The notes under the pieces: model-generated
Told to the model about the DNA's origin: nothing
The model's input: only the letters and a program-made list of their open reading frames with translations
Database searches by the model: none
NCBI GenBank assembly: GCA_016860985.1
Contig: BOKM01000001.1
Location: 856,040 to 920,039 of the forward strand
DNA: 64,000 bases
DNA from: Patescibacteria group bacterium
GTDB taxonomy: Bacteria > Patescibacteriota > Dojkabacteria > GCA-002793355
Direction of reading: 5' to 3'
Part shown: positions 1-64,000 of the stretch, piece after piece
Layout: every line of letters starts with the position of its first letter
How positions within the stretch are numbered: position 1 is the first letter of the stretch
Position numbers and translations under genes: made by a program

Positions 1-867
1 GCGGTTCATGAGGGGATATCCTAACGCGGCTCTCTCTTCAAGGTACATTGTACTAATTGCTTTTGCACTTTTGCTCATTTGCCCAAATTTCGCCATACGG
101 TCGGAAACACTTACCATCCCTCTGGCATCAAGAAGGTTAAAAAGGTGGGAAACCTTGAGTTGATAATCGTAAGCTGCCCAGAAATTCTTTTGTTCTAACT
201 GCTGCTGAACTTCTTTTTCGTAGATTGTGTAAAGGGATTTGAGCGAGTCTGGTGTTGACGTTTCAAAATTATGTGTTGCTTGCCAGAATTCGTGTCTTTC
301 AAAAATATCTGCGTACGTTGTTGTGTCGTTCCATTTCAAGTCTTTGTAATGATCAACATCTTGCAAGTACATAGCAAGTCGCTCTAGCCCGTAGGTTATT
401 TCGAGTGTAGGGACTTCAAGTGGTGTGCCAGCCATCTGCTGAAAATAAGTGTATTGTGCTATCTCCATTCCATCGCACCAAATCTCCCAACCTAAGCCCC
501 AGGCACCAAGCGGGGTTGACTCCCAGTTATCTTCAACAAAGCGAATATCGTGCTTTTGTGGGTCTAACCCAAGTGCAATGAGGCTTTCGATAAATAGTTC
601 TTGGTTGAATTTTGGAGCCGGTTTTAAGATGACCTGGTATTGATAATAATGCTGAAATCTATTTGGGCTCTTTCCGTATCGTCCGTCTGTTGGTCTTCTG
701 CTTGGCTCGACATAGGCGACATTGTATGGCTCGGGGCCAAGAACTCTAAAAAAAGTGTGTGGGTTACCTGTGCCCGCCCCAACTTCTACTCCATATGGTT
801 GACCAATAAGACAGCCTTGCTTGGCCCAAAAGGTATTTAATGCAGTAATAAGTTCTTGAAATGACAT
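1..867 (-). CDS. glyQ: glycine--tRNA ligase alpha subunit (3' end runs off left edge of window; not in ORF track because no stop in window)
   Basis: Reverse-strand translation from ATG (complement of 865-867) gives MSFQELITALNTFWAKQGCLIGQPYGVEVGAGTGNPHTFFRVLGPEP...SRRPTDGRYGKSPNRFQHYYQ...DIRFVEDNWESTPLGAWGLGWEIW...ITYGLERLAMYLQ...FNLLDARG...ALGYPLMNR, colinear with bacterial GlyQ over ~289 aa. Confidence 0.9.
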   Translation of the reverse strand, partial: MSFQELITALNTFWAKQGCLIGQPYGVEVGAGTGNPHTFFRVLGPEPYNVAYVEPSRRPTDGRYGKSPNRFQHYYQYQVILKPAPKFNQELFIESLIALGLDPQKHDIRFVEDNWESTPLGAWGLGWEIWCDGMEIAQYTYFQQMAGTPLEVPTLEITYGLERLAMYLQDVDHYKDLKWNDTTTYADIFERHEFWQATHNFETSTPDSLKSLYTIYEKEVQQQLEQKNFWAAYDYQLKVSHLFNLLDARGMVSVSDRMAKFGQMSKSAKAISTMYLEERAALGYPLMNR

Positions 868-908
868 GCGGAAGTATAGCAGAAATTTTAAGTTTTGTGT
901 TGGGGTGG

Positions 909-1595
909 TTAAGCCGGTTCGACTATTCTTTTAGACTGGTTTCGAATAACTTTCATCATGTGATCCTCTGCTGTGGAGTATGCATATCTTTCTTCGTGAC
1001 TATATTTCGCAATAAATTTAACAAACATTGGGAACGTTACGGTTTGTAGAGCAACCATGGTGGCGCGGACAGTCCTTTTTTCAAATCCCTCGTCAAAACG
1101 TTCTTTTAACCATTCAGGCATTGGAACTGCTCTTACTATCTCAGTCCCAATTTTTTTGACAACAGGTGCAAGGAGCTTACTCGTAGCGTAAATAAGTCCG
1201 TAATAAAGTCCAGCTTCTGCAAAACGAATTGCCCAAAATTGTAAGCCCGCATGGGCTTTATGTGCTACTTCGTGGGAGACAATGTTTTCGAAATCGTACT
1301 CAACCTCTTTGTAGTATGCACCGCGCTTTAGTTCCTCTCTTATGGCAAGGATGTTTTTTGCATAAATATGTGTGGAACCTGTTAATGGATTATATTGTCC
1401 AAGCAATCTGGGGAGTGCCTCAGATAATCGATTTGGTCGAAAATCAAGTGAAATTGAGCGTGCCTTATCTTCGGACATCCCTAATCCCATTGCATACTCA
1501 ACAAGGGCTTCTGAATTGATTTTTAAATTTAAACTTTCAAATTCAGGAGAACTAATAATCTTTGGTGTCGGTTTTGGCTGAGAAGTTTCTGTCAT
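909..1595 (-). CDS. hypothetical protein with HExxH zinc-metallopeptidase-like motif (SHEVAHKAH)
   Basis: 228-aa ORF; single HEVAH motif; no other recognisable family signature. Confidence 0.4.
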   Translation of the reverse strand: MTETSQPKPTPKIISSPEFESLNLKINSEALVEYAMGLGMSEDKARSISLDFRPNRLSEALPRLLGQYNPLTGSTHIYAKNILAIREELKRGAYYKEVEYDFENIVSHEVAHKAHAGLQFWAIRFAEAGLYYGLIYATSKLLAPVVKKIGTEIVRAVPMPEWLKERFDEGFEKRTVRATMVALQTVTFPMFVKFIAKYSHEERYAYSTAEDHMMKVIRNQSKRIVEPA

Positions 1596-1613
1596 ATATT
1601 GTAGATCTTTACT

Positions 1614-3164
1614 TTAATCCAGTAATTCTTTATTCCCCCACCACCACGTCATTGGCAAAAAGAAGCCGTAATAGGTAATGGTTGCAACTGAAAAGAATGG
1701 TATACCAATTCCGATAAGCGAAATCACAAGTTGCGACATGAGTAGATAGTAATTCTCTTTTTTTAGCTTTTTTTCACTTTTTCTGAGAGCAAGCAGGTGT
1801 TCTATACTCTTTTTGAGTGACTTAATGGATAATGCCCAGAAAAGAATAATCACAGCTGTATATCCAGTTACACCAATGATGCCCTGTTCTGCGTATAACA
1901 AGCCGTATGTTGAGTGAGGGCTCGCGTTTGTGCCACCACCTGGGCGAATCAGTCGCTCATATTCAACCCCAAAGGTCCCCATTCCCATTCCAGTTAATGG
2001 TCGTTGATTTCCAATTTTTATGGCGCTCTCGAATAAATCTGCATGGCCTTGCGCAGATTTCTCGTTTGGATTAAACATATTTTGAACGTACCTGGTCATT
2101 TCTCTCGATAAAGAGGTGGTTCTACCGTTATGGTTAAGTGGGACTGCGTAGCCTATTGCAAAGAGTATTCCAGAGGAAATAATTGTGATAATCAAAAATT
2201 TTATAGTTGTTGACACAATCGCCTTAATTTTCCCGAGTCGTCGGGCAAGAGGAATAAAGTACGCGACTAATAGCACAATTCCTACAATTCCCGCGCCAAG
2301 TAGCGCGCTTCTTGAAAAGGTGAGTGCGTAAGATATAAGTGCAGCAGCAATCGCAAGTGAGTAAAACAATTTCTCTTTTTTTGCAGGGTAGTCTTTCTGT
2401 TCTCTCAGTAATATTGTGGTAATGAGGAGTGTTCCAAAAATGATAACCATAACTAGTGAGAACATGCCGTTAAAGTTCACATCACCAAAGAACCCAGGAG
2501 CACGGATGATATTCGGTTTATAAGAAAACTTCTGATGTCCAACCAGCAGTAATTTGTTTGGAAAAGTCTCATCAATCGTTTTCCAGATAGTACAACCCGT
2601 CCCCGGATTTTGTGTTGAGCAATCTACAAACTGTGTTACAGAAACTACAGTATTTACAAAGGTAAAGAGCGCGAGTGTAATCACGAAGGTGCGAACCAAT
2701 CGAATCGCTGCTTTCTTCAATGTTTCTTTTGACAGCATCTCTGTGAGAAGCGTAAGCCAAATAGTTGCGGTTGCAAAAACTGCGAGGCTCATCCAATGTG
2801 TGAGTAGTATACCCAAAGAAGCGCCTTTAGAGGTCGAGGTGATTATTGCTACAAAGTCGATGAGAGAAAGAAAAACAATAACGAGTGTAAGTTTACTTTT
2901 TAGTAGCTGTAATAAACTATGCCTCTTGCTGTACTCAAAAGTTGCTTTTGCAAGAAGAATAGGGATGACAAATACAATTGGTTGCAATGTCTTAGTTGAA
3001 TCACCAATATTGAGCGTGATGCTAAACCTATGCACGAACGCAATAAGTGGTGTAAGTGCAAACGCTTCAAGAAAAGGCAGGTATGCAGCGAGCGCGGTGA
3101 GTATAAAGAACACTCCGAGAATTATTTTTGAACCAAGTGTGGTGTAGCGAAGCATATATATCAT
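1614..3164 (-). CDS. polytopic membrane protein, O-antigen ligase/Wzy-like (tentative)
   Basis: 516-aa ORF with ~10 hydrophobic segments and a central loop region (FSRSALLGAGIVGIV...) reminiscent of the Wzy_C/O-antigen ligase family; assignment by architecture only. Confidence 0.4.
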   Translation of the reverse strand: MIYMLRYTTLGSKIILGVFFILTALAAYLPFLEAFALTPLIAFVHRFSITLNIGDSTKTLQPIVFVIPILLAKATFEYSKRHSLLQLLKSKLTLVIVFLSLIDFVAIITSTSKGASLGILLTHWMSLAVFATATIWLTLLTEMLSKETLKKAAIRLVRTFVITLALFTFVNTVVSVTQFVDCSTQNPGTGCTIWKTIDETFPNKLLLVGHQKFSYKPNIIRAPGFFGDVNFNGMFSLVMVIIFGTLLITTILLREQKDYPAKKEKLFYSLAIAAALISYALTFSRSALLGAGIVGIVLLVAYFIPLARRLGKIKAIVSTTIKFLIITIISSGILFAIGYAVPLNHNGRTTSLSREMTRYVQNMFNPNEKSAQGHADLFESAIKIGNQRPLTGMGMGTFGVEYERLIRPGGGTNASPHSTYGLLYAEQGIIGVTGYTAVIILFWALSIKSLKKSIEHLLALRKSEKKLKKENYYLLMSQLVISLIGIGIPFFSVATITYYGFFLPMTWWWGNKELLD

Positions 3165-3203
3165 TATTATACGTTACTCGTTACTGCATCGCAAAGCTCG
3201 TCA

Positions 3204-4115
3204 ATGGTAAAATACATTGTGGAAATTCATATTATTTTTGGTCCAACCGCTTCGAGCAAAACAAAGATGGCGCAAGCACTTTGGGAAACATATCACTACC
3301 CTATTCTTTCCGTAGACTCACGCAAAGTTTACAAAGGAGCAGATATTGGGACGAATAAGTTATCGCTTCTTGAGTTCAAAAAAAATCACTCTGAAGTTTT
3401 AGTCGGTGGAATTGATTTTAGGCAGCCGTCGGAAGAAATAAATGTTTATGAATTTCAGCAGCATGTATATGGTTGGATTGAGGAAAACCAAGAAACAATA
3501 AACAAATTTGGCGGGCTTATTATTCATGGAGGAACGGGATTATATTTAGATGCGATTTTAGAGGGCAAGTCATTTCTTTCTCAACGAAATGAGGAGCTTC
3601 GCGAATCTCTGGCAAATGAATCTGTTGAAAAGTTGCAAGAAATTGCAGCTAAAGAAAATACCCCAGCTTATGAAAAATTGAACGAAAGTGATCGTCAAAA
3701 TCCAAGAAGGCTCATACGAGTTATAGAGAACAAAGATCTTGCACCAGAAAAGGTAGATAGCAGAAGTACATTTTTCTTGAATAGCACTATTACGTGGCAT
3801 ATTAAACTCCCTGAACGGTTGCAGCTGTATACAACAATAAATGAGCGAGTGTACCGATATTTTGTTGAAGGTTGGCTCGATGAAGTCTCCTCTCTCCGTT
3901 CACAGTTTGGAGATAATTCTCCTGCCTTGCAAATGATGGGTTACAAACAATTAGTCGCATTCCAGCGTGAATATACAAACTGGTCTGATTTGTATAAAGA
4001 GAATGCGCCTGAATTCCAAAAGGTTGTTGCTCTCATTCAGCTCGAGCATCGCCGGTATGCCAAGAGGCAAGAAACATGGGCAAAAAAGTATATTCGACAG
4101 CAAAAAAATAACTAA
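3204..4115 (+). CDS. miaA: tRNA dimethylallyltransferase
   Basis: N-terminal P-loop IIFGPTASSKT followed by SVDSRKVYKGADIGTNK, the classic MiaA motif pair; 303 aa; TAA stop. Confidence 0.85.
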   Translation: MVKYIVEIHIIFGPTASSKTKMAQALWETYHYPILSVDSRKVYKGADIGTNKLSLLEFKKNHSEVLVGGIDFRQPSEEINVYEFQQHVYGWIEENQETINKFGGLIIHGGTGLYLDAILEGKSFLSQRNEELRESLANESVEKLQEIAAKENTPAYEKLNESDRQNPRRLIRVIENKDLAPEKVDSRSTFFLNSTITWHIKLPERLQLYTTINERVYRYFVEGWLDEVSSLRSQFGDNSPALQMMGYKQLVAFQREYTNWSDLYKENAPEFQKVVALIQLEHRRYAKRQETWAKKYIRQQKNN

Positions 4116-4780
4116 CCAAACCGACTTTCCTTTAATATACTCCTAGCCGCTGCTACTTCTGGGTAATGAGCTCGAACGAGGTCCCAAAATACTTTGGAAT
4201 GATTGTGGTGCATAAGGTGAGATAGTTCATGAATAATGACGTAATCAATAACCTCTGGCGGATAATGAACTAGTCGAAGATTGAAGGTTAGGTTACCAGT
4301 TGTTGTGCAACTTCCCCACAAGGATTTTACATACTTTAATCGCATTCGACGATGTTTTTTTTGCGAGATCTGCGGCTCGAATATAGCGATTCGAGCCGCA
4401 AGATACTGAGTCAGTTCGGGGGCAAGTAGTTCATAAAATTTCTTTCTTTGAAGGCGGTTTGTCCTTGTTTGCACGGATACAATATTCCCTTGTGTATTGA
4501 TTTGTAATGTCGTGCTTTTGGCACGTTCAAGTACTACTGAATACAATGCTCCGAATAGATAGAACGTGTCACCGCTCAGGATTGTAGACGGGATTTTGTT
4601 TTGTTTGGGAACCGATAGCGATTTTACTAAGAAGATTGTGTTGCTGCTAAGAAATTCGGCAATTCTGCTAATCGCCATTCTGCGAGGGGCTCTCAATTCA
4701 AGCTCCCGATTGTTTGTTATCTTTAGCGTTGTAGACCTAAATCGTTTTGAAGACTGTATTGTGTTAATTGTAATTGCCAT
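4112..4780 (-). CDS. YgjP-like metal-dependent hydrolase (DUF45/M48-like, HExxH...NHS)
   Basis: C-terminal VIDYVIIHELSHLMHHNHSKVFWDLV matches the HEL(C/S)HLxxxNHS signature of the YgjP/DUF45 family. Confidence 0.6.
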   Translation of the reverse strand: MAITINTIQSSKRFRSTTLKITNNRELELRAPRRMAISRIAEFLSSNTIFLVKSLSVPKQNKIPSTILSGDTFYLFGALYSVVLERAKSTTLQINTQGNIVSVQTRTNRLQRKKFYELLAPELTQYLAARIAIFEPQISQKKHRRMRLKYVKSLWGSCTTTGNLTFNLRLVHYPPEVIDYVIIHELSHLMHHNHSKVFWDLVRAHYPEVAAARSILKESRFG

Positions 4781-4960
4781 GTTGTTTTCTCGTTCTGCTA
4801 TACATTATAATGGAATATGCAACGACGATTTATCTGGACAATACTATTACTTTTAATTCTCTGTTGCACCGCTCTCGTTGTTGATTCAATCTGGATGGAA
4901 AGACGCCTAAACACTCGTAATTTTGTGTATCCTGGGAATACTGAACTCTTTGGTGAATGA

Positions 4961-6271
4961 CTATCCAATGAGCTCTTTTCCTAGATATTTTTGCAATACC
5001 TGCGGCACTCGAATCTTCCCTTCTTTTGTTTGGTTTTGTTCTACTAACGCAATTAAGAAGCGTGGGAGCGCAATTGCAGTGTTGTTTAACGCATAGGCAA
5101 ATGCCTTTGTTCCATCGGCTCGTTTTACTCGAATGTTGTTTCTTCTTGTTTGGAAATCGCGCATATTAGAGGCAGAATGTGTTTCTCCGTAGCTACCTTT
5201 TCCAGGCATCCAAGACTCAATATCGTACTTTTTGTACTGAGGCTCGCCCATATCTCCTGTACACATCGAAAGAACTCGGTAATGGATTCCCAAACCTTGC
5301 AAAATTTCTTCTGCATTATTGAGAATTTCTGTGTGCATCGCTTCTGCTTTTTCTTCGTCTGGCTCCATAATAACAACCTGCTCAACTTTCATGAATTCGT
5401 GTACTCGGTAGATACCTTTAACGTCTTTACTGTAACTACCAATTTCTTGGCGGTAACAAGGAGAAAGACCTGCAAGCTTCAGTGGTCCGTTGGTTAAATC
5501 AAGTGTTTCATTGGCGTACATTGCCATTAGTGGCTGTTCCGCAGTTGCTGCAAGGTATAGTTGATCGGTTACTTCTGCCCCTGTTTCATCTACCCCGCCA
5601 CTCTTTAGTCGATAGGTATCTGTTGGTGGGCTCCAAGGAAACTGTGCTGCACCAAACAAAACGTGTTCTTTGACAATAATCGGTGGTGTGGTGATTTCAA
5701 ACCCCTTTTCTCGCAATTTTTCGAGTGCATACATGAGTACTGCCCATTCGAGCATGGCTCCGTCTCCTTTTAAGAAATAGCCTCGAAAACCAGATACTTT
5801 AACACCTCTTTCAAGATCAAGTAATCCAAGATTTGTCATTAAATCGACATGGTTTTTAGGTTCAAAATCGAACGCAGGTTTTTCTCCCCACATATGATGC
5901 ACGGTATTACCCGATTCATCTGGTCCTATTGGCGTATCTGCAGATGGAATTCCTGGAAGAAATGACATTAAGTCGTTAAGTTCACTCTCGAGTGAGTTGA
6001 GTTCACTCTCTTTTTGGGCTATCTGCTCTTTAATTTTCTTGCCTTCTTCGATAATGCTTGCTCTTTCGTCAGTGGAAGCTTTTTGAATGCGCTCTGCATT
6101 TTCATTGCGATTTGTTCGTAATAACTGAACCTCAGAAGTTAAAGCTTTTACGGAGGACGCTAATTCGATGATTCTATCAACTTTTTCTGGTGCAGTTCCG
6201 CGTACCCCTTTATTGGTGATTGCCGCCTTAACGACATCGGGGTTCGCTAAAACAAATTGTAGGTCTAACAT
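4961..6271 (-). CDS. serS: serine--tRNA ligase
   Basis: 436 aa; N-terminal coiled-coil arm (MLDLQFVLANPDVVKAAITNKG...), class II core motifs (RVHEFMKVEQ, GETHSASNMRDFQTRR); TAG stop. Confidence 0.9.
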   Translation of the reverse strand: MLDLQFVLANPDVVKAAITNKGVRGTAPEKVDRIIELASSVKALTSEVQLLRTNRNENAERIQKASTDERASIIEEGKKIKEQIAQKESELNSLESELNDLMSFLPGIPSADTPIGPDESGNTVHHMWGEKPAFDFEPKNHVDLMTNLGLLDLERGVKVSGFRGYFLKGDGAMLEWAVLMYALEKLREKGFEITTPPIIVKEHVLFGAAQFPWSPPTDTYRLKSGGVDETGAEVTDQLYLAATAEQPLMAMYANETLDLTNGPLKLAGLSPCYRQEIGSYSKDVKGIYRVHEFMKVEQVVIMEPDEEKAEAMHTEILNNAEEILQGLGIHYRVLSMCTGDMGEPQYKKYDIESWMPGKGSYGETHSASNMRDFQTRRNNIRVKRADGTKAFAYALNNTAIALPRFLIALVEQNQTKEGKIRVPQVLQKYLGKELIG

Positions 6272-6308
6272 CTGGTATGGTAGCGTACTTTATGTGACGA
6301 ATGCAATA

Positions 6309-6914
6309 CTACGGGAATTTTACCTTGTATGCAGCTTGGCACTTTTCAATAACTTGCTTTGCTTCGTTCTCGTCGCCCCAGCGGTCTATAACTACTTTTT
6401 TATCGGTTTGCCCTTTGAATTTGAACTGCAAGTCTTTGTAGTGTTCCCAGAAGAACTGAATTTCATCAATTGTGATTTGTGGCAAATCTTTGTAGGTCTT
6501 AATGTGCTTGAAGCGAATGTCATCGACCGGTACTGCGAGTACTTTGTCGTCTATTTCGCCACTGTCGTTCATATACATAACGCCGATTGGTCGGACGGTT
6601 ATTAAGCAGCCAGGAAATGTTGGATAAGACACTAAGCACATAATGTCGAGAAGGTCGTTGTCTTCATCGTAGGTTTGGGGAATAAGTCCGTATTCGATTG
6701 GATATGGCAACATTTCAAACAATACACGATCGAGCTTAATGACGTTTGCTTCTGTGACGTATTCGTATTTATTAAAGGAGCCCTTTGGAATCTCAACAAG
6801 CATGTTTACATTTCCCTCTTCGTCGAAGGTAGGGAGCACGTGTTGTGGGTTTATGCCCATTTTAAGATATTGCGGATCAAGATTCGAAATATTTGCCATA
6901 AATGTATAAAACAA
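6309..6914 (-). CDS. ppa: inorganic pyrophosphatase (family I)
   Basis: 201 aa; YPIEYGLIPQTYDEDNDLLDIMCL...IDDKVLAVPVDD matches family I PPase active-site region. Confidence 0.85.
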   Translation of the reverse strand: MFYTFMANISNLDPQYLKMGINPQHVLPTFDEEGNVNMLVEIPKGSFNKYEYVTEANVIKLDRVLFEMLPYPIEYGLIPQTYDEDNDLLDIMCLVSYPTFPGCLITVRPIGVMYMNDSGEIDDKVLAVPVDDIRFKHIKTYKDLPQITIDEIQFFWEHYKDLQFKFKGQTDKKVVIDRWGDENEAKQVIEKCQAAYKVKFP

Positions 6915-7004
6915 GTTACTTGGTGATTATAGCGCAGGGAACGAACGGCGGCTACACTAAGGTCAAAAAATCTAACACTCGTATGTGTAGCCACCGTCCG
7001 CACG

Positions 7005-7244
7005 TTATTCTTCTACAGGTACACCCTCCTCTTTTGGCAGAATAATTTCGACCTGATACCCACGGTAGTTCACATCAAGGTAATCCTTGATTAAACCAGG
7101 TAATTCAGCGCATTCGGCAGTGACGATTCCCGTTTTGGGGTCACTGGTTGCACCAATTTGCATGGTTGTAAACTTTCCCGAAATGGCTCTTCGGAAGAAG
7201 AACTTATCGGCGTTCTGGGGGGGGGTAATCTTTACTTGGGCCAT
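7005..7244 (-). CDS. small hypothetical protein (79 aa) carrying a C9 homopolymer at codons 7-10
   Basis: ORF MAQVKITPPQNADKF...; G9 run on + strand at 7217-7225 lies inside the 5' end of this ORF. Confidence 0.3.
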   Translation of the reverse strand: MAQVKITPPQNADKFFFRRAISGKFTTMQIGATSDPKTGIVTAECAELPGLIKDYLDVNYRGYQVEIILPKEEGVPVEE

Positions 7245-7335
7245 AGCGGCGCCTCCTGAAAAAAGTTTTTTACGTGCAGGACGAATTATACCATTTTAAG
7301 GGTGGTTTTTGAATAGCACTTGACCAGTACGCTTT

Positions 7336-7581
7336 TTGCAGGTACATTTCGTAATGGCATTAGAAGATATTCCAGAAGCACGTTGGCGTATGGCCGTAGG
7401 TCAATCGCCAAATGGTCGACTAACAGCTGATGAACTTCAGGCAAAACTTGCGAAGCAGGGTTTTGTTGAAGGTTGGGGAACCATACTTAAAGATGGGTTT
7501 ACAGGGCTTGCTGAAAAAATGACCGAAGCAGTAAAGGCCATCGGCAGAAGTCGCATAAAAAAAACTCAAGAAAAGAGTTAG
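7336..7581 (+). CDS. small hypothetical protein (true start may be internal MALEDIP)
   Basis: 81-aa ORF only; no motif recognised. Confidence 0.25.
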   Translation: MQVHFVMALEDIPEARWRMAVGQSPNGRLTADELQAKLAKQGFVEGWGTILKDGFTGLAEKMTEAVKAIGRSRIKKTQEKS

Positions 7582-8349
7582 TTATTTCACAAAGTAAATT
7601 GTTTTTGGAACCGTTCCTTTAAAGGTTGTTTTTCCATTCGCAAACGAGAGTTCTTCTATTGATAATCCTTTTACGACGGTAAGTCTCTCTTCGACAAATG
7701 TATCAGCTTGTGTTTTGTACTCACGTAGCAGATTACTTGGCACAGGAATAATTCCAACTTTGACCGCACTAAAGTTCGCATCAACTTGATTGTTTTTAAT
7801 GGTCAATTGCCCCGAGGCAGTAAGTGGGAATGTTTCACCAAGTGAGCCAACGTACTTGTTAATGAGTTGCATCGTCTCAGAGGTGATATTACTTGCACTC
7901 GCGAATCGTTGGACTTGTTTCATGTCAACAATTCCAGCAAAGTCAACACTTCCATTCTGATTTACACGCATTTGCGCTGCAGTGAATGGCGCATTCGGAG
8001 ATAACTGAATCCATTCGTTAATTAAGGCGGTTCCTTGTGAGTTTGTGAGTGTAATCGTCACATTTTGAGTGCCGTTATATATTGCTTTACCACTGGTGCA
8101 ATCAATAGTTGAGCACTCTGAGCTATCAGAAGTGATTGCTTTAGCTTCTGACTGAAGTGCGTTGTGCACGGTTTTGCTGTCTTCTGGGGTGAATGTGATA
8201 CCTAAATCTGTTGAAGTCGCGGAGTTAAAAAGTGATGGAATACGGAATTCGCCCTTTGTGAATTGCGAATACGTAAACCAACCTGCAACCCCTACGCCTG
8301 CGCATAAAAATAACACAGCGATAAGAACGACAAGTCCAAACTTTTTCAT
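7582..8349 (-). CDS. membrane-anchored (N-terminal TM/signal) hypothetical protein
   Basis: 255 aa; MKKFGLVVLIAVLFLCAGVGVAGW hydrophobic N-terminus, Ser/Thr/Asn-rich extracytoplasmic body. Confidence 0.4.
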   Translation of the reverse strand: MKKFGLVVLIAVLFLCAGVGVAGWFTYSQFTKGEFRIPSLFNSATSTDLGITFTPEDSKTVHNALQSEAKAITSDSSECSTIDCTSGKAIYNGTQNVTITLTNSQGTALINEWIQLSPNAPFTAAQMRVNQNGSVDFAGIVDMKQVQRFASASNITSETMQLINKYVGSLGETFPLTASGQLTIKNNQVDANFSAVKVGIIPVPSNLLREYKTQADTFVEERLTVVKGLSIEELSFANGKTTFKGTVPKTIYFVK

Positions 8350-8424
8350 GGGTAAGTCCTCAAATTATTGCGGTAGATTTTCTACCGTATCTTTTATTCT
8401 ACTCCTCTTGTGGCATAATGCACC

Positions 8425-9864
8425 ATGGCTGTTATACGTATGTCGCTAGACGACTCACACTTTGTGTCAAAAAAACCAACAGAAAATGCGACTACTCCAT
8501 CTTCGCAACCATCAACTCTTCTACAAACAACCCCAAGGATTCGTCAACAAGTCCTCTCAAGAAACAAAAAAGGGCTGTCAAAAAAAGGCATGCTCGTAGT
8601 GTTTATTATTGCCTTTGTGGTGACCGCAATGCTTGGAGGAAGAATGCTTCTGAAAAACACCGGGCTTACGCCTGCAGGCGTTGGTTCGCTGGTTCCCGTA
8701 TTCAAGCCGGAATTGAAAAAAGACGAACAAGGGAAAACAAATATTTTGCTGGTAGGTATCGACACACGAGAATCAGGCACGGTTGAGCTAAACACCGATA
8801 CACTCATTCTTGCCTCGTATGATTCGACTACAAATCGTATTGCGATGTTGTCTTACCCTCGTGATCTTGCTGTATCCTATCCAGGAAGAACTGACCTTGT
8901 GAGAATTAACTCTATTTACGCAATTGCCGAAAACAAAAAGAAAGGTACTGGTTTAGAAAAACTGCAAGAAGTGGTTGAAACTGTTTCAGGTCAAAAAATT
9001 CATTACTATGCAATGGTTGACCTTAAAGGATTTATTGACGCAATAGACGTAGTTGGTGGCATTGATATCTTTTTGGAAAATGATTTATCAGGACTGTATC
9101 CTACCGAAGGTTTTTTGTATAAACGAGTGTCTTTCTCTCGAGGTTGGAATACGATGAATGGTCAAACAGCGCTTGAATACAGCCGAATTCGTAAAGATGT
9201 AAAACCAGCAAGCGAGGGGTCTGACTTTGGGCGAGCAAGGCGGCAGCAAAAGGTAATCCAAGCAGTGATAGATAAGGTCTCTAAGTCAGAGACACTACTT
9301 GATGCAGGTAAAGTACTTGAATTGGTAAGTGTTGCTTCCAAAAATTTGAAAGTCAGTAAGTTTGGAACTGAGGATATTCAGGCAGGAATAGCGATAATCA
9401 AAGACAAAGGAAAGCCCAATTCTTATTCGTATGTATTAGATCTTTATGCAGGTGGAGATTTGGCTCGTTTGATTGATGTTGTTAATTATAATCCATACCT
9501 ACTTGGACCCAAAACTGGTGCAAATAACTGGACAGAAATACAAAAATTCACCCGCCTTTACTTTAACGAACCGCAACTAGCCACAATGATCAAGGATGTG
9601 CTTATTTATACAGATGGAATGGAGTCATCAACCGGGAAAGCTAACTCGTTCAAAAAACAATACTACTATGCCGATACCGTTGTTTCTTCGCAAAGTGTGC
9701 TTGGTGTTAACTCACGGGGGAGTGTTTATGCAGTGGGAGGAAAACAATACGAACAAGTTGCTCGATTTGTTGCAAAAGAACTTGGGCTCGAGTTTAACCC
9801 AACGCTGCCAGAAGAGATTCAGGTGCTTGACGAGAAGGAATTTGCAGTGGTTGCAGTGTTCTAA
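8425..9864 (+). CDS. LytR-CpsA-Psr (LCP) family cell-wall glycopolymer ligase
   Basis: N-terminal TM anchor then ILLVGIDTRESG...DTLILASYD...RINSIYA...GFIDAIDVVGGIDI, characteristic LCP core. Confidence 0.8.
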   Translation: MAVIRMSLDDSHFVSKKPTENATTPSSQPSTLLQTTPRIRQQVLSRNKKGLSKKGMLVVFIIAFVVTAMLGGRMLLKNTGLTPAGVGSLVPVFKPELKKDEQGKTNILLVGIDTRESGTVELNTDTLILASYDSTTNRIAMLSYPRDLAVSYPGRTDLVRINSIYAIAENKKKGTGLEKLQEVVETVSGQKIHYYAMVDLKGFIDAIDVVGGIDIFLENDLSGLYPTEGFLYKRVSFSRGWNTMNGQTALEYSRIRKDVKPASEGSDFGRARRQQKVIQAVIDKVSKSETLLDAGKVLELVSVASKNLKVSKFGTEDIQAGIAIIKDKGKPNSYSYVLDLYAGGDLARLIDVVNYNPYLLGPKTGANNWTEIQKFTRLYFNEPQLATMIKDVLIYTDGMESSTGKANSFKKQYYYADTVVSSQSVLGVNSRGSVYAVGGKQYEQVARFVAKELGLEFNPTLPEEIQVLDEKEFAVVAVF

Positions 9865-9885
9865 CTTACGTGGGAGAATCGCGGT

Positions 9886-10752
9886 ATGTTTGGAATCATA
9901 TATGGTTTATTAGCTGCTGTTGGTCAAGGGTTGGGCTATGCAGTGTTAAAGAAAAGCTTTTCTGAACGCCCTGCTTCCTTGGCATATTTTTACGATATGC
10001 TGCTAGGTATTCTTATTTGGGTACCTATTTCATTGGTGTTAGGAATTCAGTGGGATATGTTGTCTACTGTTTTTTGGTATGCCTTACTCAGTGCGTTGCT
10101 GGCAGAAGCTTTTGTCTTTTTTGTATTGTCAAAAGGTGATATTTCGCTGACTCAACCGGTATTTTCGACCTATCCATTGTTTACGTTACTTTTCTCTCGT
10201 GTTGTTAACGGAGATATTTTATCTTTACCAGTGATTATATCAATCGTTTTTGTAATGGGTGGAATCATAATTCTTGCTTTCCCGGCCACTTTCGATAAAG
10301 CAGAACTAAAAAAACGTGCCCTACTATTGTGGCCACTTGCCGGAGCTATTGCTGTTGGAATATCGGATAGTGTGTCAAAAAACATATTGGATAAAACTTC
10401 AACAGGCACTTTCCTGTTCTCCCTTGCCTTTGCACAGATTCCAGTAGCAATTGGTTATTTGTGGGCGGAAAAACAGAAGCTTACTGATGTCGTCGACATG
10501 TTCAGAAACTACAAAACCTATCTTTACTCGTTTCTGGGTTCTTTTTTTATTGTAAGTTCACTCGTATTCTTCTGGCTTGCCTTTACGTATACCTCGGCAT
10601 CGATTGCGTCTCCACTTACTGCGACATATGTGGTCTTTGCCCTACTCTTTGGTACACTCATTGTCAAAGAAAAAGTAGCGCGAAAGGATATCATCGGAAT
10701 AGTTATCACTGTACTCGGCGTATTAGCCCTCAGTTTTCTTGTTGCTCAATAG
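9886..10752 (+). CDS. EamA/DMT-superfamily membrane transporter
   Basis: 288 aa, ~10 TM segments in two halves; TAG stop. Confidence 0.55.
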   Translation: MFGIIYGLLAAVGQGLGYAVLKKSFSERPASLAYFYDMLLGILIWVPISLVLGIQWDMLSTVFWYALLSALLAEAFVFFVLSKGDISLTQPVFSTYPLFTLLFSRVVNGDILSLPVIISIVFVMGGIIILAFPATFDKAELKKRALLLWPLAGAIAVGISDSVSKNILDKTSTGTFLFSLAFAQIPVAIGYLWAEKQKLTDVVDMFRNYKTYLYSFLGSFFIVSSLVFFWLAFTYTSASIASPLTATYVVFALLFGTLIVKEKVARKDIIGIVITVLGVLALSFLVAQ

Positions 10753-10756
10753 TTGA

Positions 10757-12073
10757 TTAGCTAATCACTTTTGCTATTTCTTCCAGTGAAATTGCTTTCT
10801 GCTCTTTGGTACGTAAATCCTTGAGCATAACAGTCTGATTCTTTTGTTCTTCTTCGCCAGCAATTACTGCGTACGGTATTCCCTTTTTGTCGGCGTACTT
10901 GAGTTGTTTGTCGAGCTTGTCGGGAGCTGGATACAAATCGGTATTTACACCTGTTGCTCGCAATTTGCTTGCAACTTCGTACGCATACTCAGTTAGTTCA
11001 GTTGAGCCACCTGGGAACTGCGTTACAAGGACTTTGGTTTTTGTTACAAGCTCAGGTAAAAGATTCCAACCCTTCAAGAACTCACCAAGCGTAATATCTC
11101 CCATAGCAAATCCTGTTGCAGCCAAGTCGAATTTCCCATAGATATTGATTAATCTATCAAAGCGTTCGCCTCCAAACATTGAGCGTTTGTTTTCTGGGTT
11201 TTTATCAAAAACTTCGTAAACGAGGCCGTCGCTATAATCAAATCCTCTGATGATTGCTGGATCAAATTCACAGTATTTTATGAGATCTCGTTTAGTGAGT
11301 GCCACGGTAAGTGCTTTTAGGTTTGCGTAGCCTTCGTTTTGTTGCAGAATATTCGTTGGAATAACTTTGTCCAGCGATTCAAATGTTGTGTTCATAAAAG
11401 CTTCGATATCTCTTGCTGCTGCTTGAGTAATCCCAGCCTCGGTGAGCATTTCTTCAAATTCTTCTGCACTTACCTTCTTTCGCTTATCCATAAGCCTGCG
11501 GGCGGTGAGCTGTTGGTCATCCGATAACTTGAGGTAGTCATTAAGCAAAGCAGTAATAATTCTGCGGTCACTAAAGTAAATACGGTACATTGATTCATCT
11601 GCTTTGAATTCCTGCATTATTGTGATGATAAGCGAAAAAATCTCTAGGTCAGCAGATACTTCTGGTACACCAAAAATGTTGGCTTCGAGTTGGTAAAACT
11701 CTCGACCTCTACCCTTTTGAGGTTTTTCAAAACGCCAGTTGTTGCCAATCATGAACCATTTAATCGGCTTTTGCAGTTCTGGGTATCTTGCAGCAATCAT
11801 TCGTACGGTACTTGGAGTTAACTCAGGGCGAATGGCAACACTTCTGCCCCCCTTATCTTCGAAGGAAAACAGTTGGGTATTCACAATTTCTTCTCCTGAT
11901 TTTGATGCAAAAACCTCTAGATTCTCAAGAACTGGAAAATCGTATTCTTCAAAGCCAAAACGCTCGCAGGCCTTTTTCCAAGTAGAAAATATATAGTTAC
12001 GTAGTCGCATCTCTTCAGGATAAAAATCTCGAGCACCTTTGTAAGGTTGAGCTGATAAGTAGTTTGAGTTCAT
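10757..12073 (-). CDS. hisS: histidine--tRNA ligase
   Basis: 438 aa; KGARDFYPEEMRLRNYIFSTWKKACERFGFEEYDFPVLE (HisRS motif 1 region), class IIa core and C-terminal anticodon-binding domain. Confidence 0.9.
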   Translation of the reverse strand: MNSNYLSAQPYKGARDFYPEEMRLRNYIFSTWKKACERFGFEEYDFPVLENLEVFASKSGEEIVNTQLFSFEDKGGRSVAIRPELTPSTVRMIAARYPELQKPIKWFMIGNNWRFEKPQKGRGREFYQLEANIFGVPEVSADLEIFSLIITIMQEFKADESMYRIYFSDRRIITALLNDYLKLSDDQQLTARRLMDKRKKVSAEEFEEMLTEAGITQAAARDIEAFMNTTFESLDKVIPTNILQQNEGYANLKALTVALTKRDLIKYCEFDPAIIRGFDYSDGLVYEVFDKNPENKRSMFGGERFDRLINIYGKFDLAATGFAMGDITLGEFLKGWNLLPELVTKTKVLVTQFPGGSTELTEYAYEVASKLRATGVNTDLYPAPDKLDKQLKYADKKGIPYAVIAGEEEQKNQTVMLKDLRTKEQKAISLEEIAKVIS

Positions 12074-12143
12074 TATTCAATTATAACAAGTAAAATAGGT
12101 AATTAGTATTGTGTGGAATTGCTTTAAATTTGGAAAACAAATC

Positions 12144-12473
12144 CTATTGGCTTTGATGCTTATCGGTTTCGGATTTGTTTTTTAGGCGATCAATAACCAG
12201 TTGGTAGGTTCCATTGCCCCGTTTTAACCATTTGTTTACTCTAGTTACCGTTGCGATGCTAATTCCTGTCTCTTTTGCAACGGTCCTCTGGCTTTTACCT
12301 TCTGATAGTACCTGAGCAACTCGCAAACGCCCTAAAAATTCTGCGATTTCGGCCTCTGTAAAGATATCTTTAAAAAATAGTGAAAGTTCCTGTTCGTTTG
12401 TAAGCGTTCGAAACACATTAACTAAAAATGTTATGTTTTTTTCAAGTGCTCGCGTCATATTGTAATGATACAA
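12144..12473 (-). CDS. TrpR/YerC-like helix-turn-helix DNA-binding protein
   Basis: 109 aa; QRTVAKETGISIATVTRVNKWLKRG matches the TrpR-like HTH. Confidence 0.5.
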   Translation of the reverse strand: MYHYNMTRALEKNITFLVNVFRTLTNEQELSLFFKDIFTEAEIAEFLGRLRVAQVLSEGKSQRTVAKETGISIATVTRVNKWLKRGNGTYQLVIDRLKNKSETDKHQSQ

Positions 12474-12530
12474 TAAACGGGCGAATATTGCAATTTTCGA
12501 CAGGAGTTACGTGTGAAAAATCTGTTAAGT

Positions 12531-13415
12531 CTATTTTTTTGCGACGCGTTCAAATTCCTTTGCCACTTCTTCTAATCCTTTCTGGTTTAGGGAGGTGCAA
12601 TCGGTAAACCATGTGTCAGAAGTATCAAGTCCGTGACCTTCGAAGTGCTGCGCAAGACCAACGATTTTAATCGACTGTGGGTAGATGTTGCTTAGTTCAA
12701 GAATCGCTTCGTTTATTTCATTAACTGCACTCTTTGTATATTCAGTACCGTAATTCGGGATTAATCCCTTACAGAGTGTTGCATCGCCAGTTCCTCCTAA
12801 TGGATCAGGAAGTGTTGCAAGCAGTACGGTGTATCCCTCGGGAAATACTCCAGGACGGGCGGAAGTGAGATCTAAAAAGGTCGAAATTTCTTTTACAACT
12901 TTTGTAGCAATACTGGTAATTGACTCTTTGTTCGTAATCCCGTTCAGCAATGTATTTTGACCTGTAATCGCTGTAAAATAGACATGTTCGGTAATTGGCT
13001 TTGTAAGGTCGTTATAACCAAGAACCGCTTGGTCCCGAAGTGAGGAAATAGTTCTCCCTTGTTCCGCTCTGCTGGTTACTTCAATTTTTCTTGATTGCTT
13101 GGTTTGCAAATAGTCAGAAACTCGTTGCGTATACAGGGGGACGCCATCGGTCGATTTTTCGCCAATTGATATGACTGCTTGAACTGTTGAAGAAGAGGCG
13201 CTCGAAAAGAGTGATACGTCAAACTGGTTCTGCCATAAAAACATTCCTCCACCGGTAAGAACTGCCCCAATTGCGAGAATCCCAATCGATTGAGTGACTC
13301 TTTTTTTTGTTGTCGCAGCCATCATATAACACGAAAGCAAAATTATATGCCGTTGCCCTAGTGTACAACATTTCAGGTGCTTGGCATAGTATTGATTTCT
13401 TTTCAGATTGTGCAA
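12531..13415 (-). CDS. secreted/membrane-anchored hypothetical protein
   Basis: 294-aa ORF; probable start at internal MMAATTKKRVTQSIGILAIGAVL signal-anchor; no clear family. Confidence 0.35.
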   Translation of the reverse strand: MHNLKRNQYYAKHLKCCTLGQRHIILLSCYMMAATTKKRVTQSIGILAIGAVLTGGGMFLWQNQFDVSLFSSASSSTVQAVISIGEKSTDGVPLYTQRVSDYLQTKQSRKIEVTSRAEQGRTISSLRDQAVLGYNDLTKPITEHVYFTAITGQNTLLNGITNKESITSIATKVVKEISTFLDLTSARPGVFPEGYTVLLATLPDPLGGTGDATLCKGLIPNYGTEYTKSAVNEINEAILELSNIYPQSIKIVGLAQHFEGHGLDTSDTWFTDCTSLNQKGLEEVAKEFERVAKK

Positions 13416-13424
13416 GAATGATAA

Positions 13425-14042
13425 ATGAAAAAAACTGCTCTGTTTTTTGTTGCTGTGCTATTTGCAACCACTATTTTTACTACTTCTTCAGTTGCTGCGG
13501 CAACGAAGGAGTTTGGAAGTGAAACGGTTATCCCACTGGTAAATCCGGATGATACTAGTGCAGATAATCAAGTCAGTGGTACGGTTGAGGATAGTGCAGG
13601 AAATTTCTTCTATCGACATACAAATCAAAATCCAGACAAATTGCGAAAAATCGCGTCGGACGGAACTCATGCATGGACGATAGACTTACCTGCAACAGAA
13701 ATAAATGGGTCTCGTTTAGTACCGGATAATCAAGGGGGAATTTATTATCTTTATTATAAAAATGACCCTTCTCCTTCAGTACAAAGTATGTATTTAACAC
13801 ATTATAATGCAAACGGTACAGCAAATTTTACAGAAACGGAGTTGTTGAATACGGCATTTTCGGTACAGACGGAATACGCAGCCGCCAGATCTAATGGAGA
13901 TTTGTATATCATATTTGCAGAACGCAACCATGGAGATTCATTCGGAAAGGTTCTCAAGTTCAAGGTAATGGTTGTAAACACAAGCGGAGCGATCCAAAAT
14001 ACAATGACCACAAGGACCCTAAACCCTACTGAGCATCGATAG
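13425..14042 (+). CDS. secreted protein, N-terminal segment (signal peptide) of a larger interrupted surface protein
   Basis: MKKTALFFVAVLFATTIFTTSSVAAATKE signal peptide; terminates at TAG 14040-14042 in the same frame as the next ORF. Confidence 0.5.
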   Translation: MKKTALFFVAVLFATTIFTTSSVAAATKEFGSETVIPLVNPDDTSADNQVSGTVEDSAGNFFYRHTNQNPDKLRKIASDGTHAWTIDLPATEINGSRLVPDNQGGIYYLYYKNDPSPSVQSMYLTHYNANGTANFTETELLNTAFSVQTEYAAARSNGDLYIIFAERNHGDSFGKVLKFKVMVVNTSGAIQNTMTTRTLNPTEHR

Positions 14043-14102
14043 TGTACAAACAGAGGGACTTCGTACGAAGTTCCATACGACCTCCCCTATAATGGTGGTG
14101 TT

Positions 14103-16637
14103 TTGTGGAGTGCCTGTTGGGAATGGTGTCAAACACAGTTCTTATCAACTCCAGGTACGTGTCAATATAATGCTGATGGTCCTCGAAATTGTTGGGTTAA
14201 TGAATTTCCTGCTGGTGGTGTAGATAACTGTAGTTGGAGCGATTTTGGAAGTGCACCACCCTATTCCGGCTATTCTGGAATGACACAATCTCAAGAAACA
14301 TCAATTGCCGAAACCTTCTTGTCATACAATACACTTGATAATGTCTACCCCATGCTAAGTATACAAAAGGCAGTTTCTGTGAGTGATGGTCTCATTCTCT
14401 ACTATTACCTTTACGAAATGGATTATGACACTACCCCCTCTACCAATACGGCGAGTTATTACATTCAAAAACTTGATGCGACTGGGGAACCTCAATTTGC
14501 AGGCAGGGGAATTGATGTGACTGCTATTCAAGCAGTGAGCGAAATTGCGGATGTGCATGTTTACGAAGATGGTATCGTCACAATCGGAAATTACGATACG
14601 GATCTAGATGGTTATGAGGATACGGTAAAAATGCAGAAATACGATTTCAATTTGACTCCTGCATTCCCCGGAGATGGCGTTGAAGTCTTTCAGCATATTG
14701 ATCCTGCAGTTGGAGTCTACGCGTATTCCACCATGTCTGGCAGTAAAGTAGGCACCTTAATCGAGCTTTGGCATGATTCAATTCCAGCGTCTGGAAATGT
14801 ATATAAGGTTTATACTCAGACAATGGATTTGCTTGGGAATAAGCTCCTTGATACCAATGGTGTTCTTATTGCCGATAGCTCTGATAGTCCAGAGCCAGAA
14901 TATGCATGGGATATTTACCCCGATAATAACGGTGGATTTTACTCATTGGTTTACTATCTTGCGTCTACGCCAAGTCCTGATCGAGTATTTAGGCTTACGC
15001 AAGTAACATCATCAAATGAGATGAAATATTCAACTATTCGAGGGCTACAACTCCCCATTAGTGACAATGATGGATCTCGTATGGTAGTTACTGGCACAAC
15101 GCCATATATATTCGCCTACGGTTTTGGCCCGTATTTCCAAAAAACATATGCGCTGCGTGATGTTTATCAGGTAGACCTTGCAGATGGCTGGACTGCCATT
15201 AATGTAGAAAATGACCGTAACGTCGAAGCAAGTTCAGACTATGGTGCAGATGATGCTACTGTCGAATTGCATATCAAAGTTGGAGGAGAATTAGTTGCTG
15301 GCCCGACTATAGATTTAACTGCCGATAGAAACTGGCTGACTGTCGGAGGGAGTGTTGATGCACCAAATTACAAGAGTATCTTGTTTAATCTCTCAAATGC
15401 AGCGGGAGTAACGGCAGGGCAAAATGTAATGTATGTTCCAAGTCACGCAGATCATCCGAATGTTCGTGTCTGCCCAGGGGCAATAAGTGGGTTTGAAGTG
15501 ATTACTGCTGATTGTGCTGATGGAGTAAATTTCGACGACGGTGATACTCGCACTGTAACGTATCAGTCTGGTGATGCATCAATAACGGCAACAAAAGTAA
15601 CTGTTGATAGTGCTCCATATTGGAAGTTAGTCGGAGCAAAAGGAACAGGGGCTGTAAGCGGTACTTATCCTACTGCGTCTGCGAGTGTTCCTACAGTAAC
15701 GAGTGACAGCGTGGTCGGAATTATTAGTAGTGCAGCCACAGTAAACGGAAATGTCACTAGTGATGGCGGCTCTGCCATCACCGAACGAGGTGCGGTGTAT
15801 TCGAGTACCTCAACTACTCCAACGCTTTCGGACACAAAACAAATTGCGTCTGGTACCACAGGAGCTATGACCTTTGCCATAGTCGGCTTGCAATCTGGTA
15901 CACACTACTACCTGCGAGCGTACGCCACCAATGCAGAGGGGACTGCCTACGGGAGTGTAATTGAGTTTGACACTCCAGCATCGGCAGGTACCAGCCCAAC
16001 AGTAACCACAGGAGCCGTAAGTAGCATCGGAGAAACGGCGGCAACAGTGGCGGGAGATGTAACCTCAGATGGAGGAGAAACCATTACTGAACGAGGTATT
16101 GTGTTCTCCTCATCGAACAATACGCCAACAACGGCAAACGGAAAGTTTACGGCAGCAGGAACGACTGGTGCCTACACGGCAACTTTGACCGGCCTGACGC
16201 TCAATACGATCTACTACGCGAGAGCGTATGCGATTAACTCAGAAGGAACAAGCTACGGGAGTGTGGTAACGTTTAAAACGTTAGAACCGGCAGCCCTTCG
16301 AAGCGTGTACTTTACCTTCAGTAAGTTCCGCTACAACAAGTATGCATCGCCAACGGCACTTCGTTCTGGAGATACGGCATATATCAAGAACTACAACACA
16401 AGCAAGATTAAACTGATACAGGTATTCTTGTACGACTATGCGAAGAAAGGGAACCAAGGGTTTACCAAGTCAAGAGTAACGACGACCTCGATGTTCCTCA
16501 GAACTAATTACAACCTTCCGACGGGTAAGCGATATGCCTACGTAATGAAGTTCCAAGACAAGGCAACAGGGATTGTAGCCACCAAATACTTTGTGGTGTA
16601 CACGACCAAAACATGGAATGGGCAGAGTACGCTGTAG
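14103..16637 (+). CDS. large surface protein with tandem ~90-aa beta-sandwich (FN3-like) repeats; open frame actually begins at 14043 right after the in-frame TAG
   Basis: 844-aa ORF lacking its own signal peptide; two tandem repeats (…TSDGGSAITERGAVYSSTSTTPT…THYYLRAYATNAEGTAYGSVIEFDT / …TSDGGETITERGIVFSSSNNTPT…TIYYARAYAINSEGTSYGSVVTFKT). Confidence 0.55.
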   Translation: MWSACWEWCQTQFLSTPGTCQYNADGPRNCWVNEFPAGGVDNCSWSDFGSAPPYSGYSGMTQSQETSIAETFLSYNTLDNVYPMLSIQKAVSVSDGLILYYYLYEMDYDTTPSTNTASYYIQKLDATGEPQFAGRGIDVTAIQAVSEIADVHVYEDGIVTIGNYDTDLDGYEDTVKMQKYDFNLTPAFPGDGVEVFQHIDPAVGVYAYSTMSGSKVGTLIELWHDSIPASGNVYKVYTQTMDLLGNKLLDTNGVLIADSSDSPEPEYAWDIYPDNNGGFYSLVYYLASTPSPDRVFRLTQVTSSNEMKYSTIRGLQLPISDNDGSRMVVTGTTPYIFAYGFGPYFQKTYALRDVYQVDLADGWTAINVENDRNVEASSDYGADDATVELHIKVGGELVAGPTIDLTADRNWLTVGGSVDAPNYKSILFNLSNAAGVTAGQNVMYVPSHADHPNVRVCPGAISGFEVITADCADGVNFDDGDTRTVTYQSGDASITATKVTVDSAPYWKLVGAKGTGAVSGTYPTASASVPTVTSDSVVGIISSAATVNGNVTSDGGSAITERGAVYSSTSTTPTLSDTKQIASGTTGAMTFAIVGLQSGTHYYLRAYATNAEGTAYGSVIEFDTPASAGTSPTVTTGAVSSIGETAATVAGDVTSDGGETITERGIVFSSSNNTPTTANGKFTAAGTTGAYTATLTGLTLNTIYYARAYAINSEGTSYGSVVTFKTLEPAALRSVYFTFSKFRYNKYASPTALRSGDTAYIKNYNTSKIKLIQVFLYDYAKKGNQGFTKSRVTTTSMFLRTNYNLPTGKRYAYVMKFQDKATGIVATKYFVVYTTKTWNGQSTL

Positions 16638-16676
16638 TGTGGGTTGCATCCTAACCCATAGTTGCTACAATAGGCA

Positions 16677-17993
16677 ATGCGTTTTCTGATTGTAACTCCA
16701 GAAATGGAGGACACAAATTATCGTGGAGTGCAGTTTGTCACCAAGCATGTGCTTAGGGGGCTGTCTGAACAGGGGCACGAAGTAGTCTTGTTAACTAGCC
16801 ACCCGAAGGTCAAAATAAACGTTAAATCAGAAAAGTTACGATGGCGTGTACTCAATACTTATTTTCGGCAGTACTTACAGATAGGTGCGCAGTTAACTAA
16901 AAGAATGGCTCCGCGGGCAGGTACTTTTACTAGTATTTTCAAATTCCTTGTTGCTCTTTTCAGAAAGGCTCCAGTTATTGTAGTGGATAAAACACAGACC
17001 TCAGGATTGAACTTAGTAAAATACATCGATAAAGCTGTTAATCTTCCTTTCTTTTACCGAATGGCAGTTGCAATGCCAAAATTTTTTAGAAAACTAGCTA
17101 TCGAAAAAATTGCAAAACAGGTAAAAGCAGATGTCGTTTACTATACCTTTCCATTAGCTGTTCCTAAACTCTCTTCTAGCAAAGTTATCCATATTATCTA
17201 CGACCTTATCCCATACGAAATAACTGAGGAACCGGTAGAAAACGAATGGCTAAGTAAACTTGCAAAACGAATTGATTACGTTTCTCATAACTCTGATCTT
17301 ATTTTTACTATTTCTCAGGATTCTGAAAACAAGATAAAAGAAGTTGAGCCGCATGCAAAGGTTATGAATATTGGCGCAGCTATGTCGGCCTTCGAATACG
17401 AGCTCGCTGGGTACACTCATGACTCCCCCGTTCTCATAAAAAACAACCTCGTTGGAAAACCTTACCTCCTCTTTATTTCTTCAATCGAAAGACGAAAGAA
17501 CGTTCACCGATTGCTGCAAGCTTTCGTTTCTATTTCCGATAAGACTGATGCTTCACTCGTTATTGTTGGAAACAAAACAGGCGCGTTTAAAGGAATTGCC
17601 GAGGAATTGGATGGAGCTCCGAAAAGTGTCAAAAAGCGAGTTATATTTACAGGTTGGGCATCTGAGTACGACAAATACTCTCTTTTGAAGAATTGTGTTG
17701 CCCTCGTTAACCCCACTCTGTATGAAGGTTTTGGTTTGCAGCCTCTTGAAGCAATGTTAAATCACATTCCTGCAGTTTCTAGTGTTGCAGGTGCGCTTGC
17801 CGAAGTTTGTGGTGACGCTGTCCTAAAGATTCAAGATCCTTATTCTGTACCTGAAATCGCCCATGCCCTACTTCGAATTCTTGAAGATAAAAATCTTCGG
17901 CAAGAGTTGGTCAAAAAAGGAAACATTCAGTCTCAAAAATATACTGAGCAGGTAATGTACAAGCGAATCAAAGAGGCTCTTGAAGCACTCTAG
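16677..17993 (+). CDS. glycosyltransferase family 1 (GT4-like)
   Basis: 438 aa; C-terminal EGFGLQPLEAM and surrounding GT-B fold motifs. Confidence 0.75.
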   Translation: MRFLIVTPEMEDTNYRGVQFVTKHVLRGLSEQGHEVVLLTSHPKVKINVKSEKLRWRVLNTYFRQYLQIGAQLTKRMAPRAGTFTSIFKFLVALFRKAPVIVVDKTQTSGLNLVKYIDKAVNLPFFYRMAVAMPKFFRKLAIEKIAKQVKADVVYYTFPLAVPKLSSSKVIHIIYDLIPYEITEEPVENEWLSKLAKRIDYVSHNSDLIFTISQDSENKIKEVEPHAKVMNIGAAMSAFEYELAGYTHDSPVLIKNNLVGKPYLLFISSIERRKNVHRLLQAFVSISDKTDASLVIVGNKTGAFKGIAEELDGAPKSVKKRVIFTGWASEYDKYSLLKNCVALVNPTLYEGFGLQPLEAMLNHIPAVSSVAGALAEVCGDAVLKIQDPYSVPEIAHALLRILEDKNLRQELVKKGNIQSQKYTEQVMYKRIKEALEAL

Positions 17994-18727
17994 ATCGTGT
18001 TGGTTGCGCTTTTGTAAACCTCAATGCCCTCTTTTACTGAGTTGTAGGTAGTTACTTTGCCTTGATTTACAATAAGTAATTTTTTGCAAAATCCTTCAAT
18101 TGTTGGTAAAGAATGCGAGATAAGCAGCAGTGTTTTTCCTTGTTGCTGTAACCGTTGAAAAATCGCTTTACTCTTTTCTTGAAATGCCAAATCACCTACT
18201 GAGAATACTTCGTCAAGTAGGTAAATGTCTGCTTCTGACATAAAAGCGATAGAAAAAGCGAGCCGTACTTGCATTCCAGACGAATAATTTTTTAGAGGCA
18301 AGTCAATAAACCGTTCTAGTTCAGCAAATTCGACAATTTCATCAAATTTCTTTTCTAAAAATTTGCGGGACATTCCAAGTATGATGCCGTTAAGAAAAAC
18401 ATTCTCTCTCCCGGTTAATTCTGGGTTAAAACCGACCCCAAGCTCAAGGAAGGGAACAACCTTACCTTGAATGATTATCTTTCCAGAATCGGGGAGATAA
18501 ATTGATGCAAGCAACTTTAGGAGTGTTGACTTTCCAGCACCATTGACTCCTACAATTCCAACGGTATCACCATTTTCAATTTCGAAACTACAGTTATCGA
18601 GTACTTTTAATGTATCCTGCTCTCTTTTTGTAGCAAAAGGGTTTGACAGAAATTCGGTAATCGATGTTTGTTTACGGTGTGGAATCTTAAACGACTTCGA
18701 GAGATTTTTGACTGTTATGGCAGGCAT
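17990..18727 (-). CDS. ABC transporter ATP-binding protein, polysaccharide/teichoic-acid exporter type (Wzt/TagH-like)
   Basis: Walker A GIVGVNGAGKSTLLKLL, ABC signature YSSGMQVRLAFSIA, Walker B IYLLDEV; 245 aa without C-terminal carbohydrate-binding domain. Confidence 0.8.
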   Translation of the reverse strand: MPAITVKNLSKSFKIPHRKQTSITEFLSNPFATKREQDTLKVLDNCSFEIENGDTVGIVGVNGAGKSTLLKLLASIYLPDSGKIIIQGKVVPFLELGVGFNPELTGRENVFLNGIILGMSRKFLEKKFDEIVEFAELERFIDLPLKNYSSGMQVRLAFSIAFMSEADIYLLDEVFSVGDLAFQEKSKAIFQRLQQQGKTLLLISHSLPTIEGFCKKLLIVNQGKVTTYNSVKEGIEVYKSATNTI

Positions 18728-19488
18728 TAGAAAAATTCAGCGATTTTAGGTAAGGTCTTTTTGAACACAACGTACCCTGCAAAAGTAAAGACAACGATGA
18801 CGGCAGATAGTACAAGTACAGAGACCAAATTCGGTGCATCAACAGATGGGAGTAATCCACTTCGAATAAGTGTGAGCAACGTAACCAACGGATTGAAGTT
18901 TTTGATTAAGTTTGCAATGTGAGGAGGGAGCTGTTCAAGTGAATAGAAGACTGGTGTTGCCCAGAAAATGAGTTGTAGGAGCAACTCGATAAGATGCTTT
19001 ATGTCGTGGTATTTAATACTAATAATACTTGTATAGAAAGCAATTCCTAGTAAGAACAAAGATAGTAGCAGAAATCCAATTATGAAATTGTACCAATGAG
19101 CCGAAAAAAGCGTCTCTTTAGAAGCAATTCTAAAAGAAAAGTATATTCCAAGATTTATTAAAAAGTTTACCATTGCGATAGCAATGGCACTAAGTACTAC
19201 TATCTCTCTCGGAAAATTAACCTTAAGAATTATGTGTGCTTTATTGAAGAGTGATTGCAGCCCAAAGTTCACGCCTTCGGTAAAGTAGCTCAACGTTAAA
19301 ATCCCGAGCAAAAGATACGAAGCATAGTTTTCAGTATTGCCAAAAAGAGAGGTCCAAATGGTGTGTAAGACGACGTAATACGAGAGTGGTTTAAGTATCA
19401 CCCACAAAAATCCAAGATATGAATGCTTGTAACGAAGCTTGAAATCAGTCACAAAGAACTCTCTGAGGAGGTCAGCGTAATTTCCCAT
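18727..19488 (-). CDS. ABC-2 type exporter permease (Wzm/TagG-like)
   Basis: 253 aa, 6 TM segments, ATGA-coupled to the ATPase gene downstream. Confidence 0.7.
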   Translation of the reverse strand: MGNYADLLREFFVTDFKLRYKHSYLGFLWVILKPLSYYVVLHTIWTSLFGNTENYASYLLLGILTLSYFTEGVNFGLQSLFNKAHIILKVNFPREIVVLSAIAIAMVNFLINLGIYFSFRIASKETLFSAHWYNFIIGFLLLSLFLLGIAFYTSIISIKYHDIKHLIELLLQLIFWATPVFYSLEQLPPHIANLIKNFNPLVTLLTLIRSGLLPSVDAPNLVSVLVLSAVIVVFTFAGYVVFKKTLPKIAEFF

Positions 19489-19551
19489 TATTCGATTGTA
19501 CTATACTTACATATTATTTATAATCGAACATAATTTTGGTGTGTGTAAGAA

Positions 19552-20469
19552 ATGTTTAACAAATATATCAATAAAGCAAAAAAATTTGCAATCGAAATGC
19601 TCCATGGTACCAAAACGATTCAATCTCGCTTGGAAAATCTAGAAAGGATGTTGGAGTTATTCAGAAACGAATACAAGTTCTCACCAAGAAATGTCTTTAT
19701 GATTAATGAAAATATTGGAATTACTAAAATTGAAACGGGACAGAAGCTCTTTATTGACCGAAATGACTTATCACTTGCCCCGCACTTGGTACTTGATGGC
19801 AGATGGGAACCCTCAGTAGCAAAATGGCTAATGGAAAACTATGACACTGCTTCAACATTTCTTGATGTAGGGGCAAACTTTGGATATTTCTCAATATATT
19901 TAGCATCTGTAACAGATAATACTCGCGGAGGTAAAGTAATTGCGATTGAGCCAAATCCGCATATGTCTGACCTCATTCGTAAAAGTGTTTCAATTAATGG
20001 ATTTGATAATCGAGTTAAAATAGTTGCGTGTGCTGTCGGCGATGAAAAGTGCGAACTACCTTTGTATGAATCAAAAGATGGTTTACTTGGGAGCACGACA
20101 CTTCGTAAGACTAATAGTTACATAAGACAAACTAAGTTGGTCGAAGTCGATACGCTAGATTCTATTATTGCAAATGAAAAAATTGAAAACATCGGACTAA
20201 TCAAAATGGATATTGAAGGATTTGAAGAAAAGGCATTCAAAGGAATGGCTAAATTAATTGCAAATAATAAATCACTTAAAATTTTGTTAGAGTTCTCTCC
20301 ATTACTATATGAAAAACCAATCATATTCTTTACAAAGATACTAGACAGTTTTACCTATATTGCGGTGCTTGATGAGGACGGAAAGGAAATACCAATTGAC
20401 AGATACGAGCAGATTGTAGAATATTCAAGACTTGGTCATTGTGACATTGTTATGTACAACAAATCATGA
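19552..20469 (+). CDS. FkbM-family SAM-dependent methyltransferase
   Basis: FLDVGANFGYFSIY SAM-binding motif and overall FkbM-domain layout; stop overlaps next start (ATGA). Confidence 0.6.
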   Translation: MFNKYINKAKKFAIEMLHGTKTIQSRLENLERMLELFRNEYKFSPRNVFMINENIGITKIETGQKLFIDRNDLSLAPHLVLDGRWEPSVAKWLMENYDTASTFLDVGANFGYFSIYLASVTDNTRGGKVIAIEPNPHMSDLIRKSVSINGFDNRVKIVACAVGDEKCELPLYESKDGLLGSTTLRKTNSYIRQTKLVEVDTLDSIIANEKIENIGLIKMDIEGFEEKAFKGMAKLIANNKSLKILLEFSPLLYEKPIIFFTKILDSFTYIAVLDEDGKEIPIDRYEQIVEYSRLGHCDIVMYNKS

Positions 20470-21317
20470 TCTACTTCTCGCATATCCCCAAAACTGCTGG
20501 AACAACACTCAGAAGTTTCATATCGCAGTTTTTCCCAGAAGATAGAATATTTTCAGCTCAATTATGGAATGAACTGGAAAATCCAGAAATGACTGATTGG
20601 AGTAAATATGATTTTGTTTCGGGACATTTTGGCCATGCTTTGACAACGTACCTACCAGATAATACTAAAACCATAACAATGCTCAGAGACCCAATTCAAA
20701 GGACTGTCTCGCAATATAATCATGTGGTCTCTGATCGCTATTTTGAACATAAAATTGGTAAAAGAAGAATTAAAGATATTGGAAATGGGGACATGAATTT
20801 AATGTTACAAGATGCTGAATGTGCTGACTATTTTTCAAATATCCAGCTCAAGTTCATTGCCCTTTCGTGTAAACCAGTTGAACGGGGTATGGTATCTTTC
20901 GGAAACTGGGAAGAAACAATTATAAATAACTCAAAGGCTCAACTGTTAGATTTGGCATTAAATAGAGTATCCAAATACTATTTCTTGGGTATTCAGGAAT
21001 TTTTTGAACAATCATATTTGTTACTAAGTTACAAAGAAGGGTTCCATCCATATTTTGATGGAGAAAGACGAATGGTGATGGAAAAAAAATTACAGTTTAA
21101 TAGCATTAAGGATGAACTGCTTGAAAAACTTTACGAAATAAACGACCTCGATTTGAAATTATATAGTTATTCTGTGGAAATTTTCAAAAAAGATTATAAC
21201 AATATGTGCGAAAAAATATGTAGTAGTTTAGGAGTTTCTATTCCTGATTTCAGTGATACCGCAAGTATAAAAGATTTATTAGTAAAGTATCAAAAGATTA
21301 ATAAGAATATCCAATGA
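20466..21317 (+). CDS. sulfotransferase-family protein
   Basis: N-terminal IYFSHIPKTAGTTLRS matches the HIPKTGGT PAPS-binding (5'-PSB) motif of Sulfotransfer_2/3-type enzymes. Confidence 0.5.
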   Translation: MIYFSHIPKTAGTTLRSFISQFFPEDRIFSAQLWNELENPEMTDWSKYDFVSGHFGHALTTYLPDNTKTITMLRDPIQRTVSQYNHVVSDRYFEHKIGKRRIKDIGNGDMNLMLQDAECADYFSNIQLKFIALSCKPVERGMVSFGNWEETIINNSKAQLLDLALNRVSKYYFLGIQEFFEQSYLLLSYKEGFHPYFDGERRMVMEKKLQFNSIKDELLEKLYEINDLDLKLYSYSVEIFKKDYNNMCEKICSSLGVSIPDFSDTASIKDLLVKYQKINKNIQ

Positions 21318-21366
21318 CATGTGCCCTTGAACAATACCTGCTTTATACTCTATAATACGAATTAGT

Positions 21367-21438
21367 CCAGAGGTAGCTCAATGGTAGAGCAGGAGACTGT
21401 AAATCTCTTGGTTAGGGGTTCAAGTCCCTTCCTCTGGA
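21367..21438 (+). tRNA. tRNA with anticodon GUA (Tyr by anticodon), class I architecture (5-nt variable loop), C1:G72, A73, no encoded CCA
   Basis: Hand-folded: acceptor CCAGAGG/CCTCTGG, T8A9, D-arm GCTC-AATGGTA-GAGC, anticodon arm GGAGA-CTGTAAA-TCTCT (GACTGTAAATC as in E. coli tRNA-Tyr), variable TGGTT, T-arm AGGGG-TTCAAGT-CCCTT, discriminator A, followed by T8 run. Confidence 0.75.
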
Positions 21439-21451
21439 TTTTTTTTATGCC

Positions 21452-22399
21452 CTACTCTCCCTTCCCTAAATTGCAGTCAAATGAGAGTGTCGCCTCAGTA
21501 ACGTTTGGAGGTGCCGTAAATTTGAACTTTGGTGGTATTTTGTCTGTATAGGCAATAGTTTGTCCTTTTGAGTCTCGAGCACGCACAGAAAATTTAACTT
21601 GCAGCCCTGTTAAATTTTTGATGTTTGTCGTCCTCGAGTTTAGGCTAAATGTCAGTAATGAGGATTTTTCCATCTCGCTCTTTAGTATTGTGGTACTTAC
21701 ACAGGGTTCAATTTGGCTCCCCGCAGCAGCGTGATAAGCACAACTCCGAACCAAATAATCGGTAATTCGTTCATCGCACGTTGCTGAAGTAATTGCACTG
21801 TTACCTGTAGGTTTGGTGACCGTTACTTTTAGGTTGACTCTATGCTTTGAAGATGCGGGATATGGTGTGGGTGTTGGCGTTGGCTTAACACCAAGGTTAC
21901 AGAAATAATTCAATACAAACGTTGCGGTCCCGTTTGCTGCTACGAACGGTCCCTGGATGTTCTGTTTTTTCGCAATCATTCTTCCGTTTAGATCGTAAGC
22001 TTGAATCGTATAATAGGCACGGTAATAAGAATCTCCAACATTATTCGCTATTTCGTCTCTGTCCCGATTGTCAACTCTGAAGTCTAGTACCATTGGTTCA
22101 AACTCATTGGTCCCTAATTGTATGGTTTTTGATGTAGAACCGATGATTCGTTTCCCAACTTCTTTATACACGTACGCAGTTACTTTATATTCCTTAACAG
22201 TGCCACATATTTCGGGTACTGAATTATCGATAATAAATGTTGTAGGAAGCGTAAATTTTGTAGTTGCTCTCCCAAATGCAGCATTCGGGTCAACATTAAA
22301 AAGTTGTGTGGTAACAAAATAACCAAGTACAAATACTGAAAGTAGCGCTGCTAGTGATACTACGATTTTCTTTACTGGGGAGGTGTTTTGTTTTTTCAT
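21452..22399 (-). CDS. secreted hypothetical protein (two domains joined by PTPTPTP linker)
   Basis: 315 aa; N-terminal TM/signal (IVVSLAALLSVFVLGYFV); no family recognised. Confidence 0.4.
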   Translation of the reverse strand: MKKQNTSPVKKIVVSLAALLSVFVLGYFVTTQLFNVDPNAAFGRATTKFTLPTTFIIDNSVPEICGTVKEYKVTAYVYKEVGKRIIGSTSKTIQLGTNEFEPMVLDFRVDNRDRDEIANNVGDSYYRAYYTIQAYDLNGRMIAKKQNIQGPFVAANGTATFVLNYFCNLGVKPTPTPTPYPASSKHRVNLKVTVTKPTGNSAITSATCDERITDYLVRSCAYHAAAGSQIEPCVSTTILKSEMEKSSLLTFSLNSRTTNIKNLTGLQVKFSVRARDSKGQTIAYTDKIPPKFKFTAPPNVTEATLSFDCNLGKGE

Positions 22400-22437
22400 A
22401 CATCACTATATGACAAAGGAATTATGAATACAATAAT

Positions 22438-24258
22438 TTATTGCTTATTGAGTGAAGAAATAGCGCGAAGAGCGATATCCTTCGAAGTCGCGAAATCCAA
22501 AGGACCTATTAATTCTTCTGGGCAGGCTTCTCGTACCACATCTGGTATATCTTTATATTCTCGATATATTCTATTTTTTGGTAGGACAATTCCTAGTGCG
22601 CGCATGTCAATTTCATCTTGTGCATTTACCGCATCCAATCGGAAGAGCGTTAATTCCCTTCCATCTTTTGCAAACGCGCGGAACAGTACTCCTCTAAAAC
22701 TACTAGTTTCAATCTGTACCGAAATTAGTCGTAGGTTAGTTTCTAATCGCTCATCTTCTGCGTATTCAATAGCTCGAATAGTTTCTGATGGAGAAAGAAA
22801 GCCTTTCTTTTCACAGCGGACAAATATCGATCGCGTTTTATATTCTTCAGTTGTTCTTGCTCGTTGCGAAGCGGCTCCAACAGTTATAGTATTACTTCCC
22901 CAATCCTTGTGAACAGTAAACCCTGAGCGAAATTTTTCTACGATTGCCCATGTGGTACCACCATTCGTGTCGCCAATTCCATATGAAAGGAGCCGCCCCC
23001 ACGTAAGCTTTTCTGAAGTCCTTCCCCTAATATCATCTGATAAATATATCGAATAGATACTTCGGTGATGCAGTAAATCAAGTGTAGAAAGAAGTAGGTG
23101 TGCACTTTCAGTAAAATCAACTCTTCCGCTTTCTTGGGGAGATAATCCGTTCGCATTTTCCATTGCGACTCTTACTGATGCAACATCTGGTGTCTGTTCA
23201 ATTTTTACTCCGCGTTGCGCGAGTAACGCTAATCCTTGTGAAATGGCGGGATCTTCTTGTTCTACAAAGGCGGGAATGGGAAGGTCCTTTTTTATAAATT
23301 CTATAAGGTGTTTGGCACCTTCCACCGGCGATTCTCTGTATCTTCGTAGGTAAACAAATACATCCGATTCAAAGCCTTGAGCTATCGTACCTGGTGAAGC
23401 GACCATGGTAGGATTCCTATCTGGTGCGATTTGTGGTCCAACGGGACTTGCCCACAAGTTCGGGAGCATTTGTCGTAGTCTTTTTGTTGGTGATGATGCG
23501 GTCGCAGGCATATCTGGGGCTTCGGGCGAAGTAATCGGTGCCCGTGGTTGTTGATACCCGTGAATGTCGGGGTGCAGCATGCCATTGGAAGATGTGTCCA
23601 TCCACGCGTAACGCACCGCTTTTTGATCTTGTTGGTTTTGAGCGTAGATTATTGTGTCATAAGCCAATCGGGTGTCAGCAGGTGCTGATTTATCTTTTGC
23701 TCTGGGGGCTGTCTTGGCCTTTATAAAAATTGTGGGAACATCAGTACCCTCTTTGGGTGGAGTCCTTTGGATAAGTAGCCCAACTTTTTGAATGGAATAA
23801 TCGGGGTACCACTCTCCCACCTTCAAATCTGGATAAAAATCTGTTGGTGAGTCATCTCTTTTTTGCTTCAGTTGATAGGGTTTTATAACGATGGTAACAG
23901 AAAAATGCCCATAATCTACTGTGCTGCATCGGGCACGGTACTCCGTAAGCGGTGTGCGATGCGCAGGAGAAATCATAGTCGATTCTGGATATTCGTCTCT
24001 GTCCATATCGTAAATCCTTTTATTCTCTGCCTTTGGGTTAAAAACTTTCCATTTTGAGGTCGGAATAAGAGTATCGTCCTGTCCCAATGTTTCTGTAGTT
24101 GCTTCGAGTCCAAAATCGGCTGGCGGAAATCCAAATTCTTCGAGCACTCTACGTGCTTTATCGGTCACTTGCACCAGTGCAACCGTTTCTGCTTGTTCGT
24201 TGCGAACCACTTTCTTTTCTACTGGTTCAGGTCTAGCCGATGTTTTCCACAACTGCAT
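22438..24258 (-). CDS. large hypothetical protein (606 aa), compositionally atypical (GC-richer)
   Basis: Long uninterrupted ORF; no recognisable catalytic motif; local GC ~50% versus ~30-45% elsewhere. Confidence 0.45.
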   Translation of the reverse strand: MQLWKTSARPEPVEKKVVRNEQAETVALVQVTDKARRVLEEFGFPPADFGLEATTETLGQDDTLIPTSKWKVFNPKAENKRIYDMDRDEYPESTMISPAHRTPLTEYRARCSTVDYGHFSVTIVIKPYQLKQKRDDSPTDFYPDLKVGEWYPDYSIQKVGLLIQRTPPKEGTDVPTIFIKAKTAPRAKDKSAPADTRLAYDTIIYAQNQQDQKAVRYAWMDTSSNGMLHPDIHGYQQPRAPITSPEAPDMPATASSPTKRLRQMLPNLWASPVGPQIAPDRNPTMVASPGTIAQGFESDVFVYLRRYRESPVEGAKHLIEFIKKDLPIPAFVEQEDPAISQGLALLAQRGVKIEQTPDVASVRVAMENANGLSPQESGRVDFTESAHLLLSTLDLLHHRSIYSIYLSDDIRGRTSEKLTWGRLLSYGIGDTNGGTTWAIVEKFRSGFTVHKDWGSNTITVGAASQRARTTEEYKTRSIFVRCEKKGFLSPSETIRAIEYAEDERLETNLRLISVQIETSSFRGVLFRAFAKDGRELTLFRLDAVNAQDEIDMRALGIVLPKNRIYREYKDIPDVVREACPEELIGPLDFATSKDIALRAISSLNKQ

Positions 24259-24273
24259 GTTTTTTAGGAAAGG

Positions 24274-25533
24274 TTAGTTCTGTTGCAACTCTCGTTCAAT
24301 CTCCATCAATCTGTTGTATTTACTGACACGTTCGCCTCGAGTTGGACCCACTTTAACATAAGCACTGCCAACTGCAACCGCAAGGTCGGAAATGAAGTGA
24401 TCATTTGTTTCTCCACCTCCTCGATGTGAGGTAATGGTTATTAGGCCATGCTCATTTGCTATTTTGCAACATGCAACTGTTTCTGAAAGTGTGCCAATTT
24501 GGTTTGGTTTGATAATGATTCCTGTAATGGCGTCGAGTTCAATTGCCTTTCTGAGTCTCGAAATATTGGTAACAGTTAGGTCATCTCCGATATGCTTAAT
24601 CCCCTTCTCCTTCAAAAGCTTATTCAAGGCAACCCAGTTATCCCAGTCATCTTCTGCTAGCAAGTCTTCTAATGACACAAATGGATATTTGTCTAAAAGT
24701 TCTGAGTAGTAGTTGATTAACTCTTCACCAGTAAACTGTCGGCCTTCTAGTTTAAGCTCATAGTTCCCATTAAAGAATTCACTCGCAGCGGCATCTACTG
24801 AAATTCCAAGTTCTTTTCCAGGAGTAAAACCGGCTTTTGTGATTGCCTGCACAATGTATTCAAACGGTGCTTCGTTGGTTGGTATGCCGTTTGGTGCAAA
24901 TGCTCCTTCGTTGCCAACGTTTGTGGAAAGCTTGCTCGCTTTTAGAATTTTTTTAAGTTGATGGTAGGTTTCAAGTGCTTTCCGTATGTTTTCGGTGACA
25001 CTCCCCCCTTCTTTCGCGGTAATACAAAATTCTTGAAAATCGGTTGTTTCGTCTGCATGCTTTCCTCCTTCTATCACTACAACCATTGGCTGAGGTAGTT
25101 TGGTTAAATCAGTAATTAGCCCGTAGGTCTGCATAATGTACTTATAAAGAGGCATTCTGTTTGCGTTTGCTACTGCTCTTGCAACTGCAAGTGATACTGC
25201 GAGTATTGCATTCCCGCCCAATCGTGCTTTATTGACTGTACCATCTAGCCGAATCATCGCTGTGTCAATTTCTACCTGATTCTCGGCTGGAATATTTGTA
25301 ATTGTGGGGAGAATCTCGTTGAGAATATTTGAAATTACTGTTAAGTTTCCTTGTCCATTCCAACGTGACATATCTCCGTCTGTGAGAACGGTAGCTTCAT
25401 GGGTACCAGCAGAAGCCCCGTAAGGAACCGATGCAACACCAACAGAACCAGTATCTAGTGTCACTTTTACCTCAACTGTTGGATACCCGCCAGAAGCAAG
25501 AATTTCGTAAGCAATTAGTTTTGCAATTTTCAT
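24274..25533 (-). CDS. eno: enolase (phosphopyruvate hydratase)
   Basis: MKIAKLIAYEILASGGYPTVEVKVTLDTGSVGVASVPYGASAGTHEA... and C-terminal SHRGGETND motif; ORF-track 5' extension to 25677 rejected in favour of the conserved MKIAKL start (ATG at 25531-25533 complement). Confidence 0.9.
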   Translation of the reverse strand: MKIAKLIAYEILASGGYPTVEVKVTLDTGSVGVASVPYGASAGTHEATVLTDGDMSRWNGQGNLTVISNILNEILPTITNIPAENQVEIDTAMIRLDGTVNKARLGGNAILAVSLAVARAVANANRMPLYKYIMQTYGLITDLTKLPQPMVVVIEGGKHADETTDFQEFCITAKEGGSVTENIRKALETYHQLKKILKASKLSTNVGNEGAFAPNGIPTNEAPFEYIVQAITKAGFTPGKELGISVDAAASEFFNGNYELKLEGRQFTGEELINYYSELLDKYPFVSLEDLLAEDDWDNWVALNKLLKEKGIKHIGDDLTVTNISRLRKAIELDAITGIIIKPNQIGTLSETVACCKIANEHGLITITSHRGGGETNDHFISDLAVAVGSAYVKVGPTRGERVSKYNRLMEIERELQQN

Positions 25534-25622
25534 GTGAAGCAGCGTGATATTACTACTACAGTGTAACAAATTGTTGGCAACACAACAAATCAGGAGATGC
25601 ACATTCTCAATGAAGCAGTTAT

Positions 25623-28592
25623 TTGCTATACTGCCTCGTGGATACTGCCTTGTTATCTTTAGGAGTTGGTTTTGCAAATTTGTGTATTGGTGTCATTGTC
25701 CTTATTAGAGGAAATGGTGTGAAACTTGCCCGAGACTTCTTCGTACTTTCTTTTTTGTGTGGTTTATGGGCAGCATTTGATTACCTCTCTGCCTCATCGA
25801 ACTCCGCATATTTCGCTTGGTACTACGGAGGTTTTAGAACTGTTATGTCCTATGTTGCAGTCGTCTACTTATTAAAATTTGTGTTTCAGTATGTTGGCAA
25901 ATATTCTTCCATAGCAAAAGGTGTAGTTGGGCTTTTGCTTTTTATTTCTCTGGGGCTCTCCTATATCCGCTTTTTTACTCCATTACTAGTTCTTGAAATG
26001 ATTTATCGTAATGGGGAGTTTAGGATAATGCCGGGGCCACTTTATTTCGGTCCAGTTTCGGTAATGTTTGCACTCGCAATTATTTCTGGCTACTTCTTGT
26101 GGAGATACTACAAGGGACTTCAAACACATGAATCAAAAACAAAGGTTGGAATTATGTTGTTTGGCTCTTTTACCTCTATTATTATTGCGATAATCGCGTA
26201 TGGAGTATTACCATTATTTGGGATTGGTGGTACCAGCATTGGTGTCGGAGCAATGGGATTATTTCCCCTGTTTGTTGGATTATCAATACTTAGGTACGAC
26301 CTAGATACAAACCTATCGTTTACTGCCGGAAGTCTACGTTCAAAAATATTTTCTGCTGCAATGGCAGCAACTTTCTTTGTAATTATTCCTTCACTTATAC
26401 TTTTGAATGTAATTTTTGTACGAGATATTACTGTTCGAGGCAGTTTTCAGCTGAACGAAGATGTCATCGAAAAACGCGCTGTCATCAGTAATTATCTCAG
26501 TGACATTACGGCACGAGCACAAACTTTAGCGCAATCAGAAACGGATGAAATGACTAGTGAGCGTTTGCAGCATGAAATAGAAGAAAGTAAAGGTACCACG
26601 AGCGAGATCCTTACACTGTCTATTATAGATTCTTCCGGAAGTTCAATCGTTTCCGCCTATCCGCACAGCAGGGAATTAGAATCGTGGGTCGGTGACTTAT
26701 CATTAAAATCCGCTCAGTTACTTGGGGCTTACAATAGTGGAACTTCGATGATGCCTGTGGTTGCTGCTCCAATTCCATCTGGCGTTTATGCGGGGTACTA
26801 TTTTTTGGTTGGATTTGCGCCAACTGATTTCTATAGCGCAACTACGGAAGAGGCAATGTCATTGTTTAACACCTCTAAAGCGTACGTACTGGATAAACAG
26901 GGAGTACTAGTGACTCCTTATGGGAGTTATACGTCATTTATTGGCAGTAGTCAGAATGCTCCTACCAGGCATGTATCGTGCGAAGAACCTCTTAGCTCCG
27001 GGAGTTTCACTTTTTCGAAATATTTAGATGTAAGAGGTATTCCTGTAGTTGGGACCGGCGTACCGATTGCAAACAACGGTTGGTGTCTTATGGTTGAAGT
27101 AGATAAAGAAGAGATTGAAGCTACAAGTAGAACGATGATTGTCTCCACAATGGCGATTGGAATGTTAAGTGTTATTTTTGTAACTCTTGTAGCCGAATTA
27201 CTTGGAGCACTAATATCAAAACCAATCGGGCAGGTTAAAGAAGGTGTTGCAAGAATTATGTCAGGAGATTTTTCTACTCCTGTTGCTGTTGACACGCAAG
27301 ACGAGATTGGGGAACTTTCGCGTGCTTTTGACGAAATGACTGTAGAACTAAAAGATGCGCAAGAGAATATCACCGCAAAAGTTAGGTCGCAAACGCAAGA
27401 TCTTGAAGCGCAGCGAAGTGATTTGCTTAAACAGCAAAAGCAGATGATTTCTCTCCTCTCTGAATTAGAAGATGAAAAAGAAAGAACGGACATATTAGCG
27501 CGTGACCTAGAGAAATTTAAACAAGCTGCTGATGCTGCAAACGATCATATTGTAATCACTGACACAGAAGGTCGTATCATTTACGCAAATAAATCGGTTA
27601 AACGAATCACTGGTTTTGATCCAGAAGAAATACTTGGGCAAAAAGCAGGAAGTCGAGAGAACTGGGGCGGTCAAATGCCTTTAGCGTTTTACAAAAAGCT
27701 TTGGAAGACGATCAAAGTTGATAAGAAGCCGTTTAAGGGAGAAGTTACAAATAAGAAGAAAAATGGAATGTTGTATACTGTAGTTGCTTCAATTTCTCCT
27801 GTTAAGGACAATAAAGGTAACGTACTGTTCTTTATCGGTTTAGAACGAGATATTTCTAAAGAGAAGGAGATTGACAGAGCAAAGAGCGAGTTTGTTTCAT
27901 TGGCTTCTCATCAATTAAGAACGCCACTTTCGGCAATTAATTGGTATGCAGAGATGCTTATCGACGGAGATGCTGGAAAATTAAACAAAGAACAACAACA
28001 GTACGTCAAAGAAATTTATGATGGAAACCGTAGAATGGTCGATTTGGTAACGGCGCTTCTGAATGTTTCTCGGCTTGAACTTGGAACCTTTATGGTAGAG
28101 CCAACACTACAATCATTGCAAGATCTAGCCACTCAAGCGCTTAAAGAAATGGAACCAATGCGAAAGGCAAAGCAGATTAAGATTCACCAGCAATTTGATA
28201 AATGCGAGCCGCTCATGGTGGACAAAAAGCTTATGTATATAATCTTCCAGAATCTGATTTCGAATGCACTGAAATATACTCCTCAAAAAGGTGAAGTCAC
28301 AGTCTCGATACAAAAGAAATCAAAGTATATCAACATTAAAGTAGCTGATAATGGTATGGGAATTCCCAAAGAAGAGCTGCCAAAATTGTTCGAAAAGTTG
28401 TATCGAGCAAGTAACGCAAAAGAAAGTGCAACAGAAGGAACAGGACTTGGTTTGTACATTGTAAAAGCCATACTTGACGCAACCGAAGGGAAAATCGAAG
28501 TCGATTCTACCATTGGTAAAGGTTCTGTGTTTACAGTTAAAATTCCCTTGTCAGGAATGAAGCCAAAACTTGGTTCAAAGAAGCTAACTTAA
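25623..28592 (+). CDS. multidomain sensor histidine kinase (N-terminal 7-TM module, extracytoplasmic sensor, HAMP, coiled coil, PAS, HisKA, HATPase_c)
   Basis: 989 aa; PAS (DHIVITDTEGRIIYANKSVKRITGF), H-box SHQLRTPLSAI, G-boxes DNGMGIP / GTGLGL. Confidence 0.8.
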   Translation: MLYCLVDTALLSLGVGFANLCIGVIVLIRGNGVKLARDFFVLSFLCGLWAAFDYLSASSNSAYFAWYYGGFRTVMSYVAVVYLLKFVFQYVGKYSSIAKGVVGLLLFISLGLSYIRFFTPLLVLEMIYRNGEFRIMPGPLYFGPVSVMFALAIISGYFLWRYYKGLQTHESKTKVGIMLFGSFTSIIIAIIAYGVLPLFGIGGTSIGVGAMGLFPLFVGLSILRYDLDTNLSFTAGSLRSKIFSAAMAATFFVIIPSLILLNVIFVRDITVRGSFQLNEDVIEKRAVISNYLSDITARAQTLAQSETDEMTSERLQHEIEESKGTTSEILTLSIIDSSGSSIVSAYPHSRELESWVGDLSLKSAQLLGAYNSGTSMMPVVAAPIPSGVYAGYYFLVGFAPTDFYSATTEEAMSLFNTSKAYVLDKQGVLVTPYGSYTSFIGSSQNAPTRHVSCEEPLSSGSFTFSKYLDVRGIPVVGTGVPIANNGWCLMVEVDKEEIEATSRTMIVSTMAIGMLSVIFVTLVAELLGALISKPIGQVKEGVARIMSGDFSTPVAVDTQDEIGELSRAFDEMTVELKDAQENITAKVRSQTQDLEAQRSDLLKQQKQMISLLSELEDEKERTDILARDLEKFKQAADAANDHIVITDTEGRIIYANKSVKRITGFDPEEILGQKAGSRENWGGQMPLAFYKKLWKTIKVDKKPFKGEVTNKKKNGMLYTVVASISPVKDNKGNVLFFIGLERDISKEKEIDRAKSEFVSLASHQLRTPLSAINWYAEMLIDGDAGKLNKEQQQYVKEIYDGNRRMVDLVTALLNVSRLELGTFMVEPTLQSLQDLATQALKEMEPMRKAKQIKIHQQFDKCEPLMVDKKLMYIIFQNLISNALKYTPQKGEVTVSIQKKSKYINIKVADNGMGIPKEELPKLFEKLYRASNAKESATEGTGLGLYIVKAILDATEGKIEVDSTIGKGSVFTVKIPLSGMKPKLGSKKLT

Positions 28593-28603
28593 TAATTTTG
28601 TAA

Positions 28604-28984
28604 GTGAAAATCGTTCTAGTGGTCGAAGACTACACCCCTCTCTTTCGTGCGGTCAATGAAAAGTTTTTACGTTTCGGAATAACTGCGGTGCAAGTTGTCA
28701 GTTATGACGAAGCTACAAAATATCTGGTTGAACACGCAGAGAATATCGGTTTAGTTTGGTTAGATCACTACCTTATCGGAGAAAAAACAGGACTGGATGT
28801 ACTCGCATTCATGAAGGACAAGAATAATATGAAGGATATACCCGTTCTGGCAGTATCAAACGAGTCGAATCATAATCGAATGAAGCAGTACAAAGCGCTT
28901 GGTGCAAAAGAGTACTACATTAAAGTAGGAAACCGACTTGCAGAAATTGCAGAAGAAGCAAAAAAACTCTTATCTGTTGAGTAG
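28604..28984 (+). CDS. single-domain response-regulator receiver (CheY-like)
   Basis: 126 aa; KIVLVVED...VWLDHYL (phospho-acceptor Asp)...VLAVSNES...K; no output domain. Confidence 0.55.
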   Translation: MKIVLVVEDYTPLFRAVNEKFLRFGITAVQVVSYDEATKYLVEHAENIGLVWLDHYLIGEKTGLDVLAFMKDKNNMKDIPVLAVSNESNHNRMKQYKALGAKEYYIKVGNRLAEIAEEAKKLLSVE

Positions 28985-29019
28985 TGTTGCTACAACCTCC
29001 GTTAGTGAAGTAATTGAAA

Positions 29020-29412
29020 CTACTGTTCTTTCCAACTCTCAATTATTATTGAGGTCGCTACACTATCAACTACAACTTGAATCCTCTTAGTACTTTCTCC
29101 ATTTGTTGCAGATACAGGAATAGTGTAGCTGCCAAGAGAACTAGTGATTGTTCCAATCGAACAATCCTGAGTACCTGAGAGGGTAATGCTCTCGTTGCCT
29201 GTGTAAGAGGTACTGATTCTCAGTTTTTCAAGCGCGATTTCTGCGCACGACTCTGCTGCGTAAGCAGCCTTTTCTCCCTCTCTTAACACCTTCGCAGAAA
29301 TCGCATTATCAGTAGACTGAAAAAGCATAAGGCTTGCGATAATTGCAGATACTGAACCCAAAATGAGTACGGTCGTGATTGCGGTAGAGGCCTTTGTGCG
29401 TAATTTGCTCAT
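29020..29412 (-). CDS. small N-terminally membrane-anchored protein, last gene of pilus operon 1
   Basis: 130 aa; hydrophobic N-terminus, start overlaps upstream gene stop (ATGA). Confidence 0.35.
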   Translation of the reverse strand: MSKLRTKASTAITTVLILGSVSAIIASLMLFQSTDNAISAKVLREGEKAAYAAESCAEIALEKLRISTSYTGNESITLSGTQDCSIGTITSSLGSYTIPVSATNGESTKRIQVVVDSVATSIIIESWKEQ

Positions 29413-29933
29413 AGTCCAGGTCGAATAACAATTGAAGTGGCATAGTTTCGCTGATAGGATAAATCGTTTCTTCCACCGGGGTTACTGTACGAAGCGGTAA
29501 AGCTAACGTTTACGACACTTAACGTTGTCGACACGGCAACTCTTCTGAAGCTCAAATTACTCAGCACTACTCTATTTGAGGTTAGCAATGTAGTGCTTCC
29601 TGGAGTTGTAGTTTGTTGAAGTACTCCTCCGTTCAAAGAATAAGATCTATTGTATGCAGGAGTACCTGTTCGAGCATAAGTGAGTGTATTTCCTGTTGCT
29701 CCTGGTGCAGGTGCTGAAATGCTTTGTGCATCTTTTAGGTCACGTTTTAGAAGTTGCATAACCATCATTGCTTCGTTTTCTACTTCAATAACAGACTGTT
29801 GCTTGTTGCGTGCGGTGAACATCTCTCTTACCACTCCACCAATTGCAAAAATCATGCCTGAAAGCAACGCCATGTACAAAAGCACTTCGACGAGGCTAGA
29901 TGCTTTAAGTTTTAAAATAGGTTTATTCTGCAT
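29409..29933 (-). CDS. pseudopilin-like protein (prepilin-type N-terminus with Glu+5)
   Basis: MQNKPILKLKA|SSLVEVLLYMALLSGMIFAIGG: hydrophobic helix with E at +5 after a putative A|S processing site. Confidence 0.45.
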   Translation of the reverse strand: MQNKPILKLKASSLVEVLLYMALLSGMIFAIGGVVREMFTARNKQQSVIEVENEAMMVMQLLKRDLKDAQSISAPAPGATGNTLTYARTGTPAYNRSYSLNGGVLQQTTTPGSTTLLTSNRVVLSNLSFRRVAVSTTLSVVNVSFTASYSNPGGRNDLSYQRNYATSIVIRPGL

Positions 29934-31422
29934 CGAGAATCACAATTTCATTAGTATTGTCTGTTGTGCCAATGTAGGCGCGGTCGTTAACTGAATCCCA
30001 CGCAACGCTTCGGTAGGTCGAAGCAGCTGCGTTATACAATCCGCGGCGAACCGGCGCGGTTGGTGTCGAGAAATCTACGACTTCAAATTCGTTTGTAGCA
30101 CTTGCGGTCGCGAGAAATAGAAAGCTGCGTGCTGGGTCAACATCCGCATCATAAATCAAATACGCTGCTGTATAAGCTCCAAGGTATGTGGGGGAATTTG
30201 GGGTAGATACATCATAAAAATATATTTGGGAGCCGGTTACAGTGCCCGATCTGCGGTACAAAATCAACACATCTCCACTCACAATCATATCAAAACGACC
30301 GGTGATGGTAGTTGGTAAATTGACTGTGTTGTCGAGAGAAGGTGCCGCCGTGTTACTAACGTCAATCACATGCAGTTCTTGCGCTGTATTCGAGGTCGTC
30401 ACATACACGTAGGTATTATCTCGAACAAGTACGTCGTAATAGGTAGCCGAAGATTGGAGTACACCTTGTGCAGTGTATGTTGTGGTCCCGGTATTTTGTA
30501 GTATGTTAAATTCGGCGGTGGTTCCATTTGCTGTACGTGTTACATATAGTGTATTTCCATTCGCTGTAATTCCGTTCGCATCTGTATTCCCTGACATATT
30601 TAATGTTCCAATCAGATTTCGCGTTGATGCATCAATTCCTGTAACTTCTCTAGTATTGTTGGCACTTGAATAATAGAACCTACGAATTCCATCTCCTGCT
30701 AGATATCTATGCCCAACGTCAGTATGTACAGCATTTAGGTTAACATTACTACCTTGGCTGATTGTTGGAAAGGCAGAAACATCAAAGGAGGTAAAATAAG
30801 AAGATCTGGAACCGTTAAGTAAAAGTGCGTAAAGTACTCCACCGTAGAATTTAAGGTAGGTCACATCATAGGCGGTTGTGGTAATCGCATGGTTTTTATT
30901 AAACACAGGAGTCTGCCAAGCAACGGTTGGAGGTGTAATGATGTCCTGCCAATTGGTGAGCATGGTAATAACTGACTCTGAGCCCGTTCTACCCGCATTG
31001 TTCCAACTTACCGTAACAGTCGCGAGTTTTCGCTCTACAGTTGGGGCAGTTATGGTCACAGACCGTGTGTAGATTCCTCCTTCTAACGACTCCGAACTTC
31101 CGGAGAGAATCCAATCGGTGCCGTTAAAAGAAAACCCGTAGGTACCATTCGGTAAATTTGTTAATGCATCTTTTCGAATATAACGTAACAATTCTGCTCC
31201 TTCAGAAGCATACCTTATTGCAGTCTTTTGTGTGTTTGGAATCTTTGTAGTGCTAATGCTGTAGGTAAGTGCACCGATTAAGAAGGTCGCATATGCCATA
31301 AATATCGAGATGGCAAGGATAATTTCTACTGCACCAGAGCCAGAGAGCCGATATCGTTTAAAAATTTTAGTTATACGTAAGCCTTCCATCTGTTGAAAAC
31401 ACAATTGATTTTGCATCTGCAC
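29923..31422 (-). CDS. large pseudopilin-like protein (499 aa) with prepilin-type N-terminus
   Basis: …RLSG|SGAVEIILAISIFMAYATFLIGAL: Gly at -1, Glu at +5, long Thr/Asn-rich body typical of tip/minor pilins. Confidence 0.45.
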   Translation of the reverse strand: MQMQNQLCFQQMEGLRITKIFKRYRLSGSGAVEIILAISIFMAYATFLIGALTYSISTTKIPNTQKTAIRYASEGAELLRYIRKDALTNLPNGTYGFSFNGTDWILSGSSESLEGGIYTRSVTITAPTVERKLATVTVSWNNAGRTGSESVITMLTNWQDIITPPTVAWQTPVFNKNHAITTTAYDVTYLKFYGGVLYALLLNGSRSSYFTSFDVSAFPTISQGSNVNLNAVHTDVGHRYLAGDGIRRFYYSSANNTREVTGIDASTRNLIGTLNMSGNTDANGITANGNTLYVTRTANGTTAEFNILQNTGTTTYTAQGVLQSSATYYDVLVRDNTYVYVTTSNTAQELHVIDVSNTAAPSLDNTVNLPTTITGRFDMIVSGDVLILYRRSGTVTGSQIYFYDVSTPNSPTYLGAYTAAYLIYDADVDPARSFLFLATASATNEFEVVDFSTPTAPVRRGLYNAAASTYRSVAWDSVNDRAYIGTTDNTNEIVILDAE

Positions 31423-31831
31423 TGTCAGATGTTACGGATACGGTAGTAGCGGCCGAAGGAACTCCTGTCGTTTTTGCAAAAAGCACTTCAGGCGACCCTG
31501 ACGTAACGGAAATTGAGATTTTACTGCTATCAAAACTGAGAATATCATCGTAAATTTGATTCCGAGTCGCATATGAGTTACCGGCAAACACAATAACACT
31601 GCTGGATTGAATCGATACTCCCCAACTTGAATCGTGTCTTCCTTGTTGAGCATAAAGCTGTGCCTTTCTGAGTGCATGACCAATTTGAGATTGTGCGCTT
31701 TCTGTCTGGATTCGATATGTAATTCCTGAATCGAGTGCAAAAGGAACGGTTGCGAGAATACCCATAAGCGATACTGTAAGCAGCACTTCAATGATGGTCA
31801 TAGCTTGTAGTTGGGGCAACTTTTGGTTCAT
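31367..31831 (-). CDS. prepilin-like protein
   Basis: MNQKLPQLQA|MTIIEVLLTVSLMGILA: class III signal-like, E at +5. Confidence 0.5.
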   Translation of the reverse strand: MNQKLPQLQAMTIIEVLLTVSLMGILATVPFALDSGITYRIQTESAQSQIGHALRKAQLYAQQGRHDSSWGVSIQSSSVIVFAGNSYATRNQIYDDILSFDSSKISISVTSGSPEVLFAKTTGVPSAATTVSVTSDSADAKSIVFSTDGRLTYN

Positions 31832-32886
31832 TAGTAAATATTAAGATTTCCGACAATGTTATACAGCGGGAATATGACTGCAAGCGCAACAAGTAGTACA
31901 AAGAACCAAACGACGACAATAAGGAGTGGCTCAATAACAGCAGAAAGTGTTTGAGTGCTTAAATCCATCTTTTTTTGGTAGATGTCACCTATCTTGTTAA
32001 AGATTTCTGGAAGGTGTCCTGATTTTTCGGCTGATGAAACGAGGTTTTGTACAGAGCGAGGAAAAAGGCGGTCAGTTTTTTTGTACTCTGAAAATAGTGC
32101 ACTAAAGGTGACTCCATTTTCTACTCCATGTGCTAAAAATTCATAAAATTTCTGGTATCTCCGAGTCGTTGTGTAATCTCTCAAAAAGTTTAAACCATCG
32201 GTGATAACGATACCAGAGTTACTTAAGAGTCCAAGCAAAAAGCCGAATCGTGCAATTTCAATCTGTCGAAAAATATCCTTAATTCCTGGAAGTCTGAATA
32301 GTAGTTCTTGTCCCCAATGTTTTGTTTGTTTATTAATAAACAGAAGGTAAATAATGAGAGCAACAAAAAGGAAAAATAGAGGCGCAACAATGTATCCGTA
32401 CTTTTGTAAAAAAGTACCTGCGGCAAGAAGAAAAAGCGTAATTGCAGGTAATTCTCCCCCAAGCTTCGAGAAAGTTTCTGAAATTTTAGGGAGAATAACA
32501 AAAGCATTTACGCCTCCGAGTACAATAACCATAGCCAAAATAAAAGCCGGATATATTGAGGCAGCAACAACCTTAGACTTAAATTCTTTGTCTCGAGCGT
32601 ATTGCGCAGCAACCATAGATAACTGCTCTTTTAGTTTTCCAGATTGTTCTCCGGTTCGGATAAATGAGAGGAATTGCTCTGGAATAATATTCGTGCCTCG
32701 AAACGCTTGCCACAGTTGGTCACCACTATCTACCCTGTCTCGGATTTTTGCAATCTTTTGCTTGAGATCCTTTTGAGAAACTTCCTCTTCTAGAGATAAT
32801 AGTGCAGTACTCACATCCATACCCGCTTCAAGAAGAATCGAAAGTTGCTCGAGTACAAAGCTTTTTTCGTCGTTATTTCTGGCCAT
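31831..32886 (-). CDS. pilC: type IV pilus assembly platform protein PilC/GspF family
   Basis: 351 aa polytopic membrane protein with T2SS-F-like cytoplasmic domains; operon position between PilB and pilins. Confidence 0.7.
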   Translation of the reverse strand: MARNNDEKSFVLEQLSILLEAGMDVSTALLSLEEEVSQKDLKQKIAKIRDRVDSGDQLWQAFRGTNIIPEQFLSFIRTGEQSGKLKEQLSMVAAQYARDKEFKSKVVAASIYPAFILAMVIVLGGVNAFVILPKISETFSKLGGELPAITLFLLAAGTFLQKYGYIVAPLFFLFVALIIYLLFINKQTKHWGQELLFRLPGIKDIFRQIEIARFGFLLGLLSNSGIVITDGLNFLRDYTTTRRYQKFYEFLAHGVENGVTFSALFSEYKKTDRLFPRSVQNLVSSAEKSGHLPEIFNKIGDIYQKKMDLSTQTLSAVIEPLLIVVVWFFVLLVALAVIFPLYNIVGNLNIY

Positions 32887-32887
32887 G

Positions 32888-34555
32888 TTAGTCTGAAATT
32901 TGGGCTACTCGGAGCACCTCATCTAATGTAGTCACACCATGTTTTACCTTTTCAATTCCGTCTTTGAATAACGAAATCATGCCTTGCTTTAAGGCGAGCT
33001 TTCTAATTTCGTCTGCAGAAGGTTTCGAAAGAAGGAGTTCTCGCATTTCTTTTGTTACCGATATCATTTCAAATATAGCAGACCTCCCTTTATATCCTCT
33101 GAAGTTACAAACCTTGCAACCCTTTGCTTGATACAAGGTCGTTGCTTTTCCGAGGTACTTTGCTGTTGTTCCGTATTGTTTTTCTAGTTCCTTCGAATTT
33201 GCTTTGTAACTTACTTTACATGCGTCACATAGTTTTCGGACAAGGCGCTGTGAAACAATAAGCTCGAGTGTTGATGAAAGCAAAAATGCTTCAGTACCCA
33301 TATCTATCATCCTCGGGACTACTGTTGACGCATCGTTCGCGTGGAACGTTGAGAGAAGTAGGTGCCCAGTAAGCGCCGCGTTCACTGCAATCTCAGCAGA
33401 ATCTTTATCTCTAATTTCTCCAACAAGAATAATATCTGGATCTTGTCGTACCAACGATCGCAACCCGGAGGCAAAGGTAATTCCGGTTTCTTTGTTTACT
33501 TGAACTTGTGTCGCACCTTTGATGCGGTATTCGACTGGATCTTCGATGGTCATAATGTTTAGCCCTGGAGTAATAACTTTGCTTAATACGGCGTAAAGTG
33601 TGGTCGATTTTCCTGAACCCGTCGGTCCAGATACCACAATCATTCCGAATGGTTTTTTGGCAGCATCTGCAAGTAATTTTTGATGAGTCTCTGATAATCC
33701 GATTTGATCAAGACCTAACCCACCGACCACTTGTGAAAGAATACGTAAGGCAAGCTTTTCTCCGTAAAGAGATGGAACAAACGATACACGAAGGTCGTAC
33801 TGTTTTTTGTGCCAATCGTGGCTAAACGAACCGTCTTGAATCGATTGATGCTCATCGAGCCGGAGTCGTGCGAGTACTTTGATTCGGTTGACCACTTTCT
33901 CGTACGTATCGCTAGTGATATCTGCCATTTCGTGGAGCATACCATCGATTCTGAATCGAATAACAACTGCAAAGGCAGCAGGTTCAAGGTGGATATCGGT
34001 TGCTCTACTCTCGTATGCGCTAGATAAAATTTCATCAATAAGTTGTTTGATTTGTACTTCGGGTTGCGAAAGTATAACTTGGAGTTTTTGTTGCAGCGGA
34101 ACCTCGTAACTGGTGAAAAGTGCTTCAATATCTTCAGTTAAGGAGTAGGCAACTCTGATTTTCTCTACATTTTCGAATGCCTTTGTTGTCGCGGCTAAAT
34201 CTTCTAATTCGCGGATAAGTTTAGGATTTTTGGGGTCATCTGTCGCAAACGTAAGCAAACCATTGGTATTGGAGAATATTACCAAATTGTATTCTCGCGC
34301 AATTTTTTCGGGGATTGCACGTACTTGAGATTCATCTGGAATAAGGGAGTTTAAGTCGGCATATGGAACACGGAAGTACTCGGCAATTGCTTGCCCCAGT
34401 AGATCTTTCGTTAAAAGCTCTTCGCTAATGAGCACTGTCGTTAAGGGAAGTCCGCGTGTCTTTGCTCTTTGGAGCATTACCGTTGCGACCTCTTCTTCGA
34501 GGTAACTTTGCTGAACAAGAATTTTGCTTAGCTGTTCGTCATTGAGTTTGTTCAT
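32888..34555 (-). CDS. pilB: type IV pilus assembly ATPase PilB/GspE family
   Basis: Walker A VSGPTGSGKSTTLYA, Asp box, His box, C-terminal tetracysteine motif (CDACK…CKVCNFRGYKGR), N-terminal GspE_N-like domain. Confidence 0.85.
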   Translation of the reverse strand: MNKLNDEQLSKILVQQSYLEEEVATVMLQRAKTRGLPLTTVLISEELLTKDLLGQAIAEYFRVPYADLNSLIPDESQVRAIPEKIAREYNLVIFSNTNGLLTFATDDPKNPKLIRELEDLAATTKAFENVEKIRVAYSLTEDIEALFTSYEVPLQQKLQVILSQPEVQIKQLIDEILSSAYESRATDIHLEPAAFAVVIRFRIDGMLHEMADITSDTYEKVVNRIKVLARLRLDEHQSIQDGSFSHDWHKKQYDLRVSFVPSLYGEKLALRILSQVVGGLGLDQIGLSETHQKLLADAAKKPFGMIVVSGPTGSGKSTTLYAVLSKVITPGLNIMTIEDPVEYRIKGATQVQVNKETGITFASGLRSLVRQDPDIILVGEIRDKDSAEIAVNAALTGHLLLSTFHANDASTVVPRMIDMGTEAFLLSSTLELIVSQRLVRKLCDACKVSYKANSKELEKQYGTTAKYLGKATTLYQAKGCKVCNFRGYKGRSAIFEMISVTKEMRELLLSKPSADEIRKLALKQGMISLFKDGIEKVKHGVTTLDEVLRVAQISD

Positions 34556-34916
34556 GGAGCAGTTTTTTTACATAATCTACGATATCCTTAATCGGTGTAT
34601 TCGATTTTACAAAATATTCCTTTGCACCTAACGCCTTTACTCTGGCGACATCTTCTTCTTGACTCAAATTTGAAAGAACAATGACATCTAACGTAATTTT
34701 ATCTTTTGCAAGATTTTCTAAAACAGTAAAACCGTCCATCTCTGGGAGCATAAGATCAAGCAAGAGAAGGTCAATGTGAGTTGACTTTACACGGTCAAGA
34801 CACTCCCGACCATTACCTGCAATCAGGACATCCATTCCTTCCCTTTTAAGTTTTAAACTCAATGCAGTTGCTAATGGCTTTTCATCGTCAACAACGAGTA
34901 CGGTTTTCACCTTCAT
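34539..34916 (-). CDS. single-domain response-regulator receiver (PilH/CheY-like), first gene of pilus operon 1
   Basis: 125 aa; VLVVDDEKPL…LLLLDLMLPEMDG…K; overlaps pilB start. Confidence 0.7.
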   Translation of the reverse strand: MKVKTVLVVDDEKPLATALSLKLKREGMDVLIAGNGRECLDRVKSTHIDLLLLDLMLPEMDGFTVLENLAKDKITLDVIVLSNLSQEEDVARVKALGAKEYFVKSNTPIKDIVDYVKKLLHEQTQ

Positions 34917-34963
34917 ACAGTAATTATAGTATCGAAATTTGAATATACCGTCAAATCGCAGTA

Positions 34964-36058
34964 TTACAGAAAATCCTCATATCCACGTGTCTTTAGAATG
35001 TCGTGCACTTCTTTGACTTTGTTTGCCATCTCTTTAGGAACAACAAGAATCGAATCTGGTGTCTCAACTACGACCGTGTCTTTAATTCCGACGAGTGCTA
35101 TGAGTTTTTTGGTGTCTGAAAGAACGAGATTATCTTTACTTTCTACTTCGATTACCTCAGTTTGGTGTGTCTCAATGGCTTCTTCTAGGTAATACCGAGC
35201 TACGTCGTCCCATGTAGTTATATGCGTCCACTTGTAAGGTACGATAACTGCCTGAACTTCTCCTCTTTTCATGAGTTGCTTTGTAACAAGCTCGATTCTT
35301 CCTGGTTCAAATTGCTCGTAAAGACGCTTCACTTTTTCTTCTTCGTCTTTAGTGCCAAGCACTTCTTGTATTTTCATGAGGACGTTGTACCAGTCTGGTC
35401 GGAATTCTTTTATTGCGTTGAGTAATTTTGCGGGGGTCCAGGTGTTGTGATTGCAATGTGTTCCGACTTTGTCTTGTGTCGCAATTTCTGTAACCTGTTC
35501 TAAGGTCATTCTGTCTTTTACTACATCAATAAAATCAGAAACTTGATGCACGATAATTCCGTTAGTTGAAGGAACGTTGGCTCCGAGTTTAAGTAAGTCG
35601 CTGCCCGTTTCAAGATAGCGGGGGATTTGAGTTCCTGTTACCAATTGCCCGTATTTTTTGACGAGCTTTTCCATACTTTCGACCATATCAAGGTACTTAT
35701 CCGTAGGGTTACGGACTATCGGAGATTGCACGTAAAACATGACAACTTCGTCAGGAAATTTTTGATAGAGCTTCAACATCGCAAACCCAGAGGCAGGTCC
35801 CGTATCTCGACCTTCGGGTGGTTCTATAATGTAATTTTCTCCAGGGATTTGTGGCGCTTGTTCTCTTACAAAATGAAGTAGCTTTTCTGTGGTGGACACA
35901 TAAATATCATAAGGGGAGTATCGTTCGAGCAGTGCCTCCACATTCAACTGGAAAAGAGTTTTCTTCCCAATTAATGGATAAAACTGTTTCGGTGCGTCTT
36001 CTCTACTAACTGGCCAGAGCTTGGTGCCCGAGCCCCCTGCCATTATGATAAATTTCAT
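34964..36058 (-). CDS. mannose-1-phosphate guanylyltransferase / NDP-sugar pyrophosphorylase
   Basis: MKFIIMAGGSGTKLWPVSR nucleotidyltransferase signature (GGxGTRLWPLSR). Confidence 0.7.
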   Translation of the reverse strand: MKFIIMAGGSGTKLWPVSREDAPKQFYPLIGKKTLFQLNVEALLERYSPYDIYVSTTEKLLHFVREQAPQIPGENYIIEPPEGRDTGPASGFAMLKLYQKFPDEVVMFYVQSPIVRNPTDKYLDMVESMEKLVKKYGQLVTGTQIPRYLETGSDLLKLGANVPSTNGIIVHQVSDFIDVVKDRMTLEQVTEIATQDKVGTHCNHNTWTPAKLLNAIKEFRPDWYNVLMKIQEVLGTKDEEEKVKRLYEQFEPGRIELVTKQLMKRGEVQAVIVPYKWTHITTWDDVARYYLEEAIETHQTEVIEVESKDNLVLSDTKKLIALVGIKDTVVVETPDSILVVPKEMANKVKEVHDILKTRGYEDFL

Positions 36059-36072
36059 TTTTTCTGCGCCGT

Positions 36073-38001
36073 TTAAATATCAAGCATCGCGTATTTCGCG
36101 TATTGCTGAATAAACTTTTTACGTGGTCCAACCTCTGTACCCATGAGCATGTCAAAAAGTGAATCTGCTGCAGCAGCGTCTGCTACTGAGACCTTTTTGA
36201 GTACTCGTTTGTCTACATCCATAGTTGTTTCTTTTAGCTGGTCAGGGTTCATTTCTCCAAGACCTTTGAATCGTTGCACACTCTTGATTTTATGACCAGC
36301 TTTGATTTCTTTTTCTACAAATTTGTCTTTTTCGATTTCGCTTACAAACCAGTATTTTTCTTTTCCAACTTCGACTTTGAACAATGGTGGTTGCGCAATG
36401 AATACTCGACCATCATCAATAAGTCTTCTCATAAATCGATAGAAGAAGGTAAGTACCAAAATCACAATGTGTGAACCGTCCACATCTGCATCTGTCATGA
36501 TGATAATCTTTCCGTAGCGAAGCCGTGTCATATCCATTTGGTCTGCGATACCACAACCAATTGCGGTAACAAGATCTTTTAGTCGGTAGTTCGCCAGTAC
36601 GCGATCTACTCTGTGTTTTTCCGCGTTGATTGGCTTACCCGTGAGTGGGAGAATCGCTTGAAATTCTCGGTCTCTACCCTGCTTTGCCGATCCACCTGCG
36701 CTATCACCCTCTACGATGAATAGCTCGGACTTATCTTTATCTTTAGTTGAACAGTCGGCAAGTTTACCTGGTAAAGCAGTAAACGTCAGTGCACTCTTTC
36801 TAAGGATAGCATTACGTGCTGCTTTAGCCGCATTTCTTGCCTTTAAGGAAAGGATAGCTCGAGAAATAATCTGCTTTGCATCTTGTGGGTTTTCGGTAAA
36901 GAATTCAGCTAAAGCGTCAGACACAACTGCCTGCACAGCACTCTTTGCTTCTGGGTTGTTAAGCTTGATTTTTGTTTGGCCTTCGAATTGCGGGTTACCA
37001 ATTTTAATCGAAATAATTGCAGTTAACCCTTCGCGAACGTCTTCTCCTTCAAGTTTTGTTTTTTCGTCTAGCAATTTATTTGCCATTCCGTATTTGTTGA
37101 TTGCTGACGTAAGTGCTGCTTTAAAACCTGCTAAGTGAGTGCCTCCTTCTGGGTTCTCGATATTGTTTGCAAAAGTTCTAATCTTGTCGGTCATAGAATC
37201 GGTATAAAGGAATCCGACTTCGACCATAATATCGTCCTTTTCTTTGCTAACATAAAAAGGCGTCTTCATTATTGCGGTTCCTGTTTGTTGGTTGTGAACG
37301 AACGATAAGATTCCCTTTTCGAAATAGTAACGCTTTATAGTCGGTGTCGCGGTAGTTTCGTTTACAAAGGTAAAATTGATGCCGGACGTTAAGAATCCTT
37401 GATAATGCAGTCTCGTTTCAATTGTTTTTGGGTTATATTGCAAGTCACCGAATATCTCTGGATCAGGTGTAAAAAATTGCGTTGTACCTGTTCGTTCTTT
37501 GTACTCGGAGAGTGGTTTTTCGGTCAGTTCTGTTTGAGGAATACCTTGTTTATATTCTTGAGTGTATCTTTTTCCGTTACGGCAAACCGAGGTCACCATT
37601 TTTATTGAAAGTGCGTTGGTACATGACATACCTACGCCGTGAAGACCTCCGGAGACTTTATAGGCACCTTTGTCGAATTTTCCACCTGCGTGTAGAACGG
37701 TCATAACGGTTTCAAGCGCGCTTCGTCCGGTTTCTGGATGAATATCGACAGGAATACCTCGACCGTTATCTGTTACAGATATTGAGTTATCTTTGTGCAA
37801 AACAACGGTAATGTGAGTTGCAAAGCCTGCGAGAGCTTCATCTACCGCGTTATCGAGCACTTCATAAAAAATATGATTCAAGCCATTGATGTCAGTTGAA
37901 CCTACATACATGGCTGGTCTTTGGCGGACTGCCTCAAGGCCTTTAAGAACAGTAATATTTGCTGCGCTATAGTTGTTTTGTGTTGTTGGTGTCTTGGTCA
38001 T
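36073..38001 (-). CDS. gyrB: DNA gyrase subunit B (type IIA topoisomerase B subunit; ParE not excluded)
   Basis: 642 aa; GHKL ATPase motifs (LHAGGKFD, GLHGVG), Toprim EGDSAGG, PLKGKILNVEK-like region. Confidence 0.8.
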   Translation of the reverse strand: MTKTPTTQNNYSAANITVLKGLEAVRQRPAMYVGSTDINGLNHIFYEVLDNAVDEALAGFATHITVVLHKDNSISVTDNGRGIPVDIHPETGRSALETVMTVLHAGGKFDKGAYKVSGGLHGVGMSCTNALSIKMVTSVCRNGKRYTQEYKQGIPQTELTEKPLSEYKERTGTTQFFTPDPEIFGDLQYNPKTIETRLHYQGFLTSGINFTFVNETTATPTIKRYYFEKGILSFVHNQQTGTAIMKTPFYVSKEKDDIMVEVGFLYTDSMTDKIRTFANNIENPEGGTHLAGFKAALTSAINKYGMANKLLDEKTKLEGEDVREGLTAIISIKIGNPQFEGQTKIKLNNPEAKSAVQAVVSDALAEFFTENPQDAKQIISRAILSLKARNAAKAARNAILRKSALTFTALPGKLADCSTKDKDKSELFIVEGDSAGGSAKQGRDREFQAILPLTGKPINAEKHRVDRVLANYRLKDLVTAIGCGIADQMDMTRLRYGKIIIMTDADVDGSHIVILVLTFFYRFMRRLIDDGRVFIAQPPLFKVEVGKEKYWFVSEIEKDKFVEKEIKAGHKIKSVQRFKGLGEMNPDQLKETTMDVDKRVLKKVSVADAAAADSLFDMLMGTEVGPRKKFIQQYAKYAMLDI

Positions 38002-38067
38002 GTCAGTGAATTATAACATAAGAAAATGAGTGGTGGACCTCTATAAATGTGTGAAATTTCTTGTGGT

Positions 38068-38541
38068 TTAATCGTTAAGTACGAGTGACACAGTTGCCCG
38101 CTCACTTGCGTTAAAGGTGCCAGTAGAAATATAAGGAACAATTACCTGAGCGCACATTTCTGCTGTACTCGAGGTTATAACGCGAAGCGTAACCTGCTCT
38201 GGGTAGCTTTCGGCTACCAATACTTCGGTTTTAACTTCGGTGCAAGGATTAGGGAGCTGTGCACTGATTTCGTACTCCCATGTATTGTTTTCTACATATG
38301 TGGCTTCAAGAGTGAATCCATTTTGTGTCTTAACGATTGTTCCATTAAGGGGTGTTGGTGTCGGAGTGCCTTTGGGTGGCAGAAGCGTACTTGAAGTGAT
38401 AGATGGCCAAGCAAGATAAATCCCAACAGAAAGAAGGGCAAAGGTGACGACTCCAATAACTGCTACCGTACGGTTACTCATAGAAAGTATATCCAGCTTA
38501 ATTACTGTTCCATTATGCGTATTCTTCACTCTACTTGTCAA
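38068..38541 (-). CDS. secreted/membrane-anchored hypothetical protein
   Basis: 157 aa; internal TM/signal MSNRTVAVIGVVTFALLSVGIYLAW. Confidence 0.35.
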   Translation of the reverse strand: MTSRVKNTHNGTVIKLDILSMSNRTVAVIGVVTFALLSVGIYLAWPSITSSTLLPPKGTPTPTPLNGTIVKTQNGFTLEATYVENNTWEYEISAQLPNPCTEVKTEVLVAESYPEQVTLRVITSSTAEMCAQVIVPYISTGTFNASERATVSLVLND

Positions 38542-38561
38542 ATGCTATAAAATGCGGACGT

Positions 38562-39959
38562 ATGAACAAACGAACAAAAATAGTATGTACCATTGGCCCA
38601 GCGTCATGGGACCCCTCTGTAATGAGAGCAATGATTGAAAACGGGATGGATTGTGCCCGAGTAAACGGTGCTTTTGCTGATCCAGCCGAGATGGACAAGG
38701 TTAAGGAATTAGTAAGAGCAGTATCTCAAGAGGTATCTCTGATGCTTGACGTCAAAGGCCCCGAAGTCCGACTCAACAAGTTCCCAGAACCGATTAAGCT
38801 CGCTCCAGGTATGCACCTTTCAATTGGGAGTACGCCAACTGATCCACTCTACCCTGCCAATTACCCGCATCTGTACAAATTCGTTCAAGCAGGACAGAAA
38901 ATTCTTGTAGGAGATGGAGATGTTGAGTTGGTTGTAAAAGAGGTCACAAACGGTTTTTTGCACTGTGAAGTTGTATTTGGAGATATCTTAAAGCCAGGAA
39001 AAGCACTGAACCTACCAGGTTGTACCTACACGACCGATGTGTTAACTGAGAAGGATAAGGAGAATTTACGACATGCTATTGTGACCGGTTGGGACTTTGT
39101 TTCACCTTCGTTTATCCAAGATAAAGAGTCTGCCTTGCAGGTAAGAGCGTTTCTTAAAGGTTCCGATATGAAGATAATTGCAAAGATTGAAAATCAAGTT
39201 GGTATCGACAACATTGATGAGATTCTCGAAGTCGTTGATGGGATTATGGTCGCCAGAGGTGGTTTAGGCGTTGAGCTCGGTCTTGGAAAAGTTCCTTTGG
39301 TGCAGCGATTGTTGATTGAAAAAGCAAATGAGGCCGGAAAGCCTGTGATAACTGCTACGCAAATGCTCGAATCAATGATTACAAACCCAAGCCCTACTCG
39401 AGCAGAAGCAAACGATATTGCAACTGCAATTCTAAGCGGAACCGACGCAATCATGTTGTCGGGAGAAAGCTCTGCCGGAAAGTACCCCGCAGAAGCGGTT
39501 GCCTTTATGAGTAAAACAGCAGGTGAGATTGAACAATCTATCGAACCCAAAATCATAACTAAACGAGCTTTAGATGCATCGATTTCTGCAGATGCAATTA
39601 CTAAGGCAGCTGCCTCTTTGTGTATTGAAATGTCAAAAGACATTGACAAAGTTTTGGTCGTTTCAAAAACTGGTCGTACTGCACGATTACTTGCCCGACA
39701 TAATATCACGCAACCTATCTTTGCTTTCGTAGCCTCGGAGGTATCTGCCCGTACGCTACTGTTGAGTAAAGGCATTATGAAAACATTTGTGCAACCACCT
39801 TCGTTAGAGGCCAGAGATTCGGCAGTTATGCAAATAGTAGAACGTGCAAAACAGGAGGGGCTTGTGGCAGTGAACGAACGCGTTTTGTTGCTGTGCAAAA
39901 CTCCAATCGATGGTGAACACTACTTCCCAAATGTATTCGAAATCATTGAGGTAAAATAA
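38562..39959 (+). CDS. pyk: pyruvate kinase (start placed at MNKRTKIVCTIGP; ORF-track start 38535 overlaps upstream gene)
   Basis: KIVCTIGPAS…MDCARVNGAF…, MVARGGLGVE, C-terminal regulatory domain. Confidence 0.85.
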   Translation: MNKRTKIVCTIGPASWDPSVMRAMIENGMDCARVNGAFADPAEMDKVKELVRAVSQEVSLMLDVKGPEVRLNKFPEPIKLAPGMHLSIGSTPTDPLYPANYPHLYKFVQAGQKILVGDGDVELVVKEVTNGFLHCEVVFGDILKPGKALNLPGCTYTTDVLTEKDKENLRHAIVTGWDFVSPSFIQDKESALQVRAFLKGSDMKIIAKIENQVGIDNIDEILEVVDGIMVARGGLGVELGLGKVPLVQRLLIEKANEAGKPVITATQMLESMITNPSPTRAEANDIATAILSGTDAIMLSGESSAGKYPAEAVAFMSKTAGEIEQSIEPKIITKRALDASISADAITKAAASLCIEMSKDIDKVLVVSKTGRTARLLARHNITQPIFAFVASEVSARTLLLSKGIMKTFVQPPSLEARDSAVMQIVERAKQEGLVAVNERVLLLCKTPIDGEHYFPNVFEIIEVK

Positions 39960-40024
39960 TCGAGAGTGTCAGGCCTGTTCTACACATTTTCGATATATTT
40001 TATGAAAAAGGTGTAAAATACTGC

Positions 40025-40675
40025 ATGGGTGAACCTGTTGCTGCAGAAGTCGAATCACGTATGCCGTATCGGTCATTTGATGTGGCGGTTGCCGTACGAG
40101 AGGGTGCTCAAGAGTATACTTTAACCCCAAACGAATCGAATTTACCACAAGGTGTCGATATCTTTACAGAAGGGCTTATGAACGTTGCGACGTTGCTTCG
40201 TGCAGACACAGGGTACAAAACAACTGGAACTCGCGAAGTTTATGATATTCCTTGGCAAACACGTCAACTCTATTCTCTATTTGTAAGCCCCTCCGAAGAT
40301 GCGTTTAAAAAGGCAACTTCAATTCCAGCTGAAGCGCATGTGGCGCTCAAGCAAATAAGAGTTATAACCTTAGATAAAGAATTTGGAGATAGAACCGACC
40401 ATGTGGGAGACCGTGCCTCTATTGAATGTGACATCGAAATCGAAGGTAAACCGACACACGTAACGATACGATTATCACAAAAAGCAATTCACGAAGAATC
40501 TGAGACGCATGATTTAGCCCAAAACACTGTTCAGGGTTTCTTTGACCGAACCGGCGAGCTGCGCAGGGGTGTGCGTATGGTTTCGGGGCTTGTTGTGTGG
40601 GATATGTCTGTTGAGTTAAAAGATATGTCAATTCCCGCCCCAAAGAGAAGGCTTTTAAGATTTGGAAATACATAA
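40025..40675 (+). CDS. hypothetical protein
   Basis: 216-aa ORF, no motif recognised. Confidence 0.3.
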   Translation: MGEPVAAEVESRMPYRSFDVAVAVREGAQEYTLTPNESNLPQGVDIFTEGLMNVATLLRADTGYKTTGTREVYDIPWQTRQLYSLFVSPSEDAFKKATSIPAEAHVALKQIRVITLDKEFGDRTDHVGDRASIECDIEIEGKPTHVTIRLSQKAIHEESETHDLAQNTVQGFFDRTGELRRGVRMVSGLVVWDMSVELKDMSIPAPKRRLLRFGNT

Positions 40676-41438
40676 CGCTATGGAAAAGGGCTGTTTGTAC
40701 ATGATTGCAACTCCGATTGGAAACTTGGGTGATATATCGCAACGCGCATTAGACATTATTGAGCAATGTGATTATCTTGTGTCAGAAAATCCGTCAACAA
40801 CAAAAAAATTATTAACAAAATACGGAATAAGCAAACCTGTTCGTTGGTATCGCGAGAGTAATCATAAAGGTATGAGTCCTTTGATTATTGAGGACATTTT
40901 GTACAAGCACCTTCATGTTGGTGTGGTATCCGAAGCGGGAACACCGGTTGTTTCGGACCCAGGGGCAAAGCTCCTCTCCGACGCCTATTCAAAAGGAGTA
41001 ACGGTAATACCAATTCCAGGAGCGTCTTCGGTTACGACTGCGATTAGTGCGTTTCCTGTTGCAAGTTCCAAATTTCTATTTTGGGGATTTGCACCACGTA
41101 AAGAAGGAGAATTCAAACGCTCTATAACTGAGCAACTATCCTTTCTTGTAAAAGAAAAGGTAGCAATAGTCTATTTTGAGTCGCCGTTTCGACTAAAGAA
41201 AACACTTGGTTACTTATCTTCATTGGCTGCTGAGTTACTGGATAAAGATCTCGAATTAAAAGTAGGGCTTGGAAAAGAAATGACAAAGTTGTTTGAGCAC
41301 TACACTTTTGATACCCCCGAGGGTATATTAAATGCCGAAAATCGGGAGTTCAAACTAGATAAAGGTGAATCGACTCTTGTGATTGTCGTAAAAAAAAGGC
41401 ATACTGAACGTAATGAGCAGCCCCTGGACGATAATTAA
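40662..41438 (+). CDS. rsmI: 16S rRNA (cytidine1402-2'-O)-methyltransferase, tetrapyrrole-methylase fold
   Basis: LYMIATPIGNLGDISQRALDIIEQCDYLVSE matches RsmI N-terminus. Confidence 0.8.
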   Translation: MEIHNAMEKGCLYMIATPIGNLGDISQRALDIIEQCDYLVSENPSTTKKLLTKYGISKPVRWYRESNHKGMSPLIIEDILYKHLHVGVVSEAGTPVVSDPGAKLLSDAYSKGVTVIPIPGASSVTTAISAFPVASSKFLFWGFAPRKEGEFKRSITEQLSFLVKEKVAIVYFESPFRLKKTLGYLSSLAAELLDKDLELKVGLGKEMTKLFEHYTFDTPEGILNAENREFKLDKGESTLVIVVKKRHTERNEQPLDDN

Positions 41439-42192
41439 ACTTGGAGGATCACTTCTCTCCCCATACGAAACCGCATCAAAATCGTTGCAGATTGGTCAAT
41501 TGCCCTTTGATTTAGCATATACCAACGAATTATTAGACGAGTTAAAACGTGTAGGAAAAAAGTGTGTACTAGTTGTTGGTGGTGGGTTTCTCAATCGATG
41601 GTATCTACAATAATTTAAAGAACTTAAGCTTCAAAAGCCCGAAACCGTTACCGATTTTCACATGGTTGGTATGGCTGCTTCTGATATCAACGCAACGCTT
41701 TTTCGAATGTTCTCTGCCGAAAAATTAGGTTACAAGAACGTTTTTCCATATGTGGTTAAGTACCAAGACTACGAGAATTTGGCCTCTCTCCGGTCTGAGT
41801 TCGAAAAATATCAACTCGTAATTGCTGCAGGTTGGAAACCGGGGCATAGCCACGATGTCGACGCACTGATGTTTGCTTCGCTTTTTGGAGTTGCTTCTGT
41901 GTATAGCTTTAAAAACATTGATGGTATTTATACGGGTGACCCTCGAAAATCGGCAACCGCAGCTAAAAAGAAAACGCTGACGTGGGAAATGTACCGAAAT
42001 ATTATTAAAGAAACCACACATGTTCCTGGGGCAAGTTTTCCCATTGATGCAGTGGCTGCACAACTTGCAGAGCGCATGGGTATAGGGTTTGTGGTAATTG
42101 ACGGACGAGACACTCGCGCAGTTAGGGAATTAATGTCAGAGGGGCTTACCACTCGTGGTTCAACTATCTTGCCAACAGTAGCGCATTCATAG
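41413..42192 (+). pseudogene. pyrH: archaeal-type UMP kinase (amino-acid-kinase fold) interrupted by a single in-frame TAA at 41611-41613
   Basis: ORFs 41413-41613 and 41662-42192 share one frame; IIKLGGSLL…VLVVGGGFLNRWYLQ*FKELKLQK…GWKPGHSHDVDAL…NIDGIYTGDPRK is colinear with archaeal-type UMPK and the stop falls at a position that should be a sense codon. Confidence 0.6.
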
Positions 42193-42982
42193 CGGTATGT
42201 TGTAGAAGTTTTGCTACAGTTACGGGGCCAACTCCACCCGGAACAGGGCTATATGCTGTAAGGTATCCATTCGCAGCTGTTGTATCAAAATCACCAACAA
42301 TTTTTCCTTCACTATTTTTGCTAGTTCCAACATCAATAAGTATTGCACCTTGCTTTAGGTCCTGTGCGTTATAAATATGGGGCTTACCAACACAACTGAT
42401 AACGATATCTGCCCTTTTTAAATGTTCAGGCTTGTTTGGTGTCGATTCATCAATTACCTTATAGTGTGTTAGTCCTTTTTTATTGAGTAGATGCGCAACC
42501 GAACCACCGACGTAAGGTGATGAACCAATTACGGTTATATGCTTGTCTTTCAATTTCTCTTTTTCAAGCAGTTCCCAAACTGCAGCTGCAACCGCGGTTG
42601 GGTAAGGTGAGCTCTGAAGAAGCAGGCCATCAACATCGAGATTCTTCGGAATCAATTTGAGTATTCGTTCGCTAGAAAAGCCACTTGGAAGTGGCAATTG
42701 AATCATAATTCCATCAACACTGTTTTTTATTGAGGAAATGTGTTCGCTAATTACTCTCATTACTTCTTCTTCGTTTGTTATTGGGATTTGATAAATATCA
42801 ACTTGAATTCCGATTGCTATGCCCTTCTTTTGCTTCAACGAAACAAAAAGTGAAGAGGCATCATTATTCCCTACCTGAATAATTGATAATCGAGGCGAGA
42901 GTTTGTTTATAGAAATAAGCTCTTTTGTTTGCTGCAAAATTGTTGTTGCATGTAGAGTTCCGTCTATTCGTCTGGTTAACAT
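42164..42982 (-). CDS. folD: bifunctional methylenetetrahydrofolate dehydrogenase/methenyl-THF cyclohydrolase
   Basis: 272 aa; …GKPHIYNAQDLKQGAILIDVG… and SPVPGGVGPVTVAKLL C-terminal motif. Confidence 0.85.
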   Translation of the reverse strand: MLTRRIDGTLHATTILQQTKELISINKLSPRLSIIQVGNNDASSLFVSLKQKKGIAIGIQVDIYQIPITNEEEVMRVISEHISSIKNSVDGIMIQLPLPSGFSSERILKLIPKNLDVDGLLLQSSPYPTAVAAAVWELLEKEKLKDKHITVIGSSPYVGGSVAHLLNKKGLTHYKVIDESTPNKPEHLKRADIVISCVGKPHIYNAQDLKQGAILIDVGTSKNSEGKIVGDFDTTAANGYLTAYSPVPGGVGPVTVAKLLQHTAMNALLLAR

Positions 42983-42996
42983 CTCTTTTACACGTA

Positions 42997-44349
42997 CTAT
43001 TTAATTTCGAGCCAATCTTTTGTCATTCTGGGAATATTGCGGAGAACAAATTCGGGGTCCTTGTTTGCGCATAACTCTTTGACTGCATATTCCAAGAAAA
43101 CAGTATTTTGACTTCCCTCAAATAATACTACACTTTGAGGTTCAATAACTTCGAGTATATGAAAACTGAGCTGCTTGCCGTTTTCAAACCAGTAGAGATT
43201 TTCATTAAGCGTTTTACCTGCCTGTTCTGCAGCCGGAATACCAAAATTCTTCATGTTTGAATTGGTAAGAATCAGAATATCTGAGGCCTTTGCTGCAGCG
43301 GTAACAACACGTTCGTATTCTTGTTTCTCAATCGTTCCTAATTCACGTAAGTCGCCAAGTACAATAATTTTCTTTCGTCTTCCTTTTCTTGCGACTTCTT
43401 TACAAACAGAAAAGAGTTCGACTGCAGCCATTGGATTTGCGTTATAAGAGGAGTCAATAATGATCGAGTTTTCCAATCCTGGAAGTAGTGTTGAGCGTCC
43501 TGGATCAGGGGCATAGTTTTCTGGCAATTTCGCGAGTGAAGTTCGTAAATCTTTTTTTAGAAGCGACAATATTCGCGTCGCGATTGTAATAGTCATCTTT
43601 GCAGCGCTAGGTAACACGATATTGGGAATAAAAGTTGAAATCTTTCCTTTTGATGTATTAACAGCAAAGGAGATCCCTTCTGAGGTGTTTTCCCATTCCG
43701 CTATGGTGTTTTCGACGTCTTTGTTAGTAATAACCGTCATATGTTTTAACGATTCTGTTGAGATGTAGGCTGCGGCTTGTTGTGTGACCAAGGCATTGTT
43801 CGTTTGGGGAATCGAGGAAAGAAGTTTCGCTTTTTCTAATGCAATCGTTTGGTTAACTTCGTGAAGTCTTGACTCACCGGTAATACTTGAAGAAATTGCA
43901 TTGTCAAACTGTGACCCGTGTACGGGTGATATTGAAAGTAATACGCCAATGTGAGGTTTAACGATACTTAATAGATATTCCATATTTTGAGGGGAATGCG
44001 GACTGTCTATTCCATATTCAATAACAAAGACATCGTAATGCTGATGCGAAAAAAGAATGGTCGAAATTCCCTTTAATAATACCAATGGATATTCCCACAT
44101 TCTGTAATGTCGAACAGGAATATTGAGAATTTCGTAAGGAATGCCTGTTTCGGAATTCCCTTTTTTGGTACTTTTAAGTCTTTCTTTATAGTGTGGTTTC
44201 AACATGCCTACGAGTAACTCCTTACTGGTTGTTTTTCCAGAAGACCCCGTAATACCGATAATAATAGCGTTCTTGTTCTTTCGAAGCTCGATTTTAGAAA
44301 GAAACCGTAGAGCTCGTAGATAGAAGGCTTTGGTCATCATTTTTATCAT
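42997..44349 (-). CDS. murF: Mur ligase family, UDP-MurNAc-tripeptide--D-Ala-D-Ala ligase-like
   Basis: IIGITGSSGKTTSKELL P-loop, DSSYNANPMA and GDLRELG motifs typical of MurF. Confidence 0.7.
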   Translation of the reverse strand: MIKMMTKAFYLRALRFLSKIELRKNKNAIIIGITGSSGKTTSKELLVGMLKPHYKERLKSTKKGNSETGIPYEILNIPVRHYRMWEYPLVLLKGISTILFSHQHYDVFVIEYGIDSPHSPQNMEYLLSIVKPHIGVLLSISPVHGSQFDNAISSSITGESRLHEVNQTIALEKAKLLSSIPQTNNALVTQQAAAYISTESLKHMTVITNKDVENTIAEWENTSEGISFAVNTSKGKISTFIPNIVLPSAAKMTITIATRILSLLKKDLRTSLAKLPENYAPDPGRSTLLPGLENSIIIDSSYNANPMAAVELFSVCKEVARKGRRKKIIVLGDLRELGTIEKQEYERVVTAAAKASDILILTNSNMKNFGIPAAEQAGKTLNENLYWFENGKQLSFHILEVIEPQSVVLFEGSQNTVFLEYAVKELCANKDPEFVLRNIPRMTKDWLEIK

Positions 44350-44464
44350 AGTGCAAACGTATTATACCATTTTTTCGGTAATTTTTGATTTTCACCCTGT
44401 AAAACTTGTGATAGTATAGGTATGTGGCATGCAGTAACTCGCCATTAAACTATTACACAAATAC

Positions 44465-46648
44465 ATGAAAACAGATTTATTTTGGGGAGCGTCATTTCTT
44501 CTAGGTTTTCTGTTCGCGTTCGCAGTACTACAAACCACTCCAGGTGTTGGTATCTTTTTAGGAGTAAATATGCTAGTTGCATGTTTGTGGTATTTTGGGC
44601 AAAAAAACGTCAAAGCAAAAGAATTAGCAGCAGATTCACGTAGCCAGCTCCTTCTTTATGTTTTAACCGGATTCTATGTACTTTTGACCTTTCCATATCT
44701 ATATCGACTTGATCTGGTTATTGTTGGTCTTCTTGTATTCTTTCATGTCAGCTTTTTGGTCGTGGGAGCGCTCTATTTCTCTTTCCCAGGTGCTCTAAAA
44801 TTAGTTGATATTCTTGGAGTTTGTTTGTCGCCACTCATTTTTGGCGTTACTTGGTTGATAGAATCAATCAAATCCTTTTTCGAGTTATTCAAAGAAAATG
44901 GGAATGTTGTTCGACTTGTGTTAAAAGTGATTCTTTATTCCGCTGCTTCCTTAATCATATTTATCCTTTTTGCAAAGCTACTTTCTGTTGCTGACTCTGA
45001 GTTCAAAACACGGATCGAAGCGATTCTAGAAATGCTTGATCTAATAGAGGTTATGCAACGAACAGCAGTTGCGGTTGTTATGTCTTTTGTCTCTGCGGGG
45101 TTATTGTCTTTGGTTGGCTATTCTAAGATTCTTCATTTTATTGGAATTACGACTGTGGAAAGAGCTGAAGAAATTGGCAAGAAACTCGATGCAACCCAAG
45201 AAGTCAGAAAGAGTGATGCCTTACTACCAGTTATTATTACTGTGCCTGTACTACTTTTGTTTGGATTTTATGTCTGGGTTCAATTTGAATATTTGTTCGG
45301 GCAAGATGTAACGTCGATTCTTACAAAATATTCATTTTCCGATTATGCACGAAGAGGATTTATTGAGTTGTTGGTAGTTGGAGGTTTAACTTATCCTCTA
45401 CTTGCCTGGTCTATGAGTCAGTCAAAGAGCAATTGGATTATGACTCGTGTAACCTCACTTGTGGTAAACACGGGGATTGTTGGTGCAATGATTGTTATGT
45501 TGTATTCGCTTATAGTCAGATTGAATCTTTATATGGGTGCATACGGACCTTCTGTTCTTCGATATTACGTGGTTATTGCCGCAGTGTTTATCGCAATTGC
45601 ATTACTCTCGTACGAAGTGTTTGCTATTTTTAAAGCTATCAAACCGAATGGCGCTCTCTTTCGTGGGCGGTTATTCTCTGATTACGTCGTCGTTGCGCTA
45701 CTTGTGTCACTTGGCTTACTCGGAACTATTGCAATTTACCCTTGGAATGCGCGCGTAATGTCAAAAATTACTGAGAATTACGAAAAGAATTCTAAAATTG
45801 ATATCGCGCAGGTAATCGAGATGCCTTTAGAGGTGGAAGATAAGGTCTTTGTGCTTGGTAAAACACTTGAAGCAGATGGGAACAAAGAGGCAGGCTTGCT
45901 CTTGCAAGCCCATGCTGTCAAAGAAATTGCTTCATATAAAGAATCGACTCAGGAATCAGTATTCTCGAGACTGTTTGGTACAAATCTTACAGGTCTTACG
46001 TTATCGAAGAGTGTTAATGTTACCCAAAAAGAGGAGCTTGCAAAAAGATTTGTTGATACGATGAATGAACGCATTTCCTTTGTTGCTAATGGCTACATAG
46101 ATGCAATTGTAAGAAACGATTTTACTGCGGCAAGAGCATTTTACGACAAAAATATGAAAGCAAACGATATTGCAGGATTCGCCCCATATGTGTGGGTAAA
46201 TCGCAAGGAAGACAGTCAAATGACATTCGATATGGTACGCAACGATTTGTTTGTAGAGAACTTCCTTTCTGGTGTAACTTCTACCAATTCATATAACTTA
46301 CTTCTTGTTTCTAGAAAACAAGATAATGCAACCGTAAGTGTTGACGAAACATCACTATCTCTCGTGTTTGCATTCAGAGACGCCCAAGTCGCAATAACTG
46401 ATAGTACGCTTATCCTCGCCTATTTACCTGATGCAATCTCTGCAGACGGATACAATTACGACATGTCGAGATATGGATATAAACAGTTCTGCAAAGTACC
46501 CACACTTGATGTTATTTTCTCAGAAAATATGGGGTGCAGTTCACAAGATGTAACAGGGGCCTACTACGAAACAAAACCAACAGATAATGGGTACTACCAA
46601 CCGATGGGAAGCTTTGTAAAATCAGATTTTGTCACTGAATCCAAATAG
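44465..46648 (+). CDS. polytopic membrane protein (~12 TM) with ~300-aa C-terminal extracytoplasmic domain, unknown function
   Basis: 727-aa ORF; N-terminal 430 aa almost entirely hydrophobic helices; no family recognised. Confidence 0.45.
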   Translation: MKTDLFWGASFLLGFLFAFAVLQTTPGVGIFLGVNMLVACLWYFGQKNVKAKELAADSRSQLLLYVLTGFYVLLTFPYLYRLDLVIVGLLVFFHVSFLVVGALYFSFPGALKLVDILGVCLSPLIFGVTWLIESIKSFFELFKENGNVVRLVLKVILYSAASLIIFILFAKLLSVADSEFKTRIEAILEMLDLIEVMQRTAVAVVMSFVSAGLLSLVGYSKILHFIGITTVERAEEIGKKLDATQEVRKSDALLPVIITVPVLLLFGFYVWVQFEYLFGQDVTSILTKYSFSDYARRGFIELLVVGGLTYPLLAWSMSQSKSNWIMTRVTSLVVNTGIVGAMIVMLYSLIVRLNLYMGAYGPSVLRYYVVIAAVFIAIALLSYEVFAIFKAIKPNGALFRGRLFSDYVVVALLVSLGLLGTIAIYPWNARVMSKITENYEKNSKIDIAQVIEMPLEVEDKVFVLGKTLEADGNKEAGLLLQAHAVKEIASYKESTQESVFSRLFGTNLTGLTLSKSVNVTQKEELAKRFVDTMNERISFVANGYIDAIVRNDFTAARAFYDKNMKANDIAGFAPYVWVNRKEDSQMTFDMVRNDLFVENFLSGVTSTNSYNLLLVSRKQDNATVSVDETSLSLVFAFRDAQVAITDSTLILAYLPDAISADGYNYDMSRYGYKQFCKVPTLDVIFSENMGCSSQDVTGAYYETKPTDNGYYQPMGSFVKSDFVTESK

Positions 46649-47293
46649 TAGATACGTGAGTACCTGTTTGGGCGAAACATTGCTTCTTAGATACTCACTG
46701 CATTTTTGTAAAAGTTGCAACTTCGATTGAGTATCACTGCCCTTTTGCAAGTGAATATAGAGCTCACTCAAAAATGTTTCTGCGGACTGTCTGGTCCATT
46801 CTTTTTTTTGTATATGAGCATAGCCTTGTAAGATATCTGTGTTCGCTTCCGTAAAGTAGGACAATGTTTCGCTTAATTCTCTCTCCTTATTGCCCTGAAG
46901 TGAGCCCCCGAGATATTTTACGGTAGCTCTCGAGCGAATAGTAGGTAGCAAAGAGTTTTCGTCGACAACTGCCAAAATGTAATGTACCGTTTTGGGGTGG
47001 TCTTCTAACTCCTTAAGCATGGCATTCTGCGCCTCGGGGGTAGTTTTCTCAAACCCAAGAATTATCCCAAGATGAAGCGGTGCCTTAAAGGGCTTTTTGT
47101 GTAGAATTCGAGTAAATGCGCGTATATCAGCGATCCCAATCGACTCTTGTTCGTAGCCATTGAGCAAGTGAACGTCCGGATGCACGCACTCTTCTATATT
47201 GGTTACATCTAGACTCTCAATCCGTTCACGTATCATTAACGACAATTCGTTCTTAATTACGTCAAGGTCATTCCCAATTATTAGAAATGTCAT
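46622..47293 (-). CDS. holB: DNA polymerase III delta'-like subunit (short form lacking P-loop)
   Basis: …TPEAQNAMLKELEDHP…LPTIRSRATV matches the clamp-loader delta' sensor-2/arginine-finger region. Confidence 0.5.
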   Translation of the reverse strand: MTFLIIGNDLDVIKNELSLMIRERIESLDVTNIEECVHPDVHLLNGYEQESIGIADIRAFTRILHKKPFKAPLHLGIILGFEKTTPEAQNAMLKELEDHPKTVHYILAVVDENSLLPTIRSRATVKYLGGSLQGNKERELSETLSYFTEANTDILQGYAHIQKKEWTRQSAETFLSELYIHLQKGSDTQSKLQLLQKCSEYLRSNVSPKQVLTYLLFGFSDKI

Positions 47294-49644
47294 GATGTTT
47301 CTTCAGTAACTGGCCATGATGCGTAGCTAAGGGTTTTGCTTTCGGTCGAAGCTTTTGGATACGAATCCCACAGGTATTCTGTTATGAAAGGAATATAGGG
47401 GTGTAGCGATTTTAGATAGACACCAAGTACGTACCACAACGTCCATTGACCAGCTTTTCGAGAGGCAATTGCTTCTGGTGAATTGTTTATGGGGTTGCCT
47501 TCTTTGTCTTTTGTGTACAATCGCTGTTTTACCTGTTCAAGGTATGTATCACAGAAATCGTGCCAGAACGATTGAATAAGATCGACAGCAACAATGCCAA
47601 AGCGGAATTTTTTAATTTTTTGCTCCACCTGTAAGGCGATATCGCGAGCTTTCTGTAAAATCTGCCTATCTGCTTCTTCAAATGAAAGTGAGGACTCTTC
47701 TATTTCCCATGGTGCTGAAAGATCTTGAGTCGAGAAATTGACGTATTTTGCAGCATTCCAAAGTTTGTTGAGGAAATTGCGGTTACCAGCAAGTTTATCC
47801 GAATCAATTCTATAACTGGCTCCTGCTTTGTTTCCAACGATATACAGTAAGCGAATTGCATCTGCTCCATATTGCCCAACCAAATCGTCGAGTGTAATCA
47901 CGTTTCCTTTAGACTTACTCATTTTTTGTCCATCTGGTGCTTTTACAATGCCGTGAAGATACACATCTTTGAATGGAATCTGATTTGTTCTAAATAACCC
48001 AAGCATAATCATTCGAGAAACCCAGAATTCAAGGATGTCGTAGCCTGTTTCCATGGTATCTGTGGGGTACATGACATCGAGCAGCCCTTCTTTTTCGAGT
48101 GTAACGTATGGCCATTGTCCTGAGCTAAACCATGTGTCGAACACATTCTCATCTTGTATCCATTCTGAGCCAGGAGATGTTTTGGATACCTGAGCAAGTC
48201 CTTTCTGAACCGCGTCTGCAAAGTCTGTTACCTGCACTCCGTTGATGAGTTCAACAACTTTACCCTCTTCGTTGTATGTTGTTTCGATTTCTCCTTTGTA
48301 CCATACAGGGAATCGATAACCCCACCAAAGCGCTCTAGAAATTGGCCAATCACGAAGATTCTTCATCCAGTGGTTGTACTTTTTGGTCATGTATTTTGGA
48401 TGAATAGAGATGTCGCCATCTTTTACTGCTTGAATTGCTTTTGACTTCATGTCGTCGATTTTGATAAACCATTGACTTGACATGAGTGGTTCAATGATTG
48501 TTTTGCACCTTTCACAAACGGGAATTCGTTGAGAGATGGTCTCTTCTTTCTCAAATAAAGAGAGGGCTTTCATGTCGGTGAGCACTGCTTCTTTTGCTTC
48601 AATGGTAGTTAATCCTTTGTATTTTCCGATTGGGCCACACATTTTGCCTTCTGGATCAATAACATTAATCCAATCGACCTGATTGTTTGGATTGTTTTCA
48701 TTCCAACGAAGCATAATCTCGTAATCCTCTGGTGCATGTGCAGGTGTAAGCTTTAGGCAGCCAGTTCCGACTGAAGTGTCAACTTGCCCGTCGGTGATGA
48801 TTGGTATTTCGCGATTAACTAGCGGAAGAATAACAATCTGCCCGTGCAGCTCTTTATATCGGTCGTCTTCTGGATTTACCACAATTGCGGTATCTCCGAG
48901 CATTGTTTCTGGTCTTGTAGTTGCCACAGTAATGTGAGTGTGATTCCCTACGGGATTTTTAAGCGGATATTTCAAGTAATACATTGATGCCTCGCGTTCC
49001 TTTTTTTCGGTATCGATATCGGCGAGCGCTGTTTTACATGAAGGGCACCAGTTCACAATGCGAACACCCTTGTAAACTTTCTCCTTATCATAAAGCTGTA
49101 TAAATGTTGAGAGTACATTATCAACGATGGTTGGATCTAGCGTAAACACATTTCGGTCAAAATCTGCCGACAGTCCGATTCGCTTTTCATCTTTTAGAGC
49201 TTCGGCCATCATCCCTGTAAAATAGTCGTATGTTTCCTTATAAAACTGATCACGAGACATTGTCGCTTTTGACTTGCCTTGTGGTCTAAAGTGCTCTCGT
49301 AAAACGACAATTTCGCCTTGAATGCCTGCGTGGTCTTTTCCAGGAAAAAGTAATACCCTTTTTCCCTTCATACGCCAAAATCTCCCTAGAAGATCTTGGT
49401 AAGAATACCCAGATATATTCCCTAAGTGAGGTCTTCCGTATGCGTTTGGTGGTGGGTCAATAATAACAAATCGTCTTTCTGGGTGACCGTGTAGATATTG
49501 TTTTAACTCCTCTGTTGTATCGAGCTCTTGTTTTTCTGGATTGTATTCAGGTTTAAAAAAAGGATTCTTTTCCCAAAATTCCAAGACTGCGGGTTCAGTA
49601 ATTTGTGGGTTATACGGTCCTTTATATAGTTCGAAGTTTGCCAT
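47290..49644 (-). CDS. valS: valine--tRNA ligase
   Basis: 784 aa; HIGH-region PPPNAYGRPHLGN, editing (CP1) domain, KMSKSKGNVI. Confidence 0.85.
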   Translation of the reverse strand: MANFELYKGPYNPQITEPAVLEFWEKNPFFKPEYNPEKQELDTTEELKQYLHGHPERRFVIIDPPPNAYGRPHLGNISGYSYQDLLGRFWRMKGKRVLLFPGKDHAGIQGEIVVLREHFRPQGKSKATMSRDQFYKETYDYFTGMMAEALKDEKRIGLSADFDRNVFTLDPTIVDNVLSTFIQLYDKEKVYKGVRIVNWCPSCKTALADIDTEKKEREASMYYLKYPLKNPVGNHTHITVATTRPETMLGDTAIVVNPEDDRYKELHGQIVILPLVNREIPIITDGQVDTSVGTGCLKLTPAHAPEDYEIMLRWNENNPNNQVDWINVIDPEGKMCGPIGKYKGLTTIEAKEAVLTDMKALSLFEKEETISQRIPVCERCKTIIEPLMSSQWFIKIDDMKSKAIQAVKDGDISIHPKYMTKKYNHWMKNLRDWPISRALWWGYRFPVWYKGEIETTYNEEGKVVELINGVQVTDFADAVQKGLAQVSKTSPGSEWIQDENVFDTWFSSGQWPYVTLEKEGLLDVMYPTDTMETGYDILEFWVSRMIMLGLFRTNQIPFKDVYLHGIVKAPDGQKMSKSKGNVITLDDLVGQYGADAIRLLYIVGNKAGASYRIDSDKLAGNRNFLNKLWNAAKYVNFSTQDLSAPWEIEESSLSFEEADRQILQKARDIALQVEQKIKKFRFGIVAVDLIQSFWHDFCDTYLEQVKQRLYTKDKEGNPINNSPEAIASRKAGQWTLWYVLGVYLKSLHPYIPFITEYLWDSYPKASTESKTLSYASWPVTEETS

Positions 49645-49760
49645 GTGCGATTATAACGCAATCTTTATATATTTTGTACCTCTAGTTATTGTTATCTTTT
49701 TGATTAATAAACCAAACTAAGTATGTTTTCAGTCTGTGTGGTTTCTGCTATACTGATTTT

Positions 49761-51620
49761 ATGCCACTGCCCTATACTGGTGTTGATATGCGCTTGCTCT
49801 CTGCTCTTGTTGAGCGTGGTCTTATAAAGTCCGAAGTTTCTGAGCAGATAAAGCTTGAATGCGCCCAACAAAACAAATCTGAAATTCAGCTGATTCTTGA
49901 AAAAAAGCTCGTTTCAGAGCGCGATTTATTCAAAACAAAGGCTGCAGTTTATAACGTTCAGTTCATTGATGACGTCTCTGCAATTCAGCCTCCGGCTGAG
50001 CTCATGGTCGGGATTAATATTGACGCCCTTCGAGAGCAACAGTCTTTTCCATTCGAAATGACGGATACTCGCGTCAAAATTCTTATGTCTGATCCGTTCA
50101 ATATTAACGCGATTCAATTCTGGAAGGTTAAATATTTGCCAAGGCAAATTGAGGTTTACACTGCAACTCCATCTGAGGTCGCCTCATATATCGGAACTCG
50201 ATTTGGAAGCATGATCGGCGGTGATGTTCAGGCTGCAGTTTCAAGTTATCAACAAGAGGCAGGTATCAAAGAAACCGTTATTTCTACAGATGACGTCGGA
50301 GATGTTTCACAGAATCTGCAAGGCGCACCTGTTGCCAAAATCGTAAACTCAGTATTGGTATTTGCAGCACAGGCAGGAGCTTCCGATATTCACATTGAAC
50401 CTCAAGAAAAAAGTGTTCGTATTCGATACCGTGTAGATGGTGTATTAACAGAGAAATTAACCCTTCCGAGGGAACTTCTCTCTCCTGTAATTGCAAGAAT
50501 CAAAATCATGTCCAATATGAAAATAGACGAAACTCGATTACCTCAAGATGACCGTCTGTTCATTGCAGTTGGTGATAGAAAATTTGACTTACGTGTTTCT
50601 ACTCTTCCATCTGTGCAAGGAGAAAAGATCGTCATGCGTTTGTTGGAACGAACCTCAGGTATTCCGCCATTGGAAGAATCTGGGTTAAGAGGGTCTGGAT
50701 ACAAACGATATATGGAGAGTATTAGTCTTACAAACGGAATCGTATTGGTTACAGGTCCAACCGGTAGCGGTAAAACAAGAACTTTGGCGAGTACGGTTTC
50801 TCGACTTAATGATCCAAAAGTAAATATTATCTCAATTGAAGATCCAGTCGAAATTAGAATTCCAGGTGTTACTCAAGTACAGGTTAACCACGATATCGGA
50901 CTTGATTTCGCAACTGTACTTCGAGCAGTCTTACGTCAAGACCCCAATATTGTATACCTAGGTGAAGTTCGTGACGAAGAAACCGCACGATTGGCAATCA
51001 GAGCTGCGCTTACCGGTCACTTGGTACTCTCAACTTTGCACACTAATGGTGCTGTTGCCTCTCTGGTACGTTTGATTGACATGGGGATTGAACCTTTCTT
51101 GGTAGCATCTACTGTTAAATGTGTTGTAGCTCAGCGTTTGGTAAGAACTATCTGTCCACATTGCCGTGTTGCCGAAATGGCGAGCCCAGAAATGATTGCA
51201 GAAATCAATCATATACTCGGGGGCATTCAAAACTTTGACGTAGTTCGTTATGTAGAATCAATTGCAAAGCGTGCAGCTGTTACCCCTGATGATCCGGCTT
51301 TCAAGTTTTCTCCTCCTGTTAAGTCACCAGAAATGTCCCCCGAAGGGAGAAAAACAATATATCTTTACAAAGGGGAAGGTTGTTCAAAGTGTGGAGGAAC
51401 TGGATATAAAGGTCGTATGGCAATATTTGAAGTCGCAACGGTGACCGATAAGGTCGCTTCTGGAATTGCACGAAACGCAGAGTTTGATTCGTTAGAAAAA
51501 CTTGCAGAAGAAGAAGGCATGATTACCATGGTACAAGATGGATACTTAAAAGCAATTGAGGGTATCACTACAATTGAAGAAGTAGCCCGTGTGGCCAAGA
51601 GTGATAGTGAAATAACGTAA
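49761..51620 (+). CDS. pilB: type IV pilus assembly ATPase PilB
   Basis: N-terminal GspE_N domains, Walker A VTGPTGSGKTRTLAS, C-terminal Cys4 (CPHC…CSKCGGTGYKGR). Confidence 0.85.
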   Translation: MPLPYTGVDMRLLSALVERGLIKSEVSEQIKLECAQQNKSEIQLILEKKLVSERDLFKTKAAVYNVQFIDDVSAIQPPAELMVGINIDALREQQSFPFEMTDTRVKILMSDPFNINAIQFWKVKYLPRQIEVYTATPSEVASYIGTRFGSMIGGDVQAAVSSYQQEAGIKETVISTDDVGDVSQNLQGAPVAKIVNSVLVFAAQAGASDIHIEPQEKSVRIRYRVDGVLTEKLTLPRELLSPVIARIKIMSNMKIDETRLPQDDRLFIAVGDRKFDLRVSTLPSVQGEKIVMRLLERTSGIPPLEESGLRGSGYKRYMESISLTNGIVLVTGPTGSGKTRTLASTVSRLNDPKVNIISIEDPVEIRIPGVTQVQVNHDIGLDFATVLRAVLRQDPNIVYLGEVRDEETARLAIRAALTGHLVLSTLHTNGAVASLVRLIDMGIEPFLVASTVKCVVAQRLVRTICPHCRVAEMASPEMIAEINHILGGIQNFDVVRYVESIAKRAAVTPDDPAFKFSPPVKSPEMSPEGRKTIYLYKGEGCSKCGGTGYKGRMAIFEVATVTDKVASGIARNAEFDSLEKLAEEEGMITMVQDGYLKAIEGITTIEEVARVAKSDSEIT

Positions 51621-51631
51621 TTACGAAAGAA

Positions 51632-53245
51632 ATGGACTTAAACACAGGAATTCCAATACAAAACCCAAGCACACAATTGCCGCCAGTACCACAGCAAAGT
51701 CCTACTCTTCCAAGTTTTGTTGATCCTGTGACGTCAACGGCTGCACCACTACCTTCCATGCCCCCAGTATCAGGAACTCCTGCTGATCTTCCACCTCTAG
51801 AAGATGTTGAACATTCTCAAGCGTTTGTAGATACACTGTCTGCGTTAAAAGATTTGTCTGCAAAAACGGCAGAAATACCCTTAGACTCAACGCCGGCTGT
51901 TACGGGTGATAGCCCAATAAATGAGTCTGTGAACTCTGTTGAACAGCCACCACAAGATATTCAAGAGAGTACCCCGGTTGTTCCATCTACACCAGTGGTA
52001 GAGATTAAAACACAAACTGAACCTGACATATCAACATTAACTCCACCTGTTTCTACACCTGTGCTTGAAACAGAGCTCCCTGCTCCACCTACTCAAGAGC
52101 AAATTCCTGTTACTGCTTCACCACAATTACCCGATGCTGTTATGGCACCGTTTGCTCCAGTCGGTAATATTCCAATGTCTGGCGCCTACGAAACAAAGAA
52201 ATTACTTGATATTGTTGTGCAAAAGGATGCTTCCGATTTACACCTCGTGGTAGGTTATCCTCCTATGATTCGTGTAGATGGAGATTTAGTCACGGTTGGA
52301 AGCACAATTCTCGACCCCAAAATGGCAAAGGAACTTGTCTATTCTGTTTTGCCAGATGATAAAAAAGAGCAACTTGAAGTTAACCGCGAGGTAGATCTTG
52401 CTTACCAACACGAAGGTGCTGGGCGATTTCGTATTAATGCGTATTGGCAGCGCGGGTATATTTCAGGCGCATTTCGTTTGATTCCTACAAGAATACGTAC
52501 AATTGACGAGTTAAAACTTCCACCGCTATTTCATAAATTCGCAGATATGGAACAAGGGCTTGTATTAGTGACTGGTCCAACTGGGCATGGTAAATCAACA
52601 ACCCTCGCTTCTGTTATTCACGAAATAAACATGAAGCATCCAAAGCATATTTTGACAATTGAAGATCCGATTGAATACGTATTTCCTCAGCAAAAAGCTC
52701 TCGTTTCTCAGCGAGAATTGGGTGATGATACCCATTCCTGGAAAGGTGCACTTCGTTCTGCCCTTCGTGAAGACCCTGATGTAGTACTTGTCGGAGAAAT
52801 GCGTGACTTAGAAACTATTTCTGCTGCAATAACTGTCGCAGAAACAGGTCACTTGGTATTTGCTACCTTGCACACAAACAATGCAGCGCAAACAATTCAA
52901 CGTATTGTGAACATGTATCCTGATGTACAGCAAGAGGAGATTCGTTCTGAACTTGCAGATGTACTTGAGGCAGTGGTCGCGCAGCGTTTAATTCCAGTAA
53001 AAGGTGGAGGTCGTAGAGCTGCACTCGAAGTCATGCTTATGACACCTGCTATCAGAAACCTTATTCGCGAAAACAAAATATATCAAATCGACAACATTAT
53101 CCGCACAAGTATGGACGTAGGCATGATTACGCTTGAAAAATCACTTCTCACTTTCTTTAGAGAAGGGTTGATTTCGCAAGAAGATGCACTGCGTTACGCG
53201 CTCGATGCAACTGAAATGGCAAGATTACTTGAAGAACTAGTCTAA
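51632..53245 (+). CDS. pilT: type IV pilus retraction ATPase PilT/PilU family with ~180-aa Pro/Thr/Ser-rich N-terminal extension
   Basis: Core LLDIVVQKDASDLHL…VTGPTGHGKSTTLASVIHEIN…GEMRDLETI…AHLVFATLHT is PilT-like; preceded by low-complexity PxP-rich sequence in the same ORF, 12 nt after pilB stop. Confidence 0.8.
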   Translation: MDLNTGIPIQNPSTQLPPVPQQSPTLPSFVDPVTSTAAPLPSMPPVSGTPADLPPLEDVEHSQAFVDTLSALKDLSAKTAEIPLDSTPAVTGDSPINESVNSVEQPPQDIQESTPVVPSTPVVEIKTQTEPDISTLTPPVSTPVLETELPAPPTQEQIPVTASPQLPDAVMAPFAPVGNIPMSGAYETKKLLDIVVQKDASDLHLVVGYPPMIRVDGDLVTVGSTILDPKMAKELVYSVLPDDKKEQLEVNREVDLAYQHEGAGRFRINAYWQRGYISGAFRLIPTRIRTIDELKLPPLFHKFADMEQGLVLVTGPTGHGKSTTLASVIHEINMKHPKHILTIEDPIEYVFPQQKALVSQRELGDDTHSWKGALRSALREDPDVVLVGEMRDLETISAAITVAETGHLVFATLHTNNAAQTIQRIVNMYPDVQQEEIRSELADVLEAVVAQRLIPVKGGGRRAALEVMLMTPAIRNLIRENKIYQIDNIIRTSMDVGMITLEKSLLTFFREGLISQEDALRYALDATEMARLLEELV

Positions 53246-54468
53246 TGGAAGAAAAAAAATTGTATGAATATGTCGCAGTAGGAAAAGATGGGAATCGTAC
53301 AAAAGGTTCGATGACTGCGCTTAATAAAGAAGAGGTAGTTACACAACTTTTCCAGAAAGGACTATCGCCTGTTTCAGTCGATGAGGTATCAAAATTGTTT
53401 GCACTTGATAGATTAAAAGAGGTAAACATTGGTGGGGTTCCGCTCAAAGACAAGATGATCTTCTTGAAGCAGTTCTCTATCATGTTAAACGCTGGTTTGT
53501 CGATTACTCGGGCACTTGAGGTATTAAGTATGCAAACCACCAATCCTCGGTTTAAGGTGGTACTTAAAGAGGTATTGAAGTCCGTATCGGGTGGTGTACA
53601 GCTTTCAGATTCTTTTGCAAAATACCCAGATGTATTCGATTCAATTGCAATAAACCTAATCAAAGCTGGTGAACAAAGTGGAAACCTTGGTCTCATTCTC
53701 CGTAAGCTTTCGCGTGAATATGAACAGAAAAATGCGTTAAAAAGTAAAGTCACGTCAGCACTCGCATACCCTGCAGTTCTTACAGTGGTAATGATTGGTG
53801 TAGTTGTGTTTCTGCTTGCAATTGTAGTGCCGCAATTAGAAGATGCCTTTAAGTCCTTTGGGGCGGAACTTCCATGGATTACCAAAGCTGTTATTGGGTT
53901 AAGTAAGGTAATTACAAATTATTGGTATCTAGTGCTTCTTGTGCTTATTGGTGGTGCGGTTGGCATTAAGTATTTTGTTTCAACCCCAGAAGGTCGTCGA
54001 GTATGGGATAAAATACTCATTACGGTCCCAGTATTTGGTCCATTGTTTGTCAAAATACAGGTTGCAACCTTTAGCCGGGTACTATATTTGCTTATCAGCA
54101 GCGGTGTCCCAATTCTTCAGACCTTAGAACTTACTGAAGCGACTTTAAGTAATATTTGGTTTAAAGACGAAGTGATCTCAATGCGTGATCAGGTAAAACG
54201 AGGTGTTTCTATTGCCGTACCGCTGTTACAAAGTCCTTACTTCCCTTCCATTGTTGGGTATATGGTTAATGTTGGACAAGAAACGGGTCAGCTTGATACT
54301 GTGCTTCGCAAGGTTGCAAAATATTACGATTTGGAGATTAAGACGGCAACGTCGACACTTTCATCACTACTTGAGCCAATTCTTCTCGTGGTGATGGGTG
54401 GAGTTGTAGGTGTAATTGTTGCCGCTATTTACTACCCAATGTTCCAATTGACACAGTCAATAAAATAG
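53245..54468 (+). CDS. pilC: type IV pilus assembly platform protein PilC
   Basis: 407 aa; two T2SS-F repeats, 3-4 TM segments; start overlaps pilT stop. Confidence 0.8.
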   Translation: MEEKKLYEYVAVGKDGNRTKGSMTALNKEEVVTQLFQKGLSPVSVDEVSKLFALDRLKEVNIGGVPLKDKMIFLKQFSIMLNAGLSITRALEVLSMQTTNPRFKVVLKEVLKSVSGGVQLSDSFAKYPDVFDSIAINLIKAGEQSGNLGLILRKLSREYEQKNALKSKVTSALAYPAVLTVVMIGVVVFLLAIVVPQLEDAFKSFGAELPWITKAVIGLSKVITNYWYLVLLVLIGGAVGIKYFVSTPEGRRVWDKILITVPVFGPLFVKIQVATFSRVLYLLISSGVPILQTLELTEATLSNIWFKDEVISMRDQVKRGVSIAVPLLQSPYFPSIVGYMVNVGQETGQLDTVLRKVAKYYDLEIKTATSTLSSLLEPILLVVMGGVVGVIVAAIYYPMFQLTQSIK

Positions 54469-54512
54469 TCTATTCTGAAACGTATTAAGGTATTTAACAT
54501 TGCTCAATTTAT

Positions 54513-55088
54513 ATGAAACTTAAAGCATTTACCCTCGTGGAGCTTCTCGTCGTAATGGCGATTATCAGCTTCCTTTCTGTCGGTGCATTTGCCGGCTTAA
54601 GCTATGGACTCCGACAATCTCGTGATGTTCAAAAGAAAAAGCTTGTAGACCTAGCTCACACTGCACTTCAAGCATATTATGCAGATTATGCAGCATATCC
54701 AAAATGTAACGGTGCACCCTCTACTGTCACAGGGTTAACTGGTGGTTGGTATTACTGCCCAGGTGCTTTTCCAATTAGAGGTCAAGCAGGTTCAGGTTTC
54801 TTGATAACTTCTGGCGGTATTACAGGTTTAATGGACTATCTTGAAGGTGAATGGCCAACTTCAAACTCTAATGCTGATCCAGCTGCTGGTGATAAATATC
54901 TGAGATACTATATTAATACAGGCAGCGGTGGCGCAAGCGGAACCCCACTTAAATTCGCAGTTTGTATAACAGTCGAAAACAAGAACGGAAACTCAAACCT
55001 TACCCGAAAGGGCACAACGGTTAAAGACTGTTACTGTGCAGGTGCCGAGTATGCAGAGGTTTCCTGTGCTGGTATGGATGGTCGTTAG
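54513..55088 (+). CDS. type IV pilin (probable major pilin), prepilin-type N-terminal methylation domain
   Basis: MKLKA|FTLVELLVVMAIISFL, Glu+5, C-terminal Cys pair (CYCAGAEYAEVSC). Confidence 0.75.
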   Translation: MKLKAFTLVELLVVMAIISFLSVGAFAGLSYGLRQSRDVQKKKLVDLAHTALQAYYADYAAYPKCNGAPSTVTGLTGGWYYCPGAFPIRGQAGSGFLITSGGITGLMDYLEGEWPTSNSNADPAAGDKYLRYYINTGSGGASGTPLKFAVCITVENKNGNSNLTRKGTTVKDCYCAGAEYAEVSCAGMDGR

Positions 55089-55111
55089 GTCATTCGTTAG
55101 TTAACTCTGTT

Positions 55112-55873
55112 ATGTCACAAGATCAGATTATAATCCTTGCATTCGCTTTTTCTGGTCTTGTGCTTTCAGAGTATGTGCAGCTCATTTCTGATCGTGGTTC
55201 ATTTCTCGATTCCTTGTGGGGGCGTTCTCAGTGTGATTCATGTAAATCGACTATCCCTTGGTTCGGATTAATACCTCTTTTGGGACGTTTTTTACTTAAG
55301 GGTTCGTGTCCAACTTGCGGTAAGCATGTGAGTTGGAAATATTTTCAGTTTGAAGTGATTTTTGGTTTAGGGTGGATAGCTTCCTTGGCTTTCTTTTATA
55401 TCAATTCCATTACTTCCCCACTTATACTTGCTGTCTATCTTCTTCTCTATTGTACTTCGTGGTTACTCATGTACGAGGATGGAAAGCATTATTCTGTTCC
55501 AGTTTCTTGGCTTATTTCTTGGGGAATTACGTACGTGTTGGCGTGGTTCTTTACCTCGTCTACTCATCAGGTATACCCTCCAGATACACTTCTTATGGCG
55601 GCGACACTAGGATTGGCTTTAGTCAGTGTTGCATTAAGAAAACCAAAGGAAGAAAGAGGTATTTCACAGTTATTTGGTGCTGCTGACTTTATTGTGCTGT
55701 TTCTGTTTGTCTTGTTGTTAGGTTTTCAGTACACCACCGTTATTTTAGTGCTAACAATGATTAATGCTGTGCTTTACTTACTTATGAGAAAACAGCTAAA
55801 GGCAGGGCAAAGACTACCTTTGCTTACTGTAATGCTCCCTTGGGGATATGTGCTCCTTTTTCTATTGTTTTGA
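55112..55873 (+). CDS. pilD: prepilin peptidase (A24 family)
   Basis: N-terminal CDSCKSTIPW…CPTCGKHVSW tetracysteine zinc motif, polytopic membrane body; TGA stop. Confidence 0.75.
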   Translation: MSQDQIIILAFAFSGLVLSEYVQLISDRGSFLDSLWGRSQCDSCKSTIPWFGLIPLLGRFLLKGSCPTCGKHVSWKYFQFEVIFGLGWIASLAFFYINSITSPLILAVYLLLYCTSWLLMYEDGKHYSVPVSWLISWGITYVLAWFFTSSTHQVYPPDTLLMAATLGLALVSVALRKPKEERGISQLFGAADFIVLFLFVLLLGFQYTTVILVLTMINAVLYLLMRKQLKAGQRLPLLTVMLPWGYVLLFLLF

Positions 55874-55875
55874 TT

Positions 55876-56430
55876 CTAACGGATTGACACATTTATAAAT
55901 CGCGAGATGTTCTTTACGGCTGGTTCTTCTCCAAGTTTCGCAGTTGACTCCATTGTGTAGGTGAGATTCACATTCGCAACTTGTGCCTCATCAAAATCTG
56001 GTGTTTCACATGTGAAGGCTAAACTCGTAACTTTTACATCTGCATACGTTAGGACTGTTTCACAAACGGGGGTGGTCGCCTGTGCCATACAGAAACGGTA
56101 TTTGTCATCAGCTTCTTTTTGACCGTAAAAAATGAACGTGTCACTTGCCCCTTTTGGTTGCCACGTCACGCTTTTTATTGGATCATTTGGTGCCGAACAT
56201 TTTATTGATCGTGGGTCAGCATTCTTAATACGTAGCTTAAAGTATTCACCTACAAACTCACTTTCGTTTCTGACGGCTGTTCTTGCATCGATAAGGTATG
56301 AGCCGAGTAATAAGGTATTAAACGACTGCACTATCATCACAAAAATCAAAGAAATTAAAGTCATCGCGATGATCGTCTCAAGAAGAGTAAAGCCAGCGAT
56401 TTTCGTTTCTACATGCTTATTGTGGTCCAC
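55876..56430 (-). CDS. minor pilin (prepilin-type N-terminus)
   Basis: …KIAG|FTLLETIIAMTLISLIFV, Gly-1/Glu+5. Confidence 0.6.
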   Translation of the reverse strand: MDHNKHVETKIAGFTLLETIIAMTLISLIFVMIVQSFNTLLLGSYLIDARTAVRNESEFVGEYFKLRIKNADPRSIKCSAPNDPIKSVTWQPKGASDTFIFYGQKEADDKYRFCMAQATTPVCETVLTYADVKVTSLAFTCETPDFDEAQVANVNLTYTMESTAKLGEEPAVKNISRFINVSIR

Positions 56431-57046
56431 TTGTTCGGTACAATTGAAAGCTTAGCTTAAAGGGTTTAAAGGTCGTACTGTCGCACATACCTTCAATACA
56501 GGCAACAATTATTTCAATATTTGCATCATTTGGCGAGTCCTGCGCTTCTGTGAACTCCTTTTGGTCGTTGTCTTTTCGTACGATTATTCGGCCAAAAAGC
56601 TTTTTGTTAAAATTATCTTCAACCTCGTTGGCGGCGGTTAACGCACAGTCGTTGCCTGAAAGATAGCCGGTAGCTTCTTCAAAATGACAGGTATCGTAAG
56701 TAAGTCGCGTAAGTTTTGGTTTTACGTTTGGGTCGCTTACATCAAGATAACCCATTGGTTGTTGCGTTATTGGCGAATTATTTACGGCAGGAGGAATGGC
56801 GGCATTTTCTCCAAAACTGTTCTGCCAATCGGTGTCTTTTGTGTTGTAAACTACCTGTACAACCTCGGTCGCATAATTGCGCATCTTATCTTGAAGTTCT
56901 AGTGTTTTTGTTCGCTTTAAAGAATCAAACGTCATCTGCAAAAGTGACGAAAAAACAAAAGCTGCAACGGCAAGTGCGACAAGAACTTCGATTAAGGTCA
57001 TTGCTGTGATTGTGCGATTAGGTTGTGGTTGCATTGATTTCACCAT
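56417..57046 (-). CDS. minor pilin (prepilin-type N-terminus)
   Basis: …RTITA|MTLIEVLVALAVAAFVF, Ala-1/Glu+5. Confidence 0.6.
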   Translation of the reverse strand: MVKSMQPQPNRTITAMTLIEVLVALAVAAFVFSSLLQMTFDSLKRTKTLELQDKMRNYATEVVQVVYNTKDTDWQNSFGENAAIPPAVNNSPITQQPMGYLDVSDPNVKPKLTRLTYDTCHFEEATGYLSGNDCALTAANEVEDNFNKKLFGRIIVRKDNDQKEFTEAQDSPNDANIEIIVACIEGMCDSTTFKPFKLSFQLYRTSGPQ

Positions 57047-57704
57047 TGTTTTTAAGGTTAAGCTTTATACGGTACCTTTCTTTGTCCAAGTATTCAATCT
57101 GAACTTTGAGATCAAGGTTGGCACCAAGCGAAACGTCGATACCACTGGTATTTCTGCAATACGCGTGTAATTTTCCGTTAATGGATTCGTAAATAATTGT
57201 TAACGCAGTTGTGCAAGTGGTCGCTCCATTGGAAATGACAAAATTCATACCGAGTGGCAAAATCTGCGCTGTCGTATTGTCAATTTTTCTGAGAATAAGC
57301 TCATTAGAGCCATAGCCACCACAGGAGTTTGGATTACCATCCCACTCAAGCTCTAAGCAAGGGTCACCACTGGGGAAGGATTGATAAAAATAGTTGTTTG
57401 AAACTGGGTTGCTGAGTGCCTTTACTTGTAGCATTTGCCATTGCTTGGTGGTGTTACTGTACTCGAACCGAAAGCCAATTCCTTGGACCCACTCTCGTTC
57501 GCTTGAGTTACGAGTGATAAGCATTGATTTTCTTCGGAGGATTCGCGCATTTTGTACTGCTGTTTTAATGTATTGTTGTGCAATAAAGGTGTCTCGCGCT
57601 CTTTGAGTAAAACCTGAGGAAAGAAGAAGTATGACTCCAAATATGACAAGTACAACGAGTAACTCGAGTAATGTGTAGGCGTTAGTTCGCCTTGGTGCAG
57701 TCAT
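57018..57704 (-). CDS. minor pilin (prepilin-type N-terminus)
   Basis: …RTNA|YTLLELLVVLVIFGVILLL, Ala-1/Glu+5. Confidence 0.6.
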   Translation of the reverse strand: MTAPRRTNAYTLLELLVVLVIFGVILLLSSGFTQRARDTFIAQQYIKTAVQNARILRRKSMLITRNSSEREWVQGIGFRFEYSNTTKQWQMLQVKALSNPVSNNYFYQSFPSGDPCLELEWDGNPNSCGGYGSNELILRKIDNTTAQILPLGMNFVISNGATTCTTALTIIYESINGKLHAYCRNTSGIDVSLGANLDLKVQIEYLDKERYRIKLNLKNNGEINATTT

Positions 57705-57722
57705 GCCTCATGGTAGCATTTT

Positions 57723-59600
57723 TTACCAAGAACCGCCACCGCCACCGCCGCTTCCTCCTCCGCTGAACCCGCCGCCGCCACTAAACGAAGAACCACTTGA
57801 ACGAGGTGGTGTTGAAATTTTAGTCATAGAAGATGCAACGTTGTTTGCAAGTGATGCGTAGGTTCTTGGAAGTGCATGTGTAAGGGGAACATCGCTTGTC
57901 ATCCAGGTTGGAGAGTAGTTAAGTTGTTCAAGTACTGGACCAAAGGCAGAAGACCATTTCTTATCTAGTCCAAAAATAATGGCAAAAGGTAATAGTTCTT
58001 CAAAATGAGCAATCATTTTTTGTGGATCGTTAAAGAATTCTAGTCGTCTTAATTCTGCGGTCTTAATGTATTTTTTTAACCCGAGAAGTTCACGAGTTAT
58101 AACCTCTCCTTCTTTCGTACGTTTGAGCATACGAGCACCAAATATAAAAAACATTGCAGCACTTATGCCGAGCGCAAATGGGAGGATAAACGGAGTGACA
58201 CCTTCGGTAGTTCCCTCCCCTATCATTGCGAGTAGAATCACTGCGCCAGCAGCGCAAAAGCCCCCAAGAACGTAAAACTTTTTTTGCAGACCTTCGGACT
58301 GGTCTGTTGTATAAGGGAGCTGTTCAAATTCTTTGCCGGCATCTGAATTAATTCGTTGAATAGCGGTATCAACATTTTTAAGGGTATGAATTGCTGATTC
58401 AGCACTGTAATTTCTTGTGAGTACTTCTATCATTTCTTTTAGCGAAGAAGGTGCTTTGTCGAGATATTCCTCTAATTTCGGTCGTTGTGAGTCAGAGATT
58501 TTTAACGTGACTTTTCCTTTTGTAAAGTCGATAGTAAGAAGGTTTTGTTCCGCAATTTTAATGAGTTCGGCGAGTGTTGCCAGGGGCTTTTTATTCATCG
58601 ATAGCAACGAGCTATATGCACTCAAACTGCCATTTTTCAATTCGTCAGAAACAATGAATTGTGGTGGGATGGCAGATAAAGGAAGATCTTTTCCGTGTTT
58701 CTTCCATGTGAAATACCCATATATTCCGACAAATACAGGAATGAGTAGTGATACATATGGAAGTATTGCCAAAATTTTCTCAAGTAACTGTTCTGAAGCG
58801 CTAGGGGGAGAGAACGAATTGTCGGGGAATTTTAATGCTATCGTTAGCCCTTGCGCTAACGAAGAACTCGGCACCGTTGTGGAAAAATAGGTATCACTCG
58901 CTCTGGATGAAATTTGACACTGTGTTTCGGTTGATCCTGATACCCCTGTATAGCACCGACTTTCTGTTGGTTGATGTGGTGAAGTAATGCGCGCGGTCGC
59001 TGCAATTATAGGTATTTCCCATTGATCTCCTGTGATATTGAGGTATAACTCTTGGTAACCATCTTGGAACCTAACCGAATGCTTCATTTCATACGTAATA
59101 GTAAATTCGTATGCTCCTTGAATGAGTGTGTCAGCTTCACCAATCTTCAGTACAGTATAGTTACCTTTTGATTTACTTGAACTGTAAGCACTTGTGGTAG
59201 TTCCTTGTAAATCGCCAATCTGGCTAGGAAGTTTTTTGTAGTTGACCGAATCAATGGTTATTGGCTGTTTTAGTTTTTTGCCGCTATCAAGAATAACTTC
59301 ATTTGGAATCCATCGATAAATACCGTGTCTTTCGTTAGGAAAATATACAATAATTTTTTCTGTAATGGTTGCGGTGCCGTTTTGCGCAAGCTCTACTACT
59401 GAATCAAAATTAGTAATTATGCCGTCAGCGTATCTTTGTGGCGCACCGGTATCACTTACTGATTTTTTTACAGATTCTTGGGTATGTGTTTGCCCCGCGG
59501 TTGCAGCATCTACGGTTGGGAGTGCTGCGAAACTCGTACCAATAATAACAACCAAAAGCGTAATCGCAAAAAAGTAACGAGGTATCTTATCGAAACCCAT
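57723..59600 (-). CDS. DUF2207-family membrane protein with Gly/Ser-rich C-terminal tail
   Basis: 625 aa; signal peptide, large extracytoplasmic domain, 2-3 TM segments, C-terminus SSGSSFSGGGGFSGGGSGGGGGGSW. Confidence 0.6.
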   Translation of the reverse strand: MGFDKIPRYFFAITLLVVIIGTSFAALPTVDAATAGQTHTQESVKKSVSDTGAPQRYADGIITNFDSVVELAQNGTATITEKIIVYFPNERHGIYRWIPNEVILDSGKKLKQPITIDSVNYKKLPSQIGDLQGTTTSAYSSSKSKGNYTVLKIGEADTLIQGAYEFTITYEMKHSVRFQDGYQELYLNITGDQWEIPIIAATARITSPHQPTESRCYTGVSGSTETQCQISSRASDTYFSTTVPSSSLAQGLTIALKFPDNSFSPPSASEQLLEKILAILPYVSLLIPVFVGIYGYFTWKKHGKDLPLSAIPPQFIVSDELKNGSLSAYSSLLSMNKKPLATLAELIKIAEQNLLTIDFTKGKVTLKISDSQRPKLEEYLDKAPSSLKEMIEVLTRNYSAESAIHTLKNVDTAIQRINSDAGKEFEQLPYTTDQSEGLQKKFYVLGGFCAAGAVILLAMIGEGTTEGVTPFILPFALGISAAMFFIFGARMLKRTKEGEVITRELLGLKKYIKTAELRRLEFFNDPQKMIAHFEELLPFAIIFGLDKKWSSAFGPVLEQLNYSPTWMTSDVPLTHALPRTYASLANNVASSMTKISTPPRSSGSSFSGGGGFSGGGSGGGGGGSW

Positions 59601-59605
59601 TATTG

Positions 59606-60169
59606 TTAGAACTCAACTTTAACTGGTTCCTTTTCTTCGTCAGCTGCAGCAAAGAATTCTGCGGGCGTGAATTTCATAAGGTTGGCAAGCAGAACATTTG
59701 GGAAAACCTGAATCTTTGTGTTGTATTCACCAACAGTTGCATTATAGTAACGTCGTGATTTCTGTATTTCTGTTTCCAGGTCGGATAATTGATTCTGAAG
59801 TTGCAAGAACGAGGCATCAGCCTTTAGGTTAGGGTAATTTTCTGCAACAGCAAAGAGAGATTTAAGCGTAGAGGTCATTTCGTTGTTTAACGCTGAAAGT
59901 TCTGCCATGCTCCCACCTGATGCCTGCATTTTTGTTCTGAGTTCGGTAACTTTGGTAAATACTCCCTCTTCATGTTTTGCGTAACCTTTTACTGTGTTGA
60001 CCAAGTTAGGCACCATATCAAAGCGCTTTTTCAAGAGAGTCTCAATATCTGCAGAGGCCTCTTTTACTAACATTCTTTGTTGAACAAGAACGTTGTAAAG
60101 ACTAATAGCAAAAAATACAATTGCAACTGCGATCGCTGCAACTCCAAATAAAACTGAACCAAGCATCAT
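59606..60169 (-). CDS. lemA: LemA family protein
   Basis: 187 aa; N-terminal TM then LVQQRMLVKEASADIETLLKKRFDMVPNLVNTVKGYAKHE…YNATVGEYNTKIQVFPNVLLANLMKF matches LemA throughout. Confidence 0.75.
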   Translation of the reverse strand: MMLGSVLFGVAAIAVAIVFFAISLYNVLVQQRMLVKEASADIETLLKKRFDMVPNLVNTVKGYAKHEEGVFTKVTELRTKMQASGGSMAELSALNNEMTSTLKSLFAVAENYPNLKADASFLQLQNQLSDLETEIQKSRRYYNATVGEYNTKIQVFPNVLLANLMKFTPAEFFAAADEEKEPVKVEF

Positions 60170-60217
60170 ACAAAAAATAACCTTAGTTATTGATTATCGT
60201 TGCTTCTGACAAGATTG

Positions 60218-62872
60218 TCAATTCGAAGGGATAAGCGTGTCGAAATCGATATCTTGCGGATTTTTTCCAGTTGCTTGTTGAGACTGCAAGATATTCTTCG
60301 CAAGTGCCGTTTCTAGTGAATCTTGTAGTACTCTTCGTAGTGGTCTGGCTCCCATTCCTGGAGAATACCCGTGCGAGACAATATAGGCGATGGTCTTATT
60401 CGTGTAGGTTGACCTGATTCCCTGCTCTGCGAGCTTACTTACCAACTCGTTTACCATAAGCACCGCAATTTGCTGAAGATGTTCAAGTGAAAGTGCACCA
60501 AACACTACTACTTTATCAAATCGATTGATAAGTTCGACTTTAAGATATGTAGGGAGCAAATCAAGGACCTGCAATTTTGCTTCTTCAAACTTATCTGGCG
60601 GTGTTTTAAGAAGTAAATCGCTACCGATGTTACTTGTTGCAATTATGATCGCATTATTAAAATATAAGGTTTCGTCTTCGGGCGTTACTACGATTCCCTC
60701 GTCAAACAAGCGCATGAAGATGTCGTGAATTGCGGGAGTTGTTTTTTCGAACTCGTCAAGCAACAGGAGTGTATAAGGTCTGACCGTTACCTTTTTTAGT
60801 TGATTGATAATGGTTGGAATGTCGTCGTCCCTTTTGTACTGAGAAAGATCAATACGAATGAGCGAAAAATCGCTGCCAAAATATTCTTTTGCGGTAATTT
60901 TTGCTAATTCAGTTTTTCCTACACCTGAAGGACCGAGAAACAGGAATACTCCGAATGGGTGGCCAGTATTTCGAATGTTGGTTTTTGCTCGTTGTAACGA
61001 ATCTACTATTGCAAGTACGGCATCATGTTGGTTTACATATTTTTGATGAATTCTTTTTTCAAGGGTGAGCAATTTCTCTGCTTCTTCTGGTGATGCTTGC
61101 GCAACTGGAATATCTGATAACGTTTGAATGACTTGAGTAACAAGCTCTCTCGTCAACTTTCGCTCTTTTGTATTTGCAGCCTGAGCTGCTGCTTGTTCTA
61201 ATAATTCCACTGCTTTTTTGGGGAAGCGTTTGTTAGGTTGATAGGTCGCGGTCAGTGTAATGACCTCCTTTAGTGCAGGTATACTAATCGAGATTTTGTG
61301 CATTTTTTCTAGTTGGTCAATCTTGGTCGTTAGAATGGTGAACGTGTCTTCTTCGGAGACTTGGTCAACACGGACCTCTTTGAATGCATCGATGAGTGTT
61401 GGGTACCTTTCTTTAAGTTTTGTATATTGGGCAAAGGTCATGGTTCCCACAATTGGAACAGGACTTTCCAATAAAAGTGGCATTAGATATGATATTGCCG
61501 TCCCCTCGCCTACCCCCGTCGAAAGCAGAACTTCCAAATCATCAAAATATAAAATGGTGCCAACCTGTTTTCTGAGTTCCTCTGATAATTTTTGAACAAG
61601 CTCCGGAAGTCCACCCTGACCTGCCGATGCCAACGAAAGGAACTTGTTAATATCAACAGTTTTAATCGTGAGATTCTTTAATGCTGGTGGAATATCTCCT
61701 TCGAGGATTCTTTGTGCAAGACCGTATATTATACTGCTCTTTCCAACACCCGGATCGCCTACGAGAACTGCATTGGCGTCGTATTCCTTCTGTAAAATAC
61801 CGATGAGGTTGTTAATCTCTTTTGTATGACCGACTCCATAAATACCTCCTCTATTGTTGACCTGCTCGAGAACATTCGTTGAGATTTTATCGAGATAAAA
61901 AGTGTATCCTTTTACCCAGCCATCGGCCACGCCCCCTTTCGCATAGTACGGTTGTGAAATGTCGAAGGCGTTTGTTCTTGCTTGGTACTGTTCATTGATG
62001 ATGTACCACTCGATTGTTTTAACAAATGTCATAAAATCTACTTTCTGTTCTTGGAGTACCTCTTTAAGCACTGGAAAAATCGCAAAAAGTGCAAGCAGTA
62101 GGTGCTCAGGATATACCCGTTTACTTTTGGTCAGTATCGCCTGCTCAGTTGCATACAGTACAAAAGACTGTACCGCAGTGTAATCGTATTGTGGCGCACT
62201 CTCTGGTGTCAGCTGTACGGCACTCAATCTTTTTTGCGCTTCGGGAATATCGAGGCGGGTCAGTACCCGAATCACGTGCTCATGAGAAAGGATTGTTTTT
62301 AGAAGTTTGGCTGTATCTAGGATAGTCCCTTGTTTTGTTGTAGTAAGTGCATTCACTATTAAGTCAAAGGTAACTGGGTGAAAGTAATCCAGCGGCTGCT
62401 GGATAAGATATTGTTGAAACTGAACGCCCTGATTTTCTAGTGAACTTTTTAAAAAGTCATCAATCTTTGGGTAGGTGACTAACAGTTTGTGCGCATCAAA
62501 ATTTGTTGCAACTTCATGCCACAAAATTAAAAGTGCGAGTGCTGCGAGAAAGATTATCTCTTTGATTAGTACTAGCAGCGAGTGTGGTAATGTCGTACTG
62601 CTTAACGCAAGTGTTTGCATTACATAGATAATCGAGAGAGGAATGGCTGCAATAAGTAGCGAAGTCGATACTACTCGTTTTATCTTTCTGAACGCAATCA
62701 TCGCCTTATAGCTTTTGAGACGCTCGGTTAGTTCTTGTAAAGATAGAAAGAATAGGTCAAACTGGGTAATCAAAAAGGGCTCGTATTGAGAATCAATAAT
62801 TACTGCATGGTTATCATACAATTGGGATTTATCTTGCAACTTGTCGTGAAAGGCAGTAATAACGTTACTCAT
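60218..62872 (-). CDS. ClpA/ClpB/ClpC-like double-AAA+ ATPase with N-terminal transmembrane anchor
   Basis: 884 aa; two hydrophobic helices in first ~120 aa, Clp_N-like repeat region, D1 Walker A GDPGVGKSSIIYGLAQRI, D2 Walker A LFLGPSGVGKTELAK, D2 small domain GARPLRR. Confidence 0.7.
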   Translation of the reverse strand: MSNVITAFHDKLQDKSQLYDNHAVIIDSQYEPFLITQFDLFFLSLQELTERLKSYKAMIAFRKIKRVVSTSLLIAAIPLSIIYVMQTLALSSTTLPHSLLVLIKEIIFLAALALLILWHEVATNFDAHKLLVTYPKIDDFLKSSLENQGVQFQQYLIQQPLDYFHPVTFDLIVNALTTTKQGTILDTAKLLKTILSHEHVIRVLTRLDIPEAQKRLSAVQLTPESAPQYDYTAVQSFVLYATEQAILTKSKRVYPEHLLLALFAIFPVLKEVLQEQKVDFMTFVKTIEWYIINEQYQARTNAFDISQPYYAKGGVADGWVKGYTFYLDKISTNVLEQVNNRGGIYGVGHTKEINNLIGILQKEYDANAVLVGDPGVGKSSIIYGLAQRILEGDIPPALKNLTIKTVDINKFLSLASAGQGGLPELVQKLSEELRKQVGTILYFDDLEVLLSTGVGEGTAISYLMPLLLESPVPIVGTMTFAQYTKLKERYPTLIDAFKEVRVDQVSEEDTFTILTTKIDQLEKMHKISISIPALKEVITLTATYQPNKRFPKKAVELLEQAAAQAANTKERKLTRELVTQVIQTLSDIPVAQASPEEAEKLLTLEKRIHQKYVNQHDAVLAIVDSLQRAKTNIRNTGHPFGVFLFLGPSGVGKTELAKITAKEYFGSDFSLIRIDLSQYKRDDDIPTIINQLKKVTVRPYTLLLLDEFEKTTPAIHDIFMRLFDEGIVVTPEDETLYFNNAIIIATSNIGSDLLLKTPPDKFEEAKLQVLDLLPTYLKVELINRFDKVVVFGALSLEHLQQIAVLMVNELVSKLAEQGIRSTYTNKTIAYIVSHGYSPGMGARPLRRVLQDSLETALAKNILQSQQATGKNPQDIDFDTLIPSN

Positions 62873-63270
62873 GCTGCAAGGAATGGATTTATGATGATAA
62901 GACCAATTACCACGGGCAGCACTGCAAGCTGTAGAAGGAGTAGCGCAAAGAATAGTCCTAATATGAGAATAAACAATGATCCACTAAGTGGAAGGTAGAT
63001 TGTTTTAATAACCATGCCAACAAGCCATCCTGCAATGTTGTAGTCATTTTTCCAAGGTCTAAAGTATCCGCGAAGAATAACGCCGAAAGATGTTGTATCG
63101 TTAAATACTTGAAATACTCTACGTAGGAGAGCGAATAATGCGAGAGGAATATCTCCATACCACCAACCAAAAAAGGAGCGGACAAAATCAATGGAACTTG
63201 AAAAAATTTGTAAGGTTGTCGGTTTATGCAGGCGCAGGTCTTGAATCATGGGCAGTCTCCTCAGATACAA
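62869..63270 (-). CDS. small polytopic membrane protein
   Basis: 133 aa, ~4 hydrophobic segments; stop overlaps Clp-like start (ATGA). Confidence 0.35.
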   Translation of the reverse strand: MYLRRLPMIQDLRLHKPTTLQIFSSSIDFVRSFFGWWYGDIPLALFALLRRVFQVFNDTTSFGVILRGYFRPWKNDYNIAGWLVGMVIKTIYLPLSGSLFILILGLFFALLLLQLAVLPVVIGLIIINPFLAA

Positions 63271-63847
63271 TATACTCTGTTTGAGCTAAAAATGCTACTC
63301 GATTTAGCCCATAGTCTCGACGTTCTGCTTCTGTTAGGCCGACTGGAATAGGGAGTGTCATTTTTCTTGGATATTTCACAATTATTATAGATCGGGGGCG
63401 CAGGAGTGCTTTTGCTCGGTCCACGAGTTCGAGCATATAATCGCTATATTCATCGGGGCGCATTGCTCGTAAGACAGTAAATGGAGGGTCAATGAATATT
63501 ATGTCAAAGGTTCTTTTTCGTTTTATGGATTTAACCAGAAAATCTATAGCATCTGATTGATAAACTACGCCATTCTCTTTTATGCCAAGTGCAACCAAAT
63601 TGTATTTGATTATTTCTGTCGATTTCGAAGAAATATCGACGAAAATAACTTTCCGTGCTCCACGAGAAAGTGCTTCAATTCCAAAGGCCCCAGTTCCAGC
63701 ATAAAGATCAAGCACCGACGCCCCCTGAATAAAATCCGCCAAAAAATCGAAAATGCTTAAGCGTAAAAGCCTTTGAGTTGGTCGGACGTCTTTTTTAGGA
63801 ACTGCGAGCTTTGCTCTTTTGTATGTTCCTGATGCTATGTAAGCCAT
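63224..63847 (-). CDS. rsmD: 16S rRNA (guanine966-N2)-methyltransferase
   Basis: RPTQRLLRLSIFDFL…VLDLYAGTGAFGIEALSRGARKVIFVD…DPPF, RsmD signature. Confidence 0.75.
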   Translation of the reverse strand: MAYIASGTYKRAKLAVPKKDVRPTQRLLRLSIFDFLADFIQGASVLDLYAGTGAFGIEALSRGARKVIFVDISSKSTEIIKYNLVALGIKENGVVYQSDAIDFLVKSIKRKRTFDIIFIDPPFTVLRAMRPDEYSDYMLELVDRAKALLRPRSIIIVKYPRKMTLPIPVGLTEAERRDYGLNRVAFLAQTEYIVSEETAHDSRPAPA

Positions 63848-64000
63848 ATAAGTATAAAGGTTCCAAGAATTATGCGGTAAAAGCCAGAGAGTTTCATTAC
63901 TGTTAGCGTATGCTTTGAGGTAAATAGCTTCATGAATAGAATACCCAGTCCAAGAGAAAGAAGCATTCCACTTACAAGTACAAAAGGAGGGAGCATCGTT
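63838..64000 (-). CDS. 3' end of a membrane-protein ORF entering from beyond the right edge
   Basis: Open minus-strand frame …MLPPFVLVSGMLLSLGLGILFMKLF… ending at TAG (complement 63838-63840); partial, no identification. Confidence 0.2.

Follow-up and report, generated by a model that had tools for sequence, protein, structure and literature searches.

A recurrent ABC-exporter cassette with a methyltransferase and a predicted carbohydrate-type sulfotransferase in Patescibacteria

What is made and exported by a five-gene cluster of a tiny, probably host-dependent Patescibacteria bacterium (a metagenome-assembled genome with affinity to Saccharibacteria), and is its product sulfated? The cluster lies within the 64,000 nucleotides of DNA analysed here (in the following called the window). 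A first-pass annotation had read it as an ABC-transporter-type glycan locus with a methyltransferase and a sulfotransferase. The gene families, the intact motifs and the linkage in eight of eight loci described below bear out this reading; the coordinates were right, and the identities of all five genes are backed by Pfam, NCBIfam and PDB searches (Table 1). With moderate confidence, we propose that the cassette serves to assemble a glycoconjugate of the cell surface, to methylate and sulfate it, and to export it by an ABC-transporter-dependent route. The basis for this reading is the gene identities, the motifs and fold of the sulfotransferase, the domain content of Wzt and the linkage in eight loci.

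Table 1 Features of the cassette and its surroundings, in positions of the window.
Feature	Position	Strand	Evidence
GT4 (GT-B, retaining-type) glycosyltransferase, 438 aa	16677..17993	+	Pfam Glycos_transf_1 E 6e-26
Wzt/TagH-type ABC ATPase, 245 aa	17990..18727	-	ABC_tran E 3.5e-22
Wzm/TagG-type ABC-2 permease, 253 aa	18727..19488	-	ABC2_membrane E 7.6e-8
FkbM-family SAM-dependent methyltransferase, 305 aa	19552..20469	+	Methyltransf_21 E 5e-19
Family-2 (carbohydrate-type) predicted PAPS-dependent O-sulfotransferase, 283 aa	20466..21317	+	Sulfotransfer_2 E 2.4e-9
tRNA-Tyr(GTA)	21366..21439	+	ARAGORN + Rfam
LCP (LytR-CpsA-Psr) protein (context only)	8425..9864	+	PF03816 E 1e-31
Wzy_C (O-antigen-ligase-like) polytopic membrane protein, 516 aa (context only)	1614..3164	-	PF04932 E 1e-11
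ManC-like sugar-1-phosphate nucleotidyltransferase (context only)	34964..36058	-	NTP_transferase + ManC_GMP_beta-helix
Large secreted protein, 1070 aa when intact (cassette neighbour)	13425..16637	+	weak fn3 and BT0360-like matches

Arrangement and conservation of the cassette

The wzt gene is convergent with the GT4 gene, with an overlap of 4 bp, and overlaps wzm by 1 bp, wzm and wzt thus being a single operon. Divergent from wzm, after a spacer of 63 bp, lies the FkbM methyltransferase gene. Its stop codon overlaps the sulfotransferase start codon (ATGA), and the two genes are translationally coupled. Their GC contents are 0.345 and 0.326, respectively, compared with 0.411 for the whole window. 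A segment scan detected hydrophobic segments in Wzm and none in the GT4, the methyltransferase or the sulfotransferase, the latter two being soluble proteins.

The signature gene of the cassette encodes the GT4, which is rare: ~11 full-length homologue clusters were found among the 5.8 billion protein clusters searched. Orthologues in the related loci L006, L007, L008, L009 and L010 are 90, 90, 68, 61 and 58% identical to it. In all eight informative loci from Saccharibacteria and Dojkabacteria (the window, L006 to L010, the Dojkabacteria locus L013, and L014), the GT4 gene is accompanied by Wzm/Wzt, by one or more methyltransferases and by one or more sulfotransferases. The methyltransferase has been replaced non-orthologously, belonging to the FkbM family in some loci and to a Methyltransf_11-like type of ~315 aa in others. 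Two sulfotransferase subtypes are found, and the PSB, PB and GH motifs are kept in all. A GT2 and an NDP-hexose dehydratase are added in related loci, and in L010 the FkbM domain is fused to the GT4 domain, which ties methylation to the glycan. The tRNA-Tyr(GTA) gene follows the sulfotransferase gene in L006 to L009 as well and consistently marks the right-hand end of the cassette across the Saccharibacteria loci. The gene types are ordinary, and ABC-transporter-dependent sulfated glycan clusters are a kind already known; new is the comparative result that the cassette recurs in distant relatives with swapped types of methyltransferase and sulfotransferase.

Two further genes had been placed immediately upstream. 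The LCP protein is real and has one N-terminal membrane anchor, but its gene lies 6.8 kb from the GT4 gene, with housekeeping and other genes in between, namely those for EamA, HisRS, a TrpR-like protein, a hypothetical protein and the large secreted protein. It holds the same relative position in L006 to L010, is not present in L013, and encodes a candidate ligase to peptidoglycan. The other, described as a giant secreted repeat protein, does adjoin the cassette; its full length is 1070 aa, but it is interrupted here by an in-frame TGA (14040-14042), which leaves pieces of 205 and 844 aa. Assembly GCA_049325555.1 has TGG at this codon. The N-terminus of the protein is signal-like, and its C-terminal modules resemble Fn3. 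In three related loci (L006 to L008) it is missing from this slot, and in L015 a 40%-identical homologue occupies it. Both genes are neighbours outside the conserved cassette.

An alternative candidate for transferring the exported glycan to protein or another acceptor is the Wzy_C protein, which has many hydrophobic segments and is encoded 13.5 kb from the cassette. The ManC-like enzyme may provide GDP-mannose or a different NDP-sugar; its orthologue in L009 directly follows enolase, near the cassette. BacA and MurG are encoded just beyond the window edge, indicating that polyprenyl-phosphate carrier chemistry is present, and a search of ~83 kb gave no priming phosphoglycosyltransferase.

The sulfotransferase and its PAPS supply

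The last gene of the cassette is already annotated as a sulfotransferase by NCBI. The motif by which the first-pass annotation had recognized it, HIPKTAGT, lies at residues 6-13 and forms the 5′-PSB loop (H6-I7-P8-K9-T10-A11-G12-T13). A check of the 3′-PB motif and catalytic residues had been set beforehand as a refutation test, and loop, 3′-PB motif (LRDPIQRTVS; T71, R74, P76, S82) and conserved histidine are all present. Residues H6, P8, K9, T10, G12, T71, R74, P76 and S82 are invariant columns in alignments of 25 and 40 sequences; H54 is kept in at least 90% of homologues and aligns with the GH of the HS2ST HGH motif.

Heparan sulfate 6-O- and 2-O-sulfotransferases (PDB 5t03, 4ndz, 3f5f) are the best matches by both profile (HS6ST3 1.4e-32, HS2ST 4e-13) and fold. 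With the AF2 model (pLDDT 91.4, pTM 0.90) as Foldseek query, the top seven matches were PAP-bound structures of HS6ST and HS2ST, and each of the 50 best was a sulfotransferase, most of them solved with PAP or PAPS. Common to these enzymes and ours are the PKTxGT 5′-PSB loop, the RDPxxRxxS 3′-PB motif and the GH catalytic motif. They differ in that identity is 16-20% and the TM-score ~0.58, and in that HS6ST and HS2ST are animal Golgi type-II membrane proteins, whereas the enzyme of the cassette is a soluble bacterial protein. Motifs and model thus indicate an intact sulfotransferase of the carbohydrate type, predicted to be PAPS-dependent. Genomic context in other bacteria supports a PAPS-dependent, glycan-cluster role of the family: a Pseudomonas homologue of 34% identity is encoded by a gene that overlaps one for APS kinase, and a Nitrosococcus oceani homologue is encoded together with a permease-like protein, an ABC ATPase and a GT4 in a cluster that also holds genes for additional sulfotransferases and a sulfatase.

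Co-located PAPS genes have been called a hallmark of sulfated-polysaccharide clusters in work on Vibrio (PMC11641403). We found no genes for ATP sulfurylase, CysD/N or APS kinase in the window and ~19 kb of flanks, a search covering ~83 kb or ~8% of the 1.05-Mb genome, and no PAPS-synthesis genes within ~10 kb of the cassette in the seven related CPR loci. These absences would fit a genome without PAPS synthesis, in which the sulfotransferase-like protein would be a relic, a binder of some other nucleotide or a protein with a non-catalytic role, as would the metabolic reduction of CPR genomes, only some of which encode sat, cysC or cysN (PMC7906910, PMC12239599). Nevertheless, the CPR genomes with sat, cysC and cysN number dozens (PMC7906910), and sulfate-reduction steps are predicted for select Saccharibacteria (PMC10413278). 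Moreover, nine divergent CPR sulfotransferases (32-60% identity) retain every PAPS-binding motif residue and the candidate catalytic histidine, which argues for purifying selection on catalysis. We therefore consider it very improbable that sulfation does not take place.

Modification, export and the likely product

The FkbM assignment of the methyltransferase was confirmed by TIGR01444 (E 2e-29) and a PDB match to FkbM (2py6). The AF2 model of the GT4 (pLDDT 89.6) matched MshA, SPS, BshA, PimA and ManT best among PDB folds; these matches are generic, and the leading ones (MshA, BshA, SPS) work on small acceptors. For Wzt, the best NCBIfam matches were the galactan-export Wzt/RfbE (2e-55) and TagH (2e-46), with a weaker one to NodI (1e-27), and the best PDB matches were the nucleotide-binding domain of A. 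aeolicus Wzt (6amx/8dku), TarH (6jbh) and TagH. The permease matched galactan Wzm (4.8e-17) and KpsM (1.4e-7) in NCBIfam, and A. aeolicus Wzm (6m96/6oih), M. tuberculosis Wzm (9qfx) and TarG (6jbh) in the PDB. As had been noticed at first pass, Wzt is short: its alignment with A. aeolicus Wzt (404 aa) is confined to residues 12-227 of the latter, and it consists solely of the nucleotide-binding domain, the C-terminal domain for carbohydrate binding being absent.

This domain content bears on the earlier proposal of terminal modification, in which methyl and/or sulfate groups cap the non-reducing end, stop polymerisation and set chain length, as in the WbdD model then invoked; RfbT or WsaE would be further models. 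In characterised cap-dependent systems, the cap-binding domain of Wzt couples capping to export; moreover, no WbdD-like kinase or coiled-coil ruler was found at the locus, the methyltransferase has only ~85 N-terminal residues ahead of its catalytic domain, and the sulfotransferases of known structure that come closest, HS6ST and HS2ST, act on residues within a polymer chain. The proposal draws some support from one glycosyltransferase with two modifying enzymes, which could plausibly make a homopolymer decorated at its end, and from the FkbM-GT4 fusion in L010, which is comparable to WsaE and other fused terminator-polymerases. RfbT, the Ogawa-determining enzyme of V. cholerae O1, adds a methyl group to the terminal residue of an O-antigen that is exported by an ABC transporter. 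Our methyltransferase, likewise linked to an ABC-exported glycan, exceeds the gathering cut-off of its family (V_cholerae_RfbT, PF05575; 36.1 versus 27.9 bits), but the match is limited to positions 62-207 of the 286 in the profile, and a far higher score is obtained with the generic FkbM model. Altogether, terminal capping of this kind appears unlikely.

Equally doubtful is a product that is no wall polymer but a small exported sulfated and methylated glycolipid or oligosaccharide, which might act at the contact with the host bacterium. Analogues would be mycobacterial sulfoglycolipids and the rhizobial Nod factors, whose NodS methyltransferase, NodH sulfotransferase (PAPS-dependent) and NodIJ ABC-2 exporter form the same trio. 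The single glycosyltransferase, a locus with neither primer nor polymerase gene, GT4 folds including PimA that use small acceptors, and the NodI match are in line with such a product. The exporter, however, is far closer to polymer exporters, no NodJ match to the permease was obtained in NCBIfam and PDB profile searches, NodC, NodB and NodA are absent from the locus, and the glycosyltransferase is a GT4, not a GT2. The GT2 and dehydratase of related loci are typical of polysaccharide clusters, and the nearest solved relatives of the sulfotransferase act on polysaccharides.

For the ABC-dependent glycoconjugate that we favour, a lipid-linked primer, probably on polyprenyl-phosphate, would be made at the cytoplasmic membrane face by an enzyme encoded elsewhere and glycosylated by the soluble GT4, joined by the GT2 in related loci. 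Still in the cytoplasm, the glycan would be O-methylated with SAM and O-sulfated with PAPS before Wzm/Wzt carries it, finished and lipid-linked, over the membrane. Since Wzt lacks a domain for reading caps, a terminal cap probably does not control export. On the outer side, transfer of the glycan to its acceptor would fall to an enzyme from outside the cassette, with the LCP protein (peptidoglycan) and the Wzy_C-type protein (protein or lipid) as candidates in the window. We infer the lipid carrier, the sugar, the methyl and sulfate positions (terminal or internal), the acceptor and the PAPS source. With a single glycosyltransferase at the locus and no priming enzyme nearby, the glycan need not be a long polymer.

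Comparison with known systems

The E. coli O8/O9a polymannose pathway comprises the GT4 mannosyltransferases WbdA/B/C, the kinase-methyltransferase terminator WbdD, and Wzm/Wzt with a cap-binding domain. The cassette shares a GT4-family transferase, a SAM methyltransferase and Wzm/Wzt, with a ManC-like enzyme in the same genome region, but differs in its FkbM-type methyltransferase, its sulfotransferase and the missing kinase/coiled coil and Wzt carbohydrate-binding domain. The LCP protein suggests that the envelope is probably monoderm. In the S-layer glycan pathway of Geobacillus stearothermophilus, the methyltransferase-rhamnosyltransferase WsaE acts with Wzm/Wzt and the Wzy_C-type O-oligosaccharyltransferase WsaB. 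Here the likeness lies in a monoderm, ABC-dependent glycan with O-methylation, the methyltransferase-glycosyltransferase fusion of L010, and the Wzy_C and large secreted proteins nearby; the distance of the Wzy_C gene, the short Wzt and the lack of rml genes set our locus apart.

By exporter sequence, the closest systems are wall teichoic acid TagGH/TarGH with LCP proteins and mycobacterial galactan Wzm-Wzt (PMC13018209) with Lcp1, which share the short Wzt/TagH-type ATPase and an LCP ligase in the conserved neighbourhood. TagO/TagA/TagB/TagF or GlfT-type enzymes are not present at the locus, and its predicted modifications are methyl and sulfate instead of D-alanine, glycosyl or arabinan.

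An ABC-dependent sulfated capsule is known from Vibrio sp. KMM 8419 (PMC11641403), and cyanobacterial ABC-type clusters contain sulfotransferase genes (PMC8205485). The Vibrio cluster includes cysNDC copies of its own as well as KpsMTED, which serves a diderm envelope, in contrast to our locus of five genes with no PAPS genes in ~83 kb, an added methyltransferase, an LCP ligase in the window and a CPR host with a ~1-Mb genome. Common to all are cytoplasmic glycosyltransferases and PAPS-type sulfotransferases (families PF03567, PF00685 and PF13469) beside an ABC-2 exporter, with sulfation presumed to precede export.

Gene arrangement and predicted functions of the cassette

The first-pass annotation had named five genes here, encoding a GT4 glycosyltransferase, a Wzm/Wzt-type exporter pair, an FkbM methyltransferase and a sulfotransferase, and an ORF listing together with Pfam and NCBIfam profile searches placed all of them exactly as described. 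The GT4 and wzt genes converge with a 4-bp overlap, wzt shares 1 bp with wzm, and 63 bp lie between the divergent wzm and methyltransferase genes. The stop codon of the latter overlaps the start codon of the sulfotransferase gene in the sequence ATGA. This gene layout suggests three transcription units. A consensus scan of the locus for promoters and terminators returned 14 sites against 14.0 expected in shuffled sequence, so the operon structure is read from the gene overlaps only.

Features of the cassette and its surroundings, with positions in the window
Feature	Position	Strand	Length	Match or remark
Polytopic membrane protein	1614-3164	-	516 aa	Wzy_C/O-antigen-ligase-like
LCP protein	8425-9864
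EamA/DMT transporter	9886-10752	+		Triose-phosphate Transporter (TPT) family
Membrane-anchored protein	12531-13415	-	294 aa	no family match
Large secreted repeat protein	13425-16637		205 + 844 aa	interrupted by TGA at 14040-14042
GT4 glycosyltransferase	16677-17993	+	438 aa	Glycos_transf_1, E 6e-26
Wzt/TagH-type ATPase	17990-18727	-	245 aa	NCBIfam galactan-export Wzt/RfbE 2e-55, TagH 2e-46
ABC-2 permease	18727-19488	-	253 aa	galactan Wzm 4.8e-17, also KpsM
FkbM methyltransferase	19552-20469	+	305 aa	TIGR01444, E 2e-29
Sulfotransfer_2 protein	20466-21317	+	283 aa	E 2.4e-9
tRNA-Tyr	21366-21439			after the sulfotransferase gene
Variable slot	21452-24258	-	315 aa, 606 aa	right after tRNA-Tyr
Histidine kinase and receiver protein	25623-28984			next to enolase
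Type IV pilus genes, first group	about 29020-34555
ManC-like nucleotidyltransferase	34964-36058
Type IV pilus genes, second group	about 49761-57704

The sulfotransferase belongs to the Sulfotransfer_2 family (PF03567) over residues 2-236 (38.2 bits, cut-off 22). Its phosphosulfate-binding loop (5′-PSB; PKxxGT[TS]) reads HIPKTAGT (residues 6-13), and H6, P8, K9, T10 and G12 are invariant columns both in a 25-sequence and in a 40-sequence alignment of homologues. In profile alignments, the corresponding loops are HIQKTGGT in heparan-sulfate 6-O-sulfotransferases (HS6ST) and VPKTAST in 2-O-sulfotransferases (HS2ST). The 3′-phosphate-binding (3′-PB) motif and the catalytic residues, whose absence had been named beforehand as fatal to the idea of a sulfated glycan, are present. 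The motif (RDPxxRxxS) reads TMLRDPIQRTVS (residues 71-82) with T71, R74, P76 and S82 invariant in the same two alignments; its counterparts are LRDPVSRYLS in HS6ST and IRDPIERLVS in HS2ST. H54, within SGHFGH, is kept in at least 90% of the homologues in both alignments and lies opposite the second histidine of the HS2ST YHGH motif (GH of HGH), which we take to be the HS2ST catalytic base. A homologue profile matched HS6ST (HS6ST3, 5t03) in the PDB with an E-value of 1.4e-32 and HS2ST (4ndz, 3f5f) with about 1e-13. The AlphaFold (AF2) model (pLDDT 91.4, pTM 0.90) gave the same three structures as best Foldseek matches (probability 1.00, TM about 0.58), which are HS6ST and HS2ST with bound PAP. 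All 50 of the 50 best Foldseek matches were sulfotransferases, most of them solved with PAP or PAPS.

Two distant homologues offer clues to function through their surroundings. On the Pseudomonas azerbaijanoccidentalis chromosome (locus L011, 10001-11826), the gene for a 400-aa homologue with 34% identity overlaps one for APS kinase. Small phage-like ORFs, an integrase and a DNA methylase surround the pair, which may be a sulfation module carried by a prophage. In Nitrosococcus oceani ATCC 19707 (locus L012, 6965-21488, around Noc_0733), the homologue belongs to a large cluster, in which an ABC ATPase and a 281-aa permease-like gene occur with two GT4 genes, a sulfatase and at least six sulfotransferase genes from three Pfam families. 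The cluster looks like an uncharacterised locus for a heavily sulfated glycan in this nitrifier.

The expected FkbM domain was recovered in the methyltransferase by PF05050 (69.5 bits, cut-off 22.7) and TIGR01444 (102.9 bits, cut-off 37.7), and the protein also scores above the cut-off of the Vibrio cholerae RfbT family. It is a single-domain FkbM protein in which Pfam and NCBIfam profiles detected no kinase domain. The 1-bp overlap and the family and PDB matches pair the ABC-2 permease with its cognate ATPase in one operon; the best solved relatives of this exporter are the Aquifex and mycobacterial Wzm-Wzt transporters and TarGH/TagH. As noted earlier, Wzt lacks a C-terminal carbohydrate-binding domain and aligns only to residues 12-227, the nucleotide-binding domain, of the 404-aa A. 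aeolicus Wzt. The GT4 gene adjoins the exporter, and the assembly enzymes are without membrane topology, as cytoplasmic assembly needs: hydrophobic segments are present in the permease, and the GT4, methyltransferase and sulfotransferase have zero. The GT4 model (pLDDT 89.6) matches MshA, sucrose-phosphate synthase, BshA, PimA and the mycobacterial methylmannose-polysaccharide mannosyltransferase about equally well; with fold neighbours this generic, neither donor nor acceptor can be deduced. A defence-system reading based on a weak "GT4-conflict" Pfam match was dropped because the score was below the cut-off.

Conservation and variability of the cassette

Full-length relatives of the GT4 protein make up about 11 clusters among 5.8 billion protein clusters (45-96% identity), beyond which only the generic C-terminal GT4 domain is matched. 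Judged from these clusters, the GT4 family is very small. Scanning genome contigs with the single GT4 protein gave no match and a rescan with an alignment only two loci; the GT4 alignment from candidate-phyla bacteria (CPR, including Saccharibacteria and Dojkabacteria) gave one spurious partial match among metagenome contigs. GT4, Wzm/Wzt, at least one methyltransferase and at least one sulfotransferase occur together in every locus with enough flanking DNA, namely in the window and the comparison loci L001-L003, L006, L007, L008, L009, L010, L013 and L014. Wzt is short in all related loci (242-247 aa, nucleotide-binding domain only), and some loci have an additional GT2 and an NDP-hexose dehydratase.

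The window, L006 and L007 encode a methyltransferase of the FkbM type; in L010, FkbM and a GT4 domain form one fusion protein, which argues for a tie between methylation and the glycan. L008, L009 and L013 instead encode a Methyltransf_11-like protein of about 315 aa, mutually 51-60% identical and unrelated to FkbM, and L014 encodes two other class-I methyltransferases. The sulfotransferases fall into two subtypes, HIPKTAGT and HLAKTGGT. Because methylation and sulfation are kept while the genes are swapped, both activities are likely to matter for the product. The PSB-type loop, the RxPxxRxxS motif and the GH pair are retained in all nine sulfotransferases; with motifs conserved across nine such divergent CPR proteins, we consider it improbable that the sulfotransferase is a non-sulfating relic.

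Protein identity between the window and three comparison loci
Locus	Enolase	GT4	Wzt	Wzm	Methyltransferase	Sulfotransferase
L006	94%	90%	85%	81%	65%	60%
L007	94%	90%	85%	81%	66%	54%
L008	88%	68%	78%	74%	not orthologous	39%

Between close relatives, the modification genes (19552-21317) diverge at about three times the rate of the adjacent genes. Their GC contents are 0.345 (methyltransferase) and 0.326 (sulfotransferase), compared to 0.411 for the window. Low GC and fast divergence suggest diversifying selection or horizontal replacement, and in these comparisons the modification genes make up a variable end of the cassette that evolves fast. Such variability is usual for surface-antigen determinants, and fast evolution and low GC would fit a serotype-like, diversifying determinant.

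From the gene content, we regard an exported glycoconjugate that is both methylated and sulfated as the probable product. A lipid-linked glycan would be built in the cytoplasm by the GT4 protein, helped by enzymes encoded elsewhere, and would be O-methylated and O-sulfated there by the soluble FkbM enzyme and the PAPS-type sulfotransferase (PAPS being the sulfate donor). The short-Wzt Wzm/Wzt transporter would then export it for extracellular transfer, for which the window offers two candidates: LCP for transfer to peptidoglycan and the Wzy_C protein for transfer to protein. WsaB, PglL and PilO are precedents for Wzy_C-type transfer to protein.

The first-pass annotation had placed this locus under the WbdD paradigm, in which terminal caps set chain length. 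The RfbT-family match and the methyltransferase-glycosyltransferase fusion would fit such capping, but WbdD/Wzt cap-dependent control was not borne out: the cap-reading Wzt domain and a dedicated WbdD-like terminator (kinase and/or methyltransferase plus coiled-coil ruler) are both missing, and the closest solved sulfotransferases work along the chain. Terminal caps as length regulators therefore seem unlikely. The single glycosyltransferase at the window locus would also suit a small exported glycolipid or oligosaccharide following the logic of Nod factors (NodS, NodH, NodIJ), a reading that we consider doubtful.

Neighbouring genes and the supply of PAPS

An LCP ligase and a giant secreted repeat protein had been described as lying immediately upstream. 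The LCP domain is real, but the gene lies 6.8 kb from the GT4 gene, with genes for EamA, HisRS, a TrpR-like protein and a conserved membrane-anchored hypothetical protein in between; it is syntenic in the Saccharibacteria loci and absent near the Dojkabacteria cassette (L013). The secreted protein likewise exists, at 1070 aa in assembly GCA_049325555.1, but is placed outside the conserved cassette. It is absent from this slot in L006-L008; L015 has a 40%-identical homologue. In the window, an in-frame TGA replaces a TGG (Trp) codon found in L002, the locus from that assembly of the same organism, and splits the protein in two. Across 3.2 kb the two sequences differ by 61 substitutions, which cluster in the C-terminal repeats. 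The TGA could reflect a nonsense polymorphism between strains, a pseudogene or an assembly error. The 294-aa membrane-anchored protein is conserved in L006, L007, L008, L010 and L015 (83-42% identity), where its gene is directly flanked by the TrpR-like gene and by the GT4 side of the cassette, and it may belong functionally to the system.

Further genes of possible relevance lie in and just beyond the window. The Wzy_C-like protein could act on the exported glycan as its ligase or as an O-oligosaccharyltransferase, and the pilins of the two type IV pilus gene groups are candidate acceptors. The window also encodes a ManC-like nucleotidyltransferase, and BacA and MurG follow just past its right end. 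The slot behind tRNA-Tyr encodes a secreted protein of 315 aa, which has a PTPTPTP linker, and a protein of 606 aa without family match; at this position, L006 and L007 have a 115-aa tRNA_bind protein and L008 a second sulfotransferase-like gene, and tRNA-Tyr may mark an insertion hotspot. Close to the downstream end of the cassette lie genes for a stand-alone receiver protein and a 7TM-HAMP-PAS histidine kinase; the window shares the pair with L006 and L007, and L008 has the kinase only.

A protein identical to the sulfotransferase is found in assembly GCA_049325555.1, where NCBI lists it as [quoted passage not shown], and also on a 1,051,512-bp contig; gene-level annotation is therefore already public. 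L009, from an uncultured Candidatus Saccharibacteria MAG, is the nearest named syntenic relative (HisRS 70% and enolase 69% identical), and the type IV pilus genes, LCP and Mur ligase of the window are typical of such genomes.

ATP sulfurylase, CysD/N and APS kinase were not found in the 64-kb window and about 19 kb of flanks (about 83 kb of the 1.05-Mb genome), nor was a priming phosphoglycosyl or polyprenyl-phosphate glycosyl transferase in the same region, although a priming enzyme may be encoded elsewhere; in the related loci, the DNA up to about 10 kb from the cassette likewise yielded no PAPS-synthesis or priming genes. Three L009 ORFs sized like cysC, cysD and cysN proved to encode a CYTH protein, a methyltransferase and GyrB. 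Literature searches returned no paper connecting Saccharibacteria with sulfotransferases or sulfated glycans, nothing relevant on Wzt with sulfotransferases, and general statements only on PAPS genes in Saccharibacteria. Select soil Saccharibacteria have been predicted to carry sulfate-reduction steps (PMC10413278).

The EamA/DMT transporter gene adjoins the LCP gene and is conserved in L006 and L007; L010 has a 287-aa ORF at the same position. Eukaryotic carriers of nucleotide sugars and of PAPS belong to the DMT superfamily. A role of the window's transporter as a PAPS importer is speculation, against which stand L008 and L009, which have the sulfotransferase but no EamA neighbour. In a far-reaching reading, to which we assign only a slim chance, the cassette would be a CPR-specific surface-glycan system whose reduced genome cannot make PAPS and takes activated sulfate from the host bacterium, possibly through a DMT/EamA-type carrier like the one in the window. 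An anionic methylated glycan on the wall, pilins or a surface protein would then serve epibiont-host attachment or phage evasion.

Significance and relation to known systems

In Saccharibacteria and other CPR, which live on host bacteria to which they attach, the cell surface forms the interface. To our knowledge, almost nothing is known of its chemistry. A cassette predicting a methylated, sulfated glycan is a concrete target for knockout, and genetic tools exist for some Saccharibacteria. We know of few experimentally characterised sulfated bacterial glycans, and a CPR example would lengthen that short list. The cassette also raises the metabolic question of the PAPS source in an organism with a genome of about 1 Mb. 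If sat and cysC are encoded in the genome, this would be merely one more sulfated-polysaccharide cluster; host-derived PAPS feeding a serotype-like sulfated glycan in epibiont-host contact would, if true, be of high interest.

Methyl modification in ABC-dependent pathways is textbook knowledge, and the individual genes are routinely annotated. ABC-transporter-dependent clusters with sulfotransferases have been described for the capsule of Vibrio sp. KMM 8419 (PMC11641403) and among cyanobacterial ABC-type clusters (PMC8205485). As clusters, methylation and genes are already known, the locus joins a known kind. It stands above the routine in its CPR host, in the conserved yet modular four-function cassette around a rare GT4, and in the question of PAPS supply.

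Follow-up and report, generated by a model that had tools for sequence, protein, structure and literature searches.

A class I tRNA-Tyr carrying the archaeal/eukaryal identity set in a bacterium of probable Dojkabacteria affiliation

The tRNA gene, its signals and its neighbors

The stretch of DNA analyzed here, which is 64 kb in length and is called the window throughout, contains exactly one tRNA gene that ARAGORN reports as tRNA-Tyr(gta) at 21366-21439. Upstream of this gene is a cluster coding for a glycosyltransferase, an ABC-2 transporter, an FkbM methyltransferase and a sulfotransferase, and downstream are two orphan ORFs. The features that are relevant to this analysis are the following:

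3204..4115, plus strand: MiaA (tRNA isopentenyltransferase), Pfam IPPT, 1.3e-38
21327..21356, plus strand: sigma-70-like promoter, TTGAAC-18 nt-TATAAT, from a consensus scan with 10/12 matches
21367..21438, plus strand: tRNA-Tyr(GUA), 72 nt, class I, from ARAGORN, Rfam RF00005 and direct reading
21367-21373 with 21431-21437, plus strand: acceptor stem, CCAGAGG/CCTCTGG, with C1:G72
21376-21390, plus strand: D arm
21392-21408, plus strand: anticodon arm, loop CTGTAAA, with the anticodon GTA at 21399-21401 running into A36-A37-A38
21409-21413, plus strand: variable loop, TGGTT, 5 nt
21414-21430, plus strand: T arm
21438, plus strand: discriminator A73
21439..21446, plus strand: T8 run directly 3' of the discriminator, from reading of the sequence, with no CCA encoded
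21452-22399, minus strand: orphan ORF 1, no Pfam and no PHROG match
22438-24258, minus strand: orphan ORF 2, no Pfam and no PHROG match

Direct reading of the gene from 5' to 3' divides its first half into the arms CCAGAGG-TA-GCTC-AATGGTA-GAGC-A-GGAGA-CTGTAAA-TCTCT and the part after the anticodon arm into TGGTT-AGGGG-TTCAAGT-CCCTT-CCTCTGG-A. The variable loop is 5 nt long and this tRNA is therefore a member of class I. The short D loop has 7 nt, and every invariant position (U8, A14, G18G19, U33, G53, T54-Psi55-C56 and A58) is present. The Rfam RF00005 covariance model matches 21367-21438 at 72.8 bits (gathering score 29, E = 5e-14) over model positions 1-71 of 71. An earlier note made from the sequence alone had described a GUA anticodon in a class I fold, a 5-nt variable loop, C1:G72, A73 and a T8 run after a 3' end that encodes no CCA. 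Each structural feature in this description proved to be correct. The 74-nt ARAGORN call in the window differs from the 72-nt gene only by U(-1) and U74, and the extra base at either end is an artefact of these two residues. A single-sequence minimum free energy fold does not give the cloverleaf, as the anticodon and T arms re-pair (z = -3.0). The cloverleaf is accepted despite this fold because it is supported by the covariance model as well as by the covariation described below.

Two further species-representative genomes, L001 (JADYZG01) and L002 (CAZCKT01), carry the exact 72-nt tRNA, as do the JGI metagenome contigs L019 and L020, which were the only two contigs that matched a scan with a degenerate tRNA pattern. 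In the L002 copy, which has an A at position -1, ARAGORN gives the 72-nt register. A more distant tRNA-Tyr of 72 nt is found at the equivalent locus (17076-17147, 73.4 bits) of L024, the complete genome CP129477.1 that is labelled Ca. Dojkabacteria bacterium. Overall, the copies in the relatives score 72.8-73.4 bits.

The promoter-like element in the window ends 10 nt before the mature 5' end of tRNA-Tyr, and an equivalent -35/-10 pair is located 7-10 nt upstream of the tRNA in L001, L002, L019, L020 and L024, where the other flanks have diverged. We infer from these sequences that the sigma-70-like element drives transcription of tRNA-Tyr. The gene would then constitute a stand-alone transcription unit with its own sigma-70-type promoter, so placed that the leader would be just a few nucleotides long. 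T-runs are found 3' of the tRNA in L001, L019 and L020 and none is found in L002 and L024, so a T-run is not essential. The T8 run of the window probably represents a terminator tail, with the acceptor/T-arm helix as its hairpin, and it may end transcription of tRNA-Tyr. An encoded CCA is often missing from bacterial tRNA genes, and since none is encoded here the CCA of this tRNA-Tyr must be added post-transcriptionally. This step would be enzymatic, and the resulting tRNA would decode UAU and UAC.

The earlier note had placed this tRNA among bacterial protein genes, and this description holds for the whole window, which codes for LCP, MiaA, SerRS, HisRS, ValRS, MurF, PilB/PilT, GyrB, enolase, pyruvate kinase and a ClpB-like ATPase. 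Just beyond its left edge, GlyRS alpha and beta are coded by one fused gene.

Host lineage, conservation and inheritance of the tRNA gene

When GyrB from the window was used as a query, the named relatives were Ca. Dojkabacteria/WS6, of which CP129477.1 is 73% identical and about a dozen others are 56-59% identical. Among the 120 matches listed there was one labelled Nomurabacteria and none labelled Saccharibacteria. A Saccharibacteria lineage, which is the label carried by L002, was dropped on the basis of these GyrB relatives. In a neighbor-joining tree of GyrB the window clade, which includes CP129477.1, branches deeply as sister to the main named Dojkabacteria and is not nested inside them. 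The same species as the window is also present in several Logan assemblies and in GCA_049325555.1 (Patescibacteria group bacterium) as judged by exact-protein matches, and its genome is small (~1.05 Mb). Thus, one marker protein together with submitter labels points, with moderate confidence, to a host lineage affiliated with Dojkabacteria (WS6).

The tRNA is 100% identical in the window, L001, L002, L019 and L020 while orthologous proteins are 71-90% identical. Specifically, the relatives exhibit 88% identity to the window for GyrB, 81% for enolase and pyruvate kinase, 71% for HisRS and 74% for EamA, and the DNA flanking their tRNA cannot be aligned to the window apart from the -35/-10 promoter-like element. 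Because 72 of 72 nucleotides are identical across diverged proteins and flanks, tRNA-Tyr is judged to be under purifying selection.

Additional evidence comes from L024, where the tRNA differs from that of the window at 10 positions, 8 of which are located in covarying pairs. Six of these changes form three double-compensatory pairs (31:39 from A-U to U-A, 50:64 from G-U to U-A and 51:63 from G-C to A-U), two others turn the Levitt tertiary pair 15:48 from A:U to G:C, and the remaining two are at loop positions 16 and 59. All 21 of the 21 pairs are standard in both tRNA variants with none disrupted, and controls with slid registers gave zero double changes. The shuffle control for covariation, in which 57/500 shuffles reached the observed value, is weak as there are only two distinct tRNA sequences. 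C1:G72, A73, the GUA anticodon and the 5-nt variable loop are all retained in L024. This pattern of covariation is the one that a functional tRNA gives rise to.

Gene order around the tRNA is also retained to varying extents. The order tRNA-Tyr, enolase, GyrB and pyruvate kinase is kept in L001, L020 has enolase next to the tRNA, and HisRS, EamA and ABC-2 are near the tRNA in L002 and L024. In L001 and L020 a single tRNA_bind gene (115-117 aa) stands alone between tRNA-Tyr and enolase. By these comparisons, tRNA-Tyr is both functional and vertically inherited.

Two alternatives to a functional, inherited gene are each very improbable. One is that the locus is a pseudo-tRNA, or resembles a tRNA by chance, and does not serve translation, as might be argued from the missing CCA and from the minimum free energy fold. 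This is countered by a score of 72.8 bits against a threshold of 29 in an end-to-end match to the model with all invariant positions present, by perfect conservation across diverged genomes with compensatory changes in a distant relative, and by a promoter-like element that is conserved upstream, while a missing CCA is common in bacteria. The other is a recent horizontal gain in which a mobile element or phage brought in both the tRNA and the two orphan ORFs, a form of the co-acquisition that the earlier note had entertained. The adjoining orphans do have no Pfam match, are found only in the window species and are absent from its relatives, the GC content dips to 0.36-0.37 around 18-22 kb of the window, and tRNA genes are common integration sites. 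However, the identical tRNA is found at the syntenic site in relatives that have no orphans, no repeat of at least 11 nt from the 3' half of the tRNA that could resemble an att site is present anywhere in the window, and there is no integrase among the inspected neighbors of tRNA-Tyr. Furthermore, an exact search for the tRNA core in 2.9 million viral contigs (IMG/VR) gave no match, and the orphans match no PHROG family. The low-GC stretch spans transferase genes (glycosyl-, methyl- and sulfotransferase) and ABC-transporter genes that precede the tRNA, as is typical of surface-polysaccharide loci. Co-acquisition is thus refuted by the syntenic relatives without orphans and by the lack of an att repeat and of a phage match. 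Because the relatives have the identical tRNA at the syntenic site without them, the orphans are a lineage-specific insertion beside a tRNA-Tyr that was already there.

Identity elements and comparison with known tyrosine systems

The tyrosine identity elements are A73 and C1-G72 in Archaea and Eukarya and G1-C72 in Bacteria (PMC9976931). The window tRNA exhibits the archaeal/eukaryal set in full, with C1:G72 (present in 6/6 loci, namely the window, L001, L002, L019, L020 and L024), A73, G34-U35-A36 and a short variable loop. It exhibits neither of the canonical bacterial features, which are the long variable arm of class II and G1:C72.

The anticodon arm presents a different picture. The earlier note had claimed that the arm GACTGTAAATC is common to E. 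coli tRNA-Tyr, and this agrees with the tyrT sequence, where the anticodon-arm core GACTGTAAATC is the same and the variable arm is 13 nt. E. coli tyrT/tyrU thus share with the window tRNA the GUA anticodon, this core, A73 and a bacterial-type promoter, but they are class II with G1:C72 whereas the window tRNA has a 5-nt variable loop and an inverted first pair. Archaeal and eukaryal tRNA-Tyr align to the window tRNA with no variable-arm gap. The cytoplasmic tRNA-Tyr of M. jannaschii, yeast and human share with it the class I body, the 5-nt variable loop, C1:G72, A73 and GUA. Relative to these tRNAs, the window tRNA differs in having a 7-nt D loop and A37, within A36-A37-A38, and not the G37 that is typical of archaeal and eukaryal tRNA-Tyr, and its gene has a sigma-70-type promoter, has no intron and resides on a bacterial chromosome. 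The substrate rule for MiaA is A36A37A38, and a MiaA gene is present in the window although it is not physically linked to tRNA-Tyr. MiaA is therefore, on this sequence rule, the likely modifier of A37 in this tRNA. The window tRNA-Tyr is thus a chimera with an archaeal-type acceptor end and body and with a bacterial-type anticodon loop and promoter. Such a chimera would be adapted to bacterial processing and modification, yet to non-bacterial charging.

A tRNA-Tyr without a variable arm also works in mitochondria, a system of bacterial descent, and loss of this arm is therefore tolerated. The organellar systems (human mitochondria and the Plasmodium apicoplast) kept a bacterial-type TyrRS and relaxed discrimination at 1:72, but they did not adopt the full archaeal/eukaryal set.

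The closest known parallel is found within the CPR bacteria, where C1-G72 tRNA-Tyr occurs with an archaeal/eukaryal-type TyrRS in Parcubacteria, Microgenomates, Dojkabacteria (WS6) and Katanobacteria (Mukai, Reynolds, Crnkovic and Soll, 2017, Life 7:8, PMC5370408). Many of these C1-G72 tRNA-Tyr keep the variable arm, although forms that lack it exist, and the TyrRS of WS6 carries an N-terminal PheRS-beta B2 (OB-fold) domain (PMC5370408). A literature search on Saccharibacteria or Patescibacteria with TyrRS returned nothing beyond this study. The window resembles these CPR systems in having C1-G72 and A73 in a WS6/Dojkabacteria-affiliated host, and a Dojkabacteria TyrRS that we re-found has the described N-terminal B2/tRNA_bind fusion and is sister to DPANN enzymes. 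It differs in that many of the CPR tRNA-Tyr retain a variable arm that the window tRNA-Tyr lacks completely, and in that its host clade branches deeply beside the main Dojkabacteria. Judging from accession series and assembly numbers, genomes of the window clade do not appear to be among those examined in PMC5370408.

The charging enzyme and what it implies

A search for TyrRS genes with PF00579 covered the 64-kb window and 10 kb beyond each edge (~84 kb, ~8% of the genome) and found none, and a tblastn search of the same ~84 kb with the B. stearothermophilus TyrRS gave no match. No TyrRS gene is present on the L019 and L020 metagenome contigs that carry the identical tRNA. A HMMER scan with M. 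jannaschii TyrRS against 1.84 billion representatives (clusters at 50% identity) gave 265 clusters at E <= 1e-30. Among these, P0186 is a tRNA_bind(B2)-TyrRS fusion with its gene adjoining bS20 and TsaE, and its closest clusters, roughly 35, include entries named Ca. Dojkabacteria. P0343 is an unfused TyrRS coded directly upstream of infA-rpsM-rpsK-rpsD-rpoA-rplQ. The bacterial clade of archaeal/eukaryal-type TyrRS is sister to the TyrRS of DPANN (Woesearchaeota, Nanoarchaeia).

Several other representatives were considered as the TyrRS of the window clade and rejected. P0192, a TyrRS with a membrane anchor, lies in an integrase/HNH island, the surroundings of P0258 resemble those of a giant virus, P0154 has YbaK fused to TyrRS and archaeal surroundings, P0264 is eukaryotic, P0162 is archaeal, and the contig that carries P0252 is too short for a judgement. 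Others that were looked up by name are from Thaumarchaeota, Natronomonas, a plant, an alga and a fungus, and none of the representatives sampled is from the window clade. An HMM of the Dojkabacteria N-terminal B2 domain run against all TyrRS representatives and the window ORFs gave no further N-terminal fusion and no window homologue, and a protein search with M. jannaschii TyrRS gave, for all 120 matches listed, methanogens or engineered variants, and so does not bear on CPR.

The best explanation of the locus is that the window tRNA serves the cell as its housekeeping tyrosine tRNA, or at the least is functional. More specifically, we put at roughly 0.8 the probability that it is a functional tRNA-Tyr of a Dojkabacteria-affiliated CPR bacterium that is charged by an archaeal/eukaryal-type TyrRS encoded elsewhere in the genome. 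Canonical bacterial TyrRS has a C-terminal S4-like domain. The enzyme proposed here would lack this variable-arm-binding domain and would read C1:G72 together with A73. In this CPR lineage it would descend from an ancient transfer out of DPANN-like archaea that replaced the bacterial pair of TyrRS and class II tRNA. A non-bacterial TyrRS/tRNA-Tyr pair in the host was one of the two explanations offered in the earlier note, and it is the one that is best supported, as the host group is reported to have this pair and such a TyrRS was re-found among bacterial core genes in Dojkabacteria. For the window genome's own TyrRS, we infer that it is of the archaeal/eukaryal type and that no second, bacterial pair is present.

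Two competing readings leave the tRNA functional and alter how it is charged. It is improbable that co-evolution has fitted a bacterial-type TyrRS to the charging of a class I tRNA-Tyr with C1:G72 in a clade with no archaeal/eukaryal-type enzyme. Such re-adaptation has a precedent in the human mitochondrial bacterial-type TyrRS, which charges a tRNA lacking the variable arm and is indifferent to 1:72 (PMC5370408, PMC9976931). In addition, neither the window genome nor CP129477.1 is represented among the best 120 relatives of the Dojkabacteria TyrRS P0186 (at least 474 bits), and reduced genomes often relax identity rules. However, relaxation alone does not explain a fixed C1:G72 and A73, the archaeal/eukaryal determinant set, and the C1:G72 flip is kept across genomes with GyrB 73-90% identical to that of the window. 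Related Dojkabacteria demonstrably have the archaeal/eukaryal-type enzyme, and C1-G72 accompanies this type of TyrRS in every reported CPR case (PMC5370408). The absence of the window clade from the P0186 list is accounted for by its 474-bit cut-off, with the list filled by DPANN sequences at ~60-65% identity. This absence is weak evidence because the GyrB of the clade is ~58% identical to that of the main Dojkabacteria and its TyrRS would probably fall below 474 bits. Still less probable is the coexistence of two systems, with the window tRNA and an archaeal-type TyrRS being accessory or conditional beside a class II tRNA and a bacterial TyrRS. Bacterial and archaeal Trp pairs do occur together, duplicated, in Ca. 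Beckwithbacteria, and a Roizmanbacteria genome has both V-arm-containing and V-arm-lacking C1-G72 tRNA-Tyr (PMC5370408). The region inspected covers ~84 kb of the 1.05-Mb genome. Against this reading, the tRNA is 100% conserved, has a strong promoter-like element and is surrounded by core housekeeping genes in all relatives, and it is therefore as expected of the main isoacceptor. CPR genomes of ~1 Mb also rarely keep redundant pairs of aminoacyl-tRNA synthetase and tRNA.

Taken more broadly, it is unlikely that the clade charges its V-arm-less tRNA-Tyr by either a re-adapted bacterial-type TyrRS or an independently acquired, highly divergent one, and not by the B2-fused DPANN-derived enzyme. 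If it has an independent divergent TyrRS, then help in trans might come from the stand-alone Trbp111-like tRNA-binding protein that L001 and L020 encode beside the tRNA. Either of these routes, if true, would constitute an independent switch of tyrosine identity inside Bacteria.

Under the preferred reading, charging by an archaeal/eukaryal-type TyrRS, the locus is one more case of a known phenomenon, as both the swap and the host group were described in 2017. The novelty implied by the earlier note was thus overstated, and because phenomenon and host group had already been described, no new question is opened. Among domain-specific rules of tRNA recognition, tyrosine identity is a textbook case, and it is the basis of orthogonal pairs for genetic code expansion. 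Bacteria that use the archaeal tyrosine rule indicate that such recognition rules are not hard-wired to domains, and they document co-replacement of an aminoacyl-tRNA synthetase and its tRNA after transfer between DPANN archaea and CPR bacteria. To these cases the window locus adds a clean example without a variable arm, in a clade that is represented by a closed-size 1.05-Mb contig and by the complete public genome CP129477.1.

The tRNA-Tyr promoter and its downstream neighbours

The end of the -10 element lies just 7-10 nt upstream of the mature tRNA-Tyr 5' end in all six loci compared, namely the window and the related loci L001, L002, L019, L020 and L024.

Window 21356-21367, with equivalent sites in L001, L002, L019, L020 and L024: gap between the -10 element and tRNA-Tyr

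Because of this short spacing, the tRNA-Tyr 5' leader is predicted to be about 0-4 nt, which would make the pre-tRNA nearly leaderless. On the other side of the tRNA gene, the two relatives L001 and L020 have a stand-alone tRNA_bind gene, coding for 115-117 aa, that is flanked by tRNA-Tyr and enolase.

L001 254-607, minus strand: stand-alone tRNA_bind gene (PF01588, Trbp111/CsaA-like)
L020 1496-1843, plus strand: stand-alone tRNA_bind gene (PF01588, Trbp111/CsaA-like)

The two encoded proteins share 72% identity. The main Dojkabacteria carry the tRNA_bind fold as the N-terminal part of TyrRS, and an HMM of this TyrRS-fused domain matches the stand-alone proteins of L001 and L020 only weakly, at 16-19 bits. 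No copy of the stand-alone gene was found within the window or its 10-kb flanks, and its position is occupied in the window by two orphan ORFs; compared with L001 and L020, they constitute an insertion between tRNA-Tyr and enolase.

Window 21452-22399, minus strand: orphan ORF, 315 aa, species-restricted
Window 22438-24258, minus strand: orphan ORF, 606 aa, species-restricted
Window 24274-25677, minus strand: enolase ORF as mechanically called, 467 aa

Neither orphan ORF has a match in Pfam or PHROG. The 315-aa protein has a hydrophobic N-terminal segment and a TPTPTP linker, features which suggest a secreted or surface protein. As for enolase, the TTG that serves as start codon in the mechanical call precedes the Enolase_N domain by about 50 codons, and the called ORF overlaps the start of the histidine-kinase ORF. 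The exact 467-aa sequence was not found in the protein collection, indicating that translation probably begins downstream of this TTG.

Synthetases of the region and the label of a relative

Two further synthetases lie in or directly beside the window.

L004 (sequence reaching left beyond window position 1) 10729-13656, directly left of that position: GlyRS, 975-aa alpha-beta fusion
Window 47290-49644, minus strand: ValRS, 784 aa

GlyRS is encoded by one gene (tRNA-synt_2e plus tRNA_synt_2f), without separate GlyQ and GlyS genes. ValRS is short and its alignment covers positions 4-700 of an 860-position model; it therefore appears, from this coverage, to lack the C-terminal coiled-coil domain.

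The record of L002 (CAZCKT010000013.1) is titled 'uncultured Candidatus Saccharibacteria bacterium', a label that is probably a misassignment. The GyrB relative P0431, encoded on a contig equal in length to that of L002, is 88% identical to the window GyrB and groups with a clade in which Ca. Dojkabacteria is the only name given; none of the 120 matches listed for the window protein is a Saccharibacteria GyrB.

Unusual TyrRS proteins outside the window

The TyrRS survey also returned three proteins of unusual architecture.

Representative library: P0206, eukaryote-like TyrRS fusion, 612 aa
L013 (GCA_975961855.1) 3958-5541: P0154, YbaK-TyrRS fusion
L010 (ENA ERZ25039512 contig_34182, 1.157 Mb) 10001-11335: P0192, archaeal-type TyrRS (NF006330, 386 bits)

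P0206 combines a eukaryote-like TyrRS with the C-terminal portion of the catalytic domain of a class II synthetase of the Asp/Lys/Asn type (PF00152, 1.8e-47), and may be either a real bifunctional fusion or a gene-model artefact. In P0154 a YbaK/EbsC-type trans-editing deacylase domain is joined to an archaeal-type TyrRS via a Thr/Pro-rich repeat linker, and the gene surroundings are archaeal (TrmB, radical SAM). Finally, P0192 has a transmembrane extension of about 80 aa at its N-terminus and a degenerate HIGH motif (MHLG). The island in which it lies also contains a phage integrase, HNH, HEPN, an N6/N4 methylase and a TIR-like gene, and P0192 has the appearance of an accessory TyrRS paralogue carried on a mobile element.

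Follow-up and report, generated by a model that had tools for sequence, protein, structure and literature searches.

Two orphan genes of a Dojkabacteria-like Patescibacterium, encoding proteins of 315 and 606 amino acids, represent ordinary accessory-gene turnover and not a tRNA-targeted mobile island. The slot between the enolase gene eno and tRNA-Tyr, in which they are located, is a hotspot of gene turnover within the conserved backbone gyrB-eno-tRNA-Tyr-TrpR-HisS. The best explanation for the whole locus, which we consider reasonably probable, is that both are real accessory genes of a single population, turned over by recombination in a hotspot free of mobile genetic elements, with the 315-aa protein at the cell surface and the 606-aa protein inside the cell. 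The initial annotation of this DNA, which had read the pair as a small horizontally acquired cargo at a tRNA gene, was supported in part.

Layout of the eno-tRNA-Tyr slot

All positions refer to the window, i.e. the whole stretch of 64,000 nucleotides that was analysed. The slot is bounded on one side by tRNA-Tyr (anticodon GTA; 21366..21439, plus strand), the right-hand conserved anchor, which was identified by ARAGORN and by Rfam (RF00005, 72.8 bits), and on the other side by eno (24274..25533, minus strand), the left-hand conserved anchor, an open reading frame encoding an enolase of 419 aa. Enolase_N and Enolase_C domains are annotated on orthologues of this enolase. Two open reading frames on the minus strand, the 315-aa gene (21452..22399) and the 606-aa gene (22438..24258), occupy the interval, exactly where the initial annotation had placed two orphan genes. 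The slot is flanked by the same tRNA-Tyr in the related loci L001-L003, L005-L007, L085 and L088. Neighbours of the 315-aa gene are a glycan exporter with a modification cassette, a type-IV-pilus-like (T2SSE/T2SSF) cluster and a sensor kinase.

The 3' ends of tRNA-Tyr and of the 315-aa gene face each other across 12 nt, and the 606-aa start codon is located 15 nt past the eno stop codon. Since this gap is so short and no signals are predicted, eno, the 606-aa gene and the 315-aa gene are probably transcribed as one unit, with eno as the first gene. Scans for promoters and terminators yielded matches at chance level only. A Shine-Dalgarno sequence is absent before both orphan genes, which is uninformative because such a sequence precedes only 6 of the window's 53 genes.

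Both genes are under purifying selection

At the sequence level, both open reading frames were shown to be genuine protein-coding genes under purifying selection. Comparison of the 315-aa gene with three alleles yielded 88-100 synonymous against 16-20 non-synonymous differences, corresponding to a dN/dS of 0.04 at a dS of 0.55-0.68. For the 606-aa gene, dN/dS is 0.11-0.13 in comparison to L001, L003, L002 and L088; within the gene it amounts to 0.03 in codons 421-531 and to 0.16 in codons 181-300. The 606-aa homologue in L001 appeared to be pseudogenised, being split into 531 and 67 aa, but the split is explained by a stretch of N in its scaffold.

That the reading frames are spurious or decaying, i.e. 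non-coding DNA or pseudogenes open by chance, might be argued from the absence of homologues beyond one population, from the low confidence of the AF2 models and from a haplotype in which most of both genes is deleted. However, the synonymous excess is strong in both genes and in every pairwise comparison, both frames are open despite 10-18% nucleotide divergence, and the split gene of L001 is explained by the scaffold. The dN/dS values refute such a reading, to which we assign virtually no probability.

The 315-aa protein is predicted to be exported, the 606-aa protein soluble

Judged by its N-terminus, the 315-aa product is exported or N-terminally membrane-anchored. It contains a single strongly hydrophobic helix at residues ~12-30 (Kyte-Doolittle 19-residue mean 2.4), encoded by codons 12-30 (22310..22366, minus strand; IVVSLAALLSVFVLGYFVT), and AF2 places a helix at residues 8-34. 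The AF2 model, which is of low confidence (pLDDT 45.5), shows two beta-rich domains of ~110-130 residues each besides the TM helix. Cysteines are located near both ends of each domain (C65/C167 and C208/C309), and the translation contains an inter-domain linker, KPTPTPTPYP (codons 172-181; 21857..21886, minus strand), which is retained in allele P0003. The description of this protein in the initial annotation as secreted, with two domains and a PT linker, was borne out by the helix and the linker. The protein is likely surface-exposed.

A Foldseek search with the 315-aa model returned Ig-like and adhesin repeats as top matches; these were non-significant (best E ~1e-3), with TM values of about 0.2-0.5 for single domains. 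The CNLG ending shared by both domains raised the suspicion of an internal duplication, but no BLASTP alignment was obtained. Identity as a type IV pilin or pseudopilin was likewise rejected: the N-terminus MKKQNTSPVKKIVVSLAALL does not contain the class III signal motif G/[FM]xxxE, and the match to TIGR02537 is sub-threshold (E = 0.31, 10.6 bits versus a cut-off of 20).

The 606-aa protein is probably soluble, multi-domain and cytoplasmic. It contains no hydrophobic segment, signal peptide or TM segment (maximum 19-residue Kyte-Doolittle mean 0.83), and the proposal that the large protein is the surface factor was not upheld; the exported protein is the 315-aa one. Its AF2 model has a pLDDT of 29.9 with non-significant fold matches, and tentatively suggests that an N-terminal region is followed by a Pro/Ala-rich linker, a helical domain and, at the C-terminus, a beta-rich domain.

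The linker, encoded by codons 226-295 (23374..23583, minus strand), is probably disordered. Pro makes up 19% of its residues and Ala 11%. No other part of the gene diverges more between strains; in comparison to L001, as many as 38 mismatches are found in 100 nt. The initial annotation had noted a higher GC content of the 606-aa gene. A local peak of 0.50-0.52 is indeed present in 300-nt windows starting at 23260-23490 (z = 3.5), the second-highest among the five clusters of this kind in the window, but the gene as a whole is unremarkable (GC 0.442, z = +1.3 versus 54 open reading frames of the window). In the peak GC1 and GC2 are raised and GC3 is not; the 50-52% GC is due to the Pro/Ala-rich amino acid composition of the linker and not to a foreign origin.

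Homologues are confined to one population

Neither protein has a significant match in Pfam, NCBIfam, PHROGs, PADLOC or PDB sequences, in agreement with the initial annotation, which had found no recognisable motifs in the 606-aa protein. The family searches returned sub-threshold noise only (EMP24/GOLD 0.04, ArlS_N 0.05, AbiV 0.19, arch_flag_Nterm 0.31); the AbiV match from NCBIfam has an E of 0.19 and 12 bits versus a cut-off of 27, and in PADLOC-DB no family is matched by either protein at E <= 1. A word search of 5.8 billion proteins and an exhaustive HMMER search of 1.84 billion representatives detected relatives that are all >80% identical. The sole distant HMMER match, P0006, is a spurious 1302-aa tandem-repeat translation, which was rejected because its score sums eighteen weak 39-residue matches. 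No relatives were found in two collections of viral contigs and two of JGI metagenome contigs, and tblastn revealed no paralogues of either protein in the window and 84 loci. These searches showed that the pair, as far as sequence databases reach, occurs only in a single species-level population of a Dojkabacteria-like Patescibacterium.

The population contains natural deletion haplotypes

Three haplotypes were found in the population. Both genes are present in the window, L001 and L003. Only the 606-aa gene is present in L088, a contig found in 3 samples, at the junction of which only weak residual similarity is detected. In L002, L085, L086 and L087 a deletion of 2.35 kb, between 9-bp repeats (CGTGCYCGA) that are in phase in both reading frames, has left behind a 150-aa in-frame open reading frame, a fusion of the two genes. 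The upstream copy CGTGCCCGA (23929..23937, minus strand) encodes R108-A109-R110 of the 606-aa protein, and the downstream copy CGTGCTCGA (21575..21583, minus strand) encodes R273-A274-R275 of the 315-aa protein. Breakpoints were determined by BLAST and from the junction sequence in the four fusion loci, with the protein sequences P0004 and P0011; this reconstruction showed a deletion between the microhomology copies as the origin of the fusion haplotype. The fusion haplotype is a loss, and the 606-only haplotype probably is one as well. The two genes are dispensable and separable, since one haplotype retains only the 606-aa gene and another has most of both deleted.

The alleles of the 315-aa gene have diverged from one another (dS about 0.6) as deeply as the most divergent eno sequences of the population; therefore the pair is old in this population. 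In comparison to L001, identity is 99-100% in the flanks but 81-91% over 21400-23720, and a breakpoint is located within the 606-aa gene. In comparison to L088 the relation is reversed, with a dS of 0.67 for eno versus 0.37 for the 606-aa gene. The idea that the pair is a divergence hotspot was dropped in favour of mosaic ancestry: it is true in comparison to L001 but not to L088, where eno is more diverged. Mosaic pairwise identity across 4-8 partial loci suggests homologous recombination as the probable route of transfer.

The content of the slot differs between relatives

The backbone gyrB-eno-tRNA-Tyr is present in the three closest outgroups (L005, L006 and L007), the enolases of which are 82-86% identical to that of the window at the amino acid level. 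In L007 (Dojkabacteria cMAG.26), eno is followed by tRNA-Tyr after a 97-bp spacer without a gene. The slot of L005 contains a 117-aa tRNA_bind gene and that of L006 a 4.7-kb glycan cassette of GT4, FkbM, sulfotransferase and ABC genes. With an empty slot in L007 and slot content that differs in every outgroup, the pair represents inserted DNA in comparison to related genomes, as had been proposed. The synteny comparison suggested at that time confirmed that the pair is absent from the slot of related genomes; where the pair is syntenic, it is so within one species-level cluster only. Insertions are also found at two neighbouring backbone junctions of the window lineage.

Alternative origins of the pair

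The initial annotation had proposed integration at the tRNA, and the pair might be what remains of an integrase-mediated island that entered the 3' end of tRNA-Tyr, its integrase having been lost later. As in tRNA-targeted integrative islands, orphan cargo directly adjoins the tRNA-Tyr 3' end and its presence varies between strains at the same tRNA: the pair is missing from the slot in L005, L006 and L007, and is partly or wholly deleted in L002 and L085-L088. However, the pair differs from such islands in lacking a recombinase, an att direct repeat and a compositional deviation. The tRNA-Tyr 3' end, for which a search for a direct repeat near 24260-24275 had been suggested, is not repeated anywhere else in the 64 kb (22-mer and 16-mer probes, <=3 mismatches), a repeat scan of 20800-25200 revealed short repeats at chance level only, and no integrase or recombinase is found among the open reading frames scanned with Pfam between HisS (10757) and gyrB (38001). 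Foreign composition, which had also been suggested, is contradicted by a GC3 of 0.336 and 0.342 for the two genes (window mean 0.354, sd 0.037), by a codon-bias B of 0.231 and 0.281 (mean 0.278) and by a tetranucleotide distance of z = 0.37 (GC-normalised) and -0.02 (raw), all of them native, the GC peak being an effect of amino acid composition. A real compositional outlier exists at 19552-21317, on the opposite side of tRNA-Tyr from the orphan pair. Furthermore, the endpoints of the natural deletions are located in internal microhomology or at the 606-aa stop codon and not at att-like sites, so that their breakpoints are unrelated to the tRNA; the slot cargo of relatives consists of non-mobile genes, and the allelic depth indicates long residence in the population. 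The typical composition and the lack of an att-like repeat are what the initial annotation had named as speaking against its own interpretation, together with a wider synteny, which extends over one species-level cluster only. With att, integrase and compositional signatures all absent at the pair, an island origin is largely refuted and we regard it as very unlikely.

Old genes, inherited vertically and lost independently from the eno-tRNA slot in every sampled outgroup, would also have native composition and deep allelic divergence within the population, and even the nearest outgroups are phylogenetically distant (eno 82-86% at the amino acid level). This origin is nevertheless unlikely, though it retains some weight: the genes are missing from the slot in three outgroups that each have a different content, orthologues evolving at a dN/dS of 0.04-0.13 are expected to be detectable and none was found among the 1.84 billion representatives, and the insertions at two neighbouring backbone junctions of the window lineage fit a gain. 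A reading that concerns function is that the pair forms an undescribed two-component conflict system (anti-phage, with a membrane or surface sensor and a cytoplasmic effector) or a host-specificity module in a hotspot. Its location in a hotspot, presence varying between strains, the orphan status of both genes with their membrane plus soluble architecture and surroundings rich in surface and variable genes are consistent with this, and defence genes are enriched in hotspots (PMC5635113). Against it stand the lack of any PADLOC, Pfam or PHROGs match, the lack of a matched nuclease, NTPase or protease family in Pfam and NCBIfam, and a low dN/dS without a sign of an arms race. In addition, L088 keeps the 606-aa gene intact and under purifying selection without the 315-aa gene, and therefore the two are not an obligate pair. 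We consider a conflict system or host-specificity module rather improbable.

Discussion

Taken together, we favour accessory-gene turnover in a hotspot. Cargo would be gained, swapped and lost through homologous recombination at the conserved flanks, and deletion between short repeats would be a further route of loss. The genes themselves may come from an unsampled relative, from de novo origin or from an old transfer that has ameliorated. The 315-aa product would carry two beta-sandwich-like, cysteine-bracketed domains on a PT linker and display them at the cell surface, and the 606-aa product, probably co-transcribed with eno, would act as a soluble protein inside the cell.

Lineage-restricted hypothetical genes are abundant in patescibacterial genomes. 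Like the lineage-specific ORFans of CPR bacteria, the two genes have no homologues beyond a narrow clade and belong to an uncultivated Patescibacterium with a small genome. Unlike for those, it is documented for this pair that the genes are coding, under selection and old in the population, and that natural knock-out haplotypes exist. Such documentation is rarely available for CPR ORFans.

Hotspots free of mobile genetic elements, with recombination at the core genes that flank them, and the enrichment of defence genes in hotspots have already been described (Oliveira et al., 2017, Nat Commun 8:841; PMC5635113). The eno-tRNA slot resembles them in being a bounded interval with unrelated accessory genes in related genomes, in showing no integrase or other mobile-element signature, and in the mosaic identity at and across its flanks, which fits homologous recombination. 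In contrast, it is defined from about 11 loci and not by a pangenome statistic, its host is a reduced Patescibacterium with a genome of roughly 1 Mb, and the cargo consists of two orphans without annotatable function.

The 315-aa protein can be compared with membrane-anchored Ig-like and beta-sandwich surface proteins of the adhesin type with Pro/Thr linkers (for example Cpe0147-like and ester-bond repeat domains, which headed the Foldseek matches). Features in common are a helix for export or anchoring at the N-terminus, two domains predicted to be beta-rich, a PT linker and domain-bracketing cysteines. It differs from them in having no LPXTG or other wall-anchor motif, no detectable sequence repeat between the two domains and no Pfam adhesin domain; the fold matches are non-significant and the model is of low confidence. 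The protein may have a role in surface interaction (attachment or interplay with phages).

As things stand the finding changes little, since lineage-restricted genes and core-flanked hotspots free of mobile genetic elements are already well known. It adds a clean, documented hotspot in a reduced genome of ~1 Mb, with surface-related cargo at each of three junctions of the gyrB / eno / tRNA-Tyr / TrpR-HisS backbone, and shows that a GC peak beside a tRNA can be purely an effect of amino acid composition. It is a rather slim prospect that the two proteins are the first representatives of a so far undescribed accessory module in episymbiotic Patescibacteria, for example a determinant of host attachment or specificity, or of phage resistance; natural genotypes for testing this (both genes, 606-only and fusion/null) already exist in the population. 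Correlation of the knock-out haplotypes with data on hosts or phages could lead to the function of the two genes.

Organization of the eno-tRNA-Tyr interval

A tRNA-Tyr(GTA) gene is located on the plus strand at 21366-21439 (ARAGORN and Rfam). The stop codon of the 315-aa ORF (21452-22399, minus strand) lies 12 nt past the tRNA 3' end, and a 38-nt gap separates this ORF from the 606-aa ORF (22438-24258, minus strand), whose start codon is preceded at 15 nt by the stop codon of the enolase gene eno (24274-25533, minus strand). The three protein genes are therefore arranged head-to-tail, converging on tRNA-Tyr. The 606-aa gene is probably co-transcribed with eno. Rfam detected no other RNA families in this interval, and a promoter and terminator scan of it gave no meaningful signal. 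Neither ORF has a Shine-Dalgarno motif, which is uninformative, since the genome almost never uses one (6 of 53 window genes). Many window genes carry a TATAAT-like hexamer ending 4-8 nt ahead of the start codon, for example those at 1614-3164, 10757-12073, 18727-19488, 36073-38001 and 47290-49644; together with the few Shine-Dalgarno motifs this suggests that leaderless or very short-leader mRNAs are widespread in this genome.

Features and selection of the two orphan genes

The initial annotation had described an orphan pair beside the tRNA, a secreted-type 315-aa protein with a PT linker and a 606-aa protein without motifs, which ORF, KD and family searches confirmed. At its N-terminus the 315-aa protein has a single helix of strong hydrophobicity (residues 12-30, KD 2.4; AF2 helix 8-34); it also contains a KPTPTPTPYP linker (residues 172-181) and cysteines close to both ends of each half (C65/C167; C208, C220, C233/C309). 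Pfam, NCBIfam, PHROGs, PADLOC and PDB sequences yielded no significant match for either protein. When 5.8 billion proteins were searched by word index and 1.84 billion cluster representatives exhaustively with HMMER, the relatives recovered were all >80% identical; the sole distant HMMER match was rejected as a repeat artefact. No relatives were present in the viral and JGI metagenome contigs scanned. About eight assemblies of the same species-level population (L001-L004 and L085-L088) contributed these close relatives.

Codon alignments gave a dN/dS of 0.04 for the 315-aa gene (dS 0.55-0.68) and 0.11-0.13 for the 606-aa gene, within which the ratio is 0.03 in the C-terminal beta-rich part and 0.16 in the Pro/Ala linker. 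These values indicate that both genes are translated and evolve under purifying selection. In L001 the 606-aa gene looks split because of a gap in the scaffold. Both are real genes, limited to one population.

AF2 confidence was low (pLDDT 29.9 for the 606-aa and 45.5 for the 315-aa protein) because sequence depth is too small, and Foldseek found no significant match to the PDB for either model; hits of the 315-aa model were limited to generic domains of the Ig-like or adhesin-repeat type, at non-significant level. We propose that the 315-aa protein is extracytoplasmic, N-terminally anchored or secreted, with two putative beta-sandwich-like domains and a cell-surface role, which would fit the neighbouring exporter, glycan-modification, pilus and sensor genes. 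The large protein had been suggested as the surface factor; it lacks any hydrophobic segment (maximum KD 0.83) and is predicted to be intracellular and multi-domain, leaving the 315-aa protein as the surface-exposed candidate.

The eno-tRNA slot in other species

With enolase as query, the nearest other species were found in three loci (L005, L006 and L007, the complete genome of Candidatus Dojkabacteria cMAG.26; eno 82-86% aa identity), which share the backbone gyrB-eno-tRNA-Tyr-(267-282 aa)-TrpR-HisS. Only 97 bp lie between eno and tRNA-Tyr in L007, whereas the slot holds other genes in the remaining two. In L005 a 117-aa stand-alone tRNA-binding-domain gene directly follows eno (9264-9617; PF01588, E = 8e-19). 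In L006 the slot is occupied by a 4.7-kb cassette with genes for GT4, FkbM methyltransferase, sulfotransferase and an ABC-2 exporter; its ABC-transporter ATPase is divided into two ORFs (95 and 155 aa, 7391-8124), possibly a frameshift pseudogene or an assembly error.

All three backbone junctions are enlarged in the window. The eno-tRNA-Tyr junction holds the 2.8-kb orphan pair, and about 8-9 kb of glycan genes lie between tRNA-Tyr and TrpR-HisS. Between gyrB (36073-38001), directly upstream of eno in all three outgroup loci, and eno, about 10.5 kb (25623-36058) encode a type-IV-pilus-like cluster (T2SSE, T2SSF, small pilin-like ORFs, an LVIVD-repeat protein), a two-component system (two response regulators, a histidine kinase) and an NTP-transferase. 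The comparison points to the orphan pair as an insertion in a variable slot, and to 25623-36058 as a second lineage-specific insertion.

Evidence against a tRNA-targeted island

The pair had initially been interpreted as horizontally acquired cargo at a tRNA 3' end whose integrase was lost or never present. Insertion into a variable slot agrees with this; the mechanism does not. A 22-nt and a 16-nt probe of the tRNA-Tyr 3' end, with as many as 3 mismatches allowed, matched the tRNA alone across the whole window, so that the anticipated direct repeat is absent there, a repeat scan gave matches at chance level only, and no recombinase was found among the Pfam-scanned ORFs from HisS (10757) to gyrB (38001). 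The GC rise in the 606-aa gene was confirmed: GC reaches 0.50-0.52 (z = 3.5) around 23260-23790, which is one of five such clusters in 64 kb. It overlaps residues 226-295 (19% Pro, 11% Ala) and is due to codon positions 1 and 2 (GC1 0.552, GC2 0.437), and is thus an amino-acid effect. GC3 of the orphan genes (0.336 and 0.342; window mean 0.354), codon-bias B and tetranucleotide distance (z = 0.37 GC-normalised, -0.02 raw) are typical, contradicting a foreign composition: that of the pair is native. In our judgement it is improbable that the two proteins make up a new module for conflict or host interaction.

The real compositional outlier adjoining tRNA-Tyr is on its 5' side (19552-21317), comprising an FkbM-type methyltransferase (305 aa; GC 0.345, z about -2.7; tetranucleotide z 2.6) and a Sulfotransfer_2 protein (283 aa; GC 0.326, z about -3.5; tetranucleotide z 3.9). 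Exactly this block is exchanged in the sister strains L002, L003, L085 and L088 for a different sulfotransferase (248-251 aa) and methyltransferase (313 aa) on the opposite strand, and the L006 versions are just 36% and 29% identical; glycan-modification genes thus seem to be swapped as cassettes. A large ORF that matches Fn3 weakly (14280-16637; 785 aa from the first ATG, its L002 orthologue called at 1072 aa) lies in the cassette of glycan and ABC-exporter genes. The GC maximum of the window (0.543, near 15761) falls within this ORF, which is also the strongest tetranucleotide outlier (windows 13201-17200).

Haplotypes and mosaic ancestry

Three haplotypes were observed. Haplotype A (eno-606-315-tRNA) is present in the window, L001 and L003. 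Haplotype B (L088, a 54.6-kb contig from three samples) lacks the 315-aa gene, with 41 bp between the 606-aa gene and the tRNA; its 606-aa protein is intact (91% identical, dN/dS 0.124). Because the gene is kept alone here, the 606-aa protein would work independently of the 315-aa protein. Haplotype C, found in four independent assemblies (L002, fusion ORF 10001-10453; L085, L086, L087), encodes a 150-aa in-frame fusion of 606-aa residues 1-110 and 315-aa residues 276-315. Its junction lies in a 9-bp repeat (CGTGCCCGA at 23929-23937, CGTGCTCGA at 21575-21583), both copies of which code for Arg-Ala-Arg in phase; the event is thus a 2354-bp microhomology deletion and not a site-specific excision. 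The fusion ORF stays open; in L085-L087 it shares 98.5% identity with the window over the 3' end derived from the 315-aa gene, but only about 82-85% over the 5' part derived from the 606-aa gene. Since the divergence of the 315-aa alleles (dS about 0.6) is on a par with the maximum reached by eno within the population (0.67), we infer that the ancestor of this population already carried the pair, haplotypes B and C presumably being losses.

Compared to L001, the flanks of the window are 99-100% identical (eno dS 0.024), and identity falls to 81-91% between the tRNA and a point within the 606-aa gene at about 23720. Identity blocks are placed elsewhere in comparison to L002 and L088, and eno has diverged more than the 606-aa gene in the latter. 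In the 989-aa histidine kinase, residues about 326-526, between the 7TM region and the HAMP domain (26600-27200, also 27600-28400) and presumably an extracytoplasmic sensor, are 80-89% identical to L001, the remainder of the gene and its flanks 98-100%; recombination seems to have replaced the sensor domain with a diverged allele.

Such mosaic ancestry would be expected if strains often exchange DNA by homologous recombination, and it is consistent with the model published for hotspots without mobile elements (PMC5635113). The orphan pair is a fresh case of a known phenomenon, accessory ORFans specific to one lineage in an MGE-free hotspot that core genes flank.

Follow-up and report, generated by a model that had tools for sequence, protein, structure and literature searches.

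The gene for a divergent homolog of the archaeal-type UMP kinases (pyrH-like gene) in the assembled Dojkabacteria strain is interrupted at codon 67 by one in-frame TAA stop codon. The interruption reflects either a point mutation of ordinary kind and very recent date or a base-calling error, and not a case of programmed recoding. Our preferred reading, to which we assign a probability of about 0.55, is that the assembled strain, part of a Candidatus Dojkabacteria population, carries a genuine nonsense allele that arose very recently. All positions given below refer to the window, i.e. the whole stretch of 64,000 nucleotides that was analysed. The preliminary description of this DNA had offered three explanations for the stop, of which two survived the analysis, namely a substitution that arose in sequencing or assembly and a nonsense mutation of very recent date, whereas programmed read-through or recoding turned out to be unsupported.

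The interrupted gene and its protein family

Two ORFs of the window, 41413-41613 (66 amino acids, ending with TAA) and 41662-42192 (176 amino acids, ending with TAG), are located in one frame. Their starts are offset by 249 nt or 83 codons, and translation through both ORFs yields a protein of 259 residues. The joined product matched the Pfam profile AA_kinase (PF00696) with 60.3 bits over profile positions 2-233 of 234 (gathering cut-off 24.9), and the two halves covered profile positions 2-47 and 97-233 when they were searched separately. Additionally, the joined product could be aligned with the UMP kinase of P. furiosus (2bri) straight through the position of the stop. The consecutive AA_kinase halves and this alignment bear out the initial reading of the two ORFs as colinear parts of a single gene in one frame, as do the 48 nt of open frame between the TAA and the next ATG (41614-41661) and the motifs quoted at that time, which were located at residues 9-13 (KLGGS), 54-58 (VVGGG), 143-148 (PGHSHD) and 170-177 (DGIYTGDP). 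The coordinates of the gene, its parts and its direct neighbours are compiled in Table 1.

Table 1. Coordinates of the interrupted pyrH-like gene and of its adjoining genes in the window.
Feature	Position	Strand	Remarks
Whole archaeal-type UMP kinase (pyrH-like) gene	41413..42192	+	259 codons plus terminal TAG, broken at codon 67; intact 259-aa orthologs include P0001
N-terminal fragment, codons 1-66	41413..41610	+	contains K9, G11-G12-S13, the G56-G58 loop and R62
Premature stop TAA, codon 67	41611..41613	+	base 41611: T in the window, C (CAA, Gln) in 8/8 close relatives
Open frame, codons 68-83, 48 nt	41614..41661	+	contains the near-invariant D81 and H83
C-terminal ORF, 176 aa, start at Met84	41662..42192	+	identical to database protein P0037
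S161A change (TCT>GCT)	41893	+	variable column; sole other window-private nonsynonymous change in pyrH
RsmI-like TP_methylase gene, upstream neighbour	40662..41438	+	intact; its last 26 nt (41413-41438) are shared with the start of pyrH
folD, convergent downstream neighbour	42164..42982	-	intact; 3' ends of folD and pyrH have 29 nt in common (42164-42192)

The gene order rsmI-like, pyrH, folD and Mur ligase is common to all relatives, and the tight packing that is evident from the overlaps of pyrH with the RsmI-like gene and with folD was likewise seen in these relatives.

With respect to the protein family, the archaeal pyrH model TIGR02076 was by far the best among the NCBIfam models, with 103.2 bits compared with 38 bits for pyrH_bact. 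A profile built from 33 homologs matched the structures of archaeal UMP kinases along their entire length, including the P. furiosus enzyme, with an E-value of about 1e-34. The AlphaFold model of the intact, 98%-identical ortholog P0001 has a pLDDT of 94.9 and showed its best match to the P. furiosus UMP kinase 2bmu (TM-score 0.88, rmsd 2.5 A); the top 19 Foldseek hits of this model in the PDB were UMP kinases of P. furiosus, S. solfataricus and A. fulgidus. The residues K9, G11-S13, G56-G58, R62, G144-D148, D170-G171, Y173 and D176-P177 are present in the joined product and invariant or nearly invariant in the family, and these nucleotide- and phosphate-binding motifs have their aligned counterparts in 2bri. 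The assignment to the archaeal-type UMP kinases thus holds by sequence and predicted fold, although the joined product does not reach the TIGR02076 equivalog cut-off of 158.05. Because of this score, the protein is best described as a divergent archaeal-type UMP kinase homolog and not as a certified equivalog, with a putative activity that is suggested by homology.

Genes of this archaeal-type UMP-kinase-like family are widespread in CPR bacteria (loci L009-L052), occurring in MAGs labelled Woyke-, Magasanik-, Doudna- and Levyibacteria, Microgenomates and Saccharibacteria, and were also detected among these loci in the DPANN groups Aenigmatarchaeota, Nanoarchaeota and Woesearchaeota; several MAGs carrying such a gene bear the label 'Gammaproteobacteria'. 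The members of the Dojkabacteria clade are characterized by extra inserts at approximately residues 17-32 and 110-125 and by scores below the TIGR02076 cut-off. A literature search on UMP or uridylate kinase in CPR/Patescibacteria gave nothing specific.

Codon 67 in relatives and selection on the gene

The comparison at the DNA level comprised eight close relatives (L001 and L053-L059) that originate from different samples and share 92-98.7% nucleotide identity with the window. All eight contain an intact gene of 259 codons with CAA (Gln) at codon 67, and TAA was found in the window only. The stop is therefore the result of one C>T transition at position 41611 that is private to this genome and converts CAA into TAA. 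The protein data gave the same picture: the 90%-identity cluster around P0001 contains six full-length variants of 259 amino acids with Gln67 in each of them, and three further full-length variants of this cluster, beyond the eight DNA relatives, also possess Gln67. Intact orthologs of 259 amino acids are P0001 itself and, within P0034-P0039, all proteins except the 176-residue P0037. In more distantly related Dojkabacteria, codon 67 is CAA, CAG or AAA. The nearest named genomes belong to Candidatus Dojkabacteria (WS6, CPR/Patescibacteria) with 66-69% protein identity, and the species is absent from the GTDB representative genomes, where the best match reached 69% amino acid identity.

When the set was extended to 32 homologs, a sense codon was present at the position of the stop in every one of them. 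Gln occurs in 16 of the 32 and K, G, N, E, A, R or S in the remainder, with Val in the P. furiosus enzyme. The preliminary description had placed the TAA at a conserved sense position and had pointed to an alignment with orthologs from sister genomes; this alignment revealed Gln in every close relative and a sense codon throughout, but the column as such is only moderately conserved.

No frameshift was detected in the pyrH-like gene, and wherever a column is conserved to at least 90% in the family, the window has the conserved residue. With the stop excluded, the window differs from its relatives by 7-32 synonymous versus 1-4 nonsynonymous codons. The Nei-Gojobori dN/dS ratios for the whole gene ranged from 0.016 to 0.042 in the five relatives compared; dN was zero for codons 1-66 against all five, and the ratios for codons 68-259, downstream of the stop, were 0.017-0.059. 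Window-private alleles besides that at 41611 are located at 41826, 41874, 41889, 41893 and 41943, and these represent four synonymous changes and one nonsynonymous change (S161A). Given a neutral expectation of about 3.3 nonsynonymous changes per synonymous change, in proportion to the numbers of sites, the binomial probability of finding at most one nonsynonymous change among the five is approximately 0.01 if the changes are treated as independent, with the limit that five of the six private changes in pyrH lie within 118 nt and may constitute a single recombination import instead of independent events.

These data clearly indicate that the gene was under purifying selection and is otherwise intact, as had been stated at the outset. 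Since there is a single lesion, with low dN/dS ratios on both sides of it and with the conserved residues retained, the inactivation, if real, must be very recent; the stop is either very recent or not real. A decaying pseudogene is contradicted by the same observations, namely the single lesion, the dN/dS range of 0.016-0.059 and the retention of all columns conserved to at least 90%. A second pyrH elsewhere together with further decay of this copy had been put forward as a test of the interpretation, and in this regard neither further decay of the gene nor a second AA-kinase gene within the window was found.

Origin of the substitution in a multi-strain population

A single T that is present in one of nine genomes might also be a sequencing, base-calling, consensus or polishing error, in which case the true codon would be CAA and pyrH would be intact. 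We consider this possible, but less likely than a genuine allele. The lack of any other defect and the strong purifying selection are what would be expected of a gene that is truly intact. Moreover, the Logan contigs L060 (corresponding to window positions 36073-38983) and L063 from the same run SRR20608311 are 98.6% and 100% identical to the window, respectively, which means that several strains coexist in the sample; strain mixtures favour consensus problems, and L063 breaks at a polymorphic site. Where near-identical genomes disagree over a lone internal stop, an assembly artefact is often the cause (Cooley and Wright 2024, PMC11017572).

On the other hand, no frameshift and no other split or disrupted gene was found in the 64-kb window, and its Pfam-matched genes are all full-length. 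The intact housekeeping neighbours include gyrB, the genes for pyruvate kinase, the RsmI-like methylase and the Mur ligase, folD, holB, leuS, the enolase gene, serS, hisS and the type IV pilus genes. The window (41% GC) is 97% coding under code 11, with 61 ORFs, and this coding density, together with the lack of any other broken gene, gives no hint of an assembly that is generally ridden with errors. An independent assembler reproduced the adjoining 2,256 nt exactly, since contig L063 is 100% identical to window positions 39189-41444, the window-private substitutions included. This contig ends at 41444, which is 167 nt short of position 41611 and coincides exactly with the polymorphic codon 11 of pyrH. 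An additional argument is provided by P0037, a protein of 176 amino acids with the private A161 allele, for which NCBI as well as Logan are given as sources and whose contig of 1,051,512 bp presumably belongs to the window's own genome. Such a product is what a gene caller would be expected to report if the Logan assembly also had the TAA. This evidence is indirect, but the double record suggests that reads assembled independently also gave the stop, and it weakly favours a real variant. The 66-residue N-terminal fragment was absent from the protein collection searched, and a degenerate DNA pattern spanning the site gave no matches in JGI metagenome contigs, so that the window is not represented among these. 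Exact searches with the 176- and 66-residue ORFs, folD and P0037 gave no match, and those with GyrB, the Mur ligase, a protein of 216 residues and the RsmI-like protein retrieved relatives already in the set and two short contigs of SRR20608311.

On the reading that we favour, the C>T transition at 41611 converted the Gln-67 codon CAA into TAA in one strain. In model bacteria, UMP kinase is an essential enzyme, and the gene is strongly constrained in this species; both points make a fixed null allele in a viable lineage unlikely from the outset and speak for an artefact. The very recent nonsense allele may be unfixed in the population, as more than one strain is present in the source sample.

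Several observations on the wider population were made in the course of this comparison. In the folD gene on the minus strand, 41 window-private substitutions (23 nonsynonymous and 18 synonymous) are concentrated in about 160 nt at positions 42728-42885, with five mutually agreeing close relatives as reference; judged from its sequence, this patch looks like a recombination import from a more diverged lineage. The 283-nt tract at 41894-42176 is identical to L001, and its flanks differ from that locus by 8-20 positions per 100 nt. The divergence from L001 along 2.5 kb is strongly mosaic, a pattern which suggests that homologous recombination is frequent in this Dojkabacteria population. Two separate sets of type IV pilus genes are present in the window, at 31831-34555 on the minus strand and at 49761-57704 on both strands, which comprise T2SSE ATPases, T2SSF platform proteins, a prepilin peptidase and several N_methyl pilins; a response regulator gene adjoins the first set. 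In the contig L057 (Logan SRR27197505), a deletion of two nucleotides in a T-run at about 2244-2284, corresponding to window positions 33658-33659, shifts the frame of the gene encoding a PilB-like type IV pilus ATPase of 555 amino acids and may be either a real disruption or a homopolymer error. An apparent in-frame stop in the pilus ATPase gene of GCA_049325555.1 (356 versus 537 amino acids) was discarded, as it reflects a different start call and no stop.

Possible consequences of the stop codon and comparison with known systems

Provided that the nonsense allele is real, both release factors should terminate efficiently at the UAA-U sequence. Efficient termination would yield a fragment of 66 residues with the N-terminal phosphate-binding loops only, which would make the allele null or a strong hypomorph, and codons 68-83 would be left untranslated. 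If any full-length enzyme were still formed, it would result from ordinary near-cognate misreading of UAA and would not require a programmed mechanism. The presence of the T in the reads, the efficiency of termination and the physiological consequence are points that we infer.

A functional gene that is rescued by read-through, either by programmed recoding at the UAA or by misreading through near-cognate tRNA-Gln, would account for the otherwise perfectly intact sequence, and the ancestral residue is Gln. Near-cognate tRNA-Gln is reportedly one of the main misreaders of UAA in suppressor-free E. coli, so that the product of read-through would often be the wild-type protein. We regard such a rescue as improbable, however, on account of the following observations. 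A programmed signal would be conserved, but the stop was found in none of the eight close relatives and in none of the 32 homologs, and this absence throughout the relatives rules out a conserved signal of the programmed kind. Of the 61 ORFs of the window, 30 end with TAA, which is the commonest true stop; the tetranucleotide TAAT, which occurs at the site in the context CAA-TAA-T, ends eight of 49 real genes. UAAU is said to be the strongest termination context in E. coli. The predicted fold of 41605-41704 had an energy of -13.2 kcal/mol compared with a mean of -14.3 kcal/mol for shuffled sequences (z = +0.35). Suppressor tRNA genes were absent from the window, the sole tRNA gene of which specifies tRNA-Tyr (GUA), and pyrrolysine and selenocysteine use UAG and UGA, not UAA. 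Programmed read-through or recoding, as considered in the preliminary description, is therefore unsupported in view of the sense codon in relatives, the status of TAA as the commonest stop, the use of TAA-T as a normal terminator and the lack of RNA structure.

A further alternative assumes that the 66-residue N-terminal fragment and a 176-residue C-terminal fragment, reinitiated at Met84, assemble in trans as a functional enzyme. The in-frame ATG is located 48 nt downstream of the stop, and a missing Shine-Dalgarno (SD) sequence would be no obstacle, as the genes of the window lack an SD signal. Nevertheless, this arrangement is hardly conceivable, since residues 67-83 with the near-invariant D81 and H83 would be lost. 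According to the P0001 model, residue 67 lies within helix 58-70 directly behind the Gly-rich loop, and helix 76-105 begins inside codons 68-83; the end of the former helix and the start of the latter, a core helix, would accordingly be missing. Moreover, no relative has a split arrangement, and the break is private to one strain. The SD duplex energy, calculated with the canonical anti-SD, had a median of -0.1 kcal/mol at 49 gene starts of the window versus -1.9 kcal/mol at internal ATGs. Since real starts carry no SD signal, an SD test of reinitiation at the ATGs at 41662 and 41671 is uninformative. The lack of SD complementarity at the 49 starts suggests largely SD-independent initiation in this lineage, with the limit that each start was that of the longest ORF, so that the signal may be blurred.

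The gene might, on the other hand, be an established pseudogene in a reduced genome, which the cell can do without because it has another UMP kinase or some bypass; alternatively, its stop might be reassigned to sense. CPR genomes are reduced, and their bearers scavenge nucleotides. PNPase yields NDPs directly, and a PNPase route to NDPs could bypass the NMP kinases, although this is speculation for the organism considered here. A cultivated CPR bacterium has been proposed to live on host RNA that is processed by PNPase and NMP kinases (2026 preprint, 10.64898/2026.06.21.733656). We consider these possibilities very improbable for the following reasons. The gene exhibits no decay, having a single lesion, dN/dS ratios of 0.02-0.06 on both sides and all conserved residues, and the window harbours no second AA-kinase gene: an hmmsearch with the family profile against all six-frame segments of the window retrieved only the two pyrH halves. 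A tsf-frr locus and the genes cmk, ndk and pnp were likewise not found within the window. With regard to a change of the code, TAA ends about half of the genes of the window, and no in-frame TAA was detected in any other of them; as no other gene is interrupted, reassignment of this stop is excluded for the window.

It appears unlikely that the TAA is real and has also reached fixation in a viable Dojkabacteria strain, with UMP kinase being dispensable or with background misreading of UAA by tRNA-Gln being sufficient. If it were so, UMP kinase may be dispensable for a CPR episymbiont, for instance because UDP could be supplied by phosphorolysis of scavenged host RNA through PNPase; alternatively, the wild-type residue restored by tRNA-Gln misreading may suffice for a slow-growing, ultra-small cell. 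A fixed null allele would then provide a small but useful data point on dispensable steps of nucleotide salvage in CPR episymbionts.

A lone single-base nonsense change or miscall in one assembled strain is of an ordinary kind, and its importance beyond annotation is small. The appropriate label for the gene is pyrH with an internal stop (possible sequencing error or strain-specific nonsense allele). Its annotation as a protein of 176 amino acids is unwarranted, and metabolic reconstructions of this CPR genome should not take the locus as a sign of a 'missing UMP kinase'.

In comparison with known systems, the deduced protein resembles the archaeal UMP kinases of P. furiosus (2bmu/2bri) and S. 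solfataricus (2j4j) in its full-length colinear match, in the amino-acid-kinase fold and in the common motifs GGS, GGGxxxR, PGH(S/T)xD and DG(I/V)YTxDP. It differs from them in being about 30 residues longer, due to clade-specific insertions, in its bacterial (CPR) host and in the interruption by a stop. Systems of read-through or stop reassignment, such as the decoding of UAG/UAA as Gln in some phages and ciliates, share with this gene an in-frame stop where homologs have Gln; in the present case, however, the stop is unconserved, TAA is the main true terminator, stimulatory context or structure is lacking and no suppressor tRNA was seen in the window. The closest counterparts are ordinary CAA>TAA nonsense changes and 'internal stop' pseudogene calls of the class described in PMC11017572, with which the gene shares a single private transition at a Gln codon in a sequence otherwise under purifying selection. 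The sole difference from these ordinary calls is that the affected gene is normally essential.
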